Shown piece after piece: positions 1 through 64,000 of a stretch of 64,000 nt of DNA (its first letter is position 1; each line of letters opens with the position of its first letter). The notes beneath the pieces were generated by a model, which saw only the letters and a program-made list of their open reading frames with translations, searched no databases and had not been told where the DNA came from. The stretch comes from a virus (taxonomy: Duplodnaviria > Heunggongvirae > Uroviricota > Caudoviricetes). Made by a program: the position numbers and the translations under genes. The stretch is taken from the IMG/VR virus record IMGVR_UViG_3300031413_000001; one strand, given 5' to 3'.

Positions 1-43
1 CGCTAAATAGACGGAATTGATTTCCCGATCTGGAGGAACCTGA

Positions 44-841
44 ATGTCTCAACTTAAAGCAAAGCAGCTGAAGCTACCGGCAGCGGGTGACCTGCTGATC
101 GGCGGTACCGGTGGTACTGGTACCACCGTTGCTGCAACCGGAAACGGTGATAAGATTCTTCGTGTCGTTAATGGCGCACCTGCTTGGTCGCTTAACGATA
201 ACCTGAAGTCCGCAAACGGCTTCAACACCCTGACGATCGCTGATGGCGTTGGCGCCACGCTCGCAGTTCAGAATTCTGCTGGTACGGCAGCAACCACACT
301 GGCAACTTTCAAGAGCGGTTCGGTCGCTGATGAGAAGTTTGAGTTCAGCAGCACTGCTGGCACACTGAACATTGCCGCTGCAGGTTCGGCCAACGATATT
401 GACATCGTGATTGCACCAAAGGGCGGCGGCGACGTCATCATTGGTAACGCAGGCGGTGGCATCATCCAGGCAGACGATGGCGAAGATTTGAAGCTTATGG
501 GTGGCCAGGGCGCTGGTAACCTGATCCTAAACGGTGGCGGCACTGGTAGGATCTATTACGGCGCAGACGCCACGGACGCTTCCAGGGAAGTGGCTACGAT
601 TGGTACGGTCTCCGCTGCAACTCGCACGCAGGTTCGTACCGAGTTTGCTGGCAATGCAGCTTCCTTTGCACTGAATGCCAAGACGATTGATGACTCGGTT
701 ATCCCACACATCAACGGTCTGGTTATCAAAAAGGACTTCTACACCGTGAACGCTTCGACTAAGGTTGTGACCTTTACGGGTCTTCCTTATGGGTTGGACG
801 ATGTGGATCAGGTTGTCTTCACTTACGAAGTAGCAGCCTAA
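44..841 (+). CDS. Putative virion structural / tail-associated protein, Gly/Ala/Thr-rich
   Basis: 265 aa ORF with beta-rich composition; TAAATA motif at 4-9 upstream. Confidence 0.5.
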   Translation: MSQLKAKQLKLPAAGDLLIGGTGGTGTTVAATGNGDKILRVVNGAPAWSLNDNLKSANGFNTLTIADGVGATLAVQNSAGTAATTLATFKSGSVADEKFEFSSTAGTLNIAAAGSANDIDIVIAPKGGGDVIIGNAGGGIIQADDGEDLKLMGGQGAGNLILNGGGTGRIYYGADATDASREVATIGTVSAATRTQVRTEFAGNAASFALNAKTIDDSVIPHINGLVIKKDFYTVNASTKVVTFTGLPYGLDDVDQVVFTYEVAA

Positions 842-859
842 AACTTTATGGGGATGGAT

Positions 860-1062
860 TCCAAGGTCCATCCCCATAGCCATGAATAGTGACGGTCCGT
901 CCCACTCCTTGTAATGAGGAGGAGACGAACAGCGGTGGGTCCTGGCTCCCCTCTTTCTGTGCTGGGGCTTAGAAAGAGCGCAACGTCAACGGGAAGAGAG
1001 TGACACTGAAGACGCTTGAACCGGGCTCCGCGCAGAGTGGAGGCGTCATAAATCTCTTCACA
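860..1062 (+). ncRNA. Candidate structured RNA with an H-type pseudoknot
   Basis: Non-coding gap; stems ctctttct/agaaagag crossing gctccc/ggggc, gaagaga/tctcttc, gacgctt/aggcgtc. Confidence 0.4.
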
Positions 1063-1087
1063 GGGCGGCCTTCGGGTCGCCCTTTTT
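1063..1087 (+). terminator. Rho-independent terminator
   Basis: gggcggcc-ttcg-ggtcgccc followed by a T run. Confidence 0.8.
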
Positions 1088-1242
1088 ATCAACCAGAATA
1101 TTGCACCAGGTTGAACTTTTCTGTATAACGAGAACATGAACAGACACGCAAGCCCCAATGAGGGACTTGGTGCGGGCTGGTAAGCATCCAGGGTTCATGA
1201 ATCAAGATAACCACTCTACTTAGAGAAAGAGAGAGGCAGAAA

Positions 1243-2199
1243 ATGTCCAGCACTTCGAACGTCATCGCGAACATCATTGCGGTCAAAGACCTAATTGCCA
1301 ACAACAAATTGGCAGTCAATATCATCCATGCAGGCCAGGTACAGCAGCAGAACGTTGGCACCCTAGAATGGGCCAAGCCAGCAGACCTCCTCATCCCTCT
1401 TGATGTTCAGCGTGATCTGAACACCGGTCATGCGATGAAGATTGCACTGGGATTCAAGTTCCTAAACATGAAGCCTGCAACGGGCTTTCGCGACCCAGTA
1501 TCGGGCAAGATCCTGATCACTGATGGTCAGCACACCGTAACGGCCGCCGCGCTTTGTGGCCTTCCGTTGGTTCCCGTTTATGTTCACAACCTTCCTGCCG
1601 GAATCACCGCAGAAAGAGCTCTTGCAATGCAGAGCGAGCAGTTTCTGAGCATCAACCTGTCCAACAAGCCAGTCAACCTCTACACCATCTATAAGAACAA
1701 GCTGATCCAGATGGAGCCAGGTCATATGGCTCTTGCTGCGATGTGTGCCAGGGTTGGCGTTACCCCTTGCTTGAACCACAACAATCGTGCCGGTGCGGTA
1801 AGCCACATCAAGAACCTCAACACTTCCTGGTTCCAGATTGGCGAAAAGGAAACCGAAGAGGCGCTGACGTACATGCGGAAGTATTTCCCCAACGAGGTCA
1901 TCCACGGTGCAATGCTGGTTGGTCTCACACTGTTCATTCAGAAGATGAACAACTATCAGGCCCGAAACAGGGCTGATGCTGTGTGGGATCCAATGCTTTT
2001 GACAACGGCGCTGAGCAAGAATGGAACGCTCAAGTTGAAGGAAATCTACGACGAACTTCACGAGCTAAACAGGAACATTGGCCACTATGGTGCATCGGCT
2101 ACCACTCAGCAGTGGGTAGCAGGCATGATTCGCGAAACCTACAACGAGTACATTCGCACCAACGGCCTCTCGCAGACCCAGCTGGGACGCTACTGCTAA
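1243..2199 (+). CDS. ParB/Srx-like (DGQH-motif) protein
   Basis: ITDGQHTVTAA motif preceded by VQRDLN. Confidence 0.6.
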   Translation: MSSTSNVIANIIAVKDLIANNKLAVNIIHAGQVQQQNVGTLEWAKPADLLIPLDVQRDLNTGHAMKIALGFKFLNMKPATGFRDPVSGKILITDGQHTVTAAALCGLPLVPVYVHNLPAGITAERALAMQSEQFLSINLSNKPVNLYTIYKNKLIQMEPGHMALAAMCARVGVTPCLNHNNRAGAVSHIKNLNTSWFQIGEKETEEALTYMRKYFPNEVIHGAMLVGLTLFIQKMNNYQARNRADAVWDPMLLTTALSKNGTLKLKEIYDELHELNRNIGHYGASATTQQWVAGMIRETYNEYIRTNGLSQTQLGRYC

Positions 2200-2987
2200 T
2201 GTTTACCACAGAGCAGCTAGATGGGAGGAGTGATCTCCTCCCAGTCTTCAATGGCAACACGGTTGTCCTCTATGTTCGAGACACTCATCCACACTTCTCT
2301 GGCGATTACAGCATGATGATTCATGGTCTTCGTAAGAGTGGCGACTTGGACAATGTCTTCCAACGCTGTCTATCAACTTCCAAGAGCGGTCAGGAACTGT
2401 ACTTTCCGCTTGAGGACTTTAGGCCAACAGCGACTGGATGGGAGTCCAGTCTGCATGATGCTGCCAAGGCAGTAACAAGGGCTGGGTATCAGGCAACTAG
2501 GGATAAGAATCTTCCCTTTCTCAGAATGTACATGATGGGAGATGTGGACACCAACATCGTTTGCCCAATTACTGGTCAGCAGGTTGATGCTTGGGTGTTT
2601 GATAACCAGCCCATCAATATCTGGGAACAGCATCACTTCAAGGTCCGTAATCGTGCTTCCATCCAAAAGGAACTAGCCGATCCAGGCGAGATTCTCCGTC
2701 GGCTTGATTTCACGGAGGTCTCTGGTGAGACGGTTGAAGCAATCAAGGACATGATGCGAACAGTCTTCCTGAGCCCAACAGCCCACAAGGCGGTCCACAA
2801 TGCGTGGAATGATTCGGACATCAGGAACTATCGGGCAGAGCAGCGTCCCTGGGCACTCCGGGATTGCGGCAATTGGGATAAGTGGATGGATTTCCTCCAG
2901 TCCTATGGATATCCCATTGAAACGTTTGGTCCCTTTGGTCCTTGGATCATTAGCCTTGAGCTAACCGAGGCTGAAAAGACCAGCTGA
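2199..2987 (+). CDS. Hypothetical protein, possible HNH-like nuclease
   Basis: Start overlaps upstream stop (TAATG); CPITG...EQHH...LSPTAHKAVH. Confidence 0.5.
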   Translation: MFTTEQLDGRSDLLPVFNGNTVVLYVRDTHPHFSGDYSMMIHGLRKSGDLDNVFQRCLSTSKSGQELYFPLEDFRPTATGWESSLHDAAKAVTRAGYQATRDKNLPFLRMYMMGDVDTNIVCPITGQQVDAWVFDNQPINIWEQHHFKVRNRASIQKELADPGEILRRLDFTEVSGETVEAIKDMMRTVFLSPTAHKAVHNAWNDSDIRNYRAEQRPWALRDCGNWDKWMDFLQSYGYPIETFGPFGPWIISLELTEAEKTS

Positions 2988-2993
2988 AAGTAA

Positions 2994-3031
2994 TTGACGG
3001 TGGACTCCTACCCTCATAAGTAGGAGTCCAC
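2994..3031 (+). promoter_or_regulatory. Sigma70-like promoter with its -10 region in the loop of a 12-bp inverted repeat
   Basis: ttgacg then gtggactcctac-cctcataa-gtaggagtccac. Confidence 0.6.
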
Positions 3032-3044
3032 AAAGGAGTACCTG

Positions 3045-3338
3045 ATGAGCACCGCACTCGACACTGAAACCGTCACCAAGCTGAAGGTTCCCAGCCTTTA
3101 CAAGGTAGTCATCCTAAACGATGACTACACGCCCATGGACTTCGTGCTCCAGGTCTTGGAAGAGATCTTTGGCAAAAGCGCGTCCGAGGCACACCTGCTC
3201 TGCATGGAAGTGCATGAAAAGGGCCGTGGCATCGCGGGCATCTACAGCAAGGAAGTCGCGGAGCAGAAGGTCTTCGAGACCAACACGATCAGCAAGAGCT
3301 ACCGTCATCCGCTGAAGACGCTTTCCGAACAGGCATGA
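3045..3338 (+). CDS. clpS: ATP-dependent Clp protease adaptor ClpS
   Basis: YKVVILNDDYTPMDFV...EVHEKGRGIAGIYSKEVAEQKV signature. Confidence 0.95.
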   Translation: MSTALDTETVTKLKVPSLYKVVILNDDYTPMDFVLQVLEEIFGKSASEAHLLCMEVHEKGRGIAGIYSKEVAEQKVFETNTISKSYRHPLKTLSEQA

Positions 3339-3499
3339 GCGACGGGGGTGATAAGCCGATGACGTCCTATGAACGGAAGATCCATTTGATAATGGAATCC
3401 AGTATGAAGCGGTTCAACGGCGAGTACACCCAGGAGCAATATGACCTAGAGCTCACGGTTGCTAGGAACATGCTGTCCGCGTTGGGGATTCACCCATGA
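3335..3499 (+). CDS. Small hypothetical protein (54 aa)
   Basis: ATGA overlaps with both neighbouring genes. Confidence 0.6.
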   Translation: MSDGGDKPMTSYERKIHLIMESSMKRFNGEYTQEQYDLELTVARNMLSALGIHP

Positions 3500-4095
3500 G
3501 CAAAGACATGATCAACATGCAGATTGCTTCTCAACTCGCTGCCCTTGAAGAGGTGGCTGAGCTGAAGGAGCAGAATCTCTTCTCGCATCTTAGAAGGCAG
3601 TTGGTTGAAAACCAGGACCTTCAAGACCGCAAGAACATGGACGGTCACGTTACGAGCAGCTTTCTGCTCCTTGATCCCACGTTGACCAAGGTGTTGATGA
3701 TCTTCCACAAGGGCTTTGGAAACTGGTTTCCACCTGGTGGTCACTATGAGGGCTTCGTAACTCTCAGGGAATCCGCCCTTCGTGAACTCGAGGAAGAAAC
3801 TGGCTTTCCGGCCAACAAGGTAAGGTACCTCAATGAATCTGGTTATCTGGCTCTGGACTTGGACACGCATCCTATTCCCGCGCGACCCAGCAAAGACGAA
3901 GGTGACCACTGGCACCACGACTTCCTCTTCATCGGAGTTGCCAAGGAACTGATTCCCCTGGTCCATCAGGTTGAGGAAGTCGAAGCAGCGGAGTGGATGA
4001 CTCTTGAGGATGCAGCGGTGCTTCCCGATGAGCGAGTGCGCCGTGGAATCAAAAAGGCACAGCGACTTATTGACGCAATGGCTCCAAGCCTGTAA
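3496..4095 (+). CDS. Nudix hydrolase
   Basis: GGHYEG...SALRELEEETG Nudix box. Confidence 0.9.
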   Translation: MSKDMINMQIASQLAALEEVAELKEQNLFSHLRRQLVENQDLQDRKNMDGHVTSSFLLLDPTLTKVLMIFHKGFGNWFPPGGHYEGFVTLRESALRELEEETGFPANKVRYLNESGYLALDLDTHPIPARPSKDEGDHWHHDFLFIGVAKELIPLVHQVEEVEAAEWMTLEDAAVLPDERVRRGIKKAQRLIDAMAPSL

Positions 4096-4104
4096 GCTGA
4101 AACA

Positions 4105-4476
4105 ATGATAGCACTTTGGCTGATGGCTGGCCTATTGGTCAAGCACTTTATCTGTGATTACCCACTTCAGCTTCCCTACATGCTAAGGGAAAAGGGAACC
4201 TACGGAGAAAAGGGCGGCATCCATCATGCGCTATTCCATGGAGCGGGTACGGCAATCGTATTCCTCCTCTTTGGAATGGCAGAAGTTGCCGCGGTGATGG
4301 CAATCCTGGATGTGATGATTCATTACCATGTGGATTACTTGAAGATGCAGATCAACAAGTGGGCGCAGCTCAAGCCGGACAACAACAGGTTTTGGCATCT
4401 CATTGGTCTGGATCAACTTGTACATCAGCTGACTTATGTGCTATTGGTCGCATTGGCTGTAGCTAAATACAGCTAG
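4105..4476 (+). CDS. DUF3307 family membrane protein
   Basis: KHFICDYPLQ, HALFH, HYHVD, GLDQLVH motifs. Confidence 0.8.
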   Translation: MIALWLMAGLLVKHFICDYPLQLPYMLREKGTYGEKGGIHHALFHGAGTAIVFLLFGMAEVAAVMAILDVMIHYHVDYLKMQINKWAQLKPDNNRFWHLIGLDQLVHQLTYVLLVALAVAKYS

Positions 4477-4529
4477 TCGGATAGTCCGACAAACAAGTCC
4501 CACAAGTAGGTGGGCAGTGGAGAAATGGT

Positions 4530-5399
4530 ATGCTAAACGCAACCCGAGCCTATGAGCTCAATGTTCTGGTAAACAACCGTCCTGTTACGGAATTCGACAG
4601 CCAGGGCAACATCTTTATCGAGGGTCGGAAAGGTTCCGACTTTGAACTCGAATTCAAAAACAAATCGTCCAAGCAAGTCTTGATCGTTCCCAGCGTGGAC
4701 GGCAAGAGTGTTCTCGATGGCAAGCGCGCGACTCCTGAGAGTCGTGGCTACATCGTGAGCGCCTGGGGAAGCATTCGCATTCCTGGTTGGACCCTTGACA
4801 ACAACAGCGTGGCAAAGTTCACCTTTGATGACAAGGAAAAGTCCTACAGCGCAGCGATCGCCGAGCCCGGCGAGGAAGTGATCACCGGCGTCATTGGTGT
4901 GCTCGTATATAGCGAGAAGGCCAAGCCCGCTCCAGTGCATCACATCCATCACTATCCGGCACCAACCCCACGCCCTGATCCCTTTGGTCCCACCGCGTGG
5001 CCAAACAATGGCCCAACGTGGACCACGACCTCGCTGGGATCTGCTGACAGTGCCTCGTACAGCAAGGGCACCAAGGGTGTCCTGCGTGGCATGGGTGCTC
5101 AGGCGCAAACGGCCAACACCGCGACCCTGAGTGCAAGTGCCAGCACGGTCAGCAATCCTGCTCCAGCGGACAATCCTTTGGAAATGGGCACGGCCTTTGG
5201 AGCCAAGTCGGACTTCAAGACCCACAACGTCTCGTTTGAGCGTGATGCCATCGTGGCAACCATGCAGCTCTACTATGACAGCCGGAAGAACCTCGAGGCT
5301 CGTGGTATTCAGTTTCCTCGTCGTGAGGTGGCTGATGCTACGTTGCCCCAGGCATTCAGTGGTGTGGGTTGCCCCACTCCTCCGGGCTGGAAGGGATAA
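4530..5399 (+). CDS. Hypothetical protein
   Basis: 289 aa ORF, codon use like neighbours. Confidence 0.7.
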   Translation: MLNATRAYELNVLVNNRPVTEFDSQGNIFIEGRKGSDFELEFKNKSSKQVLIVPSVDGKSVLDGKRATPESRGYIVSAWGSIRIPGWTLDNNSVAKFTFDDKEKSYSAAIAEPGEEVITGVIGVLVYSEKAKPAPVHHIHHYPAPTPRPDPFGPTAWPNNGPTWTTTSLGSADSASYSKGTKGVLRGMGAQAQTANTATLSASASTVSNPAPADNPLEMGTAFGAKSDFKTHNVSFERDAIVATMQLYYDSRKNLEARGIQFPRREVADATLPQAFSGVGCPTPPGWKG

Positions 5400-5457
5400 T
5401 TAGACGTAGGACACCAGAAATGCTATAAAGGGGAGTGGGAAACTACTCCCCTTTTTA

Positions 5458-5694
5458 GTGAGTAAAATGAACTTGGACGATCTCTCGCACAACGATCTGA
5501 GCACCATTGCCCTGGCAATGGACTATCTGCTCTGCAACGCCGATCTACCTCCCAAGGCCATGAAGGATGTGGAAGAACTGTTCTACTTTCTGGATGCCAT
5601 CGCAGAAGCAGCCGAACAGGAAGCTGGCGAAAACCGCCTCCTAGAGAGGACAGAAAATGTCCTTCACGTGGACTTTACACCAAAAGCTGGTTGA
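5458..5694 (+). CDS. Hypothetical protein
   Basis: 78 aa acidic ORF. Confidence 0.55.
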   Translation: MSKMNLDDLSHNDLSTIALAMDYLLCNADLPPKAMKDVEELFYFLDAIAEAAEQEAGENRLLERTENVLHVDFTPKAG

Positions 5695-5763
5695 CATAGA
5701 CACCAAGTCACTGCATTAGAGGGTTCTCTAACGGAATCCACTTCAGCAGGGGTAAGGAGTTAA

Positions 5764-6537
5764 ATGAAGCGCAGCACACAGGTATCGCTGGTCCTACTAG
5801 CCAGCGTCAGTGCCATGGCGTCGCTGTCCGGATGCGAATCGCAGCCCGAACAGATCGCAGACAATGGCGGCACGTTCACTTCCATGGCGGAGTGCGTGGC
5901 AGTATATGACCAGCAGACCTGCAACGCAGCTCAGAGCCTGGCCAACAAGGAGCACGTACAGAACGCGCCCAAGTATGGCAGCCAGGCAGCTTGCGCGGCA
6001 GAATATGGCGCAGACATGTGCCGTCCTGCATCGGCATACGGTGGCCAGAGCAACGTGTTCCTGCCCCTGATGGCCGGCTACATGCTGGGCAGCGCAACGT
6101 CGACGCCGAGCCCGCTCTATTACGGCAATCGTCGCGAGCGTGAATCGTATGGTCGCACCCACGGTGGTTCGGCTCCGATCTTCACCAGCGGCCGCGGCTA
6201 CAACAACCGCGCCCCAATCGGCGCAGCGCCGTTCTCGTCGGTTCGCGGCTCGGGCGTTACGTCCAAGGGTGGCCTGAAGAGCAGCACGGCGATCAGCAGC
6301 GGCACGGTTGCCACCCAGCGCGGTGGTTTCGGTAGCAGCTTCAAGCCCACGCAGAGCTTCAAGAGCAACTACGCGGCAACGAACCCCAGCAGCTTTGGCC
6401 GCGCGGCACTGCCGTCGACCTCGGCACGTGCAACGAGCATCAGCAGCTCGCGGGCATATTCGAGCAGCTCGTCGATCTCCTCGCGGGGTGGCTTCGGTTC
6501 GAGCGGTCGTTCCTTTGGTGGCGGGTTCGGCGGCTGA
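5764..6537 (+). CDS. DUF1190 family lipoprotein (YgiB/YjfM-like)
   Basis: Lipobox LSGC, paired-Cys region, FLPLMAGYMLG, C-terminal RGGFG repeats. Confidence 0.85.
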   Translation: MKRSTQVSLVLLASVSAMASLSGCESQPEQIADNGGTFTSMAECVAVYDQQTCNAAQSLANKEHVQNAPKYGSQAACAAEYGADMCRPASAYGGQSNVFLPLMAGYMLGSATSTPSPLYYGNRRERESYGRTHGGSAPIFTSGRGYNNRAPIGAAPFSSVRGSGVTSKGGLKSSTAISSGTVATQRGGFGSSFKPTQSFKSNYAATNPSSFGRAALPSTSARATSISSSRAYSSSSSISSRGGFGSSGRSFGGGFGG

Positions 6538-6980
6538 TGCGCGCTGGACTCCTCATGGGGCTGGTCCTTGCGGCCGGCCTCACCGCTTGCGAGAGTGCTC
6601 CGTCACCCAACGCACAGACGGCTGTTCAGGCGGTTCAAATCGGAAACGTGGTACATCGCTGCCTCAAGACCGACGACACCAAGCTGAGCACTGGCAGCAC
6701 CACCGATGTCAGTGGTGACATTCGCAGGAAGCTGTTGACTCCACAGGCACTGGCTGCGGGCGTTCGCGTCTTCATCAGTGGCTCGGACGTCAACAACTAT
6801 GGCTCCGTGGTGATCCACTATGCGACGGCCAACAACTCCTGCATTCTCTGGTCGGAAACCATTCCCGTCCAGGAATACAGCCAGCGTCTGGACCTGAACC
6901 CCCTGGGCATCAGTCCATACTTTGAGCCCACCCCCAAGGTGGCGCCCAAGCCGGCGACTCCGCCGGTCACCACCAAGTAA
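6537..6980 (+). CDS. Putative lipoprotein
   Basis: Lipobox LTAC. Confidence 0.65.
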   Translation: MRAGLLMGLVLAAGLTACESAPSPNAQTAVQAVQIGNVVHRCLKTDDTKLSTGSTTDVSGDIRRKLLTPQALAAGVRVFISGSDVNNYGSVVIHYATANNSCILWSETIPVQEYSQRLDLNPLGISPYFEPTPKVAPKPATPPVTTK

Positions 6981-6989
6981 GGAACCGGT

Positions 6990-7463
6990 ATGTTCTGGGT
7001 TTACGGTCTGGCAATCATCGTCTCGTTCGTCGTTGGTTACTTGATGTGGCCCAAGGACACTCGCTCCTTTCGAGTGGTATCCGTTAGTGGTTTGGTGATC
7101 GGCTCGATTATCATGCTCGGCATTTACATCACACAGTGGTGGCCAGTTGAGCACAAGGTAATCCAGAAGGTCACCAAACAATACGTCGATCCACCCAAAG
7201 TCGTCTTCAAAGACCGGATCGTCTACAGGGTCCCCGACGGTGAAGTGGCCCCCGTTGATGTCAAGGCGGCCTGCAGTGGGAAGAACCCCATTGAGATTGT
7301 CCGTATGAATGTAGCCGATGCTGACAAAGATTCGCGTATGACGTGGATTACCGGTCGCGTTGTTGGGAGCAAGATTCTGTTTACTTGCGGGCAGCCCGGT
7401 GATTATTCGGATAGCTGGGAAGTGGGCAATATCGTACAATTTGTCCGAGGTGAACCGCAGTAA
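6990..7463 (+). CDS. Hypothetical membrane protein
   Basis: Two N-terminal hydrophobic helices. Confidence 0.65.
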   Translation: MFWVYGLAIIVSFVVGYLMWPKDTRSFRVVSVSGLVIGSIIMLGIYITQWWPVEHKVIQKVTKQYVDPPKVVFKDRIVYRVPDGEVAPVDVKAACSGKNPIEIVRMNVADADKDSRMTWITGRVVGSKILFTCGQPGDYSDSWEVGNIVQFVRGEPQ

Positions 7464-7528
7464 GCGGTTGACACTGGTAGCGTCCAGTGTAGGACTGTGG
7501 TATCGGAATTAACAAAAGGAAGCGATCG

Positions 7529-8710
7529 TTGAAGCGCATTGAGATCGAAGCCCGTCCCAACTGGGAAGCGGAATGCGAGAAGGTTGGTTTTTACTGGCAC
7601 ACGCTGGCAACCGACCCTGGCGTGGACCCCAAGTATTGGGACGAGACCAAGGCCTACGAGTTCACCGAGGCAGAGGTCGAGCGCATCGAGGAAGCATCCG
7701 CTGAGCTGTACAGGATGTGCCTCTCGGCCGTCGATTACGTGATCGAAAAGGGCCCGGAGATGCTGAGCCGTCTCGCAATCCCGGCCGCATTCCACGAAAT
7801 GGTGATCAAGAGCTGGAAGCGCCAGGATCTGGATCTCTACGGTCGCTTCGACTTTGCGCTGGCGCCCGATGGCACGCCGAAGATGCTGGAATTCAACGCT
7901 GACACGCCGACGAGCCTTCTCGAGGCTGCGGTCGTCCAGTGGTTCTGGATGGAGCAGTACGCGCAGCGAACGGGCCAGACGCTGGATCAGTTCAACAGCA
8001 TTCACGACCGGATGATCGAGCAGATGCGCGATATCGGCGCAGCGGTCCTCGGCCCCAACGAGACGTTCTACTTCGCGGCGGTCGCCGAGAATCTCGAGGA
8101 CAAGGGCACCGCTGAATACTTGCGCGATTGCGCGATGCAGGCCGGCATCAAGACCGACTACATCGACATCGAAAGCATCGGGTGGAACGGAACGGGCTTC
8201 CGCGACATGCAGGAGCAGCCAATCACGACGATCTTCAAGCTGTACCCGTGGGAGTGGCTGGTCCGTGAGGAGTTTGGTCTCCACATGACCAAGGATCCCT
8301 GGGACGTTCTGGAGCCCAGCTGGAAGCTGATCCTGAGCAACAAGGGTCTTCTCCCCATCCTCTGGGAGCTCTACCCCGACCATCCCAATCTTCTCCCCAG
8401 CTACTGGAACAGCGCACCGCTGGGTCTCAACTATGTCGAGAAGCCCATGCTGGCTCGCGAGGGTGCTGACGTGAAGATCATCCGCGATGGCAAAGTGGCC
8501 GTCGAAGGTGTCAAGCGCGGCTACGACAACCTGGCGCGCTCCATCTATCAGGAGTATCTCCCGCTTCCCAAGCACGATGGCATGACGCCGATCATCGGAA
8601 GCTGGATCGTGGGTGGTCGTGCGGTCGGCATGGGGATCCGCGAGGACATCAGCGAGGTCACCGGCAACACGTCGCGCTTCATTCCTCACTTCTTCCGTCC
8701 GGAGGCGTAA
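7529..8710 (+). CDS. Glutathionylspermidine synthase family ATP-grasp protein (YgiC/YjfC-like)
   Basis: LYGRFDF, KMLEFNADTPTSLLEAA, FKLYPWEW, EPSWKLILSNK, SRFIPHF. Confidence 0.95.
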   Translation: MKRIEIEARPNWEAECEKVGFYWHTLATDPGVDPKYWDETKAYEFTEAEVERIEEASAELYRMCLSAVDYVIEKGPEMLSRLAIPAAFHEMVIKSWKRQDLDLYGRFDFALAPDGTPKMLEFNADTPTSLLEAAVVQWFWMEQYAQRTGQTLDQFNSIHDRMIEQMRDIGAAVLGPNETFYFAAVAENLEDKGTAEYLRDCAMQAGIKTDYIDIESIGWNGTGFRDMQEQPITTIFKLYPWEWLVREEFGLHMTKDPWDVLEPSWKLILSNKGLLPILWELYPDHPNLLPSYWNSAPLGLNYVEKPMLAREGADVKIIRDGKVAVEGVKRGYDNLARSIYQEYLPLPKHDGMTPIIGSWIVGGRAVGMGIREDISEVTGNTSRFIPHFFRPEA

Positions 8711-8973
8711 TGGCGCGCTACCGGGCAAAAGCAATCGTCACCGCGGAGCAGTTTCTGCCCGCAGAGGGGAAAGTGCCGGAGTGCGTTCACGCGGGGACAA
8801 TCCCCTTCAGTGGCGCACCCGGACATTACGTGGACGTTCATTTTGGACGCCAGTATATTCTCTCCGGCGAATACATCGTCACCGACGATTTGGGCGAACG
8901 CTCGGTGATACCTCAGGGTGAGTTCGAATCCACCTACGAGATCATCGACGAGCCCACACCACAGAAGGATTAA
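8710..8973 (+). CDS. Hypothetical protein
   Basis: TAATG coupled; FESTYEII C-terminus. Confidence 0.65.
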   Translation: MARYRAKAIVTAEQFLPAEGKVPECVHAGTIPFSGAPGHYVDVHFGRQYILSGEYIVTDDLGERSVIPQGEFESTYEIIDEPTPQKD

Positions 8974-8975
8974 TC

Positions 8976-9398
8976 ATGACCGAACGCGCAGCTACAGTCC
9001 ACTATTTCCTGGACACACTTCCCCACTTCCTGGGCTATTTCGCGATCGCCGCCCTTCTGGGCGCACTGTTCCTCGTGGCCTTCCAGGCAGTCACGCCCCA
9101 GAAGGAATTTGCGCTCATCCGTGAGGGCAAGCTGGCCCCGGCAATCTCGCTGGTCGGCGCTTTCGTGGGCTTCGCCATTCCAATGGCGGTTGTGGTCGGC
9201 CACAGTGCAAACTTCACGGACGTGATCCTCTGGGGCCTGACTGCCCTGGTCGTGCAGGTGATCGCATTCTTCATCGTGGAAAAGGCATTCGGTCGCATCA
9301 GCGCACGGATCTCAGAAAACTGCTATGCAAGCGGTGTGTTCCTCGGTGGTATCGCCATCGGCGTCGGCATCCTGCAGGCAGGTTGCATGGTCCCCTAA
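8976..9398 (+). CDS. DUF350 family membrane protein (YjfL-like)
   Basis: Four TM helices, TPQKEFALIREGKLAPAISL. Confidence 0.85.
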   Translation: MTERAATVHYFLDTLPHFLGYFAIAALLGALFLVAFQAVTPQKEFALIREGKLAPAISLVGAFVGFAIPMAVVVGHSANFTDVILWGLTALVVQVIAFFIVEKAFGRISARISENCYASGVFLGGIAIGVGILQAGCMVP

Positions 9399-9424
9399 CG
9401 ACCAAGCATTCCTGACAGAAAGTG

Positions 9425-9451
9425 GGGGTTCAGCTAAATACTGGACCCCCT
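9425..9451 (+). promoter_or_regulatory. Putative late promoter CTAAATA in the loop of an inverted repeat
   Basis: gggggttcag-ctaaata-ctggaccccc. Confidence 0.55.
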
Positions 9452-9469
9452 TTTCTACCTGAGGCGTCC

Positions 9470-9964
9470 ATGAAAGATTCCCTTCGAACAATTCTAAAGC
9501 TCGCCTTTTTGGTATTTGGTCTGATCGGCCTCTACATTATTATCAATGGCGTCGTAGTTTCTGTGAACGCTAACGTGCAGGAAACACGCGACAATAATGC
9601 GGGCGCCAACATCATCATGAGCAGCATTAGCCGCGAACCATTTGGCGATCGTATCGCGGAAGTAAAGCGCGGTGAGCAGGTCTTTTACAACCTGACGATC
9701 AAGCGCGTTGAAGGCAGTCCATGCTTCGTACAGACCAGCTGGCGCTGGGTTCTCCACATGCCAACCGGCAACAGTGTGATGTGGAACAACGATGATGGTC
9801 AGTTCTTTGCCGGTGACAAGAACGAGAACCTCGCACAAGCTATTCAAGTTCCAGCAAATCTGATTCCCGGCTCCTATACGTTGAGCCGACTCAGTGTCTT
9901 CAAGTGCGGAACCAATCAGGAGTTTGCCAGGACGGTGCGCGACGCACCCTTGATGGTAAAATAA
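9470..9964 (+). CDS. Hypothetical membrane-anchored protein
   Basis: N-terminal TM helix. Confidence 0.65.
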   Translation: MKDSLRTILKLAFLVFGLIGLYIIINGVVVSVNANVQETRDNNAGANIIMSSISREPFGDRIAEVKRGEQVFYNLTIKRVEGSPCFVQTSWRWVLHMPTGNSVMWNNDDGQFFAGDKNENLAQAIQVPANLIPGSYTLSRLSVFKCGTNQEFARTVRDAPLMVK

Positions 9965-10007
9965 TCAACTCTCTGGTTGACGTACTGAAGTTTCCACTAC
10001 ATAAGAG

Positions 10008-10172
10008 ATACATGGAAAGGCGCCGGTCGGTTGTTGCAACAACTCCGGTACTACTAAGCTGGAGACGCAACCCGAGCGGTCCCCGGTCGAAGATAGGTGG
10101 CAAGAGTAGAAGAGGGATGAGCCACCCGCTTTCCAGACAGTTTCCGATGCTGATACACGTTGTATCAGCAGA
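10008..10172 (+). ncRNA. Candidate structured ncRNA with its own promoter and terminator
   Basis: tggaaag/ctttcca, gttgttgcaacaac, ggtggc/gccacc, tgctgataca/tgtatcagca. Confidence 0.45.
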
Positions 10173-10175
10173 CCT

Positions 10176-10211
10176 AACCCCGGAGGGCTAAGGCTTTCCG
10201 GGGTTCTTTTT
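10176..10211 (+). terminator. Rho-independent terminator
   Basis: aaccccgga...tccggggtt followed by a T run. Confidence 0.7.
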
Positions 10212-10263
10212 GTTCTTGTGACTTTGGCTTTTGGTGCTATGTTGGTGCATCAGAGGAGATCGT

Positions 10264-11835
10264 ATGGCAGACATCAAAAAGGGCGACTGGATCAAGGTTC
10301 CCAAGGGTTCCCACCTGATCCGGGACTATGGCAAGGGTCATTATGGTGAGGGCGAAAAGCCCACCAGTCGTGATGTGACGGTTCAGGTCAGTGACGTCGT
10401 TGAGCTGGACATCTACTATGCTAGAAAGCATGGTGATCCCGAGTTGTTCAAGGCCTATGACAGAATCTGTTATGCCAATCCCTACGCCAACACCTACGGC
10501 GGCGACATCACGGACGAGACGCGCGAGCAGCATCGGGCAAATATCAAGGCAGCGCGGGATACAGTTCTAGCCAGCATTCCCGGCCAGCCCAAGAACATCA
10601 TCTGCTGGAGCAACGGAAACAAGGCCGTCCTGGACTCCGTTCCGGAATTGGTACCTGCTCCTCCGCCTAAGAAAAAGGCAGTAGTCAAAGTCAACAAGCG
10701 CCAGATGATGGTCCCCGGCAGTCGCTGGAAAGTCACCGAGGACGTGACGATCCGCTATCAGCATGCCAACCCCGTGGTCATCCAGGGCGAAGCTGACTGG
10801 GAAGCTGCCAATCCTCGTCCATGGAATCAGCCTCACGGCACCATGGATCAGGATATGGCGTGGCGTGATCTCCTGTTCGCAGAGCGCCAGCGTCTTCGCG
10901 ATCTGCATGGCGAGCATATCACGCTGGATCATCTGGTCCTCAAGGCCGGCGATATCGTGAAGGTCGACGGAAAGTTCCTGTCCAGCTGGAACCCCGGAAC
11001 GTCCTACTTTACCGAGTATGTCAGCAACGTGGTTCCCATGGTTCGTGAAGGTCACGGCACCAAACAGTGGGGCGTTGAGTACAAGCAAATCGAACCCTTC
11101 ATCGAGGCGGAAGAGATTCCCACCGTGAAGGCATTCGTGCTCCGCTACAAGCCCACTGGTCTTTTCTACAAGGCCAACGATTGGGACTATGAGAACCGGG
11201 TGGACAAGAGTGTCAAGGGCCAGCAGATGGTCGACACGTTCATGAAGGGCAAAAAGTGGGACAATCTTGGCAAGGCCAAGACCAGCATCCTGATGATGAC
11301 CGGCTACTATGATGGTCTGCCGGGCGCCGACGAGGCCCTGCCCGACTGGAGCGGCGGTGGCGCAACCTTCGACATGAACGATGACTGGGAATTGGTGGAG
11401 TTCGACAAGCTGGCCCGGAAGGAAGTCGGCGTGGTCACTGAGTTCCAGGACTGGTTCAAGCGTAGCTGGGAATTACGCGCACTCACGGTCAAGTATGGCA
11501 GCGCAGTCCGGACAGTCTACAAGGCACTGGAAAAGTCCGGAAAGCTGGACGACCAAAAGGGCATGGTGGTCTTCACGGTGACCGACAAGGAAGCCCTCGA
11601 CATGGTGGGCTACTGGGACAAGAAGACCGCACTGACCGACGAGGACAAGGCGGAAATCGAACTCGCAACGGCTTCCATGAAAAAGGGAAGCTTCAAAAAG
11701 GCCATCGATCACAAGAGCATGGCCGTCAGCTTTACCAACAAGAGCAGCGCGCTGATGTTCAAGCTCAGCTACGCAGGCAACTTGAAGCTGACCGTACTGG
11801 ATCTCGAGGAAATGAAGGAAGCGGTTGATGGCTGA
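10264..11835 (+). CDS. Large hypothetical protein
   Basis: 523 aa from ATG after an aggag RBS. Confidence 0.75.
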   Translation: MADIKKGDWIKVPKGSHLIRDYGKGHYGEGEKPTSRDVTVQVSDVVELDIYYARKHGDPELFKAYDRICYANPYANTYGGDITDETREQHRANIKAARDTVLASIPGQPKNIICWSNGNKAVLDSVPELVPAPPPKKKAVVKVNKRQMMVPGSRWKVTEDVTIRYQHANPVVIQGEADWEAANPRPWNQPHGTMDQDMAWRDLLFAERQRLRDLHGEHITLDHLVLKAGDIVKVDGKFLSSWNPGTSYFTEYVSNVVPMVREGHGTKQWGVEYKQIEPFIEAEEIPTVKAFVLRYKPTGLFYKANDWDYENRVDKSVKGQQMVDTFMKGKKWDNLGKAKTSILMMTGYYDGLPGADEALPDWSGGGATFDMNDDWELVEFDKLARKEVGVVTEFQDWFKRSWELRALTVKYGSAVRTVYKALEKSGKLDDQKGMVVFTVTDKEALDMVGYWDKKTALTDEDKAEIELATASMKKGSFKKAIDHKSMAVSFTNKSSALMFKLSYAGNLKLTVLDLEEMKEAVDG

Positions 11836-12271
11836 TATTCAATACACGGAAGCTGGCGTCCTCTTTGGGGGCCAGCTGGTTTCCTGGGAAGATCTGGAAG
11901 CGCAGCGGAATCAGTTCCGCTTTATGCGCTCCGTGCTGGTGAAGATTTCCTTCACGTATGGGCGACAGGACTTCCAGGACGCAGAGATCTATGATGCCGA
12001 GGAATGGCACAAGCTGCGGGAAACTGTCCGCGGCTTGAATGTCTTCTTCAGCGATTTCGCGGGCAAGCATAGCGAGGTCTCGCTCGATCTCTTCAAGACC
12101 GTTGAGCTGGAAGAGATCACCAACTTGGATGAGATCATCGAGTTCCATCGCGTCTATGGTTTCGTCAATCACGATCTGGGCATCATCGAAGCTGCCCTGG
12201 AACAGGGTCGGGAAAATGGCGATATCGACCATGATGGCAATCGCGTGTCCGAGGAAGACCCCTCGGAGTGA
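11828..12271 (+). CDS. Hypothetical protein
   Basis: ORF overlapping both neighbours. Confidence 0.7.
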   Translation: MADIQYTEAGVLFGGQLVSWEDLEAQRNQFRFMRSVLVKISFTYGRQDFQDAEIYDAEEWHKLRETVRGLNVFFSDFAGKHSEVSLDLFKTVELEEITNLDEIIEFHRVYGFVNHDLGIIEAALEQGRENGDIDHDGNRVSEEDPSE

Positions 12272-12534
12272 GCTATATCGATCAACCCTCTGATAGCAAG
12301 ATCAGCTATCTGATGCTGGGGATCATCTTTCTTCTGATCATGATGGCAGTTGGCTTGATCGCCAACCAGCCCGAGCCAACTGTTGAGCTGACAGTCAAGG
12401 ACTGGCGCTGCATCAGCAGTCACGTGGAAGATGATCCCACGGGTGTCTACATTCCCGATGGCATCTACTTTGAAATCCCAGGCAAAAAGAATGTCTGTGA
12501 CCACTGGATCCGGCGTCTCTCTCCAAATAAATAG
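12268..12534 (+). CDS. Hypothetical membrane protein
   Basis: Single TM helix. Confidence 0.55.
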   Translation: MSYIDQPSDSKISYLMLGIIFLLIMMAVGLIANQPEPTVELTVKDWRCISSHVEDDPTGVYIPDGIYFEIPGKKNVCDHWIRRLSPNK

Positions 12535-12549
12535 CTGTAGTTAATACAG

Positions 12550-13017
12550 TTGGAGGGCAACGTGCGGGCCAGTGAGTTCTTGTATGAAGATCATCGAACC
12601 AAAATCCAAAAGTTGGAAGAGCTGATCGATCACCCCTCCACGGAGGAAACCATCCGTAGTGTGGCGCGCAGTCGTTTGAAGATCCTGCAGCAGCATCAGC
12701 TTGCGATTGTGCCCATTGAGCCCCCAGCGCGTATCACGGTGCCCGTCAACATCAGTGAGAGTGACCTAGACACGTACTTCGTACCGGGCATCAAATTGGG
12801 CTATCTCTATGATGGTCTTTGCAACTTGAGCCCAGCACCCAACAACATTCGATTCCTGCGTCAGGGTCAGATCCAGATGATGGTTCCTCCACCCTTTATG
12901 GGCAAGACCAAGATCCAGTATTTGAAAGAGATCAACGCGGTCACCATTGGCGCTCTCCACATTGACAGCAAGATGGTCGAAGGTCACGGCTACTCTTTTA
13001 CCATCTCATACGTGTGA
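12550..13017 (+). CDS. Hypothetical protein
   Basis: 155 aa ORF. Confidence 0.55.
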   Translation: MEGNVRASEFLYEDHRTKIQKLEELIDHPSTEETIRSVARSRLKILQQHQLAIVPIEPPARITVPVNISESDLDTYFVPGIKLGYLYDGLCNLSPAPNNIRFLRQGQIQMMVPPPFMGKTKIQYLKEINAVTIGALHIDSKMVEGHGYSFTISYV

Positions 13018-13040
13018 CTGGTTGACATTTCCCCTCACCT

Positions 13041-13721
13041 ATGTTCAAAGAGAGCATAGACAGTGAGGAGAATCTAGTGGGTAAGTTCCAGAAAAAGTTG
13101 ATGACGCTTCGGGTGGCGCTCACTAACGCCAAATACTTCCACGCCCTTCGTGCCCTGGAATTTGCTCACAAACATCATACCGGCCTCCGCAAGGATGGAA
13201 TTACTCCGGAATTCCAGCATCAGGTCGAGATCTCGCTGTTTGCGCTGACCCTCCCTGATCTCATGTATCGCGAGGAAGTGATCGCGACCATCCTGCTCCA
13301 CGATGTGCGGGAAGACTACGGCGTCTCGGATTCAGAGATTCGCTTGCTATTCTTCAACGATGCTGATTTTTCAGCCCGTGTTGCTAATGCGGTCGAGAAC
13401 ATGACCAAAGAGTTCCGCGGAGTGAAGAAGGACGAGCAGGCCCTCTTCGACGCAATGGCGCAGGATCCCATTGCCAGCATCGCAAAGGGTTGCGATCGGA
13501 TGCACAACCTGCAAAGCATGGTGGGTGTGTTCAAGCTGGAGAAGCAGAAGGAATACATCCGCGAGGTCCACGACCTCTTCTTCCCGATGCTGAAGAAGGC
13601 TCGCCGGACGTTTACGTACCAGATCATGGCTTACGAGAACATCAAGCACATCCTGCAGTCGCAGATCCAACTCCTGGAGGCCATCCACGAGGCAATGGAA
13701 ACTGCCCAGCCGGCCGACTAA
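13041..13721 (+). CDS. RelA/SpoT-type HD-domain hydrolase ((p)ppGpp hydrolase-like)
   Basis: HTGLRKDGITPEFQH, LLHDVRED, KGCDRMHNL. Confidence 0.85.
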   Translation: MFKESIDSEENLVGKFQKKLMTLRVALTNAKYFHALRALEFAHKHHTGLRKDGITPEFQHQVEISLFALTLPDLMYREEVIATILLHDVREDYGVSDSEIRLLFFNDADFSARVANAVENMTKEFRGVKKDEQALFDAMAQDPIASIAKGCDRMHNLQSMVGVFKLEKQKEYIREVHDLFFPMLKKARRTFTYQIMAYENIKHILQSQIQLLEAIHEAMETAQPAD

Positions 13722-13810
13722 AATATAGACAATCACTGGGGCGTCCTTTTATGTAAAGGGACGCTCTAGTCATATCAGCTGAGCCAGATCGAACAACCTG
13801 GTGAGGCACT

Positions 13811-14518
13811 ATGACGGAAGAAGTAACGGCAACGGCAGCCCCGGCAATCAACCTGGATACCTATACGGGTCGTGAGCTGAGCTTGAGTTTCTACAGTTTC
13901 AAAAAGGGTGATCCCAAGGAGCGCGAATACCAGGCGGTCCGGAAGGATATCGAGGACAAGCTGGCCAAGGGCGAGCCAGTCTACGTGACATTCAGCGATG
14001 AGCGACGTGAGCATTCCGTTGGCCGCATCAAGTCCGTGGACTTTTCCTACAGTGAGCGACAGCATCGCAGCTATTACAGCCAGGGCGCCGGTGACACTTA
14101 CTGCTATGCCAGTTTGGAAAACATCGTAGTGGTGTGGGATGGGCGTTCCAACAAGGTAAAGCCACAGCCTGGTGAGATCACCTACTGGCCTGATTGGAAT
14201 CAGGGAACTCAGTGGTACTGGGAGCAGAACGTCCGCCCCAAGGTTGAGCCCATTATTGCCTACGACCACTTGGGTCAGCAGCTGGAAGTTGGTCAGAACG
14301 TCTGCTTTGTTCACCGCAGCTATGGCCAGGCATCCATGCACTTTGGTACAGTGACGCGCTTTACCAAGATGGGAACCGTGTTCGTCAAGACGATGAAGCT
14401 CAAGGACGGCGATTACCGGGCTGGAAGTGAGCTCAAGGCCAACAGCATGGAGGACGTCGTTATTGTCAACGATGCCCTGATGAAGCGCCTCGTAATGGCC
14501 AAGCTGGCAGCAAACTAA
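13811..14518 (+). CDS. Hypothetical protein, paralog family A
   Basis: DHLGQQLEVGQ...VMAKLAAN shared with the next genes. Confidence 0.75.
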   Translation: MTEEVTATAAPAINLDTYTGRELSLSFYSFKKGDPKEREYQAVRKDIEDKLAKGEPVYVTFSDERREHSVGRIKSVDFSYSERQHRSYYSQGAGDTYCYASLENIVVVWDGRSNKVKPQPGEITYWPDWNQGTQWYWEQNVRPKVEPIIAYDHLGQQLEVGQNVCFVHRSYGQASMHFGTVTRFTKMGTVFVKTMKLKDGDYRAGSELKANSMEDVVIVNDALMKRLVMAKLAAN

Positions 14519-15222
14519 TGGCCTTTACTCGCATTCCTCTAAAGGCCAATGGCCGGAACATGACGGCTTTCAAGCATGACCAGCAGAACCTCGCTGACAT
14601 GCTCAAGCTCTACTTGAGTGGCGAGCCTGTCTATATTGAACTATCCGCGGAGCCCATGAGGGTTGGTGCGATCGCCCGTCTAAAGCTGGAAGATGATGTA
14701 ATTCAGGATCTCCTGCATGGAGAAGTGGATCGTCATCGCTGGTATGGAAGCCGGACAGCGGTTCGCCAGCGTATTGAGCCCAAGCCCGAGAACGTTGTGG
14801 TTGAGAACATGGGCAAGATCAACATCAACGGCTCAGCGGTGTGGGATGGTCGAAAGAACCGCGTCAACTATCTCTCGGGCTGGAACATGAACTGGCTCAA
14901 GGGACATGAGGGCGGAACCGTTTGGGTCTATCAGAAGGTCCAGGTTCCCAAGGTTGTGGCCAAGGACAAGCTGGATCGTGAGATCAAGGTCAACGATTTC
15001 ATCTCCTACATCTTGTATCAGTTCGATGGTGAGGGCGCCGCAGGTATCTACTATGGCAAGGTCACCAAGGTGGATGATGATGGAAGCGTGTGGGCCAAGA
15101 ACATCAAGCTGAAGAGTGATGACAAGCAGGCCGAGAAGAGGATCCACCACAACGGCTTGATCGTTATCATGACCAAGGATCTAATGGATCAGTTGATGCT
15201 GGCAAAGCTGAGCTCCTTGTAA
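14518..15222 (+). CDS. Hypothetical protein, paralog family A
   Basis: DKLDREIKVND...LMLAKLSSL. Confidence 0.75.
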   Translation: MAFTRIPLKANGRNMTAFKHDQQNLADMLKLYLSGEPVYIELSAEPMRVGAIARLKLEDDVIQDLLHGEVDRHRWYGSRTAVRQRIEPKPENVVVENMGKININGSAVWDGRKNRVNYLSGWNMNWLKGHEGGTVWVYQKVQVPKVVAKDKLDREIKVNDFISYILYQFDGEGAAGIYYGKVTKVDDDGSVWAKNIKLKSDDKQAEKRIHHNGLIVIMTKDLMDQLMLAKLSSL

Positions 15223-15275
15223 AGTGGTTGACTACTGGAGCCCGGCAAGTAAGCTGGCTCCAGTAAGGAGACGTC

Positions 15276-15626
15276 ATGAACAAGTTTCTCGTAATGATTC
15301 CTGCACTGGCACTCGTGGCATGTGGGCAGCCCATGATCCGCGATGGTGATCTGCAGGCAAAGCTGAAGACGCTGGGCTACACCAAGGTGCTCATCCGTCC
15401 CGGCAAGCTGAACTGCGGTCAGTTCGGCAAGGGAAAGCACTTTCTCGGCACCCGCAAGGATGGCATGAAGGTCATCGGTCAGATCTGCTATCGCAAGGCA
15501 GAGCGCGACGTTCAGTACAACGTGGCGATCAACCAGGAACTGGGCAAGGGCGGCGGCCCGGTGAGCACCGAGACCAAGGGTGATACCAAGGGTCAGCTCA
15601 ACGTTCCCAACCCTTGGAAGAAGTGA
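15276..15626 (+). CDS. Putative lipoprotein
   Basis: Lipobox LVAC; aggag RBS. Confidence 0.7.
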   Translation: MNKFLVMIPALALVACGQPMIRDGDLQAKLKTLGYTKVLIRPGKLNCGQFGKGKHFLGTRKDGMKVIGQICYRKAERDVQYNVAINQELGKGGGPVSTETKGDTKGQLNVPNPWKK

Positions 15627-15931
15627 CCGACGAAGCAACCCCGGAGAGGACCAAACTTCTCCGGGGAAAGCGTTGGCCCAAAGATCGCAATGGTCAAGAG
15701 ATCGACGTTGGTGACTTCCTCTTGTTTGTCTACTGGGGTGGATATCCCACGGCATCCATTGGGCAAGTTATCAAGGTTGGCAAAACGGGAAAGGTCACTG
15801 CCCGTATTGTCAAGCTGGGAAACCGCGATGATGGCAGCGAGCAGGAGATCAAAGAATGCACGACAACGACCAAGTTGAGCCAGAACATGATCAGCGCCCT
15901 GACGCTGGACAAGCTCGCAAGGGTCGACTAA
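15623..15931 (+). CDS. Hypothetical protein, paralog family A
   Basis: DRNGQEIDVGD...LTLDKLARVD. Confidence 0.7.
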   Translation: MTDEATPERTKLLRGKRWPKDRNGQEIDVGDFLLFVYWGGYPTASIGQVIKVGKTGKVTARIVKLGNRDDGSEQEIKECTTTTKLSQNMISALTLDKLARVD

Positions 15932-16146
15932 AGAGCATTCTCTGGACAGTCCTCTGGGCCTGCATTATGTTCTACAGCGGGTTTAGCACCCGTGGCTCCA
16001 TTGATGCACGTGATATACGAAAGCAACAGGATATCACCACAGAGTGCATCGGCGTTCTAAAGGGGTTCATTGCTGGCCGGCACAGCTACGGCGTCCGTGA
16101 CAAAGATGTTGACAAGGGCAACACCCTAATTTAAGATACAGGTATT

Positions 16147-16233
16147 GGACAGGTGGGTGAGCGGTTTAAACCACTCCCTTGCTAAGGGAACGTAGGGGAA
16201 ACTCTACCGTGGGTTCGAATCCCACCCTGTCCG
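16147..16233 (+). tRNA. tRNA-Ser(GCT)
   Basis: ggacagg/cctgtcc acceptor, ttgctaa loop, long variable arm. Confidence 0.85.
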
Positions 16234-16260
16234 CTCACAGATCGAACAAACGTAGGATCT

Positions 16261-16680
16261 GTGATGTATCAGGACATTGTCCCCGGCTATCGGGTCCAGG
16301 TAACGACCTGGGAAAACGATTGCGACAATTACAACACTGAAGCTATTGATGGCTTGGACGAAAACGACGTCCGCTTCGTGCTTCACGTCTGCAAGCTCTT
16401 CGACCGCCACCAAAGCAATTCACTTGGAAATGAGGACCTTCACGGTGAGGCATTCGTGCTCGCCCTGCAAGTTCATCTAACCAACTTTGAGGGTACGATC
16501 CCCGAGGATTGGATTCCCGACAAGGACCTCGACGACGAGGAAATCCAATACTTTTACGGCGACATGCTGAGCCTGATTGGCATCAACAGCACAGAGTATG
16601 GCTACTGGCGCGTGTTCGATGACGCACAGGTTTACCTGGTCCCACAGCCCATTCAGAATGTGACAAAGAAGTTCAAGTGA
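16261..16680 (+). CDS. Hypothetical protein
   Basis: 139 aa acidic ORF. Confidence 0.7.
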   Translation: MMYQDIVPGYRVQVTTWENDCDNYNTEAIDGLDENDVRFVLHVCKLFDRHQSNSLGNEDLHGEAFVLALQVHLTNFEGTIPEDWIPDKDLDDEEIQYFYGDMLSLIGINSTEYGYWRVFDDAQVYLVPQPIQNVTKKFK

Positions 16681-17147
16681 GTAACGAGCTGGACTTTCCT
16701 CTCCGGATCTATGAAAAGGGTCCCGATGAGTTGGTGCTGCTGGTTGCCCACGAGGCTGCTGACTGGCACAATCGAGCGGCCCACAAGGCCAAGACCAACA
16801 AGACGCGGATGTTCTGCAACTGGCTTCGAAAGCAGTTTCCCGACGTTCCCACTGAGTTCCGCTACATGCGGAAGGAGCGCGTCCGGGATTACCGTTACCG
16901 TGGCTGGAGTGTTCGCTACAAGACCGTCAACAGTGACAAGCATTTTGTGGCTTATGGTCTCACAAAGAACCAACTGCTGATGATCAAGCTGGCCTGGGTT
17001 TACAAAACCCAGAATGTGAAGATTGAGGGCAAGGACAGCTACGGTACCGATGACGTGGTGTTTCCCTGGATTCCAGAGCCCACCGAGGAACTTCTCACGC
17101 GCTTGAAGAACAAAAAGAAGCCCACCAAAGCTCTGGAGGTTCTCTAA
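16677..17147 (+). CDS. Hypothetical protein, paralog family B
   Basis: YGLTKNQLLMIKLAW motif. Confidence 0.7.
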   Translation: MSNELDFPLRIYEKGPDELVLLVAHEAADWHNRAAHKAKTNKTRMFCNWLRKQFPDVPTEFRYMRKERVRDYRYRGWSVRYKTVNSDKHFVAYGLTKNQLLMIKLAWVYKTQNVKIEGKDSYGTDDVVFPWIPEPTEELLTRLKNKKKPTKALEVL

Positions 17148-17587
17148 TGGATCTCCATTACCCCATCCGTGTGTTGCATCGTGCCGACGGGCTGATCAAT
17201 TTCTACATCTTCCACCCCGCTGGTTACACATGGGGTGAGTACCGCACCTATGCAAATCAGAACAGAGCGCTGGTAAATTCCATTCGGTCGCAATGTCCTG
17301 AAGTGATGAATGAGATGCGACAGGTGCCCACGTACTATTATGACATACATGGAAATGCGCGGGACAATCACTTCTGCTTTTATGGTTTGACCAAAGCCCA
17401 GTATATGATGATAAAGCTGAGCTGGACTTTCAAGGAGATCAAGCTCAAGGCAAAGTTCAAGCCCAACGCCAATGGTGAGGTAGTGAACGATTACGTGGCC
17501 AAGGCTTATGTTCAGCCAAGTGAAGAGTGCAGGCTCCGATTCGCCAAGCCGGGCTACAAGCCAAAAGCATTGAAGATTCTCGGCTAA
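17147..17587 (+). CDS. Hypothetical protein, paralog family B
   Basis: YGLTKAQYMMIKLSW motif. Confidence 0.7.
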   Translation: MDLHYPIRVLHRADGLINFYIFHPAGYTWGEYRTYANQNRALVNSIRSQCPEVMNEMRQVPTYYYDIHGNARDNHFCFYGLTKAQYMMIKLSWTFKEIKLKAKFKPNANGEVVNDYVAKAYVQPSEECRLRFAKPGYKPKALKILG

Positions 17588-17669
17588 CCGTAATAAAATT
17601 GCGTTGAGTGCGCTTGATAGGCGTCCTCTAACGTGCTTGAATAACAATGTTGCAACGTAGGAGTAAGGT

Positions 17670-18005
17670 ATGACTGAACCACACCATCCCACTATCGTAG
17701 ACGCAATCGAGAACCGACTTCAGATCACTTTCCGCTACCACAGCGAGAACAGTCAGGAAGAAGAGCCCACTGTTCGTGTTGTGGAGCCCTGGGTCTATGG
17801 TTGCAAGAATGGCAAGGAAAGTCTCTACGGCTTTCAGGTCAGCGGCGGCTCCGAGGGGATGAAGCGTTACGATATGCGGCGTGTGAAGAGTGTGAGCCTG
17901 ACCGGTGAGCACATGGAGAACCATCCCACGGCGGCCGCGAACGTAACCAAGTGGGACAATATCTGGGCTTCAACGGGGCCGGTGCCGGCTGTCGTCACCG
18001 CATAG
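17670..18005 (+). CDS. Stand-alone WYL-domain protein
   Basis: ITFRY...RVVEPW...LYGFQ...KRYDMRRVKSV pattern. Confidence 0.7.
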   Translation: MTEPHHPTIVDAIENRLQITFRYHSENSQEEEPTVRVVEPWVYGCKNGKESLYGFQVSGGSEGMKRYDMRRVKSVSLTGEHMENHPTAAANVTKWDNIWASTGPVPAVVTA

Positions 18006-18058
18006 TTGCTCCCTAGAGCAAAGACTGGCTGGATGGAGAGTGATTTCCATCCAGCCTT

Positions 18059-18418
18059 TTGTTTGACAGACTGACAAGCTGGTACTACCTGCGCTCTATG
18101 CGTATTGGATTCAACATAGCGATCTTTGAAAACCACAACAAGTGGGGCAGCCTGTTCAGCAAGAGCGGCTCCACTCGTTGGCCCAACAAGCATTGGGAGA
18201 TCGAGGGCCATAGCTTTGGCTGGGGCAACCTTCTGGACTTTGAGTTCTCGTGGACTCGGAAGACCGATCATGCTGGCGTTCGACTCAAGCTGGGCCTGTT
18301 TGGCTACACCTTTGAGGGACAGCTCTATGATTCTCGACATTGGGACGAGGACACCAATGCGTGGCGCGTCTATGATGAAGCATACTTCAAGCGCCACGGA
18401 ATGCACAAGGATTCATGA
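18059..18418 (+). CDS. Hypothetical protein
   Basis: 119 aa ORF. Confidence 0.6.
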   Translation: MFDRLTSWYYLRSMRIGFNIAIFENHNKWGSLFSKSGSTRWPNKHWEIEGHSFGWGNLLDFEFSWTRKTDHAGVRLKLGLFGYTFEGQLYDSRHWDEDTNAWRVYDEAYFKRHGMHKDS

Positions 18419-19191
18419 TGATTCGGAGCTCGCTATTCTACATTGCCTACTGGCTGCTCAGTATCACCTACATTCTCTTTTGTGTGGTGGCCAGCATCAT
18501 TCCCGGAAAGCAAGTGACCACTTGGATGGTTCAGCGATACGCCCGGCGAATGGTTCAGGCAATGTACGTCTTCGCGGGCATCCGAGTAACCATCTTGGGA
18601 CAGGAACGGCTTCCCAAGGGTGCTTTCATCCTCGCTCCCAAGCATCAGAGCTGGGGAGACGGCTTTTGCAGCTTCAGCGCAGTCGATGATCTGGTGTTCG
18701 TCACCGGAAACCACCTGGAAAAGATCCCCTTGCTCAAGGGTGTCCTGAGCAAGATCGGTGCCATCGTGGTGGATAACTGCGGAGGCGGCAACAGCAAGGA
18801 AGACCTGAACCGTGGAGCCGATCGAGCCTTCGCGGAAGGCAAGCGGATACTGATCTACCCTGAGGGGCATCTTAGCAAGCCAGGAACGCATCACAGATAC
18901 CGTCTGGGCATCTGGGCGCTGTATAGTAGGCACAATGTTCCCGTGGTTCCAGCGGCCACCAATCTCGGCCACTATTGGCAGCAGACTGATTTCCTGAAGA
19001 AGCCAGGTCGCGCCGTAGTGGAATACCTGGAACCCATCATGCCCGGCCTGAGCAAACAGGAATTCATGAACCTCCTGGAAACGCGCATCGAGCTCAACAC
19101 GCAGATGTGGGCCATTGTGGCAACCGGTGACGCCAACTATCCCCCGAGCCAGATGGTTCACTTCGAAGGAGAGAAGACCCATGCTGGCTGA
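18415..19191 (+). CDS. plsC: 1-acyl-sn-glycerol-3-phosphate acyltransferase family (PlsC-like)
   Basis: KHQSWGD (HX4D) and IYPEG motifs. Confidence 0.9.
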   Translation: MMIRSSLFYIAYWLLSITYILFCVVASIIPGKQVTTWMVQRYARRMVQAMYVFAGIRVTILGQERLPKGAFILAPKHQSWGDGFCSFSAVDDLVFVTGNHLEKIPLLKGVLSKIGAIVVDNCGGGNSKEDLNRGADRAFAEGKRILIYPEGHLSKPGTHHRYRLGIWALYSRHNVPVVPAATNLGHYWQQTDFLKKPGRAVVEYLEPIMPGLSKQEFMNLLETRIELNTQMWAIVATGDANYPPSQMVHFEGEKTHAG

Positions 19192-20077
19192 AATGGCAAT
19201 CGCTGATGCTTATGCGATCCCCTGGGAATTCACTGATCAACAGACGGGCAAGAATGACCTGTCGATGTACTATCAGCATCCCACGTATGCCGCACTGACC
19301 AAGGGTCAGTACACCGATGATACCCAGCGGGCAATCGCCAATGCCGAGGTTCTCCTAAGTGGTGATGCGATGGATCCATTCACACCGCTTTCCTATGCCT
19401 GCTACATGGTCAACGCCTACAAGCGAGATCGGCGGGATGGCTACAGTCGTGGTTTTCAGGCACTCCTGGACAGCGTGGATCATGGGGCGGAATTGCTTCA
19501 AAAGGTTCAGCGCACCAAGGACAGTAATGGATCGGTAATGGGCGTGGCGCCCCTGGGCTTTATCAGCGACATTCCCAGCTTGAAGATGGCAGCAACCATC
19601 CAGGCAATATCCACCCATCACCCCTCTACGGCCATCCACGCGCAGATCGTGGCGCTGGCGGCCCACTACTTTATCCATGGCGTGGGGGATCGTACCGGGC
19701 TGGTAAACTTTGTCGTGGAGCACACCGACTGGGTATCGGCCGATCAGAAGTTCCGCTGGTTGGGTGAAATGTCCAATTACTCCGTGGACCCCAGCAAGCC
19801 CACGACCATCAAGGCCCAGAGCATCAGCGCATACGTGGTCCACGCGGCGTTCACGATGCCCACGTTGGGCTCCATTATGATGGATGCAGTGGCACGAGGA
19901 GGGGACACCGACAGTGCGGCTGCTGGTGCGGTGGCGGTTGCCAGTTGCTCCAAGGAAGTTGAGTACGATATTCCGGCGGTTCTCTCGCTGGCACTCGACT
20001 ATGCCAACCCCCATTATGGTACCCTGTTTCTGAGCGGTCTTGAACAAAGATTGCGAAGCGAGTACGTTGAAGCTTGA
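19181..20077 (+). CDS. ADP-ribosylglycohydrolase (DraG/ARH family)
   Basis: AIADAY, YTDDT, SNGSVMGVAP, GGDTDS. Confidence 0.9.
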   Translation: MLAEMAIADAYAIPWEFTDQQTGKNDLSMYYQHPTYAALTKGQYTDDTQRAIANAEVLLSGDAMDPFTPLSYACYMVNAYKRDRRDGYSRGFQALLDSVDHGAELLQKVQRTKDSNGSVMGVAPLGFISDIPSLKMAATIQAISTHHPSTAIHAQIVALAAHYFIHGVGDRTGLVNFVVEHTDWVSADQKFRWLGEMSNYSVDPSKPTTIKAQSISAYVVHAAFTMPTLGSIMMDAVARGGDTDSAAAGAVAVASCSKEVEYDIPAVLSLALDYANPHYGTLFLSGLEQRLRSEYVEA

Positions 20078-20108
20078 CACCAACCCTACTCTCTTGTAAA
20101 AGGGTTGT

Positions 20109-20594
20109 ATGGCAAAGATGATCATCCTAGTAGGTCCCCCGGCAAGCGGGAAGAGCACTTGGCGAGCCAAGTTCCTTTCCCAGACGACCGAAGAGTGGGT
20201 CATTGCCTCGACCGATGATCTGGTGGATGCGTGGGCTGCGGAACGCAACCTAACGTACAACGAAGCGCATGGGAAAGCGCCCTGGGCTCAGTTCAACAAA
20301 ACGTTCAAGTACGCGGTGAAAAACGCCGTCGCTGCTGGAAAGAACATCATCATCGATCGCACTTCGATGAGTGCCAAGAACCGCAAGGACTACTTCAAGG
20401 ACCTCCCTGAGGGCTATGAAGTGGAGGCAGTCGTCTTCGTTGTTGATCAGGTTGAACTGGAGCGGCGCATGAAGGCGCGCTTCGAAGCTACTGGAAAGAG
20501 CGTTCCCCACGTGGCGTTGCTTTCGATGCAGAAGCGATACGAAACGCCCACAAAGGAAGAGGGCTTCACCAAGATCACTTACGCTTACCCGTAA
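20109..20594 (+). CDS. P-loop kinase (AAA_33 / polynucleotide kinase-like)
   Basis: LVGPPASGKST Walker A; IIIDRT. Confidence 0.85.
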   Translation: MAKMIILVGPPASGKSTWRAKFLSQTTEEWVIASTDDLVDAWAAERNLTYNEAHGKAPWAQFNKTFKYAVKNAVAAGKNIIIDRTSMSAKNRKDYFKDLPEGYEVEAVVFVVDQVELERRMKARFEATGKSVPHVALLSMQKRYETPTKEEGFTKITYAYP

Positions 20595-21639
20595 GTCGAG
20601 TGCCATCCGACCCGTAGAACGGGTCCCCCTGGTTCGCAGAGAACCGCGCTGAGTCGTCCCCATAGCTTCCACGGAGCAATGGTGGGCGGCTCTTTGCGTC
20701 TAGGGTGTTGCCAAACTTTGCCGCCTGTCGCTGCGTCTCACCTGGTTGTACGTCCACGGTGGTGTTGACATTGGGAATGATCTTTCCCTCTTCCTTCAAA
20801 TCCTTGTAAGGCTCCACGTAGAACATGGTGCCGCTGCTGGTCTGCTGACTGTTGGACTTCCAACCCATTTCCTTTGCCAAGAGACTTGCGAGACGTCCAT
20901 AGAGTTTGGCACGACTGGGCTCCTTGGCTGAAAAGCGGATTCCCTCTGGCTTGTGGCGGGTTAGAAAGTCCCGGCAGATATCAGCGACCGTTGCAAAGAT
21001 CTGAAACGATGCACCAGCGCCCGTGATATCCATCCCGTGGTTTTTGCTGCTGAACATGATATCCGTGTAGCCATCACCCAGCGAGAGTGTGACATCAATC
21101 CGATCATCCTTGACGTAGAAGCTGGCGATCGATCCCTGAGGACGCTCACGTGCCCACTCCCATTCAATGGGTGCGTTCAAGAGTTCATCAACCCGTTCCT
21201 CTTCAACTGGTTCACCAAAGTTCAAGATGTAGCCCTTGCCCCAATGGGGATCCATTTCCGTGGTCAACTGGGCTCCAGTCTTTCGAGCCAACTCTCCAGC
21301 CATCCTAGCGTAAAGCTTCTGGCGACTGGATTCCTTGGCGTGAAAGGAAAACGTCTTGGGTTGATTGTCCCTTAGATAGTTCTTGATGATATCCGCAATG
21401 GTACCAAAGACCACAAAGGCGTCGCCCTTGCCTGTGACTTCCTCACTGTGATCATCATCATTGAATGTTAGGCTGACGTTGCCATCCTTGTTGTGAAAGT
21501 AGACCCAAAAGACGCGCTCGGTCATTGTGATCTTGGCAAGCCAATAGTCAGAGACCTTCTTCATCCAAGACCAAGGCTGGATGTTGTCAAAGGCTTCATC
21601 CAGTTGCGAGGATGGCGATAGAAGTTCCCAGAGTTTCAT
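20575..21639 (-). CDS. Hypothetical protein with an internal domain duplication, possibly a virion internal protein
   Basis: Two copies of a ~120 aa unit ending SR.KLY.R.A..LA; TAAATA upstream. Confidence 0.75.
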   Translation of the reverse strand: MKLWELLSPSSQLDEAFDNIQPWSWMKKVSDYWLAKITMTERVFWVYFHNKDGNVSLTFNDDDHSEEVTGKGDAFVVFGTIADIIKNYLRDNQPKTFSFHAKESSRQKLYARMAGELARKTGAQLTTEMDPHWGKGYILNFGEPVEEERVDELLNAPIEWEWARERPQGSIASFYVKDDRIDVTLSLGDGYTDIMFSSKNHGMDITGAGASFQIFATVADICRDFLTRHKPEGIRFSAKEPSRAKLYGRLASLLAKEMGWKSNSQQTSSGTMFYVEPYKDLKEEGKIIPNVNTTVDVQPGETQRQAAKFGNTLDAKSRPPLLRGSYGDDSARFSANQGDPFYGSDGTRLTGKRK

Positions 21640-21816
21640 GCGATATTTAGCTTGACAGTGGAACTCACTTTTGCTACCATTGCGCCATGTTCACGAGAAG
21701 ACACCAACCGGCGCGCTAAATACTCCGCGCCCCTGCCAGCGGATCTGGTCTTGGGTCTTCTAAGCCTAAAGCATTGGGGTTCGACTCCCCTCAGGGGCTC
21801 CAAATGGAGAGTGAAC

Positions 21817-22209
21817 ATGGATGGATTTACCACAACAACCTTTGAGCCCGAGGCTCAAGACAGCTTTGGTCAATATGCCATTCAGCCTGGCAGCATCCAT
21901 GTCTTTCCCTTTCAAATTCCCATGTTTGGCGCAATGGAAATTGGCCATGCCCATATCCTGCCCAGCACTCAGGACTTTTCCATAGATGGATGGGTCTCGG
22001 ATGCTCCACTTGATGGTCGCCGTTATGGTCACTTCAAGCTGATGCGCCGCCGAACAGAGATTGTCTACCACTGCTCCTTTATGAAGACTGACGTCGAGGA
22101 CCCCAGATACTTTCTCGAGAGTGGCAAGACGTTCTACGTGAACATCAAGAACCTAGCCAACCAGCGCAACGCATACGAGCTGACATTTTCGCCAACGACT
22201 GCACAATAG
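21817..22209 (+). CDS. Hypothetical protein
   Basis: ATG after ggagag. Confidence 0.6.
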   Translation: MDGFTTTTFEPEAQDSFGQYAIQPGSIHVFPFQIPMFGAMEIGHAHILPSTQDFSIDGWVSDAPLDGRRYGHFKLMRRRTEIVYHCSFMKTDVEDPRYFLESGKTFYVNIKNLANQRNAYELTFSPTTAQ

Positions 22210-22263
22210 GAGTTGACGCACTGGTGTGACCTGCTACACGTGGGGAAACCACTAGGAGCGCTC

Positions 22264-23817
22264 ATGCTTTACGCGACCAAGGAAATGATCGACAACCGTG
22301 TGGCCACGCTGGTGGCCGCCGCTGACACTGTCGAGGAATTCACAGCTTTTCTCGACGCCATCAAGGGTCAGGAAGAGAATCCCAACTGGAATGAACTGTA
22401 TGCGTCCAACTTCATGGACCACATGCAGCGTCCCCTTTACAAGGGCTTCAAGCATTCCGTTCTCGCCGTATATCACAACGATGAAGCGCAGCGCGACGCT
22501 TTCTGGACCGAGTGGTCGCTGGAAGAGCGGCACACGGCAACCATCCGTGACCAGCATCTCGACATGCTCCATCAGAAGATGGTCGAGATCAAGGAGGCCA
22601 CGGAGACTCCCGAACAGAAGGCAATGACCATCGAGGAGCGGACCGGCCTGGACAAGGACGACCCCTTCGATCGTCGGACCGAGGCAGAGGTCGAGGCCGA
22701 CAACAAGATGAAGGAGCAGATGAAGGAGATGCGGAAGAAGGGCGACCTCTCCGGCGACTCCTTTAGCGGCGCAGACGCGCAGCGCGAGGCACGTCCCCAG
22801 AATCAGGACGTTCCCGGCGCATACGGTCGCTCCAAGGCCATCGAGGGCCTCAACATCTTCGAGCCCGAAACGGACTTCAGCAGCAAGACCAACGAGGAGC
22901 TCAAGGAAGCCCTCACGGAAATGGGCGTTCCCGACGTGCAGGGCGTCTATGATGACGACAAGGTGCCCCAGAAGGCCGTTGCCAAACAGGGCAACATCTA
23001 CGTTGAGGACATCAAGGGCGACCGAAACGAGGACGGCACCTTCGATATCGACAGCATCACGGCTCACAAGGTCGGTGGCGAGGTCGATGAAGTGACGAAG
23101 GCGGAGCGCGAAGCCGCCTATGCGGAAAAGGCCAACGCGGCCAAGGGCGGAAAGAAGCGTTTCAGCCCCGATGACTTCGCCGCCATCCTGCGTGGCGATG
23201 GTTCGGCCGACGCCGTGCTTCACGAAGAGGGCGACAACCGGATGACCCGGACGGCCGCCGACGGCAAGAGCCGGCCCACGCTGAGCGATCACGCCGAGCA
23301 GGCAATCGCCGAGCACAAGGAAAAGGAGCGCGGCGAAATGAAGCGCCGTCGCACCCAGGCCGAGAAGGAGCAGGATGTCAAGGCTCGCGGCGAGCGCGAT
23401 CGTGGCATCTTCAAGGGCGGTGATCTCCACCCCGATGACATCGACGCAGTGGAGTGGGATGCGATCCCCGAAGAGGTCCGGAAGGTTCTCGAGGACGCGG
23501 ATCTCAAGCGGGACACCATCGAGGTCAAGAACTATCCCTTCAACAGTGAGCTGGGTGGCCGCGCACTCCTCCCCTTCGATGGACTTTCCACGAAGGGTGG
23601 CTTCCGCTATGTTGGCGGCGTGAACCTCACCACCGAGGGCACGATCTCGATGGGCACCCCAGGTGTTGCGATCGTCTCGCGCACCGATACTGCCCAGGAC
23701 GGCTATGGCATCTATGGTCGCCGCAGCTACACCAAGGTTGCTTCGGAGGTCGAGGGCGAGCCGGCAACCGAGGAGTCGACTGTTGACGTGTGGTTGGTTC
23801 GAGTTCGGGCTAACTGA
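22264..23817 (+). CDS. Large acidic hypothetical protein
   Basis: 517 aa, strongly biased codon use, aggag RBS. Confidence 0.8.
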   Translation: MLYATKEMIDNRVATLVAAADTVEEFTAFLDAIKGQEENPNWNELYASNFMDHMQRPLYKGFKHSVLAVYHNDEAQRDAFWTEWSLEERHTATIRDQHLDMLHQKMVEIKEATETPEQKAMTIEERTGLDKDDPFDRRTEAEVEADNKMKEQMKEMRKKGDLSGDSFSGADAQREARPQNQDVPGAYGRSKAIEGLNIFEPETDFSSKTNEELKEALTEMGVPDVQGVYDDDKVPQKAVAKQGNIYVEDIKGDRNEDGTFDIDSITAHKVGGEVDEVTKAEREAAYAEKANAAKGGKKRFSPDDFAAILRGDGSADAVLHEEGDNRMTRTAADGKSRPTLSDHAEQAIAEHKEKERGEMKRRRTQAEKEQDVKARGERDRGIFKGGDLHPDDIDAVEWDAIPEEVRKVLEDADLKRDTIEVKNYPFNSELGGRALLPFDGLSTKGGFRYVGGVNLTTEGTISMGTPGVAIVSRTDTAQDGYGIYGRRSYTKVASEVEGEPATEESTVDVWLVRVRAN

Positions 23818-24206
23818 TGTTCACGGTCGATGATATAACGCTTCTGCGGGCTATCGCGATCATCGAAACGGAGGAGGTGAATACGGTCACCTCCTCCGCA
23901 CTCACGCGGTTGCTGGGAGCAGAGGACGACTTCAACATACTTCGCACCAACGACCACCTCCGAGGTCTTCTAAAGACGTTCCTGCAAGCCAGCGTAGCAG
24001 TGGAGTCCAGAAGCAAGGACCTCTTCCGTGAGCAGGCAAAGGGCATCATTGGCCGTATGTTGAATGGTCATGCCTCGAGAGTAAAAGACCTCCAGGATGA
24101 AGTGATCATCCTGAAGGCCATACGTGATGAAGCTTTCAAACCCTACGAGATGCTACGCAAGCTCACTGATAATGAGAACGACTTGCTGAAGCGGGTACTC
24201 ACTTAG
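23817..24206 (+). CDS. Hypothetical protein
   Basis: TGATG coupling. Confidence 0.7.
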   Translation: MFTVDDITLLRAIAIIETEEVNTVTSSALTRLLGAEDDFNILRTNDHLRGLLKTFLQASVAVESRSKDLFREQAKGIIGRMLNGHASRVKDLQDEVIILKAIRDEAFKPYEMLRKLTDNENDLLKRVLT

Positions 24207-24850
24207 GCGAAACCAACTTCCCTCTTGAGTGCAGCAAGCTGGCTGTCATAGCGCGCTCCCCACTTGCCAACCCAGTCCTTGAGCTTGGCGAAGAAGCCAG
24301 TCAGCTTGTCGCCAACGCCCTCTTGGATTCCCTCTTCCGCGACTCCGGCCTTGTCGGTTGTCTTGAGACTTGGGCTCTTCTGAACTGGTGCGCTGGTGTG
24401 CTTGGCAATCAGCGTCTCGAGAACATCCTGTAGCTCTGGAGTCAGCTTGCTCTGGAGTTCCTCAAGAACCTTCGCGTACTTGACGGTTTCAGTGGCCTTG
24501 GGATCCTTGCTCATCTGAAACACAAACGAGACAGTATCAACGACGCGGGTGCAAGCTGCATCCTCGGCGTGGAACAAGTCCTGAATCATGTCCTTGGTAT
24601 CAGCCTTGGTCTCTTCCTTGAGCTTTTTGATTCGAGCCTCAAGACGTTCCACACGGTTTAGAGTACGACCCAGCTTGGTGTACTTTCCGCTCTGATAGCT
24701 GGAAAGAAACGCGGTGACCTTGGTGATCTCTCCACCGGCCTTCATTTCAGCAGAATAGGAAACACTGGGATCATCCAGCTTTCCACGGTAGCTTGTGTCT
24801 TCGGCCTCAAACAGGTTGAGGAACCCGCGCATGTTGGTTGCGTCTGTCAT
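24203..24850 (-). CDS. Hypothetical protein, possibly virion-associated
   Basis: ggag RBS; TAAATA upstream on the minus strand. Confidence 0.75.
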   Translation of the reverse strand: MTDATNMRGFLNLFEAEDTSYRGKLDDPSVSYSAEMKAGGEITKVTAFLSSYQSGKYTKLGRTLNRVERLEARIKKLKEETKADTKDMIQDLFHAEDAACTRVVDTVSFVFQMSKDPKATETVKYAKVLEELQSKLTPELQDVLETLIAKHTSAPVQKSPSLKTTDKAGVAEEGIQEGVGDKLTGFFAKLKDWVGKWGARYDSQLAALKREVGFA

Positions 24851-24918
24851 TGATAACTCCTATTTGAAGCGTTCGCTTATTTATTGAGTTTTTCAAGCCT
24901 ACTTGTCTACAAAGTGGA

Positions 24919-25524
24919 ATGCACCTATTCCTATACCAAGCCGCCAGGCACGAGAAGCCCAGTTGGGGCACCCGTCGCCTAAGTCAGAACACCATCAGGA
25001 TGGACTTTGATCTTGCACTGCTCAAGCAGGGCATCAAGGGACGATATGAGATTGTTGGCTGCACCCTCCACCCCTGGCAGCAAGCCTTAAAGAAGGTTGG
25101 CTTGGAAGAGGAGTTCTACGGTCACATCATTGAAATCGAAGACAGCAAGAATGCCGTGTGGTTCAAGCTCAACTACGATAACATTGGCCGAGGGGTGACA
25201 AAGTATATTGGTGGTTGGCGGGACCTCGACCCCGCGCATATCGAGCCCCACATCCTTCAGTACCAGAACTTGAACAAGGTCCTGACAGAGCTGAACAGCC
25301 AGACGCAAGGCATCCGAAATCAGGGCTACTATTTGAATAGCTTCTGCGAGCCCAGGCAGCCTCATCCAGAGGTCTTCCATGAGGCGCAGAAAAAGGCCAT
25401 TGAATACCAATCAGCCCTGAGGGATGCAACCAACACGCTGAACAGCGAGGTCAAGAAAACGCAAAAGGCAATGGCCAAGATTCAAGATGCGGTCCGTCAG
25501 TATATGAAGGACCACAAGGGATAA
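24919..25524 (+). CDS. Hypothetical protein
   Basis: 201 aa ORF. Confidence 0.65.
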   Translation: MHLFLYQAARHEKPSWGTRRLSQNTIRMDFDLALLKQGIKGRYEIVGCTLHPWQQALKKVGLEEEFYGHIIEIEDSKNAVWFKLNYDNIGRGVTKYIGGWRDLDPAHIEPHILQYQNLNKVLTELNSQTQGIRNQGYYLNSFCEPRQPHPEVFHEAQKKAIEYQSALRDATNTLNSEVKKTQKAMAKIQDAVRQYMKDHKG

Positions 25525-25590
25525 AACTGGTTGACCCCTATCCTGTTTGTGCTAGAAGCTGGTGTATAGGCAGCACAAGCAGGAGATCGA

Positions 25591-26502
25591 ATGTCCATTC
25601 CAACGATCCAGGAATTCAAGTCCATCGCAACTACGACGATGCACGAGATTCAGGTCTGGGCCCGGGAAGCGTTTAATCTTTCCTCACTGCCGATCAAGCT
25701 GACCATCACGGAACACCGCCACAATTTCTACGGCATAGCGGGCATCAAGCGCGACAAGATGGAACGCTTTGATGCGTTTACGATCAAGCTGGCCGCGCAT
25801 GATTACATCAACTATCCCCTGAAGGCTGTTGGTGAATATGCCAGCTACAACAACATTGTGGGTATTGGTGGCTTCGAAACCACTGACACCACGTTGTCCA
25901 TCAGGGCGCTGGTTGCCCATGAGATGGCCCACGTGATTCAGTTCGCGCTTCGCATGGATGCAATCAACGGCATCAGTAATGGTCGCCCCCATCCGCTGGT
26001 CACCGATTGGAAGGGTGCAACGCCGATATTTGGCAAGACACTGGGCGAGTATGAGGGCGGTCACGGTTCGTTCTTCCAGGCCATCTACAAGCGGGTACGT
26101 GAGCGCTTTATCAATGACGCTGTGCCACGCTCCGCATATACGGCTCCCAGGGTTCAGTTCACCATCCCCGATCTGTTCGACGAAAAGATGGCCAAGATGC
26201 CAAAGAGCAAACTGGCCGGCATCAAGTTCTTCAACGGTGGTCGACAGCTAACGGTTCTGGGTTACAATCCCAAGCGGAACAAGCTGTTTGATTACGTGGT
26301 CGAGGACGCGCAGGGCAAGGTTCTCCGCTGCAAGATGAGCCTGATCGTCCAGCAAAGCCCGGAAGCAAAGAAGCTGACCGAGACCGACCCGGCAGTCCGC
26401 GCAGAATTCTATGCCCACTGCATCGCGCAGCAGGGCAAATCGCAAGCAAACATGAAGAGCCGGCAGACCAAAGCGCGTCGTGCCGTTGCAAGGAGCAACT
26501 GA
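25591..26502 (+). CDS. SprT-like zinc metalloprotease domain protein
   Basis: VAHEMAHV (HExxH) and GHGSFFQ. Confidence 0.65.
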   Translation: MSIPTIQEFKSIATTTMHEIQVWAREAFNLSSLPIKLTITEHRHNFYGIAGIKRDKMERFDAFTIKLAAHDYINYPLKAVGEYASYNNIVGIGGFETTDTTLSIRALVAHEMAHVIQFALRMDAINGISNGRPHPLVTDWKGATPIFGKTLGEYEGGHGSFFQAIYKRVRERFINDAVPRSAYTAPRVQFTIPDLFDEKMAKMPKSKLAGIKFFNGGRQLTVLGYNPKRNKLFDYVVEDAQGKVLRCKMSLIVQQSPEAKKLTETDPAVRAEFYAHCIAQQGKSQANMKSRQTKARRAVARSN

Positions 26503-26503
26503 T

Positions 26504-26878
26504 ATGATCCTCTTGGCACTGGCCCTGGCCGCGCAGGGCAATTTCACAGAAACTTTTGAACGAGGGCAGACTGTGAATCTTTCCAACGGCTTCTACATCT
26601 GCCGTGGAAAGCCCGTCGCCAACGTCCTGGAAAGCATCGCGCTATTCCGTGATCAGCGGACGCGGAAGAACAAAGCCCGGAGCCTGGGCTGCCCGCTACA
26701 TCAGAGTGAACTCCCAGCAGTCACGGAAGTGCAAGAGGTGGTTGCCGCTTACTGTGGTCCCATGGTGCCCGTGAACGGCGGAATGATGTGCAGGAACGAG
26801 GCATACCAGCTGAAGGTGGGCAACAGTCGTCACCAGACCACGGTTATATTCGTCCTCGACGATTACGCGATCGACTGA
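26504..26878 (+). CDS. Putative secreted protein
   Basis: Signal peptide, paired cysteines. Confidence 0.6.
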   Translation: MILLALALAAQGNFTETFERGQTVNLSNGFYICRGKPVANVLESIALFRDQRTRKNKARSLGCPLHQSELPAVTEVQEVVAAYCGPMVPVNGGMMCRNEAYQLKVGNSRHQTTVIFVLDDYAID

Positions 26879-26918
26879 TATATTGACGGAACAATCCTCT
26901 CCCCAGCTATAAGGGGGT

Positions 26919-27344
26919 ATGAAGATTGGTTTCTCCTTTGGTCGCTGCCTTCGGGATATTGTCAATGGCACCGTTGATTACGACGATGTCTATCTGATCG
27001 TATGCCGAACGGCTATCTATGACAGTCACCAGATGGATGGGGTGGTTGAACAGTACCTCATGCGTCCCGACTATTTGATGGGGTTGGATGAAGGCGAATG
27101 TTACGACATGGCCTTAAAGCTGATGACTGAGCGAAAGCTCTATCAGCCCCGCGTCGTACATGGCACCAATCCCCGTCAGGTTGCCGAGGACTGCGTCTGG
27201 ATGGATCTTGCCCCAACGATCTTGGGTGAGGATGCAGCCAGTGAGCAAGTGGTTCATGCGTGGAAGCAATACCAGCTGGCTCTGAAGATGACTTCGCTGA
27301 AGAAGTTTCCAGAACCCCGCCACCTCCTAGATGATAACTTCTAA
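26919..27344 (+). CDS. Hypothetical protein
   Basis: 141 aa ORF after a promoter. Confidence 0.7.
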   Translation: MKIGFSFGRCLRDIVNGTVDYDDVYLIVCRTAIYDSHQMDGVVEQYLMRPDYLMGLDEGECYDMALKLMTERKLYQPRVVHGTNPRQVAEDCVWMDLAPTILGEDAASEQVVHAWKQYQLALKMTSLKKFPEPRHLLDDNF

Positions 27345-27673
27345 TGAGGGTCATTGATGCAGGCCACGTCTATGAGCTCGACGATCTAAAGAGCGACACC
27401 AAGACGGACTTTAACTTTCACATGGATCCCAAGATCCACCCTCAGGGAATGGATGGTCCCAGCTGCCAGGAAGTCCTGAGAATGCTGATTGACCGTGTGG
27501 AGTATCTGGACCGCGAGAAGTTCTGGGGACGCAATGCGGAGATCGTCCAGCATCTTCGTCAAGCCATCCTCTTGTTTGAGATCCGTGCCCTGGAACTCAA
27601 GGTGGTCAAGGGCCAGCTAGCCATTGAGGACTTGGAAGTGGGTCCTGATGGTCATATAAAACTGTCCAAGTGA
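27344..27673 (+). CDS. Hypothetical protein
   Basis: TAATG coupling. Confidence 0.65.
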   Translation: MRVIDAGHVYELDDLKSDTKTDFNFHMDPKIHPQGMDGPSCQEVLRMLIDRVEYLDREKFWGRNAEIVQHLRQAILLFEIRALELKVVKGQLAIEDLEVGPDGHIKLSK

Positions 27674-27684
27674 ATAAGTAGTGG

Positions 27685-28254
27685 ATGGTAAACACTACAC
27701 ATAGGGATCCACCCAAGCCAGTTGGGTGGGACACTCCCACAAAGGGAACGTGTAGATTCTGCGGTCTTCCAGTCTTGAACGAAGATGGAACCGTGAACTA
27801 CCGCACCTACTGGCATCCAATCTGTGTCGTCGATTACAAGATGATCTTCTGGCCAGGTGTTACCCGTCAGGCAGTATTCATGCGCGATGGCGGAAAGTGT
27901 GCCACTTGTGGGCATCGCTGCTCCACGCGAGGATCGGACGTATGGCACCTAGACCATATCCAGCCACTGGTTGAGAACCGTGGCGTCGGTGATATTGAGT
28001 ACTGGAAGATGGGCAACCTGCAGACGCTTTGTCAGCCCTGCCACCATGCCAAGACCAGTCGAGAAGCCACAGAACGAGCGGCCAGCAGAAAAGCTGCCAA
28101 GGAAGCCGAAAAGGCCGGTGTGACTCTTGACCCCACATTGTTTGTGGTGCCAAGCAAGCAAGACGATGAGCAGGTCACGAAAATTCGGGACCGTATCTTC
28201 GAAAAGGACCAGCGGAAGCGAACAAGGCCTCCACGTGGTAAGAGACGCCGTTAG
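27685..28254 (+). CDS. HNH endonuclease
   Basis: CATCG...LDHIQPL...NLQTLCQPCHHAKT. Confidence 0.85.
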   Translation: MVNTTHRDPPKPVGWDTPTKGTCRFCGLPVLNEDGTVNYRTYWHPICVVDYKMIFWPGVTRQAVFMRDGGKCATCGHRCSTRGSDVWHLDHIQPLVENRGVGDIEYWKMGNLQTLCQPCHHAKTSREATERAASRKAAKEAEKAGVTLDPTLFVVPSKQDDEQVTKIRDRIFEKDQRKRTRPPRGKRRR

Positions 28255-28409
28255 CGGTTGCTCTTAATGTCCTTTACGTCGGTGCTGACACTGCTCGCCA
28301 GATCGGTTGCTTCTTCCTGCTGGGTTTCCTGTGTGTAACCCATCATGGAGAGGAAGCCGGGATCTAGGTCTTGCCACCAGCTTTCGGGTAGGATTTCTCT
28401 GATCTTCAT
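28251..28409 (-). CDS. Small hypothetical protein (MKIREILPE...)
   Basis: 52 aa; N-terminus resembles capsid-targeting peptides. Confidence 0.45.
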   Translation of the reverse strand: MKIREILPESWWQDLDPGFLSMMGYTQETQQEEATDLASSVSTDVKDIKSNR

Positions 28410-28515
28410 GCTTTTATTTAGCGGGTGTTTATGTCGGATACGGTGTGGTGCCTTTTGACTGCAATCGTGGTGGCCATCCTGGCTGCAACAATGCTGGCAC
28501 GATGGGAAATGAGCG

Positions 28516-28728
28516 ATGGCTGAGCTGGTAATCCACAAGCATGATGGCGCAACGGCAACCGAGGGATTGGCCCGTACAATACGTGATGTAACGGGATGTA
28601 ACATCAAGGAAGCCAAGAAAATCATCGACCATTGCAAGGCGGGCGGACGTGCTACCATACAAGTGCCCTTTGCTCAGCGGTTAACGGTTGCGGCAAAGTT
28701 TCACGAAAAAGGTTTCACAACGTCATAA
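28516..28728 (+). CDS. Ribosomal protein L7/L12 C-terminal-domain-like protein
   Basis: LARTIRDVTGCNIKEAKKIID resembles [21 protein letters not shown]. Confidence 0.6.
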   Translation: MAELVIHKHDGATATEGLARTIRDVTGCNIKEAKKIIDHCKAGGRATIQVPFAQRLTVAAKFHEKGFTTS

Positions 28729-29001
28729 GAACATATTGCAACGCCAACGATACGGCTACATAAAGAACATGCGGTTCGAGAAATTGCTCGTTTTTGGGCT
28801 ATTTCGAAAGTGTCCTGTTTATTCAGGCATAAATAGAAACGTAGAAACGCTGTAGAAAACATATTGCAAACGCGGTTTTGTTTTCGTATAGTGTGGACAT
28901 AGGGCAGAGGGAACGCTTAGGCGCTTTTACTGCCCTCGCTGCAAACGCCGAGCGCGAAGCGAGGTTCGGACCCGGTGGGTCGGGGAGTTTGCGGTACCCA
29001 C

Positions 29002-29074
29002 GGGGGATTAGCTCATCTGGGAGAGCGCGTGCTTTGCAAGCATGAGGTGGTCGGTTCGAGTCCGACATTCTCCA
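29002..29074 (+). tRNA. tRNA-Ala(TGC)
   Basis: Cloverleaf, G3:U70. Confidence 0.9.
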
Positions 29075-29157
29075 CTAAGGCAAACGGTTGGAAATAAAAA
29101 TTCAACGGTGCGCTTTTTTATTGCTTGACATAACGTCAGGGCAGTATAAGTAAACAG

Positions 29158-29420
29158 GCAGCACGGAATAGTCCGCGCTACAGTTTTAAAGGAATGTGTT
29201 TTCAATGTTGCATCTAGGCACTCATATGGTATGCGGAAAGGTCGGCCAAGTCGCCGCCTCCTTTATCGCGACCGTACTGGGCGCCACATGGTCGCAGCGC
29301 GGAGAACAGATTTCCAACCCAGTCGATAGTAAGCGTCCATATGCGCTTAATACGGCCGGGGTCGGTTTCCAGGAGCAAGACTGGGGAGGTTAACACTTTC
29401 CATTCAGCTTTAGGAAAACA
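29158..29420 (+). ncRNA. Candidate ~270-nt structured ncRNA
   Basis: Promoter at 29125, catatgg/ccatatg and gcgacc/ggtcgc stems, own terminator. Confidence 0.45.
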
Positions 29421-29452
29421 GACCCCGGCAGGAAACTGCCGGGGTTTTTCTT
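29421..29452 (+). terminator. Rho-independent terminator
   Basis: accccggcag-gaaa-ctgccggggt followed by a T run. Confidence 0.85.
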
Positions 29453-29545
29453 TACTCTAACGTGCTTTTAGCACACAGCGGAAAAAGATTTAAAGGTCAG
29501 CATTTAGTTGTTGACACAGTAATCGGAAGCTGCTAAACTTTAGAT

Positions 29546-29880
29546 CGGCAGAAGCTTGCTTAGGCATGCAGATGCAGCACGGAGGGAAAGCAATTTTCCT
29601 CAGTGGATTGTAAGACAATTTCCAAGATGAGCCATAGCGCAGACTCAAAGAGTTGTCAAGCAATCAAAGTGGTAAACGCGGAACGAGACTGCGGGATAGC
29701 CACTCTAAATAAACCCAAATGGGCGTAGCCGAGGATGAAATCGGGGGTTAAATTACCCCGAGAGTAAAAATCAGATGGTCTAGTGATAGGCTGTCTCTTA
29801 GGCGAGTTGGGGAAGGAAGTTCCCTGACAGCGGTCAAGCTAGAAGTGCCTAGCAATATAGATCGCATATCACAAACAAAA
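29546..29880 (+). ncRNA. Candidate ~330-nt large structured ncRNA heading the tRNA array
   Basis: Promoter ttgaca 29511 / taaact 29534; ttgcttaggcat/gtgcctagcaa closing helix; several internal hairpins. Confidence 0.55.
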
Positions 29881-29891
29881 GGCCAAAACAT

Positions 29892-29968
29892 CGGGGTATA
29901 GCGCAGTCAGGTAGCGCGTTCGTCTGGGGGACGAGAGGTCGCAGGTTCGAACCCTGCTATCCCGACCA
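29892..29968 (+). tRNA. tRNA-Pro(GGG)
   Basis: Cloverleaf, encoded CCA. Confidence 0.9.
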
Positions 29969-29990
29969 AGCTGGTTAGTCCAGCATACAT

Positions 29991-30073
29991 TCCCGTATGG
30001 TGAAATTGGTAGATACGCTTGGCTGTTAACCAAGTGCGAAAGCGTGGAGGTTCGAGTCCTTCTACGGGAGCCA
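29991..30073 (+). tRNA. tRNA-Asn(GTT) with a long variable arm
   Basis: cttgg-ctgttaa-ccaag; G73; extra gcgaaagc arm. Confidence 0.8.
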
Positions 30074-30095
30074 AGCTGTTAGTCAGCAATAATAT

Positions 30096-30172
30096 CTAGG
30101 TGTGGCCCAATCTGGTAAGGCGTTCCCTTCGGGAGGGAGAGACTGGAGGTTCGAATCCTCTCACCTAGACCA
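30096..30172 (+). tRNA. tRNA-Pro(CGG)
   Basis: Cloverleaf, CCA. Confidence 0.9.
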
Positions 30173-30193
30173 AGCATGTCAGTCATGCACTAT

Positions 30194-30278
30194 GGACACG
30201 TTGAGCAATTGGTTGGCTCACCGCACTCTTAATGCGCCGGACGAAAGTCCCTTGTGGGTTCGAACCCCACCGTGTCCT
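30194..30278 (+). tRNA. tRNA-Lys(CTT) with a long variable arm
   Basis: cgca-ctcttaa-tgcg; ggac-gaaa-gtcc arm. Confidence 0.75.
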
Positions 30279-30282
30279 CTTC

Positions 30283-30357
30283 GGCCCCATCTTCTAATGG
30301 TCAGGAAAGCGGGTTCTCAACCCGACAATCGGAGTTCAATTCTCCGTGGGGTCACCA
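30283..30357 (+). tRNA. tRNA-Glu(CTC)
   Basis: Cloverleaf, CCA. Confidence 0.85.
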
Positions 30358-30377
30358 AGCTGTAAGTCAGCAAACAT

Positions 30378-30453
30378 TGCCCCTTGGCGTAGTTGGTAGC
30401 GCAGCGCACTCTGAATGCGAAGGTGCCTGGTTCGAGACCAGGAGGGGCATCCA
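30378..30453 (+). tRNA. tRNA-Gln(CTG)
   Basis: Cloverleaf, CCA. Confidence 0.85.
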
Positions 30454-30473
30454 AGCTGTTAGGCAGCAAACAT

Positions 30474-30547
30474 TCCCCTGTCGTCTAACGGTAGGACAAC
30501 AGACTCTGACTCTGTTTGTATTGGTTCGAATCCAGTCGGGGGATCCA
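30474..30547 (+). tRNA. tRNA-Gln(CTG), second copy
   Basis: Cloverleaf, CCA. Confidence 0.85.
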
Positions 30548-30567
30548 AGCTGTAAGTCAGCAAACAT

Positions 30568-30641
30568 GGACAATTAGCTCAGTTGGTAGCAGCGACGGTC
30601 TCTTAAACCGTAGGTCCTGGGTTCGAACCCCAGATTGTCCA
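30568..30641 (+). tRNA. tRNA-Lys(CTT)
   Basis: Cloverleaf. Confidence 0.9.
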
Positions 30642-30645
30642 CTCT

Positions 30646-30734
30646 GGAAGATGATTCAGCCTGGGAACGCTGACGGGGATTGCTAATCCTTTGGATCCGA
30701 AAGGATTGGGGTTCGATTCCTCCTTCTTCCGCCA
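30646..30734 (+). tRNA. tRNA-Ser(GCT)
   Basis: Long arm, G73, CCA. Confidence 0.85.
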
Positions 30735-30753
30735 AGCTGTTAGTCAGCAATAT

Positions 30754-30853
30754 GGAAAGTCGTACCGTCGAGGCCGACGGGCTGATGCAAATCATGTAAA
30801 CGCCCGTTCACCCCTACACGGCGTTTGAGGTTCGAGTCCTTCGCTTTCCGCCA
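30754..30853 (+). tRNA. Ser-type tRNA-like RNA with the anticodon loop reduced to a GCAA tetraloop
   Basis: ggaaagt/gctttcc-G-CCA, T loop, long arm, tgat-gcaa-atca. Confidence 0.65.
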
Positions 30854-30854
30854 C

Positions 30855-30926
30855 GCTCCTATAGTGATAATGGTAGCACAGCCCTTTGGTAGGGGGCCGG
30901 CAGAGGTTCGATTCCTCTTGGGAGCA
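30855..30926 (+). tRNA. tRNA-Thr(GGT)
   Basis: Cloverleaf. Confidence 0.85.
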
Positions 30927-30946
30927 CTGACGAAAGTCAACATCAT

Positions 30947-31028
30947 GCGGATATGATGAAACTGGTAGACTTGCAGGCATGAGAGGCCTGTGCCTTCGGG
31001 CGTGTGGGTTCGAGTCCCACTATCCGCA
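30947..31028 (+). tRNA. tRNA-Leu(GAG)
   Basis: Type II cloverleaf. Confidence 0.85.
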
Positions 31029-31034
31029 CTCCAC

Positions 31035-31117
31035 GCTCTGGTGGTGAAATGGTAGACGCAGCGCACTCAAAATGCGCCGGCCGCGAGGTCATGAGGGTTC
31101 GAGTCCCTCCTGGAGCA
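31035..31117 (+). tRNA. tRNA-Leu(CAA)
   Basis: Type II cloverleaf. Confidence 0.9.
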
Positions 31118-31174
31118 CTAGCAAGCTGGGTCCTAAGAGCGCCCTACTTGAGCTGGATAACGACCAGCAAACAT

Positions 31175-31258
31175 GCGGATATGATGGAATTGGTAGACTT
31201 GCTGCACTCAGAATGCAGTGCCCGAAGGGGCGTGGGGGTTCGACTCCCCCTATCCGCA
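31175..31258 (+). tRNA. tRNA-Leu(CAG)
   Basis: Type II cloverleaf. Confidence 0.9.
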
Positions 31259-31259
31259 C

Positions 31260-31390
31260 GGTGAGCCGATTGATATTGGGTTATCTTTCTGCAAAAAAGC
31301 GAGGCTTGGTTCGAATCCAAGTGCGCCCTCAATGTGGGCGTATAGTGTAGTGGTAGCACCGAAAACATCCAGATCTCCACTTGCTCACCA
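31260..31390 (+). ncRNA. YrlA-like Y RNA containing a circularly permuted tRNA-Cys module
   Basis: Outer stem ggtgagc/gctcacc with CCGAUUG / CCACUUG; order is anticodon (GCA), T arm, closed acceptor, D arm. Confidence 0.75.
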
Positions 31391-31394
31391 TTTT

Positions 31395-31465
31395 GCGCCT
31401 GTAGTTAAACGGTATAACGTTCGGCTGATAACCGGATATTGTAGGTTCGATTCCTTCCGGGCGCA
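31395..31465 (+). tRNA. tRNA-Ile(GAT)
   Basis: Cloverleaf. Confidence 0.85.
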
Positions 31466-31469
31466 CTCT

Positions 31470-31548
31470 GCACACCTAGACGAAAGTCGTTTGGAACGAC
31501 AAGGGTCTTTTAAGCCTTGGTCAAAGGGTTCGATTCCCTAGGTGTGCT
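31470..31548 (+). tRNA. tRNA-Lys(TTT), enlarged D region
   Basis: gcacacc/ggtgtgc; cttttaa loop. Confidence 0.75.
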
Positions 31549-31552
31549 CTAT

Positions 31553-31637
31553 GGAAGAGGAAAGTCATCTTGGATATGGCAGTCTGACTGTAAATCAGAT
31601 CCTTCGGGGAGTGGTTCGATTCCGCCCTTTTCCACCA
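31553..31637 (+). tRNA. tRNA-Tyr(GTA)
   Basis: tctga-ctgtaaa-tcaga; CCA. Confidence 0.85.
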
Positions 31638-31654
31638 AGCTGTTAGTCAGCCAT

Positions 31655-31729
31655 ATGGGTGTATGATACAGGTAGTCGACTGGTCTCCAAAACCATGCAG
31701 AGAGGGTTCGAATCCCTCCACCCATGCCA
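31655..31729 (+). tRNA. tRNA-Trp(CCA)
   Basis: ctccaaa loop; G73; CCA. Confidence 0.8.
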
Positions 31730-31750
31730 AGCTGTAAGTCAGCAATCCAC

Positions 31751-31823
31751 GCGAGGTGGGCGGTACAGGTTATCGCACTGGTCTCATAAGCCGGCAAAAC
31801 AGGTTCGAGTCCTGTACTTCGCA
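31751..31823 (+). tRNA. tRNA-Met or Ile2 (CAT)
   Basis: ctcataa loop. Confidence 0.75.
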
Positions 31824-31827
31824 CTAT

Positions 31828-31901
31828 GCAGCCATAGCTCAGTCTGGTAGAGCGGTACCCTGAAAAGGTACGCGTCGTTGGTTCAAATCCAACTGGTTGC
31901 A
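31828..31901 (+). tRNA. tRNA-Phe(GAA)
   Basis: Cloverleaf. Confidence 0.9.
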
Positions 31902-31904
31902 CTA

Positions 31905-31974
31905 GCAGGGACAAGCACCGGTCGCTGACTAGCCTCATAAGCTAGTATTAGATGGTTCGATTCCATCCTCTGCA
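31905..31974 (+). tRNA. tRNA-Met or Ile2 (CAT)
   Basis: ctagc-ctcataa-gctag. Confidence 0.75.
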
Positions 31975-32010
31975 ACTTGACAGACCGATCCTTTGTGCTA
32001 GGAAACCAGC

Positions 32011-32685
32011 ATGAAGGTCACTGCTCATAAATGCCCCTGGAGTGGCAAGCTGTTCGAAGATCCGAAGAAATATCGGAAGCATCTTCGATCACTACGCACT
32101 GAGCATCAGCTCTTGCGAGCCAAGGCACGGGCAACGGCAGATTTCAAACAGTCGTGCGCGCTTCTATATCAGGCGAACACCACAGATGAGATCGTCGAGT
32201 GGCTCAACGAAAACTACATGCAGGTTGCACTGCATTTTGGTCTTGGTTGGAAAACACGAAAGGGCGTTGTTCCTGGACCGGCTGATCGAGTGAGCTTTTC
32301 ATTCGAGAACGTCTACTTCAAGGAAAAGTGCTCAACAAGCCACGCGGCCCCCATTGGTCAAAAGCATACCGGTTGGGGACGACTGGGTAGCGGTGACGAG
32401 ATTGTGATTCCCGAAGAGGGATGGTATGGTCGGATCAGGGCTACCTTTGAGGGCAACGCATACGACTTCTTCGATAGTGACCATCTGAAGAACATTGGTG
32501 TCAACACTGGAAGCGGTGGTGGCGGAAACAATTCACTGGCCTACGAGGTAACTCTCTTCACCAAGGACTTTCCAGGTCTGCGGCGACTTTCATTGTTGAA
32601 CCAACTGGCGATCAACGATGGAAAACTTGGCCTAGATGGCAATGGTGTCGAACGGCAACCAGAGATCAGATCTAGGCGCTGGTAA
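32011..32685 (+). CDS. Hypothetical protein within the tRNA array
   Basis: 224 aa ORF with its own promoter. Confidence 0.75.
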   Translation: MKVTAHKCPWSGKLFEDPKKYRKHLRSLRTEHQLLRAKARATADFKQSCALLYQANTTDEIVEWLNENYMQVALHFGLGWKTRKGVVPGPADRVSFSFENVYFKEKCSTSHAAPIGQKHTGWGRLGSGDEIVIPEEGWYGRIRATFEGNAYDFFDSDHLKNIGVNTGSGGGGNNSLAYEVTLFTKDFPGLRRLSLLNQLAINDGKLGLDGNGVERQPEIRSRRW

Positions 32686-32690
32686 CAAAC

Positions 32691-32762
32691 GGACGATTGG
32701 CGCAGCGGTAGCGCGTTCCCTTGACATGGGAAAGGTCACAGGTTCAATCCCTGTATCGTCCA
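32691..32762 (+). tRNA. tRNA-Val(GAC)
   Basis: Cloverleaf. Confidence 0.9.
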
Positions 32763-32784
32763 CTGATCACTAAGTGATCGCCAT

Positions 32785-32856
32785 GGCGCGTGATGCTAAT
32801 GGCCGGCAGATAGGTTTTCACCCTGTTGTAAGCGGGTTCGATCCCCGTACGCGCTA
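32785..32856 (+). tRNA. tRNA-Glu(TTC)
   Basis: Cloverleaf. Confidence 0.8.
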
Positions 32857-32860
32857 CTTT

Positions 32861-32935
32861 GGACTACTGACGGGAACCGGCATACCTACTCCGCTTAAAA
32901 CGGAGTGTGTCCCGGTTCGAATCCGGGGTGGTCCA
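32861..32935 (+). tRNA. tRNA-Leu(TAA), short variable region
   Basis: ctccg-cttaaaa-cggag. Confidence 0.8.
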
Positions 32936-32941
32936 CTCCAT

Positions 32942-33024
32942 GGAAAGTTTCAGTCCCGGGACGGGATAAGCTGGCTGTAACCCAGTGGCTTCGGCGCGCA
33001 GTTCGACTCTGCAACTTTCCACCA
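32942..33024 (+). tRNA. tRNA-Tyr(GTA)
   Basis: ggaaagt/actttcc; CCA. Confidence 0.8.
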
Positions 33025-33025
33025 T

Positions 33026-33100
33026 GGTCCGTTAGCTCAGCGGTAGAGCATCTCGTTTACACCGAGGCGGTCGGCGGTTCAATCCCGTCACGGACTACCA
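33026..33100 (+). tRNA. tRNA-Val(TAC)
   Basis: Cloverleaf, CCA. Confidence 0.9.
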
Positions 33101-33101
33101 T

Positions 33102-33177
33102 GCCCTTGCCAGCGGATCTGGCCCCGACCGTGCGAAGGTCGGATTTGGATGAGGTTCAACTCCTCTCAAGGGCGCCA
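33102..33177 (+). tRNA. tRNA-Arg(GCG)
   Basis: cgacc-gtgcgaa-ggtcg; CCA. Confidence 0.75.
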
Positions 33178-33178
33178 C

Positions 33179-33250
33179 GGAAGTCTAGCCATCTGGGATG
33201 ACGTCTGCCTCACATGCAGAATTAGGTGAGTTCAATTCTCACGGCTTCCA
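33179..33250 (+). tRNA. tRNA-Val(CAC)
   Basis: tctgc-ctcacat-gcaga. Confidence 0.8.
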
Positions 33251-33254
33251 CTTT

Positions 33255-33323
33255 GCTCTCGCTGGCGGATCCAGCATCGGCCCTGCGAAGGCGGATTGGG
33301 TGGTTCGACTCCACCCGAGAGCG
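33255..33323 (+). tRNA. tRNA-Arg(GCG), second copy
   Basis: gcc-ctgcgaa-ggc. Confidence 0.7.
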
Positions 33324-33348
33324 CGAATATAGACTTATGGCATCCTAG

Positions 33349-33786
33349 ATGTTAGAAGAATATATGAACAACAAAGGTCTGAAAGACCAAACATTCACTT
33401 GTGGGTGTTGCGGTGAAGAGTTCCCCTTTAAGGGTTATTCCTTTACCCATCGGTTTTGCAGTTCTAAATGCGCTGGCGATGCGAAAGCAAAAGCCAAGCG
33501 TGTTGAAGTTGAACAACTGTTCCTTGAGGGAAAGCTAACTGCTCGACCTCACATTTACCAGCTACTGGTAGATAGGGATGGTAACGAATGTTCAGTATGT
33601 AAGATCACAGAGTGGAATGGCCAGTCCATTAGACTTTGGGTCGACCATATTGATGGCGATGCGACCAACAACGCACCGCTAAACTTCCGATTGATTTGTC
33701 CAAATTGCGACAGTCAATCGGATACGTTCGGGGCTCGTAACAAAGGCAACGGACGCAAGTCTCGCGGACTTCCTCAATACGGCTAG
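33349..33786 (+). CDS. HNH homing-type endonuclease
   Basis: CSVC...VDHIDGDATNN...LICPNCDSQ. Confidence 0.9.
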   Translation: MLEEYMNNKGLKDQTFTCGCCGEEFPFKGYSFTHRFCSSKCAGDAKAKAKRVEVEQLFLEGKLTARPHIYQLLVDRDGNECSVCKITEWNGQSIRLWVDHIDGDATNNAPLNFRLICPNCDSQSDTFGARNKGNGRKSRGLPQYG

Positions 33787-33803
33787 ATCGAAAGGGAGGT
33801 CTT

Positions 33804-34013
33804 ATGGACGAAAAACTATTCAATGACATGAATGCTCCAATCACTGCTACTTCGGTAGGATTGTCGTTACTCATTGGTATGCTCCGTGATAATGGTACCA
33901 TTACTAATGAACAGCTCAGCGAGCTTACCCGCATTAGGGAAAGCTTATTGGCTGCTCCTAATGTTGAAGAGCGCAATAAATTGCTTGCAGAGTTGTTAGA
34001 AAGGCTATTATAA
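33804..34013 (+). CDS. Hypothetical protein
   Basis: ggagg RBS. Confidence 0.6.
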   Translation: MDEKLFNDMNAPITATSVGLSLLIGMLRDNGTITNEQLSELTRIRESLLAAPNVEERNKLLAELLERLL

Positions 34014-34024
34014 TAGCCTGATAT

Positions 34025-34095
34025 TGGGATATCCTCTAAGGGTAAGAGATCCGACTGTTAATCGGTCAATCTAGGTTCGAATCCTAGTTTCCCAG
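34025..34095 (+). tRNA. tRNA-Asn(GTT)
   Basis: Cloverleaf, G73. Confidence 0.85.
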
Positions 34096-34173
34096 CAAGT
34101 AGACGAGCCGAAGCAATGAGGGTTATCCTTTTAAGATTCACCCCTCGACCGCATCAACTTGTTCGTCGACTAT

Positions 34174-34246
34174 GTTTGGATAGCCCAGTGGTGAGGCAGG
34201 CGCTCGTGAACAGCGTCGGAGGCAGGTTCGAATCCGGCTCCAAACA
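34174..34246 (+). tRNA. Atypical tRNA, undetermined (loop cgtgaac)
   Basis: gtttgga/tccaaac acceptor; D and T arms present; no U33. Confidence 0.6.
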
Positions 34247-34248
34247 CT

Positions 34249-34346
34249 TCCTGGGGCCGTTGTGGACTGAAACCATCAGCCGGAACTCACAACTAAGCCC
34301 TCGCGAGCAGCCTAATTAACTGCTCAAGCGGCGTGCCCCAGGGACC
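34249..34346 (+). ncRNA. CCA-terminated non-cloverleaf RNA
   Basis: tcctggg/cccaggg-A-CCA; gttgtg/cacaac; gagcag/ctgctc. Confidence 0.5.
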
Positions 34347-34353
34347 AACTACA

Positions 34354-34429
34354 TTGCCCAATTAGCTGTTCGGTACGGCCGCCGTGTTTTGAGCTCGGAA
34401 AGACAAAGGTTCGAATCCTTGTTGGGCAT
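34354..34429 (+). tRNA. tRNA-Gln(TTG)
   Basis: tgcccaa/ttgggca; ttttgag loop. Confidence 0.75.
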
Positions 34430-34485
34430 CCCAGTTGACAAATTGAACAAAGGTGTTAGTTGTGGCTTCCAATAGGAGGTCGTCA

Positions 34486-34944
34486 ATGAATCCCGAGTTT
34501 GATGTCAACATCATCCAGCCCAAGCACATCTCGCTTTTGCGGGAAGTTGCTGATGGCAGGAAGAATTGGCGCGATGGGATCGTTGCACTTTACCGGCGAG
34601 AGCTGGTTGAGTATGATGGCCTCCACGCGGTCAAGATAACGGACCGAGGACGGTTTGCTCTACGGGGCATCTTTCCTGGTGCGATCGTACAAGTCGCCGC
34701 CGCCCACAAGCATTCATTCCTCCATGGAGTGGTTGGTCTTGTGGAGTCCCTGGACGTTCACTTTGTGGACGCTGATGGGATTGACGAGTATGGTTACGTT
34801 ATCAAGCGAGCGCGAGCATCGGCCTCCGCCAGTGTTCGTCTCGCAGATCGACCCGGACAGTGGATCTTCTACAATCCGGAATCGTTGGTTGGCTTTCCCA
34901 AACTGAAGGCCGAGATAAACGAGTATTGGAGAAACGTATGCTAA
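34486..34944 (+). CDS. Hypothetical protein
   Basis: aggagg RBS. Confidence 0.7.
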   Translation: MNPEFDVNIIQPKHISLLREVADGRKNWRDGIVALYRRELVEYDGLHAVKITDRGRFALRGIFPGAIVQVAAAHKHSFLHGVVGLVESLDVHFVDADGIDEYGYVIKRARASASASVRLADRPGQWIFYNPESLVGFPKLKAEINEYWRNVC

Positions 34945-35550
34945 GGGGAACTCGAGTTCTCGTGGGGGCTGAAGCCCGCGCGATGATTCAGATGACCGAT
35001 CTCCTGAGGAGGTTGGTTCACTGAAGCTGGATTTGATGAAGTAATTCTGCCCGCACTGTGGGAACAACAGACCTTCATCGACAAGGCTGGACCGGAAATC
35101 GTCAATCAAATGTGGGCCTTCCAGGATAAGGGAGGTCGAGATGTTTGCTTGATCCCCGAGGCCACTGGTCTCATCCAAGAATTGTGGCGCGACAAGTGGA
35201 AGGGAATGGGGAAGCCCATGAAGATCTTCTACGTGCAACGCTGCTATAGATACGAACGGCCACAAGCCGGACGCTATCGGGAGTTCACGCAATTTGGTGT
35301 GGAGTATCTAGGCGGAAACGCCCAGGACGACCGCCAAGAGGTTGTTGAGCTACTGCGGCGCTGTATGGAAGCAACAGGTGTCAATTGGACGCTCGTTGAT
35401 GCTGTAAAGCGCGGTCTATCCTACTATGTTGAGGATGGCTTTGAAGCTGTCTGCGACCAACTAGGGGCACAGAAACAGGTAGCCGGAGGTGGTAGATACG
35501 CTGAAGGTATTGGTTGGGCCATTGGGCTTGACAGACTGCTTCTGGCCTAA
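34938..35550 (+). CDS. hisS: Minimal histidyl-tRNA synthetase-like catalytic core, split by a +1 frameshift near 35016-35024
   Basis: Motif 2 YRYERPQAGRYREFTQFG, RGLSYY, motif 3 GGGRY..GIGWAIGLDRL; frame-0 stop TGA at 35022. Confidence 0.8.
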
Positions 35551-35560
35551 TAGACAAGAC

Positions 35561-35639
35561 TTTGGGATGGTTGTTCCAGCATACGCAAGAGTGTATGAGA
35601 GGCTAGAGGGTTGCCCTCTTGAAAACCATCCCAAACCCA
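35561..35639 (+). ncRNA. CCA-terminated non-cloverleaf RNA
   Basis: 12-bp tttgggatggtt/aaccatcccaaa-C-CCA enclosing two hairpins. Confidence 0.55.
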
Positions 35640-35640
35640 T

Positions 35641-35713
35641 GGGGACTTAGCTCAGTTGGGAGAGCGACTCGCTGGCAGCGAGTAGGTCAGGGGTTCGACT
35701 CCCCTAGTCTCCA
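35641..35713 (+). tRNA. tRNA-Ala(GGC)
   Basis: Cloverleaf, G3:U70. Confidence 0.9.
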
Positions 35714-35714
35714 C

Positions 35715-35792
35715 TCAACGTAGCAGTTGGATAAGAGAAGATCAGCGCACTGGCTACCACGGCCGGTATTGATGTTCCGCTACGTTGAACCA
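35715..35792 (+). ncRNA. CCA-terminated non-cloverleaf RNA
   Basis: 10-bp tcaacgtagc/gctacgttga-A-CCA; internal actggc/gccggt with a 7-nt loop. Confidence 0.55.
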
Positions 35793-35793
35793 T

Positions 35794-35866
35794 GGCCTAT
35801 GACTCAGCTGGGAAAGAGAACCGCCTGTCTAGCGGAATTTGGTGGGTTCGATTCCCATATAGGTCG
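35794..35866 (+). tRNA. tRNA-Asp(GTC)
   Basis: Cloverleaf, G73. Confidence 0.8.
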
Positions 35867-35919
35867 CGCAGGGAAAGCCGCCGGAACTGGCTTGACACTC
35901 TGAGAGCAGAGAACCAAAT

Positions 35920-35988
35920 GGGGCATCCTCTGGGTGTTGTCGCTGCACTTGCACTGCGGTAGGAAGGGTTCGATTCCCTTATGCTCCA
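35920..35988 (+). tRNA. tRNA-Ala(TGC), weak D arm
   Basis: G3:U70; cttgcac loop. Confidence 0.7.
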
Positions 35989-36010
35989 CTGAACAACTGT
36001 TGTTCTCCAT

Positions 36011-36083
36011 GGTGACCGTGGTGTAGCGGTAACATTTCTGGCCTGTGAAGCCGGAGTCGCGGGTTCGAACCCCGTCGGTCACC
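36011..36083 (+). tRNA. tRNA-His(GTG)
   Basis: Encoded G-1:C73; ctgtgaa loop. Confidence 0.9.
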
Positions 36084-36125
36084 CCTTCTAATTGACAGCA
36101 CGGCAACGTGGTGTTAGTTTGATAA

Positions 36126-36267
36126 TGTTGCTGATGCAGCTTGAGAGGATGGTCTTAAAAAGCCAGTGCCCTTGGGTCGCTATACGGTCGAGCAATAGGG
36201 ACAAGATTACCCGGACGTGAAAGCGTGGTGAGGTTGCGTCGCTGGCGAGAGGATCCGGTTGGCAACA
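36126..36267 (+). ncRNA. Candidate structured ncRNA
   Basis: Promoter ttgaca at 36092; closing stem tgttgctga/ttggcaaca. Confidence 0.4.
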
Positions 36268-36271
36268 ACAT

Positions 36272-36346
36272 GCGGGCATAGCTCAGTGGTAGAGCACTTC
36301 GTTGCCAACGAAGATGTCGTGGGTTCGAGCCCCATTGCCCGCTCCA
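36272..36346 (+). tRNA. tRNA-Gly(GCC)
   Basis: Canonical, CCA. Confidence 0.95.
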
Positions 36347-36347
36347 T

Positions 36348-36418
36348 ACTCAGTTAGCACAATGGCAGTGCGGTCGGCCGATTACCGATTGATGAGGGTT
36401 CGATTCCTTCACTGAGTA
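36348..36418 (+). tRNA. tRNA-Ile(GAT)
   Basis: actcagt/actgagt; C33. Confidence 0.75.
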
Positions 36419-36419
36419 C

Positions 36420-36704
36420 TGATCTTGCAAGTCGAGTTACAGCAGGGCAGAGATGCTTTGAGGAAGTTCGCGACTGGCGTGAGGGACGAGTGGGAGGTGG
36501 CCAAAAGCCATCGTAAGGGAAGAGACCACCGTGATTAAGCCAGCAAGCCAAATAGACCATGGCAATCCTTCAGCTATATGGTCGGGTTGGTGCAGCCAGA
36601 GAGCAGTAAGTTCTCATCGCGTAATGGCGAGGCACAAGGCCAGAAATGGTCGGGTAGGTAGATTGTAGCATAGAACAGGATCGCGGCTACAGACGGCAAG
36701 ATCA
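36420..36704 (+). ncRNA. rnpB: Putative RNase P RNA (compact)
   Basis: P1 tgatcttgc/gcaagatca; P2 gttacag/ttgtagc; P3 cagggc/gctttg; P4 agttcgcga/tcgcggct with bulged U; GAGGAAGU and AACAGGAUCGCGGCUA motifs. Confidence 0.75.
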
Positions 36705-36709
36705 AACAT

Positions 36710-36780
36710 GCGGGTATCGTATAATGGTATTACCTCAGCCTTCCAAGCTGATGACAGGGGTTCGATCCCCCTTACCCGCT
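36710..36780 (+). tRNA. tRNA-Gly(TCC)
   Basis: Cloverleaf, U73. Confidence 0.9.
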
Positions 36781-36784
36781 CATA

Positions 36785-36884
36785 GGCTCCACCCTCTGAT
36801 TGCGCCCTCGTGGTTCTTTCAAGGTCCCGTCTCGAGTACGAGGGGCACTATCGGCTACCTAGGAAGAGCTGATAGTTGGGAGTC
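36785..36884 (+). ncRNA. Candidate three-way-junction ncRNA
   Basis: ggctcc/ggagtc, ccctcgt/acgaggg, ctatcggct/agctgatag. Confidence 0.4.
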
Positions 36885-36888
36885 ATCT

Positions 36889-36962
36889 GCGGGTATGATG
36901 TAATGGTAGCTTGACACCTTGCCATGGTGTACGCGGGGGTTCGATTCCCCCTACCCGCTCCA
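36889..36962 (+). tRNA. tRNA-Gly(GCC), second copy
   Basis: Cloverleaf, CCA. Confidence 0.9.
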
Positions 36963-37091
36963 AGGTTCGTAACGAGACGGTCCGGGATTCATGAGTCCCT
37001 GGGCACGGCGTGGAGCGAAGGGTTGGCCGGCAATGTATAGAACGTTGTGACGAGGCAGCCGGTGTGGGGTGTGGATACCCATTACGAACTT
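36963..37091 (+). ncRNA. Candidate multibranch ncRNA
   Basis: aggttcgtaa/ttacgaactt closing stem; gggatt/agtccc, gccgg/ccggt, tggggt/acccca. Confidence 0.45.
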
Positions 37092-37097
37092 TAACAT

Positions 37098-37173
37098 GGC
37101 CCCATGACGGAATGGGAATCGTGACCGCCTGCAAAGCGGATCTATGTGGGTTCAATTCCCACTGGGGCCTCCA
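37098..37173 (+). tRNA. tRNA-Cys(GCA)
   Basis: Cloverleaf, U73, CCA. Confidence 0.9.
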
Positions 37174-37227
37174 ACGTTTGTTGTATCGTGCATCCAAGTC
37201 CCGTCTGATGGGAAGAGGAGAAACAAT

Positions 37228-37563
37228 ATGGCAAAGTTGAGCAAAGCTGTTCTGCAAAGGCAGCAAAAAGTAGATTACGTCGCCACCCTAGGTGAAGATG
37301 AAAGTCTCGATCTGGACAAGATCATCGCAGAGCACGGCCCTGGACTAACAATCCACTGGGAAAGTGGCTACTATGATGATCCCGGAAGTGTCACCATTCG
37401 TCGCATCCGTGAGGAGTCCGACGATGAATATGAGGCACGACTTGAACTGTTCCGTCAGATGGAACGCGACGCTCGGAACACCGTGAAAGCGGCTGCTGAG
37501 CGAAAGCTGATGGAAGAGCGGGCAACTTACGAGCGACTCCGCAAAAAGTTCGAGGACCAATAA
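37228..37563 (+). CDS. Hypothetical protein
   Basis: gaggag RBS. Confidence 0.75.
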   Translation: MAKLSKAVLQRQQKVDYVATLGEDESLDLDKIIAEHGPGLTIHWESGYYDDPGSVTIRRIREESDDEYEARLELFRQMERDARNTVKAAAERKLMEERATYERLRKKFEDQ

Positions 37564-37641
37564 GCCGTAAGGGGACACGCTTTAGGCGTTCTGGCAAACA
37601 GGAACTCACCCACTGGGGAGCAAAAGTCCTGGTCCCCATAT

Positions 37642-37714
37642 GCAACTCTGGCAGTGATGGTTCATGCGCCGGACTGAAAATCCGAGAATGTGGGTTCGAT
37701 CCCCACGGGTTGCA
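37642..37714 (+). tRNA. tRNA-Phe(GAA), second copy
   Basis: Cloverleaf. Confidence 0.85.
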
Positions 37715-37743
37715 CAAGTTGACAACAGTCCATCCAGACAGTA

Positions 37744-38019
37744 ATGTCTAGTATGACTTTTGAACGCTTTGAAGATTATGTGAAGACAATGGGTGGCGCG
37801 GCAATCTGCGTTCACCTTTTTATCACACAGCTTCTCTTTGGTTTGATCATGCAGCGGCCGGATTTGGTAAGCCAAGTCCAATGGCCCCTCGCAGGATTAG
37901 CTTTGCTTTGGGGCTGGATGGTGGTTCGCCGCTCCCCAGCCACACAGTATGTTCGTTGTCCAACGTGCCACAGTCGAGTGGACGAAAAGACTATTGACAT
38001 GCCGAGCAAAGAGCCATAA
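37744..38019 (+). CDS. Hypothetical membrane protein
   Basis: Two TM helices, CxxC. Confidence 0.55.
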   Translation: MSSMTFERFEDYVKTMGGAAICVHLFITQLLFGLIMQRPDLVSQVQWPLAGLALLWGWMVVRRSPATQYVRCPTCHSRVDEKTIDMPSKEP

Positions 38020-38027
38020 GTTAGTGT

Positions 38028-38101
<74 letters not shown>

Positions 38102-38155
38102 CTTAGACCAAGAATGCAGGATAGCGTTATGCCTAGATTGATATGCTTGGTCGAT

Positions 38156-38345
38156 GGTCACCGATGGGTAACCAGTGGAGGCGGCAGAATTATCTGTAGC
38201 GTCTGCCGGAAGCCCCGACCCTGGTAACAACGCACGGGCCGGACAGTCTGGGTTATCTCAAACTCAAACTTTGAACAAACCCCCAGATTACCAACTTGTC
38301 CGTGTTTTTAACTTCAGTGAAACCCATCTTAAATATCCGGTCACC
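38156..38345 (+). ncRNA. Candidate structured ncRNA
   Basis: gatgggt/acccatc, cggaca/tgtccg, tctggg/cccaga long-range stems. Confidence 0.35.
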
Positions 38346-38363
38346 AGAAAAGGAGATCGGCTT

Positions 38364-38615
38364 ATGTACAATGTGGTTCCTGCACTCGACGCGCTCAAGC
38401 TCGTTGGCGTAAACGCCAAGGATTGGATCATCAAGGCTGCAAAGTCCAAGACGATCTGGTTCTCGGCTGCTCTCACTGTTTTCGGTGCCGTGGAGGGTTT
38501 TCTTCCACAGATGGCAACAGTCCTTGGATCGCACTACGGCGCGGTTATCTCGGTTGTTGGTGTTATCACCGGCTTGCTTCGCTTTGCAACTACGGACGCA
38601 ATCGCGGACAAGTAA
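38364..38615 (+). CDS. Small membrane protein, holin-like
   Basis: KSKTIW followed by two TM helices; aggag RBS. Confidence 0.6.
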   Translation: MYNVVPALDALKLVGVNAKDWIIKAAKSKTIWFSAALTVFGAVEGFLPQMATVLGSHYGAVISVVGVITGLLRFATTDAIADK

Positions 38616-38645
38616 TAAAGTCCTGGGCTCCGGCCCAGGCAACAT

Positions 38646-38715
38646 GCCCCGTCCAGCGGATCTGGTGATTGGCCTTCGAAGCCGATTTACGATGGTTCAA
38701 CTCCATCCCGGGGCT
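38646..38715 (+). tRNA. tRNA-Arg(TCG)
   Basis: cttcgaa loop. Confidence 0.75.
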
Positions 38716-38719
38716 CTTT

Positions 38720-38822
38720 GCAGTCGTAGCTCAGTGTTGTCCTTCAAGTTTCTGCAGGAACTCGGACATTGGAATGAGCGCCGGTAGCCCGGAGGTCGGG
38801 GGTTCGATTCCCTCCTGCTGCA
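38720..38822 (+). tRNA. Atypical tRNA-like RNA: large D-loop insert, 4-nt anticodon loop
   Basis: D stem gctc/gagc around a ~43-nt insert; ccgg-tagc-ccgg; canonical T arm. Confidence 0.55.
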
Positions 38823-38826
38823 CTTT

Positions 38827-38900
38827 GCATCTATAGATCAGCTGGATAGATCGTTGCCCTCCGAAGGCAAAGGCCGTTGGTTCGAATCCAACTAGATGCG
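38827..38900 (+). tRNA. tRNA-Arg(CCG)
   Basis: Canonical. Confidence 0.9.
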
Positions 38901-38935
38901 CTTGACAAGCGGTGTAGAGCTGCTAGTTAAAAGAT

Positions 38936-39080
38936 CGATACGAGGGTGGTCCTCTGGGAAATTACCACCTGGAGGAAAGCGGCCCTCTTGGACGAGGCTG
39001 GGTGAGGCGACGGGACTGGTAACTCGTTGCAAGAGACCAGATACTCCAAGAGACTCTCCTGCTTTCACAGCCCTTGTATC
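38936..39080 (+). ncRNA. Candidate rod-shaped ncRNA (6S-like architecture)
   Basis: gatacgagggt/gcccttgtatc, gaaagcgg/ctgctttc, tcttgga/tccaaga, ctggt/accag; promoter at 38902. Confidence 0.45.
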
Positions 39081-39084
39081 TTAC

Positions 39085-39157
39085 GCCGGTTTAACTCAGT
39101 TGGTAGAGTGCCACCTTTGTAACGTGGATGTCAGGGGTTCGATTCCTCTAACCGGCA
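39085..39157 (+). tRNA. tRNA-Thr(TGT)
   Basis: Cloverleaf. Confidence 0.9.
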
Positions 39158-39231
39158 CTGTGGCCCCTAGTGGGCGAGGGTGGGTCGCCCCCATCTAAAG
39201 CGGGTACGCTATGAACATTGGGTACCAACAT

Positions 39232-39302
39232 GCCTTTATCGTTTAGTGGTAAGACAACGGATTCGTAACCCGTAAACCAGAGTTCGATTCTCTGTGAAGG
39301 CA
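39232..39302 (+). tRNA. tRNA-Thr(CGT)
   Basis: Cloverleaf. Confidence 0.8.
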
Positions 39303-39470
39303 CCGACCAAGAGAGTTAACGCCGTAGGCCCACTGGGACGCCTTTGGAAGCATGGTATTACTGTTGGGCAAGCCCCTGGATATTTGGATTCCAGAAGGTA
39401 AAGGAACCGGGTGTGGAAACTGGTCCTTGGTCGCTTGACACCCTGTACTCCTGATGTTATTCAGGATTCC

Positions 39471-39734
39471 ATGTATAAGGGAACCTTCCGACACGACGAC
39501 TACGTCCACCCCCGATTGTTAAATCGGATGGGTCGTGAGGGTATCAATCTGCGGATTGAGGTCACTTTTGCCATAAGCAAAGAGTGGAAGGCGACTTGGC
39601 TCCCCATCTATGAATGGTTGGCTGAACATCGCGTTTCCTACTGGACCTATAGCCCGTTTTCCACGGACTACAGGCGATACTTTGGGTTCGAGAGAGCCCA
39701 GGACGCCATGCTGTTTAAGCTGACGTTCGCATAA
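39471..39734 (+). CDS. Hypothetical protein (F..AQDAMLFKL family)
   Basis: C-terminal motif shared with other small ORFs. Confidence 0.65.
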   Translation: MYKGTFRHDDYVHPRLLNRMGREGINLRIEVTFAISKEWKATWLPIYEWLAEHRVSYWTYSPFSTDYRRYFGFERAQDAMLFKLTFA

Positions 39735-39735
39735 C

Positions 39736-39803
39736 GCTCCAACCAATGGATGGAGGCGGTCCTCCTAAGACTGCCCTTGTAGGTTCGACTCCCACTTGGA
39801 GCA
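39736..39803 (+). tRNA. tRNA-Arg(CCT), reduced D arm
   Basis: gcggtc-ctcctaa-gactgc. Confidence 0.55.
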
Positions 39804-39843
39804 CTTGGCATAAGTAGATTGCAACTCAACAGGAGTAACTTTT

Positions 39844-39939
39844 ATGTTCAAGAAGATTTTCGAATTCGTCATTGCCAAGAAGCTGATTGAAAAGGTGCTC
39901 GCAAAGCGCGCAGCAAAGAAGAATCAGCCAAGGGTATAA
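39844..39939 (+). CDS. 31-aa cationic amphipathic peptide
   Basis: aggag RBS; MFKKIFEFVIAKKLIEKVLAKRAAKKNQPRV. Confidence 0.55.
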   Translation: MFKKIFEFVIAKKLIEKVLAKRAAKKNQPRV

Positions 39940-39979
39940 TTGACTTACGGCTAACCAAGCTGTAGAACAAGAATATGAT

Positions 39980-40052
39980 CGGCGGACCGATCGTTTAGGG
40001 TTATCGCATTGGAAGCACTGGTATGTGGGTTCGAGTCCCACCTCCCCGACCA
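39980..40052 (+). pseudogene. Degenerate tRNA-Pro(TGG)
   Basis: T arm and CCA intact; anticodon stem mostly lost. Confidence 0.5.
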
Positions 40053-40123
40053 CATGACGGGGAGTAGGCCAATTGGATGAGCCGGTTTACATCCTATTCA
40101 ACACTTGTCCGCCGATTATACAT

Positions 40124-40196
40124 GGTCCATTGGAGAAGCGGAGTTCTCGCCACCCTGTCACGGTGGAGATCACGGGTTCGATCCCCGTATGGATCG
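40124..40196 (+). tRNA. tRNA-Asp(GTC), second copy
   Basis: ccacc-ctgtcac-ggtgg. Confidence 0.9.
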
Positions 40197-40199
40197 CTG

Positions 40200-40345
40200 A
40201 ATCAAGAACCGATGGCCTTGGGTTATCGAAAACTAGCTGACCTTGGTCATGTAGGTTCGAGTCCTACCGTTCCGACTTTGACGGAACGTGGCGGAATTTG
40301 GCAGACGCGGCTATTATATCCAGAGCAAACAACTTGTTCTTGATT
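40200..40345 (+). ncRNA. Second YrlA-like Y RNA (permuted Leu-type tRNA module)
   Basis: aatcaagaa/ttcttgatt; CCGAUGG / CAACUUG; T arm, cgttccg-7nt-cggaacg, D arm. Confidence 0.75.
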
Positions 40346-40352
40346 CAATCTT

Positions 40353-40440
40353 GGAAGATTAATTGGACTGGGTCCAAACCTGCCTCGAAAACAGTGTGTG
40401 CGGCTAATACCCGTATGGAGTTCGATTCTCCAGTCTTCCG
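40353..40440 (+). tRNA. tRNA-Ser(CGA)
   Basis: Long arm, G73. Confidence 0.75.
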
Positions 40441-40443
40441 CTT

Positions 40444-40686
40444 ATGACATGGAACGATTATCCACTGATCAAGCCCGATACCAAGGGCTACTATATGACC
40501 GTCTATTTTGATCCCCTGGCGTGCCGGGAGTATTGGAAGGCCATATGGTATGATCCAAAGGATGATCGCTGGTGGCCTTGGCGTCTAAGCCAAGACAATC
40601 CCGAGGTCATAAAGTTTGTACCAGAATCACGGCATGATTACTATGTGCCTTGCGTGATGTGGTATGAACAAAATCATGGAAAGTAA
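40444..40686 (+). CDS. Hypothetical protein
   Basis: 80 aa aromatic-rich ORF. Confidence 0.55.
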   Translation: MTWNDYPLIKPDTKGYYMTVYFDPLACREYWKAIWYDPKDDRWWPWRLSQDNPEVIKFVPESRHDYYVPCVMWYEQNHGK

Positions 40687-40763
40687 ACTGCACAGGGTGT
40701 AGCACTGATTGGAAATCAGTTGGGACCGCAAGGTCTGGGGTTCGAGTCCCCTGCTTTCCTCCA
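40678..40763 (+). tRNA. tRNA-Ser(GGA)
   Basis: actga-ttggaaa-tcagt; long arm; CCA. Confidence 0.8.
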
Positions 40764-40764
40764 T

Positions 40765-40842
40765 CAGGGTGTGAGCTAATTGGTAAGCTGTCTCCTTTGG
40801 AAGGAGGACATCGTGGGGGTTCGAGTCCCTTCACCCTGACCA
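40765..40842 (+). tRNA. tRNA-Pro(TGG)
   Basis: C1:G72, A73, CCA. Confidence 0.85.
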
Positions 40843-40844
40843 AT

Positions 40845-40875
40845 GCGGCGCTGGCGAAAGCTGGCGTCGCTTTTT
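40845..40875 (+). terminator. Terminator closing the tRNA array
   Basis: gcggcgctggc-gaaa-gctggcgtcgc followed by ttttt. Confidence 0.75.
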
Positions 40876-40949
40876 CCATGAATGAGCGGTTGCGAACACT
40901 GGTGTTCTGTTCTATTGCTACTGAACAACAACAATAGGAAACACAGAAC

Positions 40950-41234
40950 ATGGCCGACGGACTGCAGAACAAGAAGATCGTACTCACCGAAACCGTTTCG
41001 CGCCTCGCGGTGGTCGAAGGTCGGCTCAAGGCGCTGACCAACATGGATCCCCAGAATCCTGAGACGGCGCGCTTTCAGATGATTCGCGACGATCTGGCCG
41101 GCCAGCTGACCGAGGACGAACTCGCAGCATACGAGAAGAGCAAGAACAAGGAGCTCACCCCCAAGGAAAAGAAGGAGGCCGCAGAGCGCCTTCGCTTGGA
41201 GATGGAAGCAAATCGCGACAAGCCTTCGATCTAA
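40950..41234 (+). CDS. Hypothetical protein
   Basis: Strong codon bias. Confidence 0.75.
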   Translation: MADGLQNKKIVLTETVSRLAVVEGRLKALTNMDPQNPETARFQMIRDDLAGQLTEDELAAYEKSKNKELTPKEKKEAAERLRLEMEANRDKPSI

Positions 41235-41323
41235 GCGCGCTGGGGCCCCACGCTGATAGTGTGGGGCCTTTTCGTACCTCTGACTATATTGATCCCGCGG
41301 ATCATGTCGTATAGGACGTCCAC

Positions 41324-41470
41324 ATGGAAACCATCACACTAGAGCTCGATCACGATCTTCTCCACAAGCTGATGCTTATGGCACACGAGCGTGACATCAC
41401 GTTAAACCAGCTGTTCAATGATGTCGTGCGCCAGTATATCGATGATATGCCAGAGTCGCCCGAAAAATAA
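41324..41470 (+). CDS. Small ribbon-helix-helix-like protein
   Basis: METITLELDHDLLHKLMLMAHERDITLNQLFNDVVRQYI. Confidence 0.55.
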   Translation: METITLELDHDLLHKLMLMAHERDITLNQLFNDVVRQYIDDMPESPEK

Positions 41471-41555
41471 AACGCAGATTAACTTGCCTGCTCTTGTAAT
41501 CCATGGTGCCAGTGGTTAAAACACTCTGCACTATAGAAATACGGAGTCCTCAAAG

Positions 41556-41714
41556 ATGGAAATCAAACCAATCGCGCACAAATGCTTTGCAGTTCGAGAA
41601 CTGAATCGCGATGTGGCCACCTTTGACAGGCTTGTCAGTACCCTCAGGTCCCGAGGTGTGGATGTAACTATCCTGCCCGATCAGGGTCAGGAAAAGCGTT
41701 TCTGTATCGCCTGA
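41556..41714 (+). CDS. Small hypothetical protein
   Basis: 52 aa ORF after ggag. Confidence 0.4.
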   Translation: MEIKPIAHKCFAVRELNRDVATFDRLVSTLRSRGVDVTILPDQGQEKRFCIA

Positions 41715-41795
41715 ATGTAGACGCGCAGAACTCCCCAGTGTTATAAATATATGAAACGGGTTGCAAGACCCGATGTTTATATTGGGAGGACTGTT

Positions 41796-41987
41796 ATGTC
41801 TCTTTTGTCGCTTATCGTTCTACTCGCTGTTCTGATCGCTATTGGTTGGGTCGCAGCTTGGGTCGCAGACCGCTTTCTGCCATATCCTGGCAACATGATC
41901 GCAAAGGTCATCGTTGGTGTCCTCTTGCTGGTAGTTCTGCTCCAGAAGACGGGTCTAATCGACGGTCTCGGCAGCGTAACGCTCTAA
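41796..41987 (+). CDS. Small two-TM membrane protein
   Basis: ggagga RBS; TATAAATA upstream. Confidence 0.7.
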   Translation: MSLLSLIVLLAVLIAIGWVAAWVADRFLPYPGNMIAKVIVGVLLLVVLLQKTGLIDGLGSVTL

Positions 41988-42084
41988 GACGAATAAAGCG
42001 GGAAGAGGAAACTCTTCCCGCTTTTTCCATGAGTATTGTCCAACGAGCACCAGCAATGCTAGAAAGCGGTATGGAAAACACATC

Positions 42085-42465
42085 ATGCTAGGCTGGCTCT
42101 TTGTTCCAATCATCTGGCTTGTCAGCTGGCTGGAGGGCGCACCACCGCGTACCAGTGCTCAGTTCTGTCTGGTCTTTCTGCAGATCCATTACGTGATCCG
42201 CATCTTTGCTAACCTAATCATGGATCGAGATGCCGAGGATGCAAGGATTGAAAACTCCCGAAAGCATTTTGGCCGTCCATCGTTTCGCTGCTGGGTGGAC
42301 AAAGAGGGAAAACTCCACGTGGAAGGCGGAGAGGACCCCGATCATTCCACTCGATGTCAGCGATCACTGAATGAATGGTATGACACAGAAAGCCGTCTAA
42401 AGTGGAACAACTGGATCTATGGTGGATGGATCCTACTATTTGCCCTGATCCTCCATGTGTTGTAA
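42085..42465 (+). CDS. Hypothetical membrane protein
   Basis: Hydrophobic segments. Confidence 0.55.
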   Translation: MLGWLFVPIIWLVSWLEGAPPRTSAQFCLVFLQIHYVIRIFANLIMDRDAEDARIENSRKHFGRPSFRCWVDKEGKLHVEGGEDPDHSTRCQRSLNEWYDTESRLKWNNWIYGGWILLFALILHVL

Positions 42466-42474
42466 GAACGTCCC

Positions 42475-42663
42475 ATGAGAAACATCCAGCAGTATCCGCT
42501 CACCGACGAGGAAATCTTTCAGTGGCTGAACCAGAAGATGGCGGAAGAGGAAGCAAGCCAGAGGGTGGGTGGAATGGACGGACTGATCCTCCAGGCCCTG
42601 AAGTCGCGGGTGCAGAACAATCCCTTGGAGCCCGACGAGATCATGGCAAATCTCCACAACTGA
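42475..42663 (+). CDS. Small hypothetical protein
   Basis: 62 aa ORF. Confidence 0.5.
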   Translation: MRNIQQYPLTDEEIFQWLNQKMAEEEASQRVGGMDGLILQALKSRVQNNPLEPDEIMANLHN

Positions 42664-42889
42664 CCTATGACCCTCAGGAACGTGCTGCTGAAAAGGCACG
42701 CGCTCGGGAGCAGGACGAGGAGGACCTCAAGAGTGGAAAAGTCACGCCAGAACAGCTAAGTAAGCGTAACGGCTTCTTTTCCTCCCTAGACCTCCGGAAT
42801 GCCCGCATCGTGCGTCCACGAGGCAAATTCAAATAGGTTGACACCGGAAAAGGCGCCAGTATATTGGTGACAGTCTTAATGGAGGTCAT

Positions 42890-43582
42890 ATGGAACTAAC
42901 ACGCGGCGAGACCTATGATCAGGGTCTTCGCAATTACATGGTGGGCATCTACAACTGGCTCATCCTCGGCGTCCTGATCAGCGCCGCCGGTGCCTATGGT
43001 GGCATCGCGCTGGGTCTCCCGGCGTTCTTCGCAGCCCACAGTGGCTGGTTTCTCCTCGCACTCCTGGCTCCCCTGGGCATCGTGTTCTTCATGGCCAGCG
43101 GCCTGGAACGTGCCAGTGTAACTGCCCTGGCCGTGGCATTCATTGCCCTCACGGCCGTAGAAGGCATGACGCTTTCGCTGATCCTGAGTAAGGTAAGCGG
43201 CGTGCTGGTCCTGGAAGCGTTTATGATGACCGCAGTGGCATTCGCCGGCTGTAGTCTATACGGCTATACGACCGGGAAGTCGCTGAGCGGTCTGGGAACC
43301 ATCCTGCTGATGAGTCTCATTGGTCTGATCGTGGCCATGATCATGGGAATGTTCTTCCAGTCAACGGTGTTTCAGCTGATCATCTGCTTTGCAGGTCTGA
43401 TCATCTTCGCAGCCTTTATGGCCTACGATACGCAGAAGCTGAAGCAGGCATATCATCCGGGTATGAGCAGCGATGAGCGGGCTCGGGTCAGCTTGTGGGG
43501 CGCACTGGAGCTCTACTTGGATATCCTGAACTTCTTCCTCTTCGTCCTTCGCATCCTGGGCATCTTCAGCAGCGACGACTAA
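42890..43582 (+). CDS. Bax inhibitor-1 / YccA family membrane protein
   Basis: Seven TM helices; AYDTQKLK, ALELYLDILNFFLFVL. Confidence 0.95.
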   Translation: MELTRGETYDQGLRNYMVGIYNWLILGVLISAAGAYGGIALGLPAFFAAHSGWFLLALLAPLGIVFFMASGLERASVTALAVAFIALTAVEGMTLSLILSKVSGVLVLEAFMMTAVAFAGCSLYGYTTGKSLSGLGTILLMSLIGLIVAMIMGMFFQSTVFQLIICFAGLIIFAAFMAYDTQKLKQAYHPGMSSDERARVSLWGALELYLDILNFFLFVLRILGIFSSDD

Positions 43583-43597
43583 GAGCGGCACTCATGG

Positions 43598-43633
43598 AAA
43601 AAGGGACGGGAGAAATCCCGTCCCTTTTCTTTT
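43598..43633. terminator. Bidirectional terminator
   Basis: aaaaagggacggga-gaaa-tcccgtcccttttctttt between convergent genes. Confidence 0.85.
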
Positions 43634-43645
43634 GACTGATTGAGA

Positions 43646-44215
43646 TCAGCGAATGCGCTGAACGATTAGCTCACGTCCGCTCACTTCCTGCGGGGTACCA
43701 TCCCAGTAACCATACAGTCTGAGGGCGTCCCCAGCGTTCAGGGTGAGTGTTCGGTTGATCACCATAGTAAAGCGGCTAGCCCCACTTGCAGACACCGTGC
43801 TGGGCGTCTGAGACCAGATAAAGCCTGGACTATCAACGTTTGCGGTATCAATACCAATGCCCACGCTGGTGTTCAATGTCATCTCATCTTGGATACGAAC
43901 ACGACCTTGTACCTCATAGATTCCATCTTGTGGAACAATATAGGTGTTGGTGGCCTGATCCCATCCATCATGACTGTCTTGGACAATGGTGTTCAGGGGA
44001 ACGGTGGTAAAGTTCATCACCAGATTGAACAGCGTATTGCCGGATCCAATGAAGATTGGAAAGGAAGCCAGTGGCTTGTCCCAATACATTCCCTGTTGTG
44101 CTAGAGTAATGACATCGCCGGGAGAACCTCCAGTAGGGGTGAGCCTACTGGAGATTGCTGCGAACTGCTCCGCAACACGTTCAGCGAGTGCGGTGATCTG
44201 TGTTACGAGAGACAT
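43646..44215 (-). CDS. Tail-fibre-associated protein with a C1q-like beta domain
   Basis: GWDQATNTYIVPQDGIYEVQG; N-terminus similar to the next gene. Confidence 0.55.
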   Translation of the reverse strand: MSLVTQITALAERVAEQFAAISSRLTPTGGSPGDVITLAQQGMYWDKPLASFPIFIGSGNTLFNLVMNFTTVPLNTIVQDSHDGWDQATNTYIVPQDGIYEVQGRVRIQDEMTLNTSVGIGIDTANVDSPGFIWSQTPSTVSASGASRFTMVINRTLTLNAGDALRLYGYWDGTPQEVSGRELIVQRIR

Positions 44216-44225
44216 GTTCTACCTC

Positions 44226-44957
44226 TTAGGCTGGGAGGTTGTCGACGAGTGCTGCATCAAAGGTTGCAACAGCATCTAGGGACGAGACGTCACCAATGGT
44301 GTCCGTAACGGCCTTGATCATTGCAGTTACCTGTGCCTTGCTGAACACGTCCATGTTGGACTGTGCCTGTGCAAGCTGTGGTGCAGTGAAGACCTGTGCT
44401 TCACCAACGCTGATGCGCTTGCCCAGCGACTCAGTGACAGTGGATGCAAAGTCCGCGTCATCGCCCAGTGCTGCCGAAAGTTCCTTCAGGGTGTTGAGGG
44501 CATCGGTTGCGCCATCGACAACCGAATCAACTGCAACCTTGATCTGCTGATCGGTCTTGGTTGCCGAGTAAACAGTGGTCAGCGATGGTGCAGTGTCGTT
44601 GATCAGCTCAGCGGCTGCGTTCTGTGCTGCGGTGATCGCTGCGCGAACTTCGTTGACTGCAAGGACGATGTTGCCGTTTGCAGCGGTGGTCAGTGCAGTT
44701 ACGTCACCGATCTTGCCGTTGAAGTCTGCCTCGATACCAGTGCGAGTGGTGTCAACCAAAAGTTCCAAGGTGTCGACTGCGGTGTCAACCTTGGTGTCCA
44801 GGGTGGTGATACGACCACCAAGCAAGGTGTCAGCGGCAGCAAAGTCGGTGCGGATTGCACCTTCTGCGGTAACCAACAGGCCCTTGATGAGCTTGTCTTC
44901 GGTCGCGGCCCTCTGAGCGAGCGCCTGGATCTGCTGTACGAGAATTGAAGTAGCCAT
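44226..44957 (-). CDS. Tail-fibre / coiled-coil structural protein
   Basis: VDGATDALNTLKELSAALGDDADFASTV phage fibre motif. Confidence 0.75.
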   Translation of the reverse strand: MATSILVQQIQALAQRAATEDKLIKGLLVTAEGAIRTDFAAADTLLGGRITTLDTKVDTAVDTLELLVDTTRTGIEADFNGKIGDVTALTTAANGNIVLAVNEVRAAITAAQNAAAELINDTAPSLTTVYSATKTDQQIKVAVDSVVDGATDALNTLKELSAALGDDADFASTVTESLGKRISVGEAQVFTAPQLAQAQSNMDVFSKAQVTAMIKAVTDTIGDVSSLDAVATFDAALVDNLPA

Positions 44958-44972
44958 TTCGATCGTCTCCTA

Positions 44973-45263
44973 TTAAAGGCCGGATTCAAAGATCCCAACG
45001 AGGTCTAGGTCGTTGGGAATGCCGTTCTTGGCAAACTCACCAAGAAGGTAGGTGTGTGTAGCCAGAATGTTATTGAACGTTGTTCCGCTCTGATTCTGGT
45101 ACTCATTGAACTCGCGAGGGGCAATGATATTGATGGTATCATTGATCAGGCGAATTGCAATCTTGTTGTTGACGACGACTGCCGTCAGTGTCTGGGGAGC
45201 AAAGACCTGCTTGAAGCCTTCGATGATGATCAAATCACGATCAATGTCATAATAGATCTTCAT
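44973..45263 (-). CDS. Hypothetical protein
   Basis: In the minus-strand structural operon. Confidence 0.6.
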   Translation of the reverse strand: MKIYYDIDRDLIIIEGFKQVFAPQTLTAVVVNNKIAIRLINDTINIIAPREFNEYQNQSGTTFNNILATHTYLLGEFAKNGIPNDLDLVGIFESGL

Positions 45264-45805
45264 AGTCTGCTCACCGGAATGATTAGAAGTCCCACGCCCC
45301 AGAGAGTTGCATCGTAGTCCGCAATGGCCTCGAAGGTTCCGCCACTGTTCTTGAAATCCTGCAAGCAGGAAACATGATAGTTGAACGTGAACATGCTCTC
45401 GTCACCGGGGTTGGTCACGAAACTTTCAGTGTTCTGCTGGACGACTCCTGGAGCCTTCAGTCGAACCGTGAGGGCATTGTCAAAGGTTCCTGAGACAGCC
45501 TTGAAGGTTAGACGAAGAAGGTAGGTGTCACCAACATTCTTGGGAAAGAACTTGCTGTCAACGACGAAGTCAAAGTTGGCAAGATCCTTGCTGACGTAGC
45601 TTTTGCCGTAGTCCAGAGTTCCATCATTCCTGATGGTCTGAGCTACTGCGCCACGAAGCGACTGAGGGTTGGAAGCTGTGTGGGTTCCGTCTCCATAGAA
45701 GACAAAGCCCGTGTAGCCGTTGTTGGTGCTGCTATTGGCGTCGCCATCATAGCCACCACCAGTACCACCGCCGCCAATGACGAGACTTTTTAGACTAAGG
45801 CTCAT
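45260..45805 (-). CDS. Putative structural protein
   Basis: In the minus-strand operon. Confidence 0.6.
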   Translation of the reverse strand: MSLSLKSLVIGGGGTGGGYDGDANSSTNNGYTGFVFYGDGTHTASNPQSLRGAVAQTIRNDGTLDYGKSYVSKDLANFDFVVDSKFFPKNVGDTYLLRLTFKAVSGTFDNALTVRLKAPGVVQQNTESFVTNPGDESMFTFNYHVSCLQDFKNSGGTFEAIADYDATLWGVGLLIIPVSRL

Positions 45806-46236
45806 TAGACGCGGACTCCTCCCTGGGCACCGGAGATCGCGACGAGGATTGGACCATCAAGGCCCAAGATCCTAACACGCCACCAAGCGGTGCTTGGTTC
45901 AAAGTAGCCAGCTGGGCTGATGCCGGTCGAGGGATCGCCACGACTTTCCGCATCATCAACTGGGGCGGGGTGTTCACCAAGTGGACCGTTGGGATCGGAA
46001 ACCGAACGCTCCACGATGTAGGTTACCTGGCTGGCTGCACCGGTGATCTGAACTGCGATCTTACCCGCGAGGGCGACCCATTCAGTTACTCCAGCGGTTT
46101 CAAACGTCTGAAGGCAATTGATAGTGCGGTTCACGTTGCGATTCTTGAATTCGAATGTTTGCATCATGGGGCCCTCCTTGTCCATATTTACCCCAAAGGC
46201 AAAAGAATGAACATAGTGTAGATTTGCTGTTGACAC
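45805..46236 (-). CDS. Hypothetical protein
   Basis: TAATG coupling; true start may be the internal ATG after TAAATA. Confidence 0.55.
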   Translation of the reverse strand: MSTANLHYVHSFAFGVNMDKEGPMMQTFEFKNRNVNRTINCLQTFETAGVTEWVALAGKIAVQITGAASQVTYIVERSVSDPNGPLGEHPAPVDDAESRGDPSTGISPAGYFEPSTAWWRVRILGLDGPILVAISGAQGGVRV

Positions 46237-46260
46237 ATTGATTGGTGTATTCTATAAAGA

Positions 46261-46306
46261 GGGCAAGTTAGGAGCCCAGGGCCGGAAGGCAGCAAGTTTC
46301 TAACCC
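46261..46306 (+). ncRNA. SRP (4.5S) RNA domain IV-like hairpin
   Basis: CAGG-GCC-GGAA-GGC-AGCA on a 9-bp stem; promoter ttgaca 46230 / tataaa. Confidence 0.7.
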
Positions 46307-46353
46307 AAGCGACCATGCCGGTTTCAGTCACACGGACGGGTGGTCGTTTACAT

Positions 46354-46429
46354 ATCGGGGTAGCTGAGTTGGTTAAGCGTCCGGCTGTGAAGGCTGGGAG
46401 TTACGGTGGTTCGAATCCATCCCCCGATG
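46354..46429 (+). tRNA. Atypical His-like tRNA (loop tgtgaag)
   Basis: atcgggg/ccccgat; D and T arms canonical. Confidence 0.6.
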
Positions 46430-46690
46430 CTCGGCGTGCGGTCGGAGTTGGTTAAATTGGGCGATGAGTCTCCCAATACGCCCGATGCGAGCCAAATGCT
46501 TGGGGAGGGCAATTGATTTTGTCCTCTCCATCCATGTCCCCTCGGTGACCTCTGACTTCTCGACTTTGGGTCATGTTGCTGCGGGTATGTTTGGGACACT
46601 TGGCCGCTGGCGTTTCCAAACAGAAGCGGGTGCCCACAAGGCATTCCGGCGCGGTTAGACGTTCGAGCGCAAATGTGGTGAAAGTCCCAA

Positions 46691-46719
46691 GAAGCCCAGG
46701 GGAGAAATCCCTGGGCTTC
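46691..46719. terminator. Terminator-like hairpin
   Basis: gaagcccagggg-agaaat-ccctgggcttc. Confidence 0.6.
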
Positions 46720-46763
46720 GCCATATGTGTTGACAAGCACTCTCATGTTGCTATCCAGAGCAG

Positions 46764-47078
46764 ATGATCGCAATCGTAGTCGCAACTGAACGTAAACGTA
46801 TCCCTGAGCTCTACGAGTTCCTGGATGCACACGGTCCTGACTGGCGCTTCTACAATGTCTATGACAACGAGGCCGCCGAGGCTGATAAAAATCAGCGTAT
46901 TCGAGCCATGAACCTTGCCTTTGTGGAACAAAGTCGGGAAGTGGAAACCGACGGCTATACCAGCGAGACAACCGTAGTCGTGAGTCCACAGTGTGGCATG
47001 GCGGTTCGGCTTTGCTGGAACGTTATAACCTTGATTGATCTGCGAAAGCTAGAAAGCAACGGAGACGGGCTAATTTAG
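46764..47078 (+). CDS. Hypothetical protein
   Basis: 104 aa ORF. Confidence 0.6.
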   Translation: MIAIVVATERKRIPELYEFLDAHGPDWRFYNVYDNEAAEADKNQRIRAMNLAFVEQSREVETDGYTSETTVVVSPQCGMAVRLCWNVITLIDLRKLESNGDGLI

Positions 47079-47169
47079 CCAGAGCCCTCGAGATTTCGCA
47101 ACAAAACGCTTGACTTTGGAATCCACTAGTCGCTTACGTGCGTGAGCTGTTGACAACTCGTGGAATTTC

Positions 47170-47526
47170 ATGAACGAAATGACTATGGCGCGCCCAGTAG
47201 CCCAAGATGGAATGAAAGATCGGATCGCGGACCACCTCAAGGTAGTTCCTGATCGAGACACGCGCCTTTTACTTGTGGAGATTCTCCACTACTTGGAGAA
47301 GCCCTACGATCTACAATGGATGCAGGATGAATACCGTCTGAGTCCAACGGAGTTTCGTGTCATGAGTCTTCTGGTGGAGGGCAACAGCCCAGTGGCAATC
47401 AGCGAGACCACTGGAACGGCAACCAGTACGATTCGTCGACAGATACACGACGTCTATAAGAAAACGCGAGTCAGCAATATGGCAGAGCTGATGGCTCTCT
47501 TGCTGGCAAGAGCACACAACACCTAA
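47170..47526 (+). CDS. LuxR-family helix-turn-helix regulator
   Basis: LSPTEFRVMSLLVEG..ISETTG..STIRRQIHDVYKKTRV. Confidence 0.8.
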   Translation: MNEMTMARPVAQDGMKDRIADHLKVVPDRDTRLLLVEILHYLEKPYDLQWMQDEYRLSPTEFRVMSLLVEGNSPVAISETTGTATSTIRRQIHDVYKKTRVSNMAELMALLLARAHNT

Positions 47527-47578
47527 ACGGTTGACGCTCTGGTCTCCAGTGTTATTGGGAGATCAGAGGAGACAACAT

Positions 47579-48013
47579 ATGAAGATCGCAATTCTACTGG
47601 CTGCCACCCTTTCCCTGTCGGCCTGCTATAGATCCCCTCCGGCTGCGGCCGTTGAGAATGATGGCGGGGTACAGACCCTGGAAGAAAGTCAGTCACAGGT
47701 TCCCATGGCGGAGACTTCGACCAGCAACACCATGTTGACCGAAGAGGAACTGGACGCATCCAGCAACTCGATGATGGTCGAAAAGGCCAAGGATGAGGCA
47801 GAAGAGGCCAAAGCCATAGCGGCCAAGGAAGTCTTCGAACTGGTAAGTGACAGCGAGAACGGCTTCAATGTGTGGCGGGACAAACAGACCGGCTGCGAGT
47901 TCATCGAGAAATCCGATAGTGCATATCGCGGCGGCATAGCGATCATCTTTATTCCTCGTCCCAGCGGCGGTGCTGGACAGCGCGGCTGCAAGACTGGCAC
48001 CGATTTCAAATAA
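47579..48013 (+). CDS. Putative lipoprotein
   Basis: Lipobox LSAC; DKQTGCEFI. Confidence 0.7.
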   Translation: MKIAILLAATLSLSACYRSPPAAAVENDGGVQTLEESQSQVPMAETSTSNTMLTEEELDASSNSMMVEKAKDEAEEAKAIAAKEVFELVSDSENGFNVWRDKQTGCEFIEKSDSAYRGGIAIIFIPRPSGGAGQRGCKTGTDFK

Positions 48014-48065
48014 GTGCTAGACTTCTGGATCCAATAGCGTTAAGGGTTCCTTAAAGGAGGACTAC

Positions 48066-48950
48066 ATGAGCGTCAAAATGGCTCTGGCAAAACTTTGTGC
48101 CTGCGCTTGCGGAGGTGCAATCATTGGAGGCGGTGCAGTTCACGTTGCTGAACGACCCGCATCCAAACAGCGCCTGATGACCAAGACGACCAAGGCGGTT
48201 CACCGTCCCAGTCGCCGTGTAGTCCACCGAAAGGTTGTTCGACGAGGAAAGCGGGTCATCACGACCACGCAGACTTGTGCCCCTGCGGTGGTCACTGTGG
48301 TAAACGGTGGCGCTGGGGTACCTGTACCGGTCCCACTGGCCTCGGGTATCGTAGGGGGCAGTGGGGGCAGCTCTGGGGGCCTGGGAGGCAGTGGGGGCTT
48401 CTTCGGAGGCTCGGGCGGCTTTGGTAGCAGCGGTGGTGGTTTTGGTGGAGGAGGCGGCTTCGGAGGAAGTGGTGGCTCCGGCGGAAGCATCGTGGTCTCC
48501 AGCACGAGCAGCGGCGGAAGCACTTCTACTGGCGGTGGCTCCACCAGCACAGGTGGCAGTTCAACTAGTACGGGTGGAAGTTCGACGAGTACCGGCGGCA
48601 GCTCAACCAGCACCGGTGGTGTCTCGAGCACGAGCAGCTCAAGTGGAAACGTGAGCAGCACCAGCAGCGGCAATGTCAGCAGCACCAGCAGTGGCAACGT
48701 TTCGTCCACCTCGTCGGGTTCCAGTAGTTCGTCGACCAGCAGCAGCACGAGCAGTTCCAGCAGCTCAAGTGGTTCGAGCAGCACCAGCAGTGGTGGCTGG
48801 AGTTCCAATGGTGGATCATCGGGCAATCATGGTTCCACTGGTAGCAGTGGTGGTCCTCCGGCTCCCGTTCCTGCTCCACCGATGGTGATTCTCTTTGGCG
48901 CAGCGGCCCTGGCACTTGTGGTCCGTAAGCGGATCACCAAGCCGGCCTAA
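48066..48950 (+). CDS. Gly/Ser-rich exported protein with a PEP-CTERM-like sorting signal
   Basis: Signal peptide; GGSST repeats; PVPAPPMVILFGAAALALVVRKR. Confidence 0.75.
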   Translation: MSVKMALAKLCACACGGAIIGGGAVHVAERPASKQRLMTKTTKAVHRPSRRVVHRKVVRRGKRVITTTQTCAPAVVTVVNGGAGVPVPVPLASGIVGGSGGSSGGLGGSGGFFGGSGGFGSSGGGFGGGGGFGGSGGSGGSIVVSSTSSGGSTSTGGGSTSTGGSSTSTGGSSTSTGGSSTSTGGVSSTSSSSGNVSSTSSGNVSSTSSGNVSSTSSGSSSSSTSSSTSSSSSSSGSSSTSSGGWSSNGGSSGNHGSTGSSGGPPAPVPAPPMVILFGAAALALVVRKRITKPA

Positions 48951-49035
48951 GTTATTCACAAAGTTATGCACAGGCAATATAGGGCGTCCTATTTTTGTTC
49001 TTGCACTGCTCGGTGGTCTTGCGTAGAAGAGTGTT

Positions 49036-49450
49036 ATCGGAAGCGCAGACGCAGAAGGTAACGCAGACGAAAGTTTGCCAGATCAGAAGCAGAAGCAAAT
49101 TCGATACCAAAGAACTTCGGTTCGATGGTTGACCAGTTGGTGGCCTAATCCCCCTAAAGGCACACGGTGCCAACTGGTCTAACCGAGTTTACCCAAGTGG
49201 TGCTGAACTCCCTGGCTTGTAGCTTCGGCTATCTGTCAAAGCAACAGCATTGCGGAAGGTGAAACCACACGGGTAGCAATACTTGTGTTGGTTGGGATGC
49301 AGGGCCTCAAAACTCTGCATCCCTAACAGATTGGCAGGTTGATCGTTAGGACAGGCTTCGGCTAATCCGTGGTTGCCCTGCTGATACTTTGCAGGAGCCC
49401 GAGGCTCGGCAGAGTTGGGGTCGGCGGCTTTAGGGCTTCCGGCCCCTTAA
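49036..49450 (+). ncRNA. Large structured ncRNA of unknown family (~400 nt)
   Basis: Promoter ttgcac 49001 / tagaag 49024; many stems with UUCG or GNRA loops. Confidence 0.65.
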
Positions 49451-49546
49451 TCATTTCCAGCAGAAGCAAAAACATATCGCAGGGCAGAACGTTAACCCGT
49501 ATTAAATAGAGAACATGACGCGCACCGCGTCCGAGGTATTCTCAAT

Positions 49547-51076
49547 ATGCAGGTTGCCCAGTTCAACAAGGGTCACGACATCTTCTTCGCCGCGATCGAG
49601 AAGACCCGTATGCCCATGGCACTTACGGATCCCAATCAGCCTGACAATCCAATCGTATTCGTCAACCGGGCGTTTGTTGAGCTCACGGGATACGAGGAAA
49701 CTGAAATCCTTGGCCGTAACTGTCGCTTTCTACAAGGCGAGGATTCTGATCCCGAGACAGTCACGCAGATCCGTGAAGCCATTGCGGCTCGCGAGGATCT
49801 GTCTGTTGAACTCCTGAACTATCGCAAAGATGGCAGCACCTTTTGGAATGCCCTTTACATCAGTCCAGTCTATGACGACAAGAACAACCTGCGATTCTTC
49901 TTTGCCAGCCAGCTGGATATCAGTCGTCGCCACTTGGCCGAGGAAGCACTTCAGCAAGCGCAGAAGATGGAAGCAGTCGGCCAGCTGACCGGTGGCATTG
50001 CCCATGACTTCAACAACATGCTGACCGTCATTCAGGGAAACTTAGAACTTGCGATGGCGAGAGCTAATGGGCAAGACGCCGTGATCAAGCCAATGGATCG
50101 TGCCATGAAGGGTGCCCTCCATGCGGCCAAGCTGACCGAGCAGCTATTGAGCTTTGCCCGAAAGCAGCGCCTGAACAGCACCACGGTCAACTTGAATGAC
50201 ATGGTCACTGGAACCGTTGACGTCATTGCTCGGACGCTTGGTAGCAATGTGGAGATTGGTCTCAACTTGGATCAGGATGTGGCCTTGGTGGAAGTGGACG
50301 TTGTCCAGCTGAACACGGCCATCTTGAACGTTTTGATTAATGCCCGTGACGCGATGCCTCATGGTGGCAAGATCTGCATCTCCACCCACAACGAAACTAT
50401 TGAAGATCCAGGTGAGTGGCTGGTCACGCCGGGAACCTACAGCGTGATCTCCCTAAAGGATGATGGCGTAGGAATTCCTCCCGAGCATATCAAACACGTC
50501 ACGGAGCCCTTTTACACCACCAAGGAAGTTGGCAAGGGAACCGGTATGGGTCTTGCAATGGTCTTTGGATTCCTAAAGCAAAGTGGTGGACACCTCGTCA
50601 TCAACAGCGATGGTGATGGAACTGACATCCGCTTTTACCTGGCTCAGAGCTCCAACGCTGAGATCCACAAGAGCAACGTAAAGGCTCACTTCAAAGAATC
50701 CCCTCGTCGTAGCGAGCGCCTATTGGTTGTTGAGGACAACCAGCAGATCATGGATATGATGCACGACACACTTACGGATCAGGGCTATGACGTCCGCTTT
50801 GCAACCAGTGCCGCAGAAGCCATTGGGATAATGGACGATGGTTTCAAGCCTGAGGTGCTCTGCACGGATATCGTGATGCCTGGTCTGCTGAACGGTGTAG
50901 ATCTCGCCCATGAGGTTAAGAAGCGTTTTCCCAAGGCAAAGGTTCTCCTCTGCACTGGCTGGGCCAATCGTCACCTTGACCGTGAACACGAGTTTTCAAT
51001 CTTGTCCAAGCCCTACAAGCCAAGCGATCTGGTGCAAAGGCTGACCAGCTTGATTGTCCGGGGCCACGAAGGCTAA
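49547..51076 (+). CDS. LOV-domain hybrid sensor histidine kinase (LOV-HisKA-HATPase-REC)
   Basis: GRNCRFLQG; GIAHDFNN H-box; GKGTGMGL; receiver domain LCTDIVMPG. Confidence 0.95.
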   Translation: MQVAQFNKGHDIFFAAIEKTRMPMALTDPNQPDNPIVFVNRAFVELTGYEETEILGRNCRFLQGEDSDPETVTQIREAIAAREDLSVELLNYRKDGSTFWNALYISPVYDDKNNLRFFFASQLDISRRHLAEEALQQAQKMEAVGQLTGGIAHDFNNMLTVIQGNLELAMARANGQDAVIKPMDRAMKGALHAAKLTEQLLSFARKQRLNSTTVNLNDMVTGTVDVIARTLGSNVEIGLNLDQDVALVEVDVVQLNTAILNVLINARDAMPHGGKICISTHNETIEDPGEWLVTPGTYSVISLKDDGVGIPPEHIKHVTEPFYTTKEVGKGTGMGLAMVFGFLKQSGGHLVINSDGDGTDIRFYLAQSSNAEIHKSNVKAHFKESPRRSERLLVVEDNQQIMDMMHDTLTDQGYDVRFATSAAEAIGIMDDGFKPEVLCTDIVMPGLLNGVDLAHEVKKRFPKAKVLLCTGWANRHLDREHEFSILSKPYKPSDLVQRLTSLIVRGHEG

Positions 51077-51117
51077 TTCAATATCGCAACCCACATTCTA
51101 CTCTGTTAGTTTGAACT

Positions 51118-51423
51118 ATGAGCGCAGATGTAGATGAACTCCTAGATATTCACCAGCAGATGATCACCATGATCCGCACCTATGGGGTGGACGTGGAGGA
51201 GATCTGCGATGCATGGGAAACCCGCCTATACGCATGGCATGATGCTTTCCTTGAGATCACAGCCGAGGTGCAAGTTCAGTACCAACAGACTGGTGATCCC
51301 AAGATGGAGCTCAGCAAAAGTCAGTTCGAGAACTTTCAGGACATCGCAGCCCTGAAGGAAGAGATTACTGAGTACGGAAACGCGATCTTTGACGCTATCA
51401 AGCGCGACCGAGAAGAGGGTTAA
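51118..51423 (+). CDS. Hypothetical protein
   Basis: 101 aa acidic ORF. Confidence 0.65.
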   Translation: MSADVDELLDIHQQMITMIRTYGVDVEEICDAWETRLYAWHDAFLEITAEVQVQYQQTGDPKMELSKSQFENFQDIAALKEEITEYGNAIFDAIKRDREEG

Positions 51424-51666
51424 ACAGAAAAAGTCACCGAGTGTGATTTTTGTTGTTGACGTTGTTCAAAAGGATCCGTATAAGAGTGAGACCAAAGCGG
51501 TGCAGCGCACGGCAGAGGACAGCAAAAGCGGTACGAACCGGACGCCATCTAGGTGGCAAATGGCAAGTTAAAGCGAGTAGGTGTCCAACGCCAAAAACTA
51601 CACCGTCTTGGTACTGATCGAAACAAAGTTGTTGACATCCCAATGCTTCGGCAGTAAGTTGTAAAC

Positions 51667-52550
51667 ATACAGAGTTAGAACAGATTGGCCGCTTGGGGCC
51701 ATTAACAGAGTAACGTTAGGGTAACTTAACGGAAAGAGAGCAAAACCCAATAGCTCTCGCGTAGAAATGCGTCTCACCAAGCAAGTCCAATCCTGCTGAT
51801 TAACAGTCAGCTCTTTGATCCCTCCCAAGGGGTGCAGAGATAGATAGGACACCAATAGAGCTGTTGTTCCAGGTTCGCCTGGTATGAATGCAGATGGCGA
51901 CGAGCGGTCTGCTAAGGGTTTCGCACCCCACATGGCTCATGCGATATTGGTTAGTATCAAGTGGTAATGGATAGTCAATTAGTCTGAGGGTCGCACCAAG
52001 GGCGTTTGGCAAATACAAGGGTTGTGGTATTGGTGTAAAAAGCCAATGACATAGTCCTGAAGATTGATCAAGTAGCCCCGCAAGGCGAAAGATACGTGGT
52101 GTGTAGTATTTTGTCGGCCGAAAGGTCTATGAAGCTACTGAGTCAGCACATCGCAATGGGTTTGGTGAAAGCCATTTAGCATTCTGGACATTGCTGTCAA
52201 AAATCGAAAGCCTGACTCGCTAGTGAAGCAAGTAGCGAAAGCTGCGTAAGATGCCTAATCCTCCAGGCTAAGGCTAATGGAGGCACTGAAAGGCCCGAAA
52301 GCCCGACGGTGTTGGTAGAAGAGTTCTTGGTGGGGCCGCAACCCCTTAGTTGCCCGCGAGGGTAGACGTGAACAGACGCTGCCGAATAGCTCGCTAGGTC
52401 ACCGCTAACGCCAGCGGTATATAAGATGGAAGCGGCATTGCTGACTACTAGGTGAATACTTCGGTTACCCTTAGTGGAATACGACAGAAAACGGATGTCA
52501 CAGTCCGGGATAATGGTCGAAGGTCAGTACAAGAGGTGTATTCTCAGCCT
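51667..52550 (+). ncRNA. GOLLD-like giant ncRNA
   Basis: ~880-nt gap with promoter ttgaca 51632 / taagtt 51655; recalled GOLLD-like motifs gtggtgtgtagtatt...gagtcagcacatc, gaatagctcg, tattctcagcc. Confidence 0.7.
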
Positions 52551-52588
52551 ACCAGGAGGCCCAGGACGGAAACGTTCTGGGCTTCGCC

Positions 52589-54646
52589 ATGTCCGGCGCT
52601 CTCCGCCCGAACACACCAAACATCAAAATGATTAAATACACGGGTATCCTCCTGAAAGGTAGCTTCGTGTCTAAACATCTTTTCACCCCACATTCCAGTG
52701 AGATGGCAAAGCGGATGCAAGCCCATGATTGGGACAGCACTCCACTTGGCTCTTCGGATGGGTGGCCGGAGACTTTGAAGACTCTTGTCCGCATTATGCT
52801 TGCAAGTGGTCAGCCTATGTTTACAACATGGGGACCAGATCGAATCCTACTTTACAATGATCCATATATTCAGATGCTGGCTGATCGTCATCCAATGGCG
52901 CTGGGTCAGCGATTCAATGATGTGTGGGTTGAAGCGATGCCCGACTTGGAACCACTGTTCCATCAAGTCTACGAGGGCTTTCCAGTATTCATGGACGACC
53001 TAACTCTCTTTCTAGACCGGGAAGGCTTCCCCAAGGAAAGTCACTTTGCATTCAGCTATACGCCAATTCGTCCCATGGTTGGTGAAGAGATCCTGGGCTT
53101 GTTCTGTGCCTGCACAGAGACAACCAACAGTGTGATGGCGCGCAAAAAGGTGGACATGGAGCGTGAACGCTTGTTCCGCATGAGCAGCGACTTGTTCGCA
53201 GTTGGAACCTTTGATGGATACCTGCTGAGTGTAAATCCTGCATGGTCAGTATCGCTGGAACGCACTGACGAAGAACTCCTAGCTATTCCCTTTCTGGATA
53301 TCATCCACCCCGAGGATCTGGAAAAAGTTGAGATTGCTGTTGAGATAATGCGAAGTGGAGAGCCTCATCAGTTCCACACTCGTCTTCTAAAGAGCGATGG
53401 GACGTCACGCAATTTTGCATGGTCGTCAATTCCCGATACAGATTCCAGTAGCTCAATCTTCTACACCGTTGGCCGTGATATCACGGATGAGGTGCAGCGA
53501 GAAGAGATGTTCCGTCAGGCACAAAAGATGGAGGCCGTTGGTCAGTTGACCGGAGGTGTCGCTCATGATTTCAACAACCTCTTGACAGTTATCCAGGGAT
53601 CCGTTGATCTGTTGCGTCGCGCTGATCTACCGGAAGCCCGACGAGTCAAGTACATTGATGCCATTGCCAACACCAGCAAGAGGGCAGCCAAGCTGACAAG
53701 CCAGCTGTTGGCTTTTGCTCGTCGCCAGGCACTGAAGCCAGCGGTGTTTGAAGTTGGTCAGAATGTCCGCGCAGTCACGGATATGATCCAGAGTCTAATG
53801 GGTGGAAAGATCAATGTAACGACGCTGTTCAGCGATCTCCCCTGCTATGTGAATGCAGACCCCAGCCAGTTTGATACAGCGATTGTCAACATGGCAATCA
53901 ACGCACGTGATGCAATGGACCATGAGGGAGCATTGACGATCACCGTAAAGGAAGTCGACAGTCTGCCGGCTGTTCGAGAGAATGCCGCCATCGCTTCCAG
54001 CTACATCTCGGTTAGCCTTGAGGACAACGGATGCGGCATTCCTGCTGATCAGATCAACAAGATCTTTGAGCCGTTCTTCACAACCAAGGACACTGGCAAG
54101 GGCACTGGACTGGGCTTGAGTCAGGTCTTTGGTTTCTCACGCCAGAGCGGAGGCGAGATTCAAGTTGAGAGCGAAGTTGGAGTTGGTAGCAAGTTCACAC
54201 TATTCCTTCCATCGGTCGAGGAACCCGCGGAGTTCAAGACTGAGGGCGAAGTAATTGAGCTGGTAAAGGGACACGGTACGAGAGTTCTGCTAGTTGAAGA
54301 CAATGCCGATGTTGGAAACTTTGCGACTCAAGCACTCAATGAGCTTGGCTATGAAACCGTATGGTCCGCTACAGCAGACGAGGCCTTGGAAGAACTAGCC
54401 GAGTGCGATGATTGCTTTGACATCGTGTTCAGTGATGTTGTGATGCCTGGTATGAATGGCGTTGAGCTTGGCCATGAGATCCGTCGACTATACAAGAACT
54501 TGCCCGTGGTACTAACCAGCGGCTACAGTCATGTATTGGCCAAGAACGGTACTTACGGCTTTGAACTACTTCACAAGCCATACAGTATCGAACAGCTCAG
54601 TCAGATTTTGAGCAAGGCGCTTGCTTGGAAAAAGGCTAATTCCTAA
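52589..54646 (+). CDS. PAS-PAS hybrid sensor histidine kinase with receiver (true start probably ~52668-52703)
   Basis: WDSTPLG, HFAFSYTP, GVAHDFNN, GKGTGLGL, VFSDVVMPG. Confidence 0.95.
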   Translation: MSGALRPNTPNIKMIKYTGILLKGSFVSKHLFTPHSSEMAKRMQAHDWDSTPLGSSDGWPETLKTLVRIMLASGQPMFTTWGPDRILLYNDPYIQMLADRHPMALGQRFNDVWVEAMPDLEPLFHQVYEGFPVFMDDLTLFLDREGFPKESHFAFSYTPIRPMVGEEILGLFCACTETTNSVMARKKVDMERERLFRMSSDLFAVGTFDGYLLSVNPAWSVSLERTDEELLAIPFLDIIHPEDLEKVEIAVEIMRSGEPHQFHTRLLKSDGTSRNFAWSSIPDTDSSSSIFYTVGRDITDEVQREEMFRQAQKMEAVGQLTGGVAHDFNNLLTVIQGSVDLLRRADLPEARRVKYIDAIANTSKRAAKLTSQLLAFARRQALKPAVFEVGQNVRAVTDMIQSLMGGKINVTTLFSDLPCYVNADPSQFDTAIVNMAINARDAMDHEGALTITVKEVDSLPAVRENAAIASSYISVSLEDNGCGIPADQINKIFEPFFTTKDTGKGTGLGLSQVFGFSRQSGGEIQVESEVGVGSKFTLFLPSVEEPAEFKTEGEVIELVKGHGTRVLLVEDNADVGNFATQALNELGYETVWSATADEALEELAECDDCFDIVFSDVVMPGMNGVELGHEIRRLYKNLPVVLTSGYSHVLAKNGTYGFELLHKPYSIEQLSQILSKALAWKKANS

Positions 54647-54698
54647 TTGACGTGCTTTCAAGCTGGTGCTAGGGTACTGGCTTGGGAGACAACGATCG

Positions 54699-55316
54699 AT
54701 GTATGATGCTCTGATAAAAGCTGCCGCCGCTGGATGCGTTTGTGTATGCACCATGGTGGTGGCTGACAAAGTCTCCAAGCCACGTCCAGCAGTTCACAAC
54801 ACTGCCGCAGGGGCTCACACAGCCCACAAGCGCGTGACAAAGCGCCATCGCGTACACCACAAGATCCGACATCATGCCAAGCGCCGGAAGGCCGTGAGGA
54901 TGAAGAAAGTCTGCGATTGCACGCTCGATACGGGCGGCGGTGCAGGGCTAATGGATCTCACTCCCATCACCTACTTGGGCGATCTGCCCACTGCACCCGT
55001 ACATCTCTGGAGCGAACTTCCCATTCTCGGCGAAACTGACGAGGATGAGCAGACCGGCGGCGGTGGTGGAGGCGGCAGCCTGGGTAGCTTTCCCGGTGGT
55101 TTCGCTGGTGGAGGCGGTGGCTTCGGCGGTGGTGACTACATCATCCCAACCACTCCCGTGAAACCCAATCCTCCCATCGTTCCCGGAACCCCTGCTCCAG
55201 CGGTGCCCGAACCCTCAACGTGGGCAATGATGCTCTTTGGTTTTGGCATGGTTGGTTATACGATGCGGCGGCAAAGGGTGAGGATCAATACCAATGGACT
55301 ATCAGGAACGAGATAA
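54699..55316 (+). CDS. PEPxxWA-CTERM sorting-domain protein
   Basis: AVPEPSTWAMMLFGFGMVGYTMRR. Confidence 0.9.
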   Translation: MYDALIKAAAAGCVCVCTMVVADKVSKPRPAVHNTAAGAHTAHKRVTKRHRVHHKIRHHAKRRKAVRMKKVCDCTLDTGGGAGLMDLTPITYLGDLPTAPVHLWSELPILGETDEDEQTGGGGGGGSLGSFPGGFAGGGGGFGGGDYIIPTTPVKPNPPIVPGTPAPAVPEPSTWAMMLFGFGMVGYTMRRQRVRINTNGLSGTR

Positions 55317-55554
55317 ACTTTCCAAATCTTGGAGAGGACGCCGACTTCTGACCTGCAGGGCCATTGGTGATCTGCATTGCATGATTGAGAACTTGGGTGT
55401 CGAGGAAAACAGCGACCCCATTCCCGATGGCTTTGTCAGCACTATCACGCCGGAGCTCAAAGAGGAGCTCATGAACCAAGCAACCGTGTTGCTTCGAACC
55501 ATCCTCCTTCATAACGATGGGCGGGTCAGTCCCTCACGACTTCAGAGGTTCTGA
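55294..55554 (+). CDS. Hypothetical protein
   Basis: 86 aa ORF. Confidence 0.5.
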   Translation: MDYQERDKLSKSWRGRRLLTCRAIGDLHCMIENLGVEENSDPIPDGFVSTITPELKEELMNQATVLLRTILLHNDGRVSPSRLQRF

Positions 55555-56051
55555 TGGCACTCGATGACAAGGATATCGACTACCATATCCTGGAGTTGAT
55601 GAAACTCCATATTCCCATCGAGGAGAACACCGACGCTCGCCTCCGCGAGATGCTGAAGTTCACTGATTGGTTTGCGGACAAGGAAAAGGCTGTCCTGTAT
55701 ATCAACATGGCCAAACGGGAAATCGTCAACCGTCTGGAGAGAAACCGGGCTGCTGGTCCGTTTTATCGCGGCAACACCGTTGAGGTAATAGAAGACCTCG
55801 TCTGGTGGAATGGCGCAGCCTCTTTGCGTCCTCCAGTGGGTGTCCGAGGACGTGTGATCAATCGGTGCGTTCCCCACAATGAACGCTACATTGACTCCAA
55901 GTTTCACGACTCTGATTATGACTATCTGGTCCCCACACGCTTTCTTAGCACCGACGTGGGCTATGAGTGGAGCGAGGAAGACGGGAACCCTGATCGCCAG
56001 TACATCACGTACAATATGCCAGCCTACTCTATTAGAAAGGTTTCAACCTAA
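55554..56051 (+). CDS. Hypothetical protein
   Basis: TGATG coupling. Confidence 0.7.
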   Translation: MALDDKDIDYHILELMKLHIPIEENTDARLREMLKFTDWFADKEKAVLYINMAKREIVNRLERNRAAGPFYRGNTVEVIEDLVWWNGAASLRPPVGVRGRVINRCVPHNERYIDSKFHDSDYDYLVPTRFLSTDVGYEWSEEDGNPDRQYITYNMPAYSIRKVST

Positions 56052-56119
56052 GTGGTTGACTGACTGGCGCTGTTCTGTAAGTGCTGCGGTGCAAAATATT
56101 AAAGGGAGTTTAACACATC

Positions 56120-56380
56120 ATGGCTGCACCCTCCGTTCAGCATTACAAGAACCCACTCAAGTGGGGCTGGTACTTTGTAAAGCGACAGGGAGACACGATC
56201 TCGGGCCTGATGAGCCAGCGCGCTGCTCGAAAGATGCGTCGTGAGATGTCGCGCGGATATGGTGCCGGCTATGGCCTGTCGATCTCCTACCACCCGGATG
56301 CGCCGGAGTTCAAGGCGCTTCGTCGTATTGGTTTCCCCATCCAGCCGCTTTCGGATGGTGAAAAAGTCAGCCAGGCCTAA
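56120..56380 (+). CDS. Hypothetical protein
   Basis: gggag RBS. Confidence 0.6.
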   Translation: MAAPSVQHYKNPLKWGWYFVKRQGDTISGLMSQRAARKMRREMSRGYGAGYGLSISYHPDAPEFKALRRIGFPIQPLSDGEKVSQA

Positions 56381-56452
56381 AAACCTGGTTGACTGCTGGG
56401 TGTCTGGTGCTAGGACTGGTACATCGGAAACAAGCAATACGGAGATCGGAAG

Positions 56453-57160
56453 ATGGCAACGCAGATCGCAACCCCACAGTACAATGTCAAGGACGTCCTG
56501 GACAAGCTGCGCGGTGTCTCGTTTATCGGCCTCGACATCGAGACCATCGTTCCGCTGAAGGGCGGCAAGAAGAACCCCATGAAGGGTCGCGTGACCAAGC
56601 GGGTCACCGGTTCGACGGTCCTGGTCGCACAGAACAAGACGACCAACACGTATCAGAACATGGTTCGCAATCGGCTCGCCAATCAGTTCCTCAACGAGGC
56701 GCTGGCCAAGGCCGACACTGCAAAGGGCGCGCTGGTCAACATCCTGACCCCCGCAGAGCTCGACGCACTGGCCGACCAGATCGAGACGGCCCTGGCTGCT
56801 GGCGAGGACGAGCGCAAGGATCAGGCCGAGGCAGCGTTCACGGTCTCGGAGCGGAAGTGGGGCGAGCGTATCCCCAACAGCCCGTTCATCCAGCACACCA
56901 AGGCCGACAGCGTCCACCCCAGCTACTATCTGGACACGTACTTTCTGCGCGCTGGCAAGTCGGAATTCTTCCTCGACGGCAAGCCCATCGACGAAAAGGA
57001 CATCGAGGGCTACGAGCGTCCGGTGGCCAAGGAAGGCGATAACGTGCAGGGCGGCCTCAAGGCCAGCGAGCAGGTCATCGTGCGCTCCATCGGCCTCGAC
57101 AGCATCCTCGCAATCCGGACGGCCGGCACCAGCTACTCGGGCGCTTTCTACTACGCCTAA
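56453..57160 (+). CDS. Hypothetical phage protein, likely highly expressed
   Basis: Strong codon bias; ggag RBS. Confidence 0.8.
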   Translation: MATQIATPQYNVKDVLDKLRGVSFIGLDIETIVPLKGGKKNPMKGRVTKRVTGSTVLVAQNKTTNTYQNMVRNRLANQFLNEALAKADTAKGALVNILTPAELDALADQIETALAAGEDERKDQAEAAFTVSERKWGERIPNSPFIQHTKADSVHPSYYLDTYFLRAGKSEFFLDGKPIDEKDIEGYERPVAKEGDNVQGGLKASEQVIVRSIGLDSILAIRTAGTSYSGAFYYA

Positions 57161-57225
57161 ACGTTGACAACGTGGAAATACCCGTGCTACTTCGGTGGTG
57201 CGGGTATTTTACTCAGGAGCAGAGC

Positions 57226-57402
57226 ATGGACAACTACGGACTGGTTGGCAAGAGCGGAACCTTCAAGGCCATTCAGCGCGGTCACCCCGAAGTCAAGGGC
57301 AAAATCGTCAACGCTGATACGGCGATCCTGGGTCTGGTGCGTATCCAGATTGAGGACGGCAGCAAGATTGCAGTCTTCTACCCAGAAATCTCCATGGACT
57401 GA
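57226..57402 (+). CDS. Small hypothetical protein
   Basis: aggag RBS. Confidence 0.6.
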   Translation: MDNYGLVGKSGTFKAIQRGHPEVKGKIVNADTAILGLVRIQIEDGSKIAVFYPEISMD

Positions 57403-57499
57403 TACGTCCTGGTTGACAACAGGATTGCCCGTGCTACTCCGGTGGTACGGGTTTTCTTTTGGGAGATGCACTTTGGGCGTCAACATAGCCAAATACTGC

Positions 57500-57826
57500 A
57501 TGGACAAGAACGACAAGTTCATCATCATGAACAAGAACTGTGGCCTTCAGCACGACGACATCTCGCTTCTGCTGGAGTTTCCACCGATCGCCGCTGGCTT
57601 CGTCATTGAAATGGGTGGAGAGTTGATTGCCTATGGGCAGTCCATCACCCTCGATCTGGACGGTCGTCCAGAGGATTCCGCGATCATCCAGACGGCCTTA
57701 AAGGAGGGCAGAATACGCGGCATGTGGGACGACATCTGCGATCACTGGGCCGTGGGAACCATCGACCATCTTCCCATGCCGGATCAGGAGACGATGGAAA
57801 CACTCCAGGCCAAGCGGGTAATATGA
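57500..57826 (+). CDS. Hypothetical protein
   Basis: ATG within a longer ORF. Confidence 0.55.
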   Translation: MDKNDKFIIMNKNCGLQHDDISLLLEFPPIAAGFVIEMGGELIAYGQSITLDLDGRPEDSAIIQTALKEGRIRGMWDDICDHWAVGTIDHLPMPDQETMETLQAKRVI

Positions 57827-58107
57827 CCCCACAGGAGTCCATCTACAACAAGGTTCGCTTCAACGGCTTCCACGTGACCTACTTCAATCACGAGCGGAAT
57901 GCCATTGATCAGCAGAGCTTTCCGGATGCCAAGGACGTGGAAGCGCGGGGTTTCACTGATGGCTTCCCCGATGCCAGATCCTTTGCGGAAGACCTCTACA
58001 ATGTGTTTGGCGATGAAGTAGGGCTGGTAGTCGACAACAGTGGCACGATCCTCTATGACAAGAGGGCTGACATGCACCGCACCTACGATGAACTGAACAA
58101 CTGGTAA
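57823..58107 (+). CDS. Hypothetical protein
   Basis: ATGA coupling. Confidence 0.6.
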   Translation: MTPQESIYNKVRFNGFHVTYFNHERNAIDQQSFPDAKDVEARGFTDGFPDARSFAEDLYNVFGDEVGLVVDNSGTILYDKRADMHRTYDELNNW

Positions 58108-58388
58108 TGAGCAGTCCAGTCTATAACAAGCTGGTGTTCCGTGGCTATATGATCTACATCCTATACATGGGTGGGGTGACGAGGAAGTTTCCCTACAAGA
58201 CCTATGAAGAGATTCAGGACCTGACAAAGAGCAAGGACAACTTTCCCAGTCCCGCGGAAGCCTGCATGTTGATTGCCAACAGTGAGCGGTTTCTTGGGTT
58301 CATGTGTGCCCCGCATCACGTGGAAGATCTAGAGGGCAATACTCTGTGGGTCAACGAGGGCGTGGTAAATGTCGAAAACGCCTCGTAA
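58107..58388 (+). CDS. Hypothetical protein
   Basis: TAATG coupling; resembles the previous ORF. Confidence 0.6.
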   Translation: MSSPVYNKLVFRGYMIYILYMGGVTRKFPYKTYEEIQDLTKSKDNFPSPAEACMLIANSERFLGFMCAPHHVEDLEGNTLWVNEGVVNVENAS

Positions 58389-58716
58389 CCTTCGGGGAAT
58401 GTGTTGGCGTCTGGGCTTCAAAGGCTACCGAGTCTTTATGGCCACTCCGCCCAATTACCAGATCCATCCACCTGGCACCAAGTATATGCTACACTATCGT
58501 GATTACAATCTGGCGACTTGTGATTACTTTGCGAGAAACTACGGCTACTTTCCTGGCCCTGAGGATATTGGGGAATATGCCGTAAAGGACATGGAACGGC
58601 GTGAACGACACGCTGGTACCAAGTTCAAGCTGGCATTCGTCAACGATGGTGAGTATCAGAACCTCTGGAATGCGGAATGGTACCTAAAGGACCAGATTAA
58701 GCGCGGGCTTGACTAA
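58369..58716 (+). CDS. Hypothetical protein
   Basis: 115 aa ORF. Confidence 0.55.
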   Translation: MSKTPRNLRGMCWRLGFKGYRVFMATPPNYQIHPPGTKYMLHYRDYNLATCDYFARNYGYFPGPEDIGEYAVKDMERRERHAGTKFKLAFVNDGEYQNLWNAEWYLKDQIKRGLD

Positions 58717-58793
58717 ATAGGGCGCACCTTTGTGCGCCTTTTCTATCAATCTCAGGAGTCCTATGACACCAGACTAAATGCAGGAGATACGCC

Positions 58794-59135
58794 ATGAACA
58801 AGATCCTTCGCAACCGATTTGATCTATTTTCCGAGTGGGTTGGTGACAACCTAGGCAAACCAACAACGTTTGCAATGGCGCTAATTACCATCCTGTTCTG
58901 GGCTGGCTTTGGACCGTTCACGCATTACAGCGAAACATGGCAGTTGATTGTCAACACTGGCACTACGATTGCTACCTTTTTGATGGTGTTTCTCTTGCAG
59001 AACACGCAGAACCGCGACACCGCGGAGACGCATGAATGCCTGAAGGAACTGCGAAAGCAGACTGAAATCGTGATGAAGCTGACCCGTATGCACGGCGAAG
59101 CCCTCACCAAGATTCAGCTTTCTCTTGACAAATAG
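58794..59135 (+). CDS. Low-affinity iron permease family protein
   Basis: WQLIVNTGTTIATFLMVFLLQNTQNRD. Confidence 0.9.
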   Translation: MNKILRNRFDLFSEWVGDNLGKPTTFAMALITILFWAGFGPFTHYSETWQLIVNTGTTIATFLMVFLLQNTQNRDTAETHECLKELRKQTEIVMKLTRMHGEALTKIQLSLDK

Positions 59136-59268
59136 GAGCGTGGTGTGATGATGGTGGTGGGTACCCACCACCATCATCTTTGAGGTCAGATATTATTCTA
59201 AAAGGTTGACTCTGTTAATCCTATTCATTAAAAGGATTGGACATACTCCTCTTAGATAGGATAGGGCT

Positions 59269-60900
59269 TTGAAAACGGATCGGATGATGATTTACTGCTG
59301 GTCTGAACCAGCATATCCCGGCGAGTATAAAGTTGGTGAGCATTGGGTCAGTGACATGACCCTGGATGATGCAATACAGCATACTATCGCAGGTCGTATC
59401 AGAAGCTCTTTAGGCGTCAGGAAAGATCTCTTTGACAGGGATCGCATCAAGGTACACTTTGTGATCGACGCATCCGTGTATGCGCGTCAAAAGAACAAGT
59501 TTCATCCCAGATCAAAACTAGACGCAGAACTTCACCAATTGATTGAAGGACGCTACGGCCTAGGAGAAGTCTTCGACTGCGAGTATCAACAAATCGTTGA
59601 TGTGATCGAGAGGGAAATCGACAAGATCAATACCCATCAAGTCGAAGTTACTATAAAGAGTAAGAGCTTCAAAAAGCTCTTGAAGATGAAGGATCGCGCC
59701 AGTTGTATTTTGGACCAGGGTGATCCAAAGGATGTTTGGAAAGAGATCGTAGATCGTATCCCATTCACACGTAAGCGACCTTCATTCTTGATTGTCGCTT
59801 GTGGTTATGGTACCGAAGTATCACTTCTCATTGAACGCCTGCAAAAGCTGGGATGGTCTGATACTGCGATCAAGCGATCGATAACTATTAATGACCGATC
59901 GGATCAATTTACGAAAACATGGGAGGAGGCTGGATATACCACGGTTGTTGGCGACCTGTTGTATCTGGATTTTGGTATGAAATTTGACATCATTCTGGGA
60001 AATCCTCCTTATCAGGATTCTACCACTGGTAGTGGTAAGCTATATCCAAAATTCTTTGCCAAGTGCTTCGATGACTTGCTGATCGACGATGGGTACCTTG
60101 GATTCATAACGCCCATGGCGTGGATGTCTCACTTCAATGATGAGAATGAGCGCTCCAGGAACAAGGAATTGGATCGTATGAAACATGCAATGCGATCCAA
60201 CTTCTTGGTCTTTGTAGACTTCAAGGAAACTTTGAAGCATTTCGAAGGGGTTGGTTCGACCTTCTCCTCGTACATACTCCAGAAATCTACGGTCAAGGGA
60301 AAAACCTATATCCGCGACTCTGATGAATATCTAGATGTTCCCTACATGAAGTCCTTCCCCAAAGACTTTAGCGTACTGTCCTTTTCGATCTTCAATAAGA
60401 TGAAGAGTGATATAACACTCCCACTTATCGAAGGCGGAACCTATGCCCATATGGGCTTTCATTCAGGCCCGGCTGACAAGAAGGCTAAGAAGCCTATTAC
60501 CTATCAGACATCTGAATACTGCAACCCACTGTTCCACACCAATGGCATCATCCTGTATTCTGATATCAAACATCCACTGCAAGATTCTAAGAAAGTAATC
60601 GCATCGCTTTCTGGATACTTCTCCCCGCGTTTCGATGATGGCGAGCTAGGGCTTTCGCAGCATGGTGTTGCTATTCTAGTTGAGAATGAAGAGGCTGCGA
60701 AAAGTGTGATTTCAATTTTGAACTCCAAGCTGTATGGATTTCTCATGGAGCAAACGAAGCACAGCGGATTCACCAACCAGTATTCGCTAAGGAGTATGCC
60801 ATTTCTAACAACTGATCAGATTTGGTCGGATGCCGACATTTACCACGAGTTTGGTCTCACCTCTGCTGAAATCAATTATATTGAGGAGTCCTCAAAGTGA
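59269..60900 (+). CDS. Eco57I/TaqI-type adenine DNA methyltransferase (NPPY + target-recognition domain)
   Basis: KFDIILGNPPYQD; GYLGFITP; degenerate motif I ACGYGT. Confidence 0.85.
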   Translation: MKTDRMMIYCWSEPAYPGEYKVGEHWVSDMTLDDAIQHTIAGRIRSSLGVRKDLFDRDRIKVHFVIDASVYARQKNKFHPRSKLDAELHQLIEGRYGLGEVFDCEYQQIVDVIEREIDKINTHQVEVTIKSKSFKKLLKMKDRASCILDQGDPKDVWKEIVDRIPFTRKRPSFLIVACGYGTEVSLLIERLQKLGWSDTAIKRSITINDRSDQFTKTWEEAGYTTVVGDLLYLDFGMKFDIILGNPPYQDSTTGSGKLYPKFFAKCFDDLLIDDGYLGFITPMAWMSHFNDENERSRNKELDRMKHAMRSNFLVFVDFKETLKHFEGVGSTFSSYILQKSTVKGKTYIRDSDEYLDVPYMKSFPKDFSVLSFSIFNKMKSDITLPLIEGGTYAHMGFHSGPADKKAKKPITYQTSEYCNPLFHTNGIILYSDIKHPLQDSKKVIASLSGYFSPRFDDGELGLSQHGVAILVENEEAAKSVISILNSKLYGFLMEQTKHSGFTNQYSLRSMPFLTTDQIWSDADIYHEFGLTSAEINYIEESSK

Positions 60901-61358
60901 TTGAACGGTCCCAAGAACGCATCGACCAAACCGGTGAGATCTTCACGCCGGCGGAGTTGGTAGAGATCATTCTAGATCAATTCCCTCCTGAAATCTGGGC
61001 TGATGCTAAAAAGACTTGGTTAGACCCCACGTGTGGTGATGGAAACTTCCTCGTTGCTGTTCAAAAAAGACTTATGAATGGCCTACAGGATGTGATTTCA
61101 GATTCAACGACACGCCATCAGCATATTCTGGAAAATCAGCTTTTTGGAGTTGACTTAATGTCTGATAACGTCGAGCTCTGTGTTGATAGGCTTAACGCTG
61201 CTGGATTATTTCACAACATCGTCTGCGCTGATGGGCTGGAATACGACTATGGATTCGGCAGATCCGAATTGGATGAATCTGGCATGTTCGAACAGCCGTC
61301 TCAAACTCTATATAAACATGCAGGTAAGAATGCGTGGTACACGACTGAATCTGGTTGA
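60897..61358 (+). CDS. N6-methyltransferase SAM-binding half
   Basis: TGEIFTP, LDPTCGDGNFL, LFGVDL; no NPPY. Confidence 0.85.
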   Translation: MIERSQERIDQTGEIFTPAELVEIILDQFPPEIWADAKKTWLDPTCGDGNFLVAVQKRLMNGLQDVISDSTTRHQHILENQLFGVDLMSDNVELCVDRLNAAGLFHNIVCADGLEYDYGFGRSELDESGMFEQPSQTLYKHAGKNAWYTTESG

Positions 61359-61389
61359 CGGTTGCAGTAGATAGTTCTAAGTTGGTGGA

Positions 61390-61887
61390 ATGATGATAGT
61401 TCATTCCACACGCAATGCGGGCTTTCTCCCACAACCTAACACGATCGATGTGGTGGCCAGTGACATCCTGGCCCCTTTGGCGCTGACCACCACAGCCTTT
61501 ATGATCCCACTGATGCCCAACGGGGACATCGTGATGGCGCACAATCGGCGCCGTGGACTGGAGTTTCCCGGTGGTCACATCGAACCCGGCGAGAGCCCAA
61601 CGGCCGCCGCAGTTCGCGAGACATTCGAGGAAACCGGTTATCGAGTTTCCAACATCCGAGCAATTGGTTATCAGATGATGACCAGCCTGGGCATTGCGCC
61701 TCCGGGCTACAAATATCCCCACCCTCTGAGCTTTCAGCAGTTCTTCGTTGGTCGCGTGATCGACTTCGATCCCTACGTGGAAAACGACGAGTGCCTGAAC
61801 CCTCAGATCATCTCGCCCTATGAGGCAATGAGGACGCTGAGCCTGGCTCGCATCGCATTGTTGACACAGGCAATCAAGCGTATATAA
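61390..61887 (+). CDS. Nudix hydrolase
   Basis: GGHIEPGESPTAAAVRETFEETG. Confidence 0.95.
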   Translation: MMIVHSTRNAGFLPQPNTIDVVASDILAPLALTTTAFMIPLMPNGDIVMAHNRRRGLEFPGGHIEPGESPTAAAVRETFEETGYRVSNIRAIGYQMMTSLGIAPPGYKYPHPLSFQQFFVGRVIDFDPYVENDECLNPQIISPYEAMRTLSLARIALLTQAIKRI

Positions 61888-61895
61888 GCGGCAAC

Positions 61896-62180
61896 ATGGC
61901 AAGCAACCTCCCCACCGGCTATCAGGCCGGATACATCGCAGTTGAAGTCGAAGGTGACGGCGATACCCACTATTGGGTGCTGGACCAGACGCAAATGGAT
62001 GAGGTTGAGCAGATAGGCAACAAGGTCGGCTCCGACTATTGCGAGGCCATGAACACGGTCGTCGACAAATACAACCTCTGGGTTAGTGGCGTTCGCTTTG
62101 CTACCATCAAGGCGGCCTTGGAACACATGCTGTCAGAGAAGATCATCTTGGTCGAGGACTTCAGCTACCTAACATATTGA
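61896..62180 (+). CDS. Hypothetical protein
   Basis: 94 aa ORF. Confidence 0.65.
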   Translation: MASNLPTGYQAGYIAVEVEGDGDTHYWVLDQTQMDEVEQIGNKVGSDYCEAMNTVVDKYNLWVSGVRFATIKAALEHMLSEKIILVEDFSYLTY

Positions 62181-62213
62181 TCGCCTGATCACTAGGTAGT
62201 AAATATGCAAGAT

Positions 62214-62306
62214 GGAAGGTTGACTCGCCAGGGGCGGGCGCTGCCTTGAAAACAGATGGAGCCGGCTAGTAACCGGTTTGGGGTTCGAGTCCTCAGCCTT
62301 CCGCCA
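62214..62306 (+). tRNA. tRNA-Ser(TGA)
   Basis: Long arm, G73, CCA. Confidence 0.85.
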
Positions 62307-62595
62307 CGTGAACCCACTGCACCACGGCATTGCCCTTTTCAGCAATGGAATACCACAAGTCCTCGTTGGTATAATCGGTGCACCAATCCTCAATCACAAC
62401 TGGATAGCCCGCTTCCAAGAGAAAGCGAGCGTTTTCTGACATGACTGCGGTCAAGTGTGGGGCGTCTACGACTGTTAGGAATGCCGCGGCCAGTGCAGCA
62501 CGATCCATCAAGATGGCATTGTGGAGACGGGCCAGGCTCTCGGCCTTCTGTGTTTTTGCAGAACTCTGGGGACCACTTAGAACATAAAGAATCAT
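62293..62595 (-). CDS. Small P-loop kinase-like protein
   Basis: LSGPQSSAKT; GYPVVIED. Confidence 0.5.
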   Translation of the reverse strand: MILYVLSGPQSSAKTQKAESLARLHNAILMDRAALAAAFLTVVDAPHLTAVMSENARFLLEAGYPVVIEDWCTDYTNEDLWYSIAEKGNAVVQWVHVAEG

Positions 62596-62668
62596 TCGAT
62601 CGCCCTCACCAGAGGTTGACAATAGGTATCAACACACTACTTATAGAGTAACAGAGTAGGAGTGTAGC

Positions 62669-62905
62669 ATGAGCAAGCCAGTATTCGAAATCGTCGGCGG
62701 CGTTGAACTCCTACAGCAGGCACCGGCTGACCCGGTCGAGAACCTGATCCAAAACATCTTCGGCCAGCCCTATCAGATGATGGGTGCCGCAGAAGCAGCA
62801 GCGCATGACCGTGCATTCTATGATGCGCAGGACAACGGCGACTCGCAGGTCATGGAATTCAACAGCATCGAGGAAGCACTGGAATACTTCTTCGGTCCGC
62901 GCTAA
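62669..62905 (+). CDS. Hypothetical protein
   Basis: aggag RBS. Confidence 0.65.
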   Translation: MSKPVFEIVGGVELLQQAPADPVENLIQNIFGQPYQMMGAAEAAAHDRAFYDAQDNGDSQVMEFNSIEEALEYFFGPR

Positions 62906-62940
62906 TCGCATCCTGAGGGCGGTCATGCTATACTGCCCTC

Positions 62941-63483
62941 ATGTTCGAGATCAAAGTTCTAGGCATCGCAAAGGCGAAGCAGCAGATTGGCGCCGACTGG
63001 CCCACTCACATTATCAGCATTATCAATGACGCAGGGCCAAACTGGCCAGCGACAACCATTGATCAGCAGCATGGCAACCATGTGATCTACAATTTCCATG
63101 ATGTGGAAACTGATGATCCTGAGGAATATGCCGACCTGACTCCTCCGACGATGAAGGAAGTCCGGGACATTCTCGAGACCGTTGACTACTGGGAGCTCAA
63201 CGATTCCAGTAAGCTTCTAGTCCACTGTAGTGCGGGAAAAAGCCGCAGCACTGCGATTGCTCTTGCCTTGCTGGTAAAAGCCGGTATGAGCCCCGAGGAC
63301 GCGCTCAAGAAGGTAAAACTGCTCAGCCCCGCTATGTGTCCTAACCGGCTCATGGTGGAGCTCTTTGACGAGGCTATGGGGCAGGATGGTGCGCTGATTG
63401 ATGCCGTGAATGCCTACTATACCAAAAGCATCATGATGATCCCTGGACTGGCCTTTCCCAATAGGGGTGGCCACAACCGGTAA
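62941..63483 (+). CDS. Protein-tyrosine / dual-specificity phosphatase
   Basis: LVHCSAGKSRS (CX5R); FHDV; PNRLMV. Confidence 0.9.
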   Translation: MFEIKVLGIAKAKQQIGADWPTHIISIINDAGPNWPATTIDQQHGNHVIYNFHDVETDDPEEYADLTPPTMKEVRDILETVDYWELNDSSKLLVHCSAGKSRSTAIALALLVKAGMSPEDALKKVKLLSPAMCPNRLMVELFDEAMGQDGALIDAVNAYYTKSIMMIPGLAFPNRGGHNR

Positions 63484-63510
63484 ATATGGAAAACCACTCG
63501 GAGGTCTTCC

Positions 63511-64000
63511 ATGCGTTGGAACGAAATTATCAATGAGGGTTCGGATTTCAATTGCCCCAACTGCGGCGAGTATCTGGGTAAAGCCAGTGAAATCGAGCTC
63601 AACAATTCCCGCTATTGCGGAAACTGCGGTTGGAGTGATCGCAAGCCTGAGCCCAAGGCGGTGCCAAAGAGCAAGCAGCCAACGGACAAGACTTCCGGTG
63701 ACTATTCCATTCGCATCAACTCCACCAAAACCCAGGCGGACTTGACCTACAACGGCACTCCAGTGTCGCTCATCAAGGTTGGTGACGATGCTGGTACTGC
63801 CACGATGATGAGCAAGGGTGTCTACGTTGCCAGCTGGAAGGTGGACTTCTACAACAGCCACAAGATTCCAGGTCAGTTTCCAACTTTGACTCAAGCAATC
63901 AACGCCGTAAAGCGTATGCACCAGAGCAAGGTAAAGGAATACATGAAGGCTCGGAAAAAGAGCACTCGTAGGGTTGGTGAGATGATTGACGAGGATGTGG
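63511..64000 (+). CDS. Hypothetical zinc-ribbon protein, runs off the window end
   Basis: MRWNEIINE; CPNC...CGNC; TAAATA at 63481. Confidence 0.6.
   Translation, partial: MRWNEIINEGSDFNCPNCGEYLGKASEIELNNSRYCGNCGWSDRKPEPKAVPKSKQPTDKTSGDYSIRINSTKTQADLTYNGTPVSLIKVGDDAGTATMMSKGVYVASWKVDFYNSHKIPGQFPTLTQAINAVKRMHQSKVKEYMKARKKSTRRVGEMIDEDV

What the first reader, a model, noticed from the sequence alone, without database searches (positions are those of the whole stretch)
40200..40345. Second Y RNA from a different tRNA donor
It has the same frame as the first (CCGAUGG...UGGGUUAU at the 5-prime side, AUCCAG...CAACUUG at the 3-prime side, 7-nt acceptor loop). The tRNA module is different: a Leu-type D arm and a cgttccg/cggaacg stem. 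A conserved Ro60-type scaffold with swapped tRNA modules suggests a modular adaptor system presenting different tRNA mimics.
Basis: partly seen in the sequence, partly recalled or inferred. Interest (0 to 1): 0.8.

Follow-up and report, generated by a model that had tools for sequence, protein, structure and literature searches.

The report
Phage Y RNA mimicking leucine tRNA
This ~155-base stretch of a giant phage's tRNA gene array is very probably a Y RNA, the small partner RNA of the Ro60 protein, whose built-in tRNA look-alike copies a leucine tRNA; it is a new variant of a known kind of RNA, not a new kind.

Summary
Window 40198-40352 (+) holds a structured non-coding RNA. It has a 12-bp terminal stem and a Ro60-type bulged helix (CCGAUGG…UGGGUUAUC / AUCCAG…CAACUUG). 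Its tRNA body is in the order V hairpin, T arm, 7-bp acceptor stem closed by a 7-nt loop, then D arm.

- **Family:** a covariance model built from it finds two more full-length copies in the window (39976-40119, 31255-31398) and one short form (38232-38305). It also finds dozens in other jumbo phages and in Chloroflexota genomes.
- **Structure:** across 27 distinct relatives, 92.6% of cells pair and 38 of 44 pairs show compensatory changes. U8-A14 is invariant and the 15-48 Levitt pair covaries.
- **Leu type:** 24 of the 25 best matches to its D arm among 577 phage tRNAs are tRNA-Leu.
- **Ro60 link:** Leu-type relatives lie directly beside Ro60 genes in one phage contig and in at least 10 Chloroflexota loci. 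The sister phage encodes Ro60 at least 86 kb away.

YrlA-type Y RNAs, phage Ro60 and long variable loops are published, but Rfam's YrlA model misses this subtype. This scan has noted Leu-type Y RNAs on other phage DNA before. Ro60 binding, expression and the function of the tRNA-like module are untested.

The parts
40198..40352 (+). Whole Leu-type Y RNA (E2). The ends are inferred from the flanking tRNA genes.
   Evidence: R1 match 40198-40348, 181.9 bits. tRNA-Asp ends at 40197 and the next tRNA-like gene starts at 40353.
40198..40209 (+). Outer stem, 5' strand. It pairs with 40336-40347 (12 perfect bp).
   Evidence: Sequence. Present in the MFE and centroid folds. Helices 1-2 show 11 of 14 pairs with double changes in relatives, and RNAalifold recovers the stem on an unfitted alignment.
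40209..40227 (+). Ro60-type 5' motif CCGAUGG…UGGGUUAUC: bulged C40210, G40211·U40335, A40212-U40334.
   Evidence: The core pairs are near-invariant across 27 relatives: G-C 25, C-G 23, G·U 25, A-U 18. A full-length alignment to the sbRNA family RF01656 runs through this motif.
40216..40223 (+). Second frame helix, 5' strand. It pairs with 40318-40325 (AUCCAGAG).
   Evidence: Helix 3 is 91.4% paired, with 6 of 7 pairs showing double changes.
40234..40237 (+). Anticodon-stem-like 4-bp helix UAGC, pairing with GCUA at 40310-40313.
   Evidence: Helix 4 is 82.3% paired, with 4 of 4 pairs showing double changes.
40238..40249 (+). V hairpin (class II type variable arm): 4 bp plus a CUUG loop.
   Evidence: Compensatory A-U to G-C change against G001. 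Present in 6 of 7 phage Leu-type relatives. ARAGORN draws it as a long variable arm in the de-permuted test.
40251..40267 (+). T arm: GUAGG, UUCGAGU, CCUAC.
   Evidence: Helix 6 is 99.3% paired. T-loop UUCGAGU.
40268..40288 (+). Acceptor-like stem (7 bp) closed by the 7-nt loop ACUUUGA.
   Evidence: Compensatory U-A to C-G change against G001. Helix 7 is 97.8% paired, with 7 of 7 pairs showing double changes.
40289..40309 (+). U8, G9 and a Leu-type D arm with a 3-bp stem (GCG/CGC), A14, A15 and G18G19.
   Evidence: 24 of the 25 best matches among 577 phage tRNAs are tRNA-Leu. U8-A14 is 28/28, and A15 pairs with U48 (U40250).
40318..40347 (+). 3' frame: AUCCAGAG, internal loop, CAACUUG, and the outer stem 3' strand.
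40124..40197 (+). Flanking tRNA-Asp(GTC). Its 3' end abuts the Y RNA 5' end.
40353..40439 (+). Flanking tRNA-Ser(CGA)-like gene with a long variable arm. Its 5' end would define the Y RNA 3' end through an RNase P cut (inferred).
   Evidence: tRNA-Sec model 37.5 bits, E 1.2e-5, anticodon loop CUCGAAA. ARAGORN does not call it.
39976..40119 (+). Sister Y RNA E1: same frame, different tRNA-like module, acceptor loop beginning with A-CCA.
   Evidence: R1 73.4 bits. Rfam YrlA 33.8 bits over the full model length.
31255..31398 (+).
   Evidence: R1 35.2 bits.. Note e1-5436762.
38232..38305 (+). Short Y-like RNA with the frame only and no tRNA module (YrlB-like).
   Evidence: R1 21.2 bits with filters off. 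Motif hit. Fold.
40845..40870 (+). Intrinsic terminator closing the tRNA / Y RNA array.
   Evidence: 11-bp stem with 8 G-C pairs, followed by a T run.

Best explanation
E2 is a YrlA-class Y RNA of a jumbo phage. It is transcribed as part of the long tRNA array. Because it sits flush between tRNA-Asp and a tRNA-Ser-like gene, it is probably released by the enzymes that mature those tRNAs (inferred). It folds into two modules. The first is a long terminal stem carrying the conserved bulged helix that Ro60 proteins recognise, which would dock it onto the phage-encoded Ro60 (inferred). The second is an L-shaped tRNA look-alike in permuted order whose D arm, extra arm and A15:U48 pair copy a leucine tRNA but which has no anticodon loop, so it cannot decode. 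By analogy with Deinococcus and Salmonella Y RNAs and with Thermus phage phiLo, the RNA would gate Ro60 and/or tether it to a partner such as host PNPase or another tRNA-binding protein, tuning RNA surveillance during infection. Like M. smegmatis YrlA it has a 7-bp acceptor stem, so cleavage by RNase P in the acceptor loop is plausible but not shown.
For: Structure is shown.
- Covariation on 27 distinct relatives: 92.6% of cells paired and 38 of 44 pairs with double changes. The covariation score is 0.688, against 0.19 for shuffles and about 0.09-0.10 for slid controls.
- RNAalifold on an unfitted alignment recovers the outer stem, T arm, acceptor stem and D stem.
- Compensatory changes are seen even against the 95%-identical sister phage.
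- tRNA tertiary signatures hold: U8-A14 in 28/28, and the Levitt pair is G:C 14, A:U 12, G:G 2 with no mismatched combination.
- ARAGORN accepts the de-permuted module as a class II cloverleaf.

Leu type is shown: 24 of the 25 best D-arm matches are tRNA-Leu.

The Ro60 link is comparative.
- The frame core next to the bulged C is near-invariant. It resembles the Y RNA/sbRNA consensus (sbRNAs are Y RNA homologues, PMC4726728).
- The Leu-type relative in L131 lies 239 nt upstream of a TROVE+vWA_Ro60 ORF on the same strand.
- In at least 10 Chloroflexota loci, Leu-type Y RNAs follow rsr on the same strand, and those Ro60 proteins are 48-50% identical to the phage protein.
- All 7 near-complete jumbo phage records carrying these RNAs encode TROVE.

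Precedents:
- YrlA and RNase P cleavage with CCA addition (PMC4201824).
- Phage Ro60 binding two Y-like RNAs and host PNPase (PMC12135203).
- Long class II like variable loops in YrlAs (10.1101/312249).
Against:
- No Ro60 gene lies in the window. In the sister genome G001 it is at least 86 kb from the Y RNAs, unlike the classic arrangement within 4 kb.
- Rfam YrlA gives only a 14.8-bit local hit against a gathering score of 69.
- The 5' motif AACCGAUGG departs from the published GNCGAAN0-1G at two positions.
- The thermodynamic MFE (-50.4 kcal/mol) is not the cloverleaf-like fold (-37.0 kcal/mol).
- My attempted negative control for TROVE co-occurrence was confounded, because the control records had been picked by the same motif and 4 of 5 also had TROVE.
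- The covariation alignment is fitted to the model.
Confidence: 0.8

Rival explanations
1. Two-piece tRNA-Leu mimic as the main function. RNase P cuts before C40282, the upstream half is trimmed and given CCA, and the nicked RNA acts mainly as a tRNA-Leu-like molecule that binds LeuRS, EF-Tu or other tRNA-Leu-specific factors and may be charged. The Ro-type stem would be secondary.
For: - E2 has a 7-bp acceptor stem, the feature that makes M. smegmatis YrlA an RNase P substrate followed by CCA addition (PMC4201824).
- An A occupies the discriminator position of E2.
- 9 of 27 distinct phage relatives encode N-CCA exactly at the start of the acceptor loop, against about 0.4 expected. One relative carries a 104-nt insert there.
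- From textbook knowledge, not tested here: LeuRS does not read the anticodon.
Against: - E2 itself has no CCA (loop ACUUUGA), and its G001 copy has ACAACUGA.
- Cellular Leu-type relatives rarely have N-CCA (3 of 37) and do not keep an A at the discriminator position.
- G001 encodes no CCA-adding enzyme.
- The strongly conserved Ro-type frame and the adjacency to rsr point to Ro60 as the primary partner.
- This reading is compatible with, rather than exclusive of, the Y RNA reading.
Confidence: 0.08
2. Ro60-independent tRNA decoy or processing element. The tRNA-Leu-like body soaks up a host tRNA-targeting factor (a defence nuclease or a modification enzyme), or the element serves only as a spacer and processing signal in the array. 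The terminal stem would give stability only.
For: - It sits in a tRNA array more than 86 kb from Ro60.
- Scan notes report other permuted tRNA-like RNA families that follow a different protein, DUF7873, rather than Ro60 (unchecked).
- The module keeps isotype-like features.
Against: - The frame is not a generic stem. Its bulged-C core and the GGGUUAUC / AUCC…ACUUG motifs are conserved while the rest of the stem covaries freely.
- The same frame with a Leu-type module is found immediately beside rsr in L131 and in Chloroflexota.
- Every near-complete phage record carrying it has TROVE.
Confidence: 0.08
3. Decaying remnant of a tandem tRNA-Leu dimer, or a false positive from two adjacent tRNA genes, with no function of its own.
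For: - Tandem tRNAs can mimic the T-arm / D-arm order. My own model gives a partial 22.6-bit hit on the tRNA-Leu/tRNA-Leu junction at 30988-31061.
- Chen et al. discarded hits overlapping tandem tRNA genes for this reason.
Against: - No tRNA is called in 40198-40352 by ARAGORN or by the Rfam tRNA model.
- The flanks form a 12-bp stem with the Ro-type motif rather than tRNA arms.
- The structure is kept by compensatory changes across distant phages and bacteria.
Confidence: 0.02

Closest known systems
YrlA (Y RNA-like A) of Salmonella Typhimurium, Mycobacterium smegmatis and mycobacteriophages; Rfam RF02553 (Chen et al. 2014, PMC4201824; structure in Wang et al. 2018, 10.1101/312249)
   Same: - Two modules: a terminal stem with a Ro60/Rsr-binding motif, plus a tRNA-like domain in the order V region, T arm, closed acceptor stem-loop, D arm.
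- tRNA tertiary pairs are kept, including a covarying Levitt pair.
- Long class II like variable loops are already noted for many YrlAs.
- A 7-bp acceptor stem, as in M. smegmatis YrlA, which RNase P cuts.
   Different: - The D arm is tRNA-Leu type (3-bp GCG/CGC stem) and the T stem is GUAGG/CCUAC. They are not the strongly conserved YrlA D/T stems.
- The Rfam model gives only 14.8 bits and misses all Leu-type relatives tested.
- The gene lies inside a tRNA array more than 86 kb from Ro60 rather than within 4 kb.
- It is one of at least 4 Y-like RNAs in the window.
Thermus phage phiLo Ro60 with Yrl1 and Yrl2 (PMC12135203)
   Same: A phage-encoded Ro60 with more than one phage-encoded Y-like RNA. 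That paper shows Ro60 binding and a complex with host PNPase.
   Different: Those Yrls were found just upstream of the Ro60 gene by a CGAA motif, and the paper's text does not call them tRNA-like ('tRNA-like' occurs 0 times). Here the RNAs sit far from Ro60 among tRNAs and carry full tRNA-like modules.
Vertebrate Y RNAs and nematode stem-bulge RNAs (Rfam RF01656 ceN72-3_ceN74-2)
   Same: A terminal stem with a bulged C followed by GA/UU. The motifs GGUUAUC (5' side) and CAACUUG (3' side) align with the sbRNA consensus.
   Different: The score is below threshold (23.5 bits against a gathering score of 38). Metazoan Y RNAs have no tRNA-like module.
Bacterial and phage tRNA-Leu (class II tRNA)
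   Same: The D arm is almost identical to real phage tRNA-Leu D arms. It has a long variable arm, A15:U48, an A at the discriminator position, and a 7-bp acceptor stem.
   Different: The arm order is permuted, the acceptor stem is closed by a loop, there is no CCA and no anticodon loop. It cannot decode.

Membership tests
YrlA-class Y RNA (Chen et al. 2014; Rfam RF02553) | 5' and 3' ends pair into a long stem carrying the Ro60/Rsr-binding motif (GNCGAAN0-1G, related to vertebrate GGUCCGA, with a bulged helix) | tested here: met
   A 12-bp stem, bulged C40210, G·U and A-U. The core is near-invariant in 27 relatives. The motif here is AACCGAUGG, a variant at two positions; most relatives read GAGCCGA or GGGCCGA.
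YrlA-class Y RNA (Chen et al. 2014; Rfam RF02553) | tRNA-like domain in the order V region, T arm, closed acceptor-like stem-loop, D arm | tested here: met
YrlA-class Y RNA (Chen et al. 2014; Rfam RF02553) | tRNA tertiary interactions kept (U8-A14, G18G19, T-loop, covarying 15-48 Levitt pair) | tested here: met
   U8-A14 in 28/28. Positions 15-48 are G:C 14, A:U 12, G:G 2. The T-loop is UUCGAGU.
YrlA-class Y RNA (Chen et al. 2014; Rfam RF02553) | Strongly conserved YrlA D-stem and T-stem sequences (Wang et al. 2018) | tested here: not met
   E2 has GCG/CGC and GUAGG/CCUAC. The Rfam consensus has GCUC/GAGC and CGGG/CCCG.
YrlA-class Y RNA (Chen et al. 2014; Rfam RF02553) | Reaches the Rfam gathering score (69 bits) | tested here: not met
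   A 14.8-bit local hit for E2. No Leu-type relative is detected at E<=0.01.
YrlA-class Y RNA (Chen et al. 2014; Rfam RF02553) | Encoded within about 4 kb of the Ro60 gene on the same strand | tested here: not met
   There is no TROVE among the 10 largest window ORFs scanned. In G001 it lies at least 86 kb away. The feature is met by Leu-type relatives in L131 (239 nt upstream) and in Chloroflexota loci.
YrlA-class Y RNA (Chen et al. 2014; Rfam RF02553) | Bound by Ro60/Rsr in vivo or in vitro | not testable with these tools
   Needs EMSA or RIP. Complex prediction handles proteins only.
Metazoan Y RNA / nematode sbRNA (RF00019, RF01656) | Reaches the family gathering score | tested here: not met
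   RF01656 scores 23.5 bits against 38. There is no RF00019 hit at E<=10.
Functional tRNA-Leu | Standard arm order with an anticodon arm and a free CCA-accepting end | tested here: not met
   No tRNA call by ARAGORN or the Rfam tRNA model. There is no anticodon loop and the acceptor stem is closed.
Circularly permuted tRNA genes (Cyanidioschyzon type) | All tRNA parts, including an intact anticodon loop, are present so that circularisation and cleavage give a normal tRNA | tested here: not met
   A 40-bp-scale Ro-type stem stands in place of the anticodon loop.
Two-piece (permuted) tmRNA | Tag reading frame and pseudoknots; detected by ARAGORN or RF04321 | tested here: not met
   ARAGORN finds no tmRNA. 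RF04321 gives only a 17.9-bit partial hit, on E1 and not on E2.

The most novel reading that the evidence does not exclude
Jumbo phages and Chloroflexota keep panels of Y RNAs whose tRNA-like modules each copy a particular tRNA isotype (Leu type here; a G15:G48 type and others beside it). Many are cut in the acceptor loop to expose an encoded CCA end. Ro60 particles would then be coupled to, or regulated by, isotype-specific tRNA-binding proteins such as synthetases or host tRNA-targeting defence nucleases. That would make a tRNA-state sensing or decoy system rather than a generic tether.
Probability: 0.15. Interest if true: 0.8.

Novelty: new variant of a known kind. Interest (0 to 1): 0.5.

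Why it matters
Y RNAs with a tRNA-like half have been known since 2014, but what that half binds is still open.

- **Not one conserved shape:** the tRNA-like half comes in distinct, conserved, isotype-like versions. The Leu type has a long arm and is missed by the public YrlA model. Several versions coexist per genome.
- **Surveys undercount:** in giant phages these RNAs sit inside tRNA arrays far from Ro60. Published surveys were limited to within 4 kb of Ro60 and excluded tandem tRNA regions, so they miss them.
- **Origin and processing:** encoded CCA remnants in relatives fit the proposed origin of these RNAs from tandem tRNAs. They also hint that many are processed into two pieces.
- **Experiments:** this gives concrete, testable substrates for finding the missing effector of bacterial and phage Ro60 particles.

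Tried and rejected
- **Rfam gathering scan of the whole window:** only tRNAs, no YrlA.
- **Megablast against 50,697 phage records:** only short tRNA-Asp matches, no near relative.
- **Own genome:** not held. I used the sister record G001, which is 95% identical over this locus.
- **MFE folding:** it does not give the cloverleaf-like fold (-50.4 against -37.0 kcal/mol), so thermodynamics alone neither proves nor disproves it.
- **D arm against the window's own 49 tRNAs:** a four-way tie (Pro, two Leu, one Asn-labelled long tRNA). I therefore dropped the idea that the module was copied from a resident tRNA-Leu gene.
- **TROVE co-occurrence control on five other jumbo phage records:** confounded, because those records had been chosen by the same motif and 4 of 5 have TROVE, two with the motif right beside it.
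- **MAFFT seed alignment including L032:** it shifted the frame by one column, so I seeded the model from the window and G001 only.
- **Literature:** the Chen et al. supplement and two Wolin-lab reviews are not held. Full-text searches found no paper on Y RNAs inside phage tRNA arrays or with Leu-type modules.
- **The look-up of sequencing runs:** closed, so there was no expression test and read laying was not used.
- **RtcB and CCA-adding enzyme:** neither is found in G001, so a phage-encoded RNA-repair operon context was rejected.
- **Other readings:** tandem-tRNA artefact, permuted tRNA gene and two-piece tmRNA were considered and rejected (see the membership tests).

Full report
**Setting.** The window is jumbo phage DNA. 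Its own assembly is not held. The nearest record, G001, is a 416.7-kb IMG/VR virus that shares 60% of the sampled 31-mers and is 95% identical over the locus studied. ARAGORN tRNA genes, nearly all on the + strand between 29.0 and 40.9 kb. A strong intrinsic terminator at 40845-40870 closes this array. The flagged stretch lies between tRNA-Asp (40124-40197) and a tRNA-Ser(CGA)-like gene at 40353-40439. ARAGORN misses the latter, but the tRNA-Sec model aligns it at full length with 37.5 bits.

**Observation.** The ends form a perfect 12-bp helix (40198-40209 with 40336-40347). This is followed by a bulged C40210, G·U and A-U pairs, an internal loop, and a second helix (CUUGGGU with AUCCAGAG). 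Inside lie:
- a 4-bp helix UAGC/GCUA;
- a 4-bp hairpin at 40238-40249;
- a T arm with loop UUCGAGU;
- a 7-bp stem, cgttccg/cggaacg, closed by the 7-nt loop ACUUUGA;
- U8, G9 and a D arm.

The sequence folds better than all 200 shuffles (z = -3.4). The motif CCGAN7GGGTTATC occurs three times in the window against 0.32 expected.

**Known RNA families.** Rfam gives no hit at gathering level. At permissive thresholds the neighbouring element at 39997-40114 aligns over the full length of the YrlA model (33.8 bits, gathering score 69). The target gets only a local 14.8-bit YrlA hit. Its best full-length match is the nematode stem-bulge RNA family RF01656 (23.5 bits, E 0.034), aligned through GGGUUAUC and CAACUUG. 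Stem-bulge RNAs are described as homologues of Y RNAs (PMC4726728).

**Is the tRNA-like body real?**
- When the two halves are rejoined in normal order with a supplied loop, ARAGORN draws a regular class II cloverleaf with a long variable arm. The anticodon in that test is mine, so only the geometry counts.
- The minimum-energy fold differs from this cloverleaf (-50.4 against -37.0 kcal/mol). Thermodynamics alone therefore does not settle the matter.

**Comparison with the sister phage.** Against G001, the neighbouring element E1 is identical. E2 differs at about 15 positions. These include a U-A to C-G change in the acceptor stem and an A-U to G-C change in the extra hairpin, plus 1-2-nt indels in loops, which rule out a coding region.

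**The wider family.** I built a covariance model (R1) from the two E2 copies and my structure. In the window it finds:
- E2 at 181.9 bits, against 19.1 bits on the opposite strand;
- E1 at 39976-40119 (73.4 bits);
- a third full-length element at 31255-31398 (35.2 bits);
- with filters off, a short form at about 38232-38305 that has the frame but no tRNA body.

A pattern scan of viral contigs followed by R1 found dozens more, mostly in 275-480-kb phage contigs and often 2-6 per locus.

**Covariation.** On the 28 best matches (27 distinct):
- 92.6% of cells are paired.
- 38 of 44 pairs show changes on both sides.
- The covariation score is 0.688, against 0.19 for shuffles and about 0.09-0.10 when partners are slid by 1-3 columns. 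No shuffle of 500 reaches the observed value.

That alignment is fitted to the model. RNAalifold on an unfitted MAFFT alignment of seven Leu-type members independently recovers the outer stem, T arm, acceptor stem and D stem, and 17 of its 27 predicted pairs show compensatory changes. The pairs next to the bulged C barely vary (G-C 25, C-G 23, G·U 25, A-U 18 of 27) while the rest of the stem covaries freely. That is the pattern expected of a protein-binding site.

**tRNA tertiary signatures.** U8 and A14 are invariant (28/28). Positions 15 and 48 covary as G:C (14), A:U (12) or G:G (2), with no mismatched combination. E2 has A15:U48.

**Leu type.** E2's D arm was compared with 577 unique tRNAs that ARAGORN finds in the fetched phage loci. 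Of the 25 best matches, 24 are tRNA-Leu, and the best differ by a single extra U. E1 and E3 give no such clean isotype. Against this phage's own 49 tRNAs the match is a four-way tie, so the module was not copied recently from a resident tRNA-Leu gene.

Phage relatives with the same D arm are:
- L032:6017-6170;
- L102:8607-8759;
- L030:11227-11475;
- L123:4136-4302, identical to L125;
- L131:9066-9217.

All but L131 keep the extra hairpin. L007:1792-1934 has the hairpin with a related class II D arm.

**Link to Ro60.**
- G001 encodes a 573-aa TROVE + Ro60-vWA protein, but at least 86 kb from the Y RNAs. A first-stage note places the Ro60 gene of this very genome 89 kb before the window (not checked by me).
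- All seven near-complete jumbo phage records with these RNAs have TROVE. In G003, G005 and G007 it is again more than 100 kb from the RNAs.
- In L131 the Leu-type RNA lies 239 nt upstream of a 568-aa TROVE + vWA_Ro60 ORF on the same strand. A short sbRNA-like Y RNA lies just before it.
- In at least 10 Chloroflexota loci (Anaerolineae, Aggregatilineales), rsr is followed on the same strand by 2-5 tandem Y RNAs that include a Leu-type one. Those Ro60 proteins are 48-50% identical to the phage protein.
- A control set of five other jumbo phage records was not a true negative set. Those records had been picked by the same motif, and 4 of 5 turned out to have TROVE.

**What is already known.**
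- Chen et al. 2014 (PMC4201824) described YrlA RNAs with T, acceptor-like, D and V regions near Ro60 in 254 bacteria and 22 phages. They reported only hits within 4 kb of Ro60 and discarded hits overlapping tandem tRNA genes, so elements like this one fall outside their net. They also showed that M. smegmatis YrlA, which has a 7-bp acceptor stem, is cut by RNase P and receives CCA.
- Wang et al. 2018 (10.1101/312249) state that many YrlAs have long, class II like variable loops. They stress strong conservation of the D and T stems, and they discuss an origin from dimeric tRNAs, possibly several times.
- Thermus phage phiLo Ro60 binds two phage Y-like RNAs and forms a complex with host PNPase (PMC12135203).
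- Rfam's YrlA model detects only the class I type Y RNAs in the loci I tested (32-48 bits, below threshold) and none of the Leu-type ones.
- I found no paper on Y RNAs inside phage tRNA arrays or with Leu-type modules in the held library.
- AI notes from this scan report Leu-type Y RNAs in other phage genomes. They agree with my reading but are not independent evidence.

**Mechanism.**
- *Shown:* a conserved two-module RNA structure with a Leu-type tRNA-like domain.
- *Shown comparatively:* a genomic link between this RNA type and Ro60.
- *Inferred:* release from the array transcript by maturation of the flanking tRNAs, because the stem starts one base after tRNA-Asp and ends five bases before the next tRNA. 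Also inferred are docking on phage Ro60 through the bulged helix and use of the tRNA-like domain to gate or tether Ro60, as in the Ro60-Y RNA-PNPase machine.
- *Speculative:* cleavage in the acceptor loop. E2 has the 7-bp stem and an A at the discriminator position but no CCA. In contrast, 9 of 27 distinct phage relatives encode N-CCA at exactly that place, against about 0.4 expected (the relatives are not independent). One relative has a 104-nt insert there. G001 has no RtcB or CCA-adding enzyme, so host enzymes would be needed.

**Verdict.** This is a genuine Y RNA of the YrlA class with a tRNA-Leu-type module. It is one of at least four Y-like RNAs in this window. I class it as a new variant of a known kind.

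Noticed in passing
window 39976-40119 (+): A further full Y-like RNA (E1) lies directly upstream of tRNA-Asp. It is 100% identical in G001. Its acceptor loop begins with A-CCA, and its acceptor stem-loop sequence is identical to that of the Leu-type element in L032.
   Followed up: partly
window 38232-38305 (+): A short Y-like RNA has the full Ro-type frame (GGGCCGGACAGUCUGGGUUAUC … CCCAGAUUACCAACUUGUCCGUG) but no tRNA module, so it is YrlB-like. It is followed by a T run. It overlaps a 146-aa GTG-start ORF (38175-38615) that may be spurious.
   Followed up: partly
Its UUUC can pair either with a distal GAAA or locally, forming an anticodon-like hairpin with loop CUGCAAA.
   Followed up: partly
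window 40353-40439 (+): An 87-nt tRNA-Ser(CGA)-like gene with a long variable arm is not called by ARAGORN (tRNA-Sec model 37.5 bits, below the gathering score of 47).
   Followed up: no
window 39736-39803 (+): A weak tRNA-like element (tRNA model 19.3 bits) has a defective D arm and the anticodon-loop sequence CUCCUAA.
   Followed up: no
L030:11227-11475 (-): A Leu-type Y RNA in a 465-kb phage has an acceptor 'loop' of 104 nt that starts with A-CCA. It may be an insertion or a processed spacer.
   Followed up: no
L158, L165, L140, L150, L159, L166 (Chloroflexota MAG contigs): rsr (Ro60) is followed on the same strand by 2-5 tandem Y RNAs of different module types. The Ro60 proteins are 48-50% identical to the phage protein, which hints at gene exchange with, or a host among, Chloroflexota.
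   Followed up: partly
L131:8890-8958 (+): A short RNA just upstream of the Leu-type Y RNA and Ro60 scores 35.6 bits on the nematode sbRNA model, close to its gathering score of 38.
   Followed up: no
window 49547-51076 and 52589-54646 (+): Two phage-encoded hybrid sensor kinases have PAS, HisKA, HATPase and receiver domains. A glutathionylspermidine synthase-like ORF lies at 7529-8710 and an Eco57I-type methylase ORF at 59269-60900.
   Followed up: no
It may be a phage genome binned as an archaeon.
   Followed up: no

What the first reader, a model, noticed from the sequence alone, without database searches (positions are those of the whole stretch)
46230..46720. Minimal SRP RNA domain IV at the start of a small-RNA operon
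CAGG-GCC-GGAA-GGC-AGCA matches the Ffh-binding symmetric loop and GGAA tetraloop of 4.5S RNA (CAGG-UCC-GGAA-GGA-AGCA). It starts at the predicted start site, but the hairpin is only ~46 nt and appears to lack the distal end that activates FtsY. It could sequester Ffh or act as a minimal SRP RNA. More hairpins, an odd tRNA and a terminator-like hairpin follow.
Basis: partly seen in the sequence, partly recalled or inferred. Interest (0 to 1): 0.75.

Follow-up and report, generated by a model that had tools for sequence, protein, structure and literature searches.

The report
Phage mini SRP-RNA hairpin
A giant leaf-surface phage makes a 38-base RNA hairpin that copies only the protein-binding tip of the cell's signal-recognition-particle RNA; related phages keep its key bases unchanged, so it probably captures the host protein Ffh, and I found no paper describing such a phage RNA.

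Summary
The window belongs to a ~417-kb phage from the phyllosphere. At 46267-46304 it carries a hairpin whose core (46277-46294) equals the Rfam consensus of SRP RNA helix 8: CAGG / 3-bp stem / GGAA / AGCA. The hairpin lies directly behind a conserved sigma70-type promoter and 50 nt before a tRNA-like gene.

Two orthologous loci, whose neighbouring protein is 68-69% identical, keep all 14 loop bases. In the same loci 14-16 of 24 stem bases changed, mostly in a compensatory way.

Similar mini-hairpins lie in the tRNA arrays of other large phages. Some huge phages carry full-length SRP RNAs instead.

This phage has no full-length SRP RNA and no Ffh or FtsY gene. The hairpin lacks the asymmetric loop and the distal GTPase-docking end, and it scores 22.6 bits against an Rfam cut-off of 40. 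It is therefore a truncated mimic, not a member of the 4.5S family.

My best reading (about 0.6) is that it binds host Ffh. More likely it acts as a competitor that lacks the docking site than as a replacement RNA. Binding is untested.

Earlier notes of this scan reported similar phage SRP RNAs on other DNA. I found no publication on them.

The parts
46230..46258 (+). Sigma70-type promoter: -35 TTGACA (46230-46235), 17-nt spacer, -10 TATAAA (46253-46258), then a G+C-rich discriminator GAGGGC. Predicted start about 46265.
   Evidence: Sequence. Both hexamers and the spacing are conserved in L175, L179 and L180 while the spacer differs. All 11 such sites in the window are on the + strand, against 4.9 expected on both strands.
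46267..46304 (+). HP1: hairpin resembling SRP RNA helix 8 (domain IV). Lower stem 46267-46275 / 46296-46304, C46276.A46295, loop strands CAGG (46277-46280) and AGCA (46291-46294), apical stem GCC/GGC, tetraloop GGAA (46284-46287).
   Evidence: Folds; RF00169 local match of 22.6 bits; found unaided by RNAalifold with 6 compensatory pairs; loops 0/14 changed against stems 14-16/24.
46307..46349 (+). HP2: second hairpin of the leader RNA. Its sequence varies between lineages but a hairpin is always present. It contains UGCCGG (46315-46320).
   Evidence: Folds of the window, L175 and L179 leaders (z -3.4, -3.6, -2.6); covarying outer pairs.
46354..46430 (+). tRNA-like gene: acceptor AUCGGGG/CCCCGAU, discriminator G, no encoded CCA. 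The anticodon arm is either 6 bp + loop YGUGAAG (G at position 33) or 5 bp + a 9-nt loop. Its 5' end would be the RNase P site that releases an ~89-nt leader RNA (HP1 + HP2).
   Evidence: Rfam tRNA 46.4 bits; ARAGORN calls it Ser(tga) without a long variable arm; kept in four lineages with compensatory anticodon-stem changes; body closest to phage tRNA-Phe genes.
46433..46493 (+). Invariant irregular rod hairpin (apex UGAG at 46465-46468). 100% identical, apart from one Y, in lineages whose flanking protein is 68% identical. Also present in a 462-kb phage. Function unknown.
   Evidence: Alignment A1; L180; fold; no paralogue in the window; no Rfam match.
46464..46688 (+). Stretch covered by RNA-library contigs of two metatranscriptome studies, at 57.9 against 2.5-8 for flanking genes in one run. 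It includes hairpin 46501-46530 and the conserved boxes AGACGUUCGAGCGCA (46657-46671) and GGUGAAAGUCC (46677-46687).
   Evidence: read laying, records 6, 13 and 14; alignment A1; predicted long-range pairing of 46430-46438 with 46658-46667.
46691..46719 (+). Terminator-like hairpin: 11-bp stem, 7-nt loop, no U run. It is followed 11 nt later by the next promoter (-35 at 46730).
   Evidence: Fold z -4.55; stem covaries in L175 and L179; the one G001 difference (46693 A>G) keeps the pair as G.U.

Best explanation
HP1 is a phage-encoded, selectively maintained mimic of SRP RNA helix 8 (domain IV) that binds the M domain of the host's Ffh. It is transcribed from an early-type sigma70 promoter as the 5'-terminal hairpin of an ~89-nt leader RNA (HP1 + HP2). 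RNase P cleavage at the 5' end of the downstream tRNA-like element sets the leader's 3' end. Once loaded on Ffh, its GGAA tetraloop could still tether FtsY. It has no distal docking site, so GTPase activation and cargo hand-over should be poor. The RNA would then act mainly as a competitor that diverts Ffh (and FtsY) into slow or inactive particles. I put that reading at about 60:40 against a stripped-down replacement SRP RNA. Shown here: the motif, the fold, the promoter, conservation with covariation, recurrence in other phages, and the absence of phage ffs, ffh and ftsY. Inferred: transcription start, RNase P release, Ffh binding and the effect on the SRP cycle.
For: 1. All core bases equal the RF00169 consensus over model positions 31-60. 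This is the only such site in the 417-kb sister genome G001.
2. In orthologous loci found through the neighbouring protein (P0004 at 69% and P0005 at 68% identity), the 14 loop and closing bases are unchanged. Meanwhile 14 and 16 of 24 stem bases changed (P = 2e-4 and 3e-5). The tetraloop-closing pair is C-G, A-U or G-C.
3. RNAalifold recovers the hairpin unaided, with 6 compensatory pairs.
4. Thirteen phage hairpins with this core share the flanking helices with strong covariation (score 0.742 against 0.178 shuffled, 0/500 shuffles; slid controls at most 0.136). Chance hits of the same pattern in coding DNA lack these helices.
5. About 12 large-phage contigs carry the core on the tRNA strand inside tRNA arrays.
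6. Complete huge phages carry either full-length SRP RNAs (57.7 and 58.7 bits) or minimal ones (28.5 and 28.8 bits).
7. G001 has no full-length SRP RNA of three Rfam families and no Ffh M domain or SRP GTPase, so any partner must come from the host.
8. A 97%-identical relative has 1 difference in 459 nt of the RNA region, against 0.6-8.6% in flanking ORFs.
9. Literature: the symmetric-loop A-C and G-G/A pairs contact SRP54 (PMC4605306). The tetraloop tethers FtsY and the distal end triggers GTP hydrolysis (PMC4737761). Shortening the distal stem by more than 14 bp abolishes cargo transport, and overexpressing SRP RNA variants without a docking site is lethal in E. coli while the wild type is harmless (bioRxiv 10.1101/378745).
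Against: 1. No binding or expression data exist for the hairpin itself.
2. The asymmetric loop, which also contacts SRP54/Ffh, is missing in the window. Its place is taken by G.U, G-C and A-U pairs, so affinity may be much lower than for 4.5S RNA.
3. The Rfam score is below the gathering cut-off.
4. A complete 462-kb relative (L180) keeps the promoter, the tRNA-like gene, the invariant rod and the downstream gene but has no SRP-like hairpin anywhere. The hairpin is therefore dispensable for the operon.
5. The host is unknown.
6. In E. coli 4.5S RNA is made in excess over Ffh (my recollection), so a competitor would have to be abundant or act on newly made Ffh.
Confidence: 0.6

Rival explanations
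1. Streamlined replacement SRP RNA. The hairpin binds Ffh and supports enough targeting to keep membrane-protein insertion going late in infection. It would be part of the phage's own kit of housekeeping RNAs (49 tRNAs here; earlier notes of this scan also report an RNase P RNA).
For: Some huge phages carry full-length SRP RNAs above Rfam's cut-off inside tRNA arrays, which suggests supply rather than sabotage. The tetraloop and symmetric loop are intact. The operon sits with tRNA-like genes.
Against: Shortening the distal stem by more than 14 bp is reported to abolish cargo transport, and variants without a docking site are toxic when overexpressed. Host 4.5S RNA is stable and abundant (my recollection), so there is little need to replace it. 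The window's version has also lost the asymmetric loop.
Confidence: 0.22
2. The hairpin serves another partner or a purely structural role, and the likeness to SRP RNA is convergent or vestigial. It could be a 5'-terminal stabiliser, a processing signal, or the binding site of a phage protein such as an N-like antiterminator.
For: It sits 0-2 nt from the predicted 5' end, where a hairpin protects a transcript. GGAA is a GNRA-type loop such as many proteins read. A relative's operon has an unrelated leader hairpin in the same place. The asymmetric loop is absent.
Against: A stabiliser needs no invariant 5x5 internal loop, yet every one of 14 loop bases is kept and equals the SRP consensus while the stems drift. 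The same core recurs between tRNAs, not at promoters, in unrelated phages. I see no boxA-like word in the leader. No candidate phage partner is known.
Confidence: 0.13
3. Decaying remnant of a host ffs gene captured together with tRNA genes, without present function.
For: The 22-mer around the core is identical to that of many Actinomycetota and Bacteroidota ffs genes. In L177, cmscan can stretch a full-length alignment (30.2 bits) over the leader. HP2 contains UGCCGG, as does the distal part of E. coli 4.5S RNA.
Against: Loops are invariant and stems covary across lineages whose proteins differ by 31%. The region is conserved at least as well as its flanking ORFs. The full-length alignment uses the promoter's -10 region as its 5' strand and has many non-canonical pairs.
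Confidence: 0.04
4. Chance match, or an attP fragment of a phage that integrates into ffs.
For: Short motifs do occur by chance: about 20 IMG/VR hits of the two patterns lie in coding DNA. A temperate phage that integrates into ffs is published (PMC12540744).
Against: 0.06 matches are expected in the window even with 2 mismatches allowed. Chance hits lack the helices. The piece is the central domain, not the 3' end of ffs, and it has its own promoter. No integrase family matched among the ten neighbouring ORFs scanned, and the region encodes tail-fibre-like proteins of a 417-kb phage.
Confidence: 0.01

Closest known systems
Bacterial small SRP RNA (4.5S RNA, ffs; Rfam RF00169), helix 8 / domain IV
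   Same: GGAA tetraloop on a 3-bp stem. Internal loop with CAGG and AGCA strands (the A-C and G-G/A pairs read by Ffh/SRP54). The C.A closure is seen in many natural ffs genes. The 22-mer is identical to Actinomycetota and Bacteroidota types.
   Different: 38 nt instead of about 97-114. No asymmetric loop in the window. No long rod and no distal GTPase-docking site. 22.6 bits against a cut-off of 40. Encoded by a phage as the 5' hairpin of a polycistronic small-RNA transcript.
Engineered truncated 4.5S RNAs: the 41-nt 'shortened 4.5S RNA' used for FtsY binding (PMC11404819) and the distal-stem truncations and SRP_100 variants (bioRxiv 10.1101/378745, citing Ataide 2011)
   Same: They keep the tetraloop end and lose the docking site. 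Such RNAs still engage FtsY, fail in GTPase activation and cargo transport, and can be dominant-lethal when overexpressed.
   Different: Those are laboratory constructs of the E. coli sequence and retain the asymmetric loop. This one is natural, phage-borne and evolutionarily maintained.
SRP RNAs and mini-hairpins of other huge phages
   Same: Same core, on the same strand as tRNA genes and next to them, in phage contigs of 40-500 kb.
   Different: Most sit between two tRNAs; this one heads its own promoter-driven operon. Its lower stem is unrelated in sequence, except perhaps to L017, which shares the 18-mer and a following AACCCAA.
Small stable RNAs co-transcribed with tRNAs in phage T4 (species 1 and 2 RNAs; from my own knowledge, not checked here)
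   Same: Short structured RNAs of unknown function released from tRNA-containing transcripts by tRNA-processing enzymes.
   Different: No SRP-like motif is known in them.

Membership tests
Bacterial small SRP RNA (RF00169) | GNRA-type GGAA tetraloop closed by a short (3-bp) apical stem | tested here: met
   46281-46290 is GCC-GGAA-GGC. The closing pair covaries as C-G, A-U and G-C in orthologues.
Bacterial small SRP RNA (RF00169) | Symmetric internal loop with conserved 5' (C)AGG and 3' AGCA strands (A-C and G-G/A pairs that contact Ffh/SRP54) | tested here: met
   All bases equal the model consensus. They are invariant in 13 phage sequences and 3 orthologous lineages. Their role is described in PMC4605306.
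Bacterial small SRP RNA (RF00169) | Asymmetric loop (5' strand 2-4 nt longer) 3-5 bp below the symmetric loop | tested here: not met
   The window has continuous pairs there (G.U, G-C, A-U). L175 and L179 have 2x2 and 3x3 purine loops at that place. E. coli has ACCA/A.
Bacterial small SRP RNA (RF00169) | Long rod whose distal end docks the Ffh-FtsY GTPase dimer | tested here: not met
   The hairpin ends after 9 bp, at the transcript's 5' end. The Rfam match covers only model positions 31-60 of 97.
Bacterial small SRP RNA (RF00169) | Score at or above Rfam's gathering cut-off (40 bits) | tested here: not met
   22.6 bits. Orthologues score 27.2 and 30.2 bits.
Bacterial small SRP RNA (RF00169) | Binds the Ffh M domain and accelerates Ffh-FtsY assembly | not testable with these tools
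   Needs binding and GTPase assays.
Phage mini SRP hairpins beside tRNA genes (informal class seen in this scan) | SRP helix 8 core on a short helix (up to about 11 bp), on the same strand as and within about 100 nt of a tRNA gene, in a large phage genome | tested here: met
   A tRNA-like gene starts 50 nt after the hairpin (60 nt after the core). Comparable cases are L017, L030, L039, L010, L040 and L044.
ACAGCAA-handle Y-like RNAs of phage Ro60-like proteins (earlier notes of this scan) | Closing helix of 7-9 bp followed by an unpaired ACAGCAA | tested here: not met
   Here CAGCAA lies inside the hairpin, after a 3-bp stem. ACAGCAA is at chance frequency in the window (11 found, 9.9 expected) and none lies in the tRNA array at 29-41 kb.
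attP fragment of an ffs-integrating temperate phage (PMC12540744) | Copy of the 3' part of host ffs next to an integrase gene | tested here: not met
   It is the central domain only and has its own promoter. No integrase family matched among the 10 neighbouring ORFs scanned. The genome is a 417-kb phage.

The most novel reading that the evidence does not exclude
A lineage of giant phyllosphere phages, and independently other huge phages, uses helix-8-only SRP RNA mimics to take over or shut down the host's co-translational membrane-targeting machinery. The mimic would load Ffh onto an RNA that can recruit FtsY but cannot trigger GTP hydrolysis. This would be the first viral RNA known to target the bacterial SRP. 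It may also be part of an operon of RNA mimics, together with the tRNA-like RNA that has an expanded anticodon loop and the invariant rod.
Probability: 0.38. Interest if true: 0.85.

Novelty: new variant of a known kind. Interest (0 to 1): 0.72.

Why it matters
SRP is essential and universal, yet no virus of bacteria is known to encode or target its RNA in the literature I could search. A natural 38-nt RNA that evolution has pared down to the Ffh- and FtsY-contacting tip is a ready-made probe of which parts of SRP RNA are needed for what. If it acts as a dominant-negative, it points to a new way phages disable host membrane biogenesis. It also supports work that treats the SRP RNA-protein interface as an antibacterial target (PMC11404819; bioRxiv 10.1101/378745). 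If it acts as a replacement, it extends the translation kit of huge phages from tRNA and tmRNA to protein targeting. Either outcome can be tested with standard Ffh/FtsY assays.

Tried and rejected
- **Cultured-phage matches.** blastn of 45800-47100 against the cultured-phage collection gave no match.
- **Neighbouring proteins in IMG/VR.** P0001 and P0002 as single queries found only the sister genome. Orthologues came instead from the large protein database and contig look-ups.
- **Second IMG/VR pattern.** The pattern with a free tetraloop-closing pair gave only chance hits and bacterial ffs.
- **Metagenome scan.** It gave one 97% relative and the sister genome.
- **PF02978.** The one weak hit (14.8 bits) lies in the low-complexity tail of a 379-aa ORF, so I dismissed it.
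- **PF00448.** Hits are P-loop only.
- **Host from the core 22-mer.** This failed. The 22-mer is the common Actinomycetota/Bacteroidota ffs core, and a 'Janthinobacterium' hit is a Hymenobacter-like ffs locus. tblastn of a neighbouring kinase gave no host clue.
- **RNA cover of the hairpin.** RNA-library contigs do not cover 46242-46463, which holds the hairpin and the tRNA. Contigs of short structured RNAs are rarely assembled, so I draw no conclusion.
- **Full-length Rfam alignment in L177.** Rejected because its 5' strand is the promoter's -10 region.
- **ACAGCAA-handle reading.** Rejected.
- **ffs attP reading.** Rejected.
- **Extended anticodon of the odd tRNA.** The idea that GUGAA reads UUCAC sites found no support: the pentamer is at chance frequency.
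- **Invariant rod.** No similarity to E. coli DNA, no paralogue in the window and no Rfam family.
- **ORF 46464-46658 (64 aa).** It is not kept in L179, judged by eye.

Full report
**What the window is.** ARAGORN and Rfam find 49 and 41 tRNA genes. Neighbouring ORFs match phage tail-fibre families. A 416,714-bp IMG/VR record (G001) is 99% identical over the finding. Sequencing runs that hold the stretch come from phyllosphere and plant metagenomes. The finding lies in a 596-nt gene-free gap (46168-46763) between a leftward gene (P0001, 45805-46167, preceded by AAGGAGG) and a rightward gene (P0002, 46764-47078).

**The observation.**
- The word CAGGGCCGGAAGGCAGCA lies at 46277-46294.
- RNAfold places it in a hairpin at 46267-46304: nine base pairs, a C.A closure, a 5x5 internal loop, a 3-bp stem and a GGAA loop.
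- cmscan aligns 46270-46299 to positions 31-60 of Bacteria_small_SRP, with every core base equal to the consensus. The score is 22.6 bits, below the 40-bit cut-off.
- The pattern is unique in the window even with two mismatches allowed; 0.06 matches are expected. It is also the only RF00169 match in the 417-kb sister genome.
- TTGACA-N17-TATAAA at 46230-46258, followed by a G+C-rich discriminator, puts the transcription start at about 46265.
- Eleven such promoter-like sites occur in the window, all on the + strand.

**Orthologues, the decisive evidence.**
- A database search with P0001 found proteins of 69% and 68% identity. Their contigs (L175-L178, L179) carry the same operon upstream of the gene.
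- The operon order is promoter hexamers at the same spacing, a GGCAAG start region, the SRP-like hairpin, a second and variable hairpin, the odd tRNA, an invariant rod, further structure and a covarying terminal hairpin.
- The core reads CAGG-GCC-GGAA-GGC-AGCA in the window, CAGG-GCA-GGAA-UGC-AGCA in L175 and CAGG-GCG-GGAA-CGC-AGCA in L179. The tetraloop-closing pair is thus C-G, A-U or G-C, while both loop strands and the tetraloop never change.
- Over the 38 nt, 14 and 16 of 24 stem positions differ from the window and 0 of 14 loop positions do (P = 2e-4 and 3e-5).
- RNAalifold, run on the whole 594-column alignment, predicts this hairpin by itself with six compensatory pairs.
- A 97%-identical metagenome contig has one change in the 459-nt RNA region. 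Flanking ORFs differ by 0.6-8.6%.
- The window and G001 differ at two sites in the gap and at 14 sites in the 315-nt gene downstream.

**Recurrence elsewhere.**
- An IMG/VR scan for the core with a free first apical pair gave 45 loci. They fall into three groups:
  - bacterial ffs loci, often beside tRNA-Ser(GGA);
  - chance hits in coding DNA, which lack both helices;
  - about a dozen large-phage contigs where the core lies on the tRNA strand inside a tRNA array.
- Among the phage contigs are minimal hairpins like this one:
  - L017, a complete 436-kb phage, with the same 18-mer, a 10-bp stem and a tRNA 21 nt downstream of the core;
  - L030, with an AAC/A asymmetric loop;
  - L039, L010, L038, L040 and L044.
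- Longer forms also occur.
- Across 13 phage sequences the flanking helices covary strongly (score 0.742 against 0.178 shuffled, 0/500; slid controls at most 0.136). One caveat: the core itself was fixed by the search pattern for ten of the thirteen.
- RF00169 on whole records gives 57.7 and 58.7 bits (full length) in 497-kb and 290-kb records. It gives 28.5 and 28.8 bits (minimal) in 436-kb and 183-kb phages. It gives nothing in the complete 462-kb phage of L180.

**What is missing.**
- G001 has no match to the large bacterial or Bacteroidales SRP models.
- It has no Ffh M domain and no SRP GTPase. A protein partner must therefore come from the host.
- E. coli ffs, fetched and folded for comparison, has the ACCA/A asymmetric loop and a 100-nt rod. 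The window's hairpin has neither.
- L175 and L179 have a 2x2 (GA/AA) and a 3x3 (GGA/AAA) purine loop almost exactly where the asymmetric loop belongs. The window closes that place with G.U, G-C and A-U pairs.

**Mechanism.**
- The symmetric-loop A-C and G-G/A pairs are what SRP54/Ffh reads (PMC4605306).
- The tetraloop tethers FtsY in the early complex, and the distal end triggers GTP hydrolysis (PMC4737761; PMC4091067).
- A 41-nt tip of 4.5S RNA still binds FtsY (PMC11404819).
- Shortening the distal stem by more than 14 bp attenuates the GTPase and abolishes cargo transport. Overexpressed SRP RNA variants that lack a usable docking site are lethal to E. coli, while extra wild-type RNA is harmless (bioRxiv 10.1101/378745).
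- I therefore read HP1 as an Ffh-binding mimic that yields docking-site-less particles. A competitor role is more likely than a replacement role.
- The leader would be freed at its 3' end by RNase P cutting at the tRNA-like element. Earlier notes of this scan say the phage has its own miniature RNase P RNA at 36420-36704; I did not test that.
- The hairpin is not indispensable. L180 keeps the promoter, the odd tRNA, the rod and a P0002 homologue but has another leader hairpin.

**Expression.** In two metatranscriptome studies a 224-225-nt contig covers 46464-46688, with word depth 57.9 against 2.5-8 for neighbouring genes in one run. A variant contig at depth 83.6 shares 46464-46493 and then diverges. 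The downstream part of the operon is therefore present in RNA libraries, more abundantly than the flanking genes. All three contigs begin at 46464, although the sequence upstream is invariant among lineages. This is a weak hint of a real RNA end at the apex of the rod.

**Literature and earlier notes.** I found no paper on phage-encoded SRP RNA or mimics. The nearest is a temperate phage that integrates into ffs (PMC12540744), which does not fit this locus. Earlier notes of this scan describe full-length and minimal phage SRP RNAs on other DNA. I used them as leads and re-derived the recurrence independently.

**Verdict.** The feature is real and selectively maintained. It is a truncated phage variant of SRP RNA helix 8 that fails three defining features of the 4.5S family but most likely works through the same protein contact. 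Its function is inferred, not shown.

Noticed in passing
window 46354-46430; L177 983-1058 (-); L179 499-573 (-); L180 12381-12455 (-): The 'odd tRNA' is conserved in four phage lineages, with compensatory anticodon-stem changes and an invariant loop word GUGAAG. That gives either a 6-bp stem with G at position 33 or a 9-nt loop. It has A1-U72, discriminator G, no long variable arm (so not a real tRNA-Ser) and no encoded CCA. Its body is closest to phage tRNA-Phe genes, as if GU had been inserted before a GAA anticodon.
   Followed up: partly
window 46433-46493; L180 about 12290-12355 (-): A 61-nt irregular rod hairpin just after the tRNA is identical, apart from one pyrimidine, in lineages whose neighbouring protein is only 68% identical. 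It also occurs in a 462-kb phage, where a normal U-tailed terminator follows it. No Rfam family, no paralogue and no E. coli similarity. Its 3' strand repeats the tRNA's CCCGAUGC.
   Followed up: partly
window 46464-46688: RNA-library contigs from two studies cover exactly this stretch, at 7-10 times the depth of flanking genes in one run. It holds the conserved boxes AGACGUUCGAGCGCA and GGUGAAAGUCC. RNAalifold pairs 46430-46438 with 46658-46667, which would close a ~240-nt domain. It is an unknown structured RNA.
   Followed up: partly
window 46730-46766: The next promoter (TTGACA-N16-TATCCA) ends 7 nt before the ATG of P0002, so that mRNA may be leaderless. L179 keeps a TTGAC at the same place.
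   Followed up: no
window 46315-46320 (HP2): UGCCGG in the second hairpin is the same word as in the distal part of E. coli 4.5S RNA (GUGUGCCGGG), and L175 has GUGCCCG there. This may be a vestige of a once longer SRP RNA or may be chance.
   Followed up: no
L180 6551-7000 (-): The 462-kb relative carries a GOLLD RNA (RF02032, 171 bits against a cut-off of 150) about 5.4 kb from its copy of the tRNA-rod operon.
   Followed up: no
L175 about 2890-3400 (-); L177 236-646 (-); L178 776-1186 (-): In the L175 lineage an HNH-endonuclease ORF (PF13392) is inserted right after the small-RNA operon, between it and the P0002 homologue.
   Followed up: no
L017 1-420 and 1981-2341: In a complete 436-kb phage, the mini SRP hairpin follows the stop codon of a lysine-rich ORF by 10 nt and heads a cluster of tRNA-Arg and two tRNA-Ser genes. 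A tmRNA gene lies 1.6 kb further on.
   Followed up: no
window 33100-33178: A stem-closed element between two tRNA genes has a T-arm-like hairpin and the word GUGCGAAGGUCGGAUUUGG, which resembles the start of the invariant rod (GUGCGGUCGGAGUUGG). It may be one of the Y-like RNAs that earlier notes report for this phage.
   Followed up: no

Follow-up and report, generated by a model that had tools for sequence, protein, structure and literature searches.

A LOV hybrid histidine kinase gene of a giant T4-like phage from leaf surfaces

Introduction

The closest described systems are the LOV hybrid kinases of plant-associated bacteria. LOV-HK of Pseudomonas syringae binds FMN, autophosphorylates under blue light, and passes the phosphate to its own receiver domain; its effect on swarming needs His164 and Asp461 (PMC3684834). 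Xac-LOV of Xanthomonas citri has the canonical photochemistry of a LOV protein and influences motility, EPS, biofilm formation, and adhesion (PMC3366940). Other LOV kinases, namely the LovK-LovR system of Caulobacter, Brucella LOV-HK (PMC4438053, PMC8092228), and EL346 (4R3A), have HWE/HisKA_2 cores without a fused receiver and are tied to the general stress response.

The gene described in this study lies in the DNA of a virus. Among the chemical cues that phages are known to read are quorum signals and arbitrium peptides, and cyanophages carry photosynthesis genes. VqmA of vibriophage VP882 and the arbitrium system are phage-carried sensors tying infection decisions to an environmental cue. 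Their inputs are small molecules or peptides and their output is a direct effect on transcription, whereas a phage LOV kinase would sense light via a two-component kinase. On exposed leaf surfaces, sunlight is a major stress. Full-text literature searches turned up no report of a photoreceptor kinase encoded by a phage.

Results

As listed in Table 1, an uninterrupted ORF with an ATG start codon encodes a soluble hybrid histidine kinase in the 64,000-nucleotide stretch of DNA analyzed here (IMG/VR record IMGVR_UViG_3300031413_000001; the window). Pfam profiles matched it as PAS_9 at residues 30-126 (E 2e-20), HATPase_c at residues 251-366 (E 7e-17, 62.3 bits), and Response_reg at residues 393-499 (E 6e-15), while HisKA at residues 145-207 scored 26.4 bits, which is 0.5 below the cut-off of 26.9. 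It was revealed that the motif residues of the LOV cysteine, the H, N, G1, F, and G2 boxes, and the receiver are invariant in an alignment of 25 phage and bacterial homologues. The polar flavin contacts (two Arg, two Asn, and two Gln) are all present and are invariant or nearly so in the homologue alignments, and the flavin-pocket residues align with those of YtvA and Brucella LOV. Thus, the photoactive cysteine, H-box, ATP-binding boxes, and receiver are intact, just as a first, sequence-only reading of this DNA had claimed.

Table 1. Positions of the LOV kinase gene, its domains, and its neighbors in the window
Feature	Position	Strand	Details
GerE/LuxR-type HTH protein	47170..47526	+	118 aa, without receiver, syntenic in all relatives examined
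Candidate conserved structured non-coding RNA	49040..49460	+	z -5.87; directly 5' of the LOV gene, ends in a stem-loop before TAAATA
TAAATA box, candidate T4-type late-promoter core	49503..49508	+	38 nt 5' of the LOV ATG
GAGG ribosome-binding site	49533..49536	+	10 nt 5' of the LOV kinase ATG
LOV-HisKA-HATPase_c-REC hybrid histidine kinase gene	49547..51076	+	509 aa, soluble; ORF, Pfam, NF010076 match, structure model
LOV domain	49580..49930	+	aa 12-128; GRNCRFLQG aa 56-64; adduct Cys59 (codon TGT, 49721-49723); pocket N58, R60, Q63, R76, N91, N101, Q122
J-alpha linker and DHp	49931..50176	+	aa 129-210; H-box AHDFNN aa 152-157; phospho-accepting His153 (codon 50003-50005)
Catalytic ATP-binding (CA) domain	50177..50662	+	aa 211-372; boxes N 265-269, G1 305-310, F 321-326, G2 329-336 (aa)
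Fused receiver (REC)	50714..51055	+	aa 390-503; acidic pair E396/D397, phospho-Asp D441 (codon 50867-50869), Thr T470, Lys K488
Acidic helical protein, small phage family	51118..51423	+	101 aa; adjoins the LOV gene
GOLLD RNA	52096..52550	+	3' of the locus, conserved in four relatives
Second hybrid kinase, PAS-HisKA-HATPase_c-REC	52589..54646	+	685 aa; N-terminal 200 aa without assigned domain

The kinase scores 652.8 bits on the family model NF010076/PRK13557, whose cut-off is 631; its residues 5-503 lie on model positions 24-533 of 540. Judging from this match, it belongs over its full length to the LOV hybrid kinases typified by those of X. citri and P. syringae. It shares with Xac-LOV and P. 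syringae LOV-HK the domain order, the solubility, the AHDFNN H-box, the 29-residue spacing, and the fused receiver, and the full-length identity is 47-50 %. The phage kinase differs from them in being virus-encoded, in belonging to a separate clade, and in its phage-like GC content. It is 509 residues long versus 520-545 in the bacterial members, mainly because of a shorter N-terminal tail before the A'-alpha helix. The linker from the LOV domain to the phospho-accepting histidine (Asp124 to His153, counted from the D(I/V)(S/T) motif) has 29 residues in 111 of the 121 homologues, including all six phage copies.

The best full-length sequence match among solved structures is the LOV kinase YF1 (4GCZ), and the top fold matches of the AlphaFold model are the LOV kinases 4GCZ, 8A6X, and 4R3A. 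In this model, the pLDDT of the LOV domain is 81-87, and a continuous helix is predicted at residues 128-172. Across the LOV, linker, DHp, and CA segments, the closest matches in both sequence and fold are YF1 and SB2F1 (8A3U, 8A6X), both solved at full length; in the heptad register of YF1, the phage linker is exactly one heptad shorter (29 = 36 minus 7). YF1 and SB2F1 were engineered as chimeras on a FixL kinase core and lack a receiver. The light-repressed polarity that they show is not transferable to the phage kinase. The LOV domain itself resembles that of Brucella LOV-HK (3T50, 6PH4), with about 60 % identity over 121 residues in the sequence comparison; the predicted domain superimposes on 3T50 with a TM score of 0.94, an rmsd of 0.8 Å, and 52 % identity.

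Is this gene really a phage gene? The window has 49 tRNA genes and is without a structural module, so that T4-type structural genes were read in the nearest record, a 416,714-bp genome (G001; CheckV 90 % complete) sharing 60 % of its words with the window. This relative encodes a T4 gp23 capsid protein (E 1e-95) and has a weak tail sheath match of 21 bits. Sequencing runs holding 51-100 % of the words of the stretch are phyllosphere or plant metagenomes from several studies. The source is a giant T4-like (jumbo) phage from leaf surfaces. INPHARED phages gave no DNA match to the window, and tblastn against them found distant kinase matches only.

Orthologues of the LOV kinase with 91, 71, 63, and 60 % identity were found in the same neighborhood in independent assemblies (JGI, ENA, and Logan), flanked by the syntenic markers aaRS, Bax1-I, GerE, the non-coding RNA, GOLLD, SerRS, and NUDIX. 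The five phage copies are united in a single clade that excludes the bacterial sequences (SH-aLRT 97), with path lengths of up to about 1 change per site. The GC content of the LOV gene is 0.529, close to the 0.532 of the window, versus 0.70 in the nearest bacterial homologue gene, and the GC and GC3 of each orthologue track its own phage and not the bacteria. A copy in a 500-kb leaf phage, probably of the lineage of L005 (IMG/VR contig, 499,572 bp), has the same architecture, an intact NCRFLQ, and the 29-residue linker, and groups with the others at SH-aLRT 95. Unlike the kinase of the window, it lies on a very long branch, with 47 % identity, Gly in place of Arg76, and a locus GC of 0.58; neither the conserved non-coding RNA nor the 101-aa gene was found next to it. 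Seven further LOV matches in IMG/VR (L020-L024, L026, and L027) were not counted as phage photoreceptors. They are on contigs of 8-58 kb, some from isolate genomes, and they look like host genes in or beside predicted proviruses: the L020 kinase lies beside PagL, and the HWE-type kinase of L026 beside Stealth-family genes.

The closest named homologues are bacterial. They are Brevundimonas/Caulobacteraceae PRK13557 proteins (P0006, P0011, P0013, P0015, and P0020), which as the nearest cellular sequences are 52-56 % identical over 98 % of the length; one of their genes is chromosomal and adjoins recJ and a cold-shock gene. In addition, the LOV gene is absent from the same site in one relative (L028), indicating that it is accessory and dispensable for the lytic cycle. 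Both observations would suit an artefact, in which host DNA was mis-assembled onto a phage, or a recent neutral capture of a gene without a role. Against this, the same gene has the same neighborhood in G001, L011, L012, L013, and L014, records drawn from different samples and built by different assemblers, and the phage copies are deeply diverged yet show a dN/dS of about 0.1. Such an origin is exceedingly improbable and, to the extent that sequences can show, refuted. Host contamination and chimeric assembly, which the first reading had named as threats to its claim, are excluded by synteny in at least five independent assemblies, the phage-like base composition, and the monophyletic phage clade. 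Thus, the LOV kinase gene belongs to the phage by all of these comparisons. It may have been captured once from a proteobacterial host by an ancestor of this T4-like jumbo-phage lineage. The lineage lives on leaves and has retained the gene, on which purifying selection is strong. The donor cannot be named, because the tree is unrooted and has long branches, and the phage copies are not nested inside the Brevundimonas/Caulobacteraceae group, whose gene has a GC of 0.70 and a GC3 of 0.92.

It had also been suggested from the sequence that the kinase is linked to the general stress response of Alphaproteobacteria. This tie, which rests on kinases with HWE/HisKA_2 cores (LovK and Brucella LOV-HK), was not borne out. 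The phage kinase has no Pfam match to HWE_HK or HisKA_2 (PF07536, PF07568), and it falls short of the LovK-type model NF052306, with 192 bits against a cut-off of 450 over residues 10-248 only. Rather, it has a HisKA-type, CckA-like core and a fused receiver: NF046020 scores 292 bits, and the CckA DHp-CA structure 5IDJ matches the core at E 2e-42. A controller resembling LovK or Brucella LOV-HK would feed PhyR/NepR/EcfG via a single-domain receiver, and the related phage G001 does encode one stand-alone receiver, at positions 272409-272744. However, about 70 kb separate this receiver from the LOV gene, and it is matched best by the receiver part of NF010076 (105.7 bits) and not by PhyR (46.7 bits against a cut-off of 240). 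Control of the general stress response is therefore an improbable role.

Where might the phosphate go? No receiver gene was found beside the LOV kinase in the window, and the Pfam Hpt profile detected no Hpt in G001 at E <= 1. Since no Hpt gene was found, the output may run via a phosphotransfer protein or response regulator of the host, via the stand-alone receiver of the phage, or via the fused receiver acting back on the kinase. The bacterial members of the LOV hybrid-kinase family are orphan kinases, too (PMC3684834). The 101-aa protein was considered as an Hpt or an obligate LOV partner and was rejected: His12 is not conserved among 13 family members, and its gene, which adjoins the LOV gene in the window and in L012, occurs without a LOV kinase in L028. 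The best match in an ESM Atlas feature search with this protein was 0.75, which is below the useful range.

For the LOV kinase as a whole, dN/dS is 0.095, and for its LOV domain 0.08, at a dS of 0.6, which indicates strong purifying selection. In distant comparisons, the slowest-evolving domain is LOV (pN 0.13-0.17 vs 0.20-0.32 in CA and REC). These values bear on another explanation, in which light plays no part. The protein might be a constitutive kinase, a phosphatase, or a phosphate sink overriding a LOV or CckA-like phosphorelay of the host, or a reader of the flavin redox or oxidative state, and the LOV pocket would then be kept for folding and dimerization only. The CckA-like core described above fits such a hijack, the fused receiver could serve as a phosphate sink, and several phenotypes of Xanthomonas lov mutants are equal in light and dark (PMC3366940). 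However, phage copies that are saturated at synonymous sites still share the adduct cysteine and the polar flavin contacts without change or nearly so, the most conserved domain is the photosensory one, and the habitat is exposed to light. I regard light-independent hijacking as rather unlikely.

The region upstream of the gene contains a TAAATA box, which the sequence-only reading had placed at 49504 and had likened to the motifs of the structural genes, as a sign that the kinase is wired into the phage program. The box is present, although it starts at 49503. T4-type late promoters have an extended -10 box, TATAAATA, shortly upstream of late genes and no -35 element. In the window, TATTAAATA is found at 49500-49508. 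This exact 9-mer has one copy in the window, and allowing one mismatch gives 8 matches where 3.4 are expected (8 were reached in 2 of 100 shuffles); thus, it is weak on its own. The likeness to structural-gene promoters is testable only in G001, since the window is without a structural module. In the structural region of G001, 13 of the 21 TAAATA copies lie at most 60 nt upstream of a gene start, and this placement is well above that of every other hexamer of the same composition. TAAATA is therefore a credible late-promoter core in this phage lineage, judged by its placement. On the other hand, the box upstream of the LOV gene was found only in the window and in G001, the 91 % relative, and is absent in the 71, 63, and 60 % relatives, three of the four orthologous upstream regions. 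The proposed wiring is thus supported in part.

The candidate RNA directly before the box had no Rfam match. Ten leaf-litter metatranscriptome runs hold 22-26 % of the words of positions 48900-52700, a signal that could come from the flanking RNAs only.

Discussion

The best overall reading, and a fairly likely one, is that the gene codes for a functional blue-light photoreceptor kinase that is the phage's own and falls in the PRK13557 family (LOV-HisKA-HATPase_c-REC). By analogy with the described LOV kinases, the soluble protein would dimerize via a continuous J-alpha/DHp coiled coil and take up FMN of the host. Under blue light, an adduct between Cys59 and the flavin would form, and the signal would pass along the 29-residue linker to alter the autophosphorylation of His153. 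The phosphate would then be transferred to Asp441 of the protein's own receiver.

Since the LOV sensor kinase is intact and strongly conserved, the virus is probably able to distinguish day from night while in its host. The purpose may be to couple daylight to the motility, attachment, exopolysaccharide production, or stress protection of the host, or to the late program of the phage. The sequence-only reading had likewise proposed that the phage may use light to adjust host stress responses or the time of lysis. It is suggested only tentatively, and with considerable doubt, that the photoreceptor sets the timing of infection by daylight. For example, late genes or lysis might be held back in blue light and virions freed at dusk or in shade; alternatively, the motility, attachment, or photoprotection of the host might be made light-dependent.

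The idea of light sensing is directly testable, because this small, soluble protein comes from a family amenable to biochemistry. The protein would also provide a naturally occurring LOV kinase molded by evolution in viruses, and a way to study how a jumbo phage enters the two-component signaling of its host without an Hpt of its own. If the reading is true, this would be the first bacterial virus for which direct light sensing by a dedicated sensor kinase is demonstrated, and a virus reading light inside its host could time its own release or reshape the behavior of the host.

A phage kinase of the LOV-HK-RR family

It was found that all the residues that led the sequence-only reading to a LOV histidine kinase are in place (Table). 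The GRNCRFLQG motif occupies residues 56 to 64 and includes Cys59, the H-box (AHDFNN) contains His153, the N, G1, F, and G2 boxes for ATP binding are all present, and the receiver has E396/D397, D441, T470, and K488. In alignments to solved structures, the adduct cysteine and the flavin contacts R60, Q63, R76, N91, N101, and Q122 are in register. Since the highest 19-residue hydropathy mean is only 1.6 and lies within the catalytic domain, the protein is predicted to be soluble.

Table. Features of the LOV kinase, its locus, and the window.
Feature	Position	Strand	Remarks
LOV kinase gene	49547-51076	+	single 509-aa open frame; ATG start; GAGG 10 nt 5′ of ATG
PAS_9	aa 30-126 of LOV kinase		Pfam, E 2e-20
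HisKA	aa 145-207 of LOV kinase		Pfam, 26.4 bits, slightly below the 26.9 cut-off
HATPase_c	aa 251-366 of LOV kinase		Pfam
Response_reg	aa 393-499 of LOV kinase		Pfam
TAAATA box	49503-49508		38 nt 5′ of the LOV kinase ATG; corrected from 49504
Structured non-coding RNA candidate	49040-49460	+	directly 5′ of LOV kinase gene; MFE z-score -5.87
101-aa acidic helical protein	51118-51423	+	small unnamed phage family; 3′ of LOV kinase gene
GOLLD RNA (RF02032)	52096-52550	+	145.9 bits, just below gathering score 150; E 1e-39
Second hybrid kinase	52589-54646	+	685 aa; PAS-HisKA-HATPase_c-REC; 38% identical to LOV kinase over the core
294-aa Gly/Ser-rich protein	48066-48950	+	PEP-CTERM-like C-terminus, no Pfam match; flanks sensor island
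216-aa protein	54666-55316	+	PEP-CTERM-like C-terminus, PF07589 E 3e-9; other flank of sensor island
tRNA gene array	29002-40842	+	45 of the 49 tRNA genes of the window, densely arrayed
Glutathionylspermidine synthase	7529-8710	+	host-like accessory gene; phrog_6215, E 7e-123
ADP-ribosylglycohydrolase	19115-20077	+	host-like accessory gene; phrog_6572
Bax1-I/YccA-type membrane protein	42890-43582	+	host-like accessory gene; PF01027, E 1e-51

By its NCBIfam match over the whole length (652.8 bits; cut-off, 631), the LOV kinase is a member of NF010076/PRK13557, the LOV-HK-RR hybrid family. The members studied so far are Xac-LOV from Xanthomonas citri and LOV-HK from Pseudomonas syringae. The latter is an FMN-binding protein; in blue light it autophosphorylates, and the phosphate is then transferred to its own receiver. 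Its effect on swarming depends on His164 and Asp461, and no cognate regulator is known (PMC3684834). Xac-LOV has canonical LOV photochemistry and acts on motility, exopolysaccharide, biofilm, and adhesion (PMC3366940). The architecture has been noted chiefly in plant pathogens (PMC3684834). A link to the alphaproteobacterial general stress response had been proposed for the phage kinase. However, this link rests on the wrong subfamily, because HWE/HisKA_2 is absent (Pfam) and the LovK-type model NF052306 gives 192 bits against a cut-off of 450. A LovK/Brucella-type identity was thus ruled out.

Among solved structures, the best full-length match is the LOV histidine kinase YF1 (4GCZ; E 7e-48). 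The kinase core aligns with CckA DHp-CA (5IDJ; E 2e-42), and the LOV domain has about 60% identity to its counterpart in Brucella LOV-HK. In an AlphaFold model with 25 homologues as input, the LOV domain has a pLDDT of 81-87 and is connected with the DHp by a continuous helix (residues 128-172). Foldseek ranks the LOV kinases 4GCZ, 8A6X, 4R3A, and 6PH4 first, and the predicted LOV domain superposes on 3T50 with a TM of 0.94 and an rmsd of 0.8 Å. The distance from Asp124 of the LOV D-I-S motif to His153 is 29 residues, a length that 111 of 121 homologues share, as do all six phage copies. YF1 has 36 residues here, so that the spacing in the phage kinase is exactly one heptad shorter. The spacing would be compatible with a rigid coiled-coil transmitter, and no signal polarity is drawn from it.

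Ownership, descent, and selection

Does the gene belong to the phage? The nearest record, an IMG/VR genome of 416,714 bp (G001; CheckV, 90% complete), has 60% of sampled words in common with the window. Its genes include one for the T4-type capsid protein gp23 (E 1e-95), a weak tail-sheath match, and a LOV kinase of 91% identity. Other orthologues (71, 63, and 60% identity) were found on a 48.6-kb JGI contig, a 151-kb ENA contig, and two Logan contigs, and a 463,863-bp contig carries a protein identical to the 101-aa neighbour. The recurring neighbours are a class II aminoacyl-tRNA synthetase, Bax1-I, a 118-aa GerE-type HTH protein, a conserved non-coding element, the kinase, GOLLD RNA, SerRS, and a NUDIX gene. 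Diverged copies of the locus recur across independent assemblies, as a mis-join with host DNA would not. The LOV kinase gene has a GC of 0.529 (GC3 0.63) in a window of 0.532, and the genes of the relatives follow their own loci (0.48-0.59); the nearest bacterial homologue, adjoining recJ on a 2.4-Mb contig, has 0.70 (GC3 0.92). The phage-like GC, the 49 tRNA genes, gp23 in G001, and the recurring synteny bear out the earlier attribution to the phage against contamination or chimerism. Within the reach of sequence data, an artefact or a passenger gene can be excluded. The PEP-CTERM-like pair around the sensor island points to a host that would have an exosortase.

In an unrooted tree built from 74 full-length homologues, the five syntenic phage copies group in a single clade (SH-aLRT 97). 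A copy from a 500-kb phage lineage (499,572-bp contig; 47% identity) joins them with SH-aLRT 95, on a very long branch and with insecure placement. The branch of this gene (5926-7515 of its contig) is 2.17 changes per site, and it has Gly at the position of Arg76, a flavin-phosphate contact that is Arg in all other copies. By identity and path length, the closest cellular sequences are those of Brevundimonas and other Caulobacteraceae (52-56%). The phage clade is nested within no named group of this unrooted tree, which thus points to no donor.

Between the window and G001, the LOV kinase has a dS of 0.60 and a dN/dS of 0.095 overall (LOV 0.08, linker/DHp 0.03, CA 0.07, and REC 0.14). Another pair of relatives (L011 and L014) gives 0.07. 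Purifying selection on the gene is strong. In distant comparisons, the LOV domain changes slowest (pN 0.13-0.17 vs 0.20-0.32 for CA and REC). The main rival to a light-regulated kinase is a light-independent hijack of host phosphorelays; the domain-wise figures argue that the sensor itself is retained, beyond the kinase alone. On a 63-kb contig (L028), the locus is present with GerE, the non-coding element, the ~100-aa gene, and also GOLLD, but the LOV kinase is missing. The kinase gene is thus accessory and part of a variable island, outside the core.

Upstream elements and expression

The sequence-only reading had likened the TAAATA box to that of structural genes. Since the window has no structural module, I examined 60 kb of G001 including the sheath and capsid genes. 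There, 13 of 21 copies precede a gene start on the same strand by no more than 60 nt, one of them before an 809-aa sheath-like gene, while the next best hexamer of the same composition reaches 4/9 or lower. In the window, the figure is 6/18, and enrichment of the full 9-mer around the box is not significant. The placement in G001 fits a putative T4-type late-promoter core. The likeness thus holds for gene starts in the structural region of G001, but upstream of the LOV kinase gene the box is common only to the window and G001; it was not found within 500 nt upstream in the 71, 63, and 60% relatives.

The RNA candidate was found by nhmmer in L004, L028 (E 4e-52), L011 (E 1e-34), and L014 (E 2e-23), although synonymous sites of the adjoining genes are saturated. 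Compensatory changes occur in 25 of 101 predicted pairs (five sequences), and Rfam gave no match at E < 0.1. Because the candidate terminates with a stem-loop near 49450, a promoter of its own is suggested for the LOV kinase. Late expression of the kinase is plausible. GOLLD lies at the equivalent place in L004 (148.8 bits), L011 (144.8), L012 (190.5), and L028 (177.4). Two large conserved RNAs bracket the kinase.

Candidate partners and habitat

Of the three receiver domains of G001, two belong to the hybrid kinases, while the third stands alone, at a distance of about 70 kb from the LOV gene; no Hpt domain was found in this genome even at E ≤ 1. The stand-alone domain has 39% identity to the receiver of the LOV kinase and, within NCBIfam, scores highest against the receiver region of NF010076 (105.7 bits). 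It is a reasonable candidate for the phosphate acceptor. Pfam finds no receiver in the GerE protein. Among the loci examined, the second hybrid kinase occurs only in the window and G001, and its N-terminal ~200 residues match no Pfam family.

The 101-aa protein has about eleven small relatives elsewhere in a library of 1.8 billion proteins. Its homologue in L012 (43% identity) lies directly upstream of the kinase, and D6, Q13, I16, R20, W33, Y38, D42, and L45 are invariant in the family. A role as Hpt or obligate partner was rejected: the sole conserved-looking histidine varies, and the protein occurs without the kinase in L028.

Sequencing runs with all words of 48900-52700 are phyllosphere metagenomes, possibly the source samples, while runs from other studies that contain roughly half of them are metagenomes of phyllosphere or plants. 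Leaf genera such as Methylobacterium, Sphingomonas, and Xanthomonas stand out among the bacterial members of the LOV-HK-RR family in the homologue search.

What the kinase may do

No report of a phage-encoded LOV photoreceptor was found in full-text searches of literature largely outside the subscription journals. Most likely, and with a fairly good probability, the phage product in the infected cell is a functional hybrid kinase under blue-light regulation. A flavin adduct would form at Cys59 as in the bacterial relatives, the coiled-coil would carry the signal to His153, and the phosphate would pass to Asp441 of the fused receiver, with output via a host component or a phage receiver. From Xanthomonas and P. 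syringae, motility, attachment, and exopolysaccharide are candidates for the controlled process. As a more novel possibility, the kinase could time the late programme or lysis by daylight.
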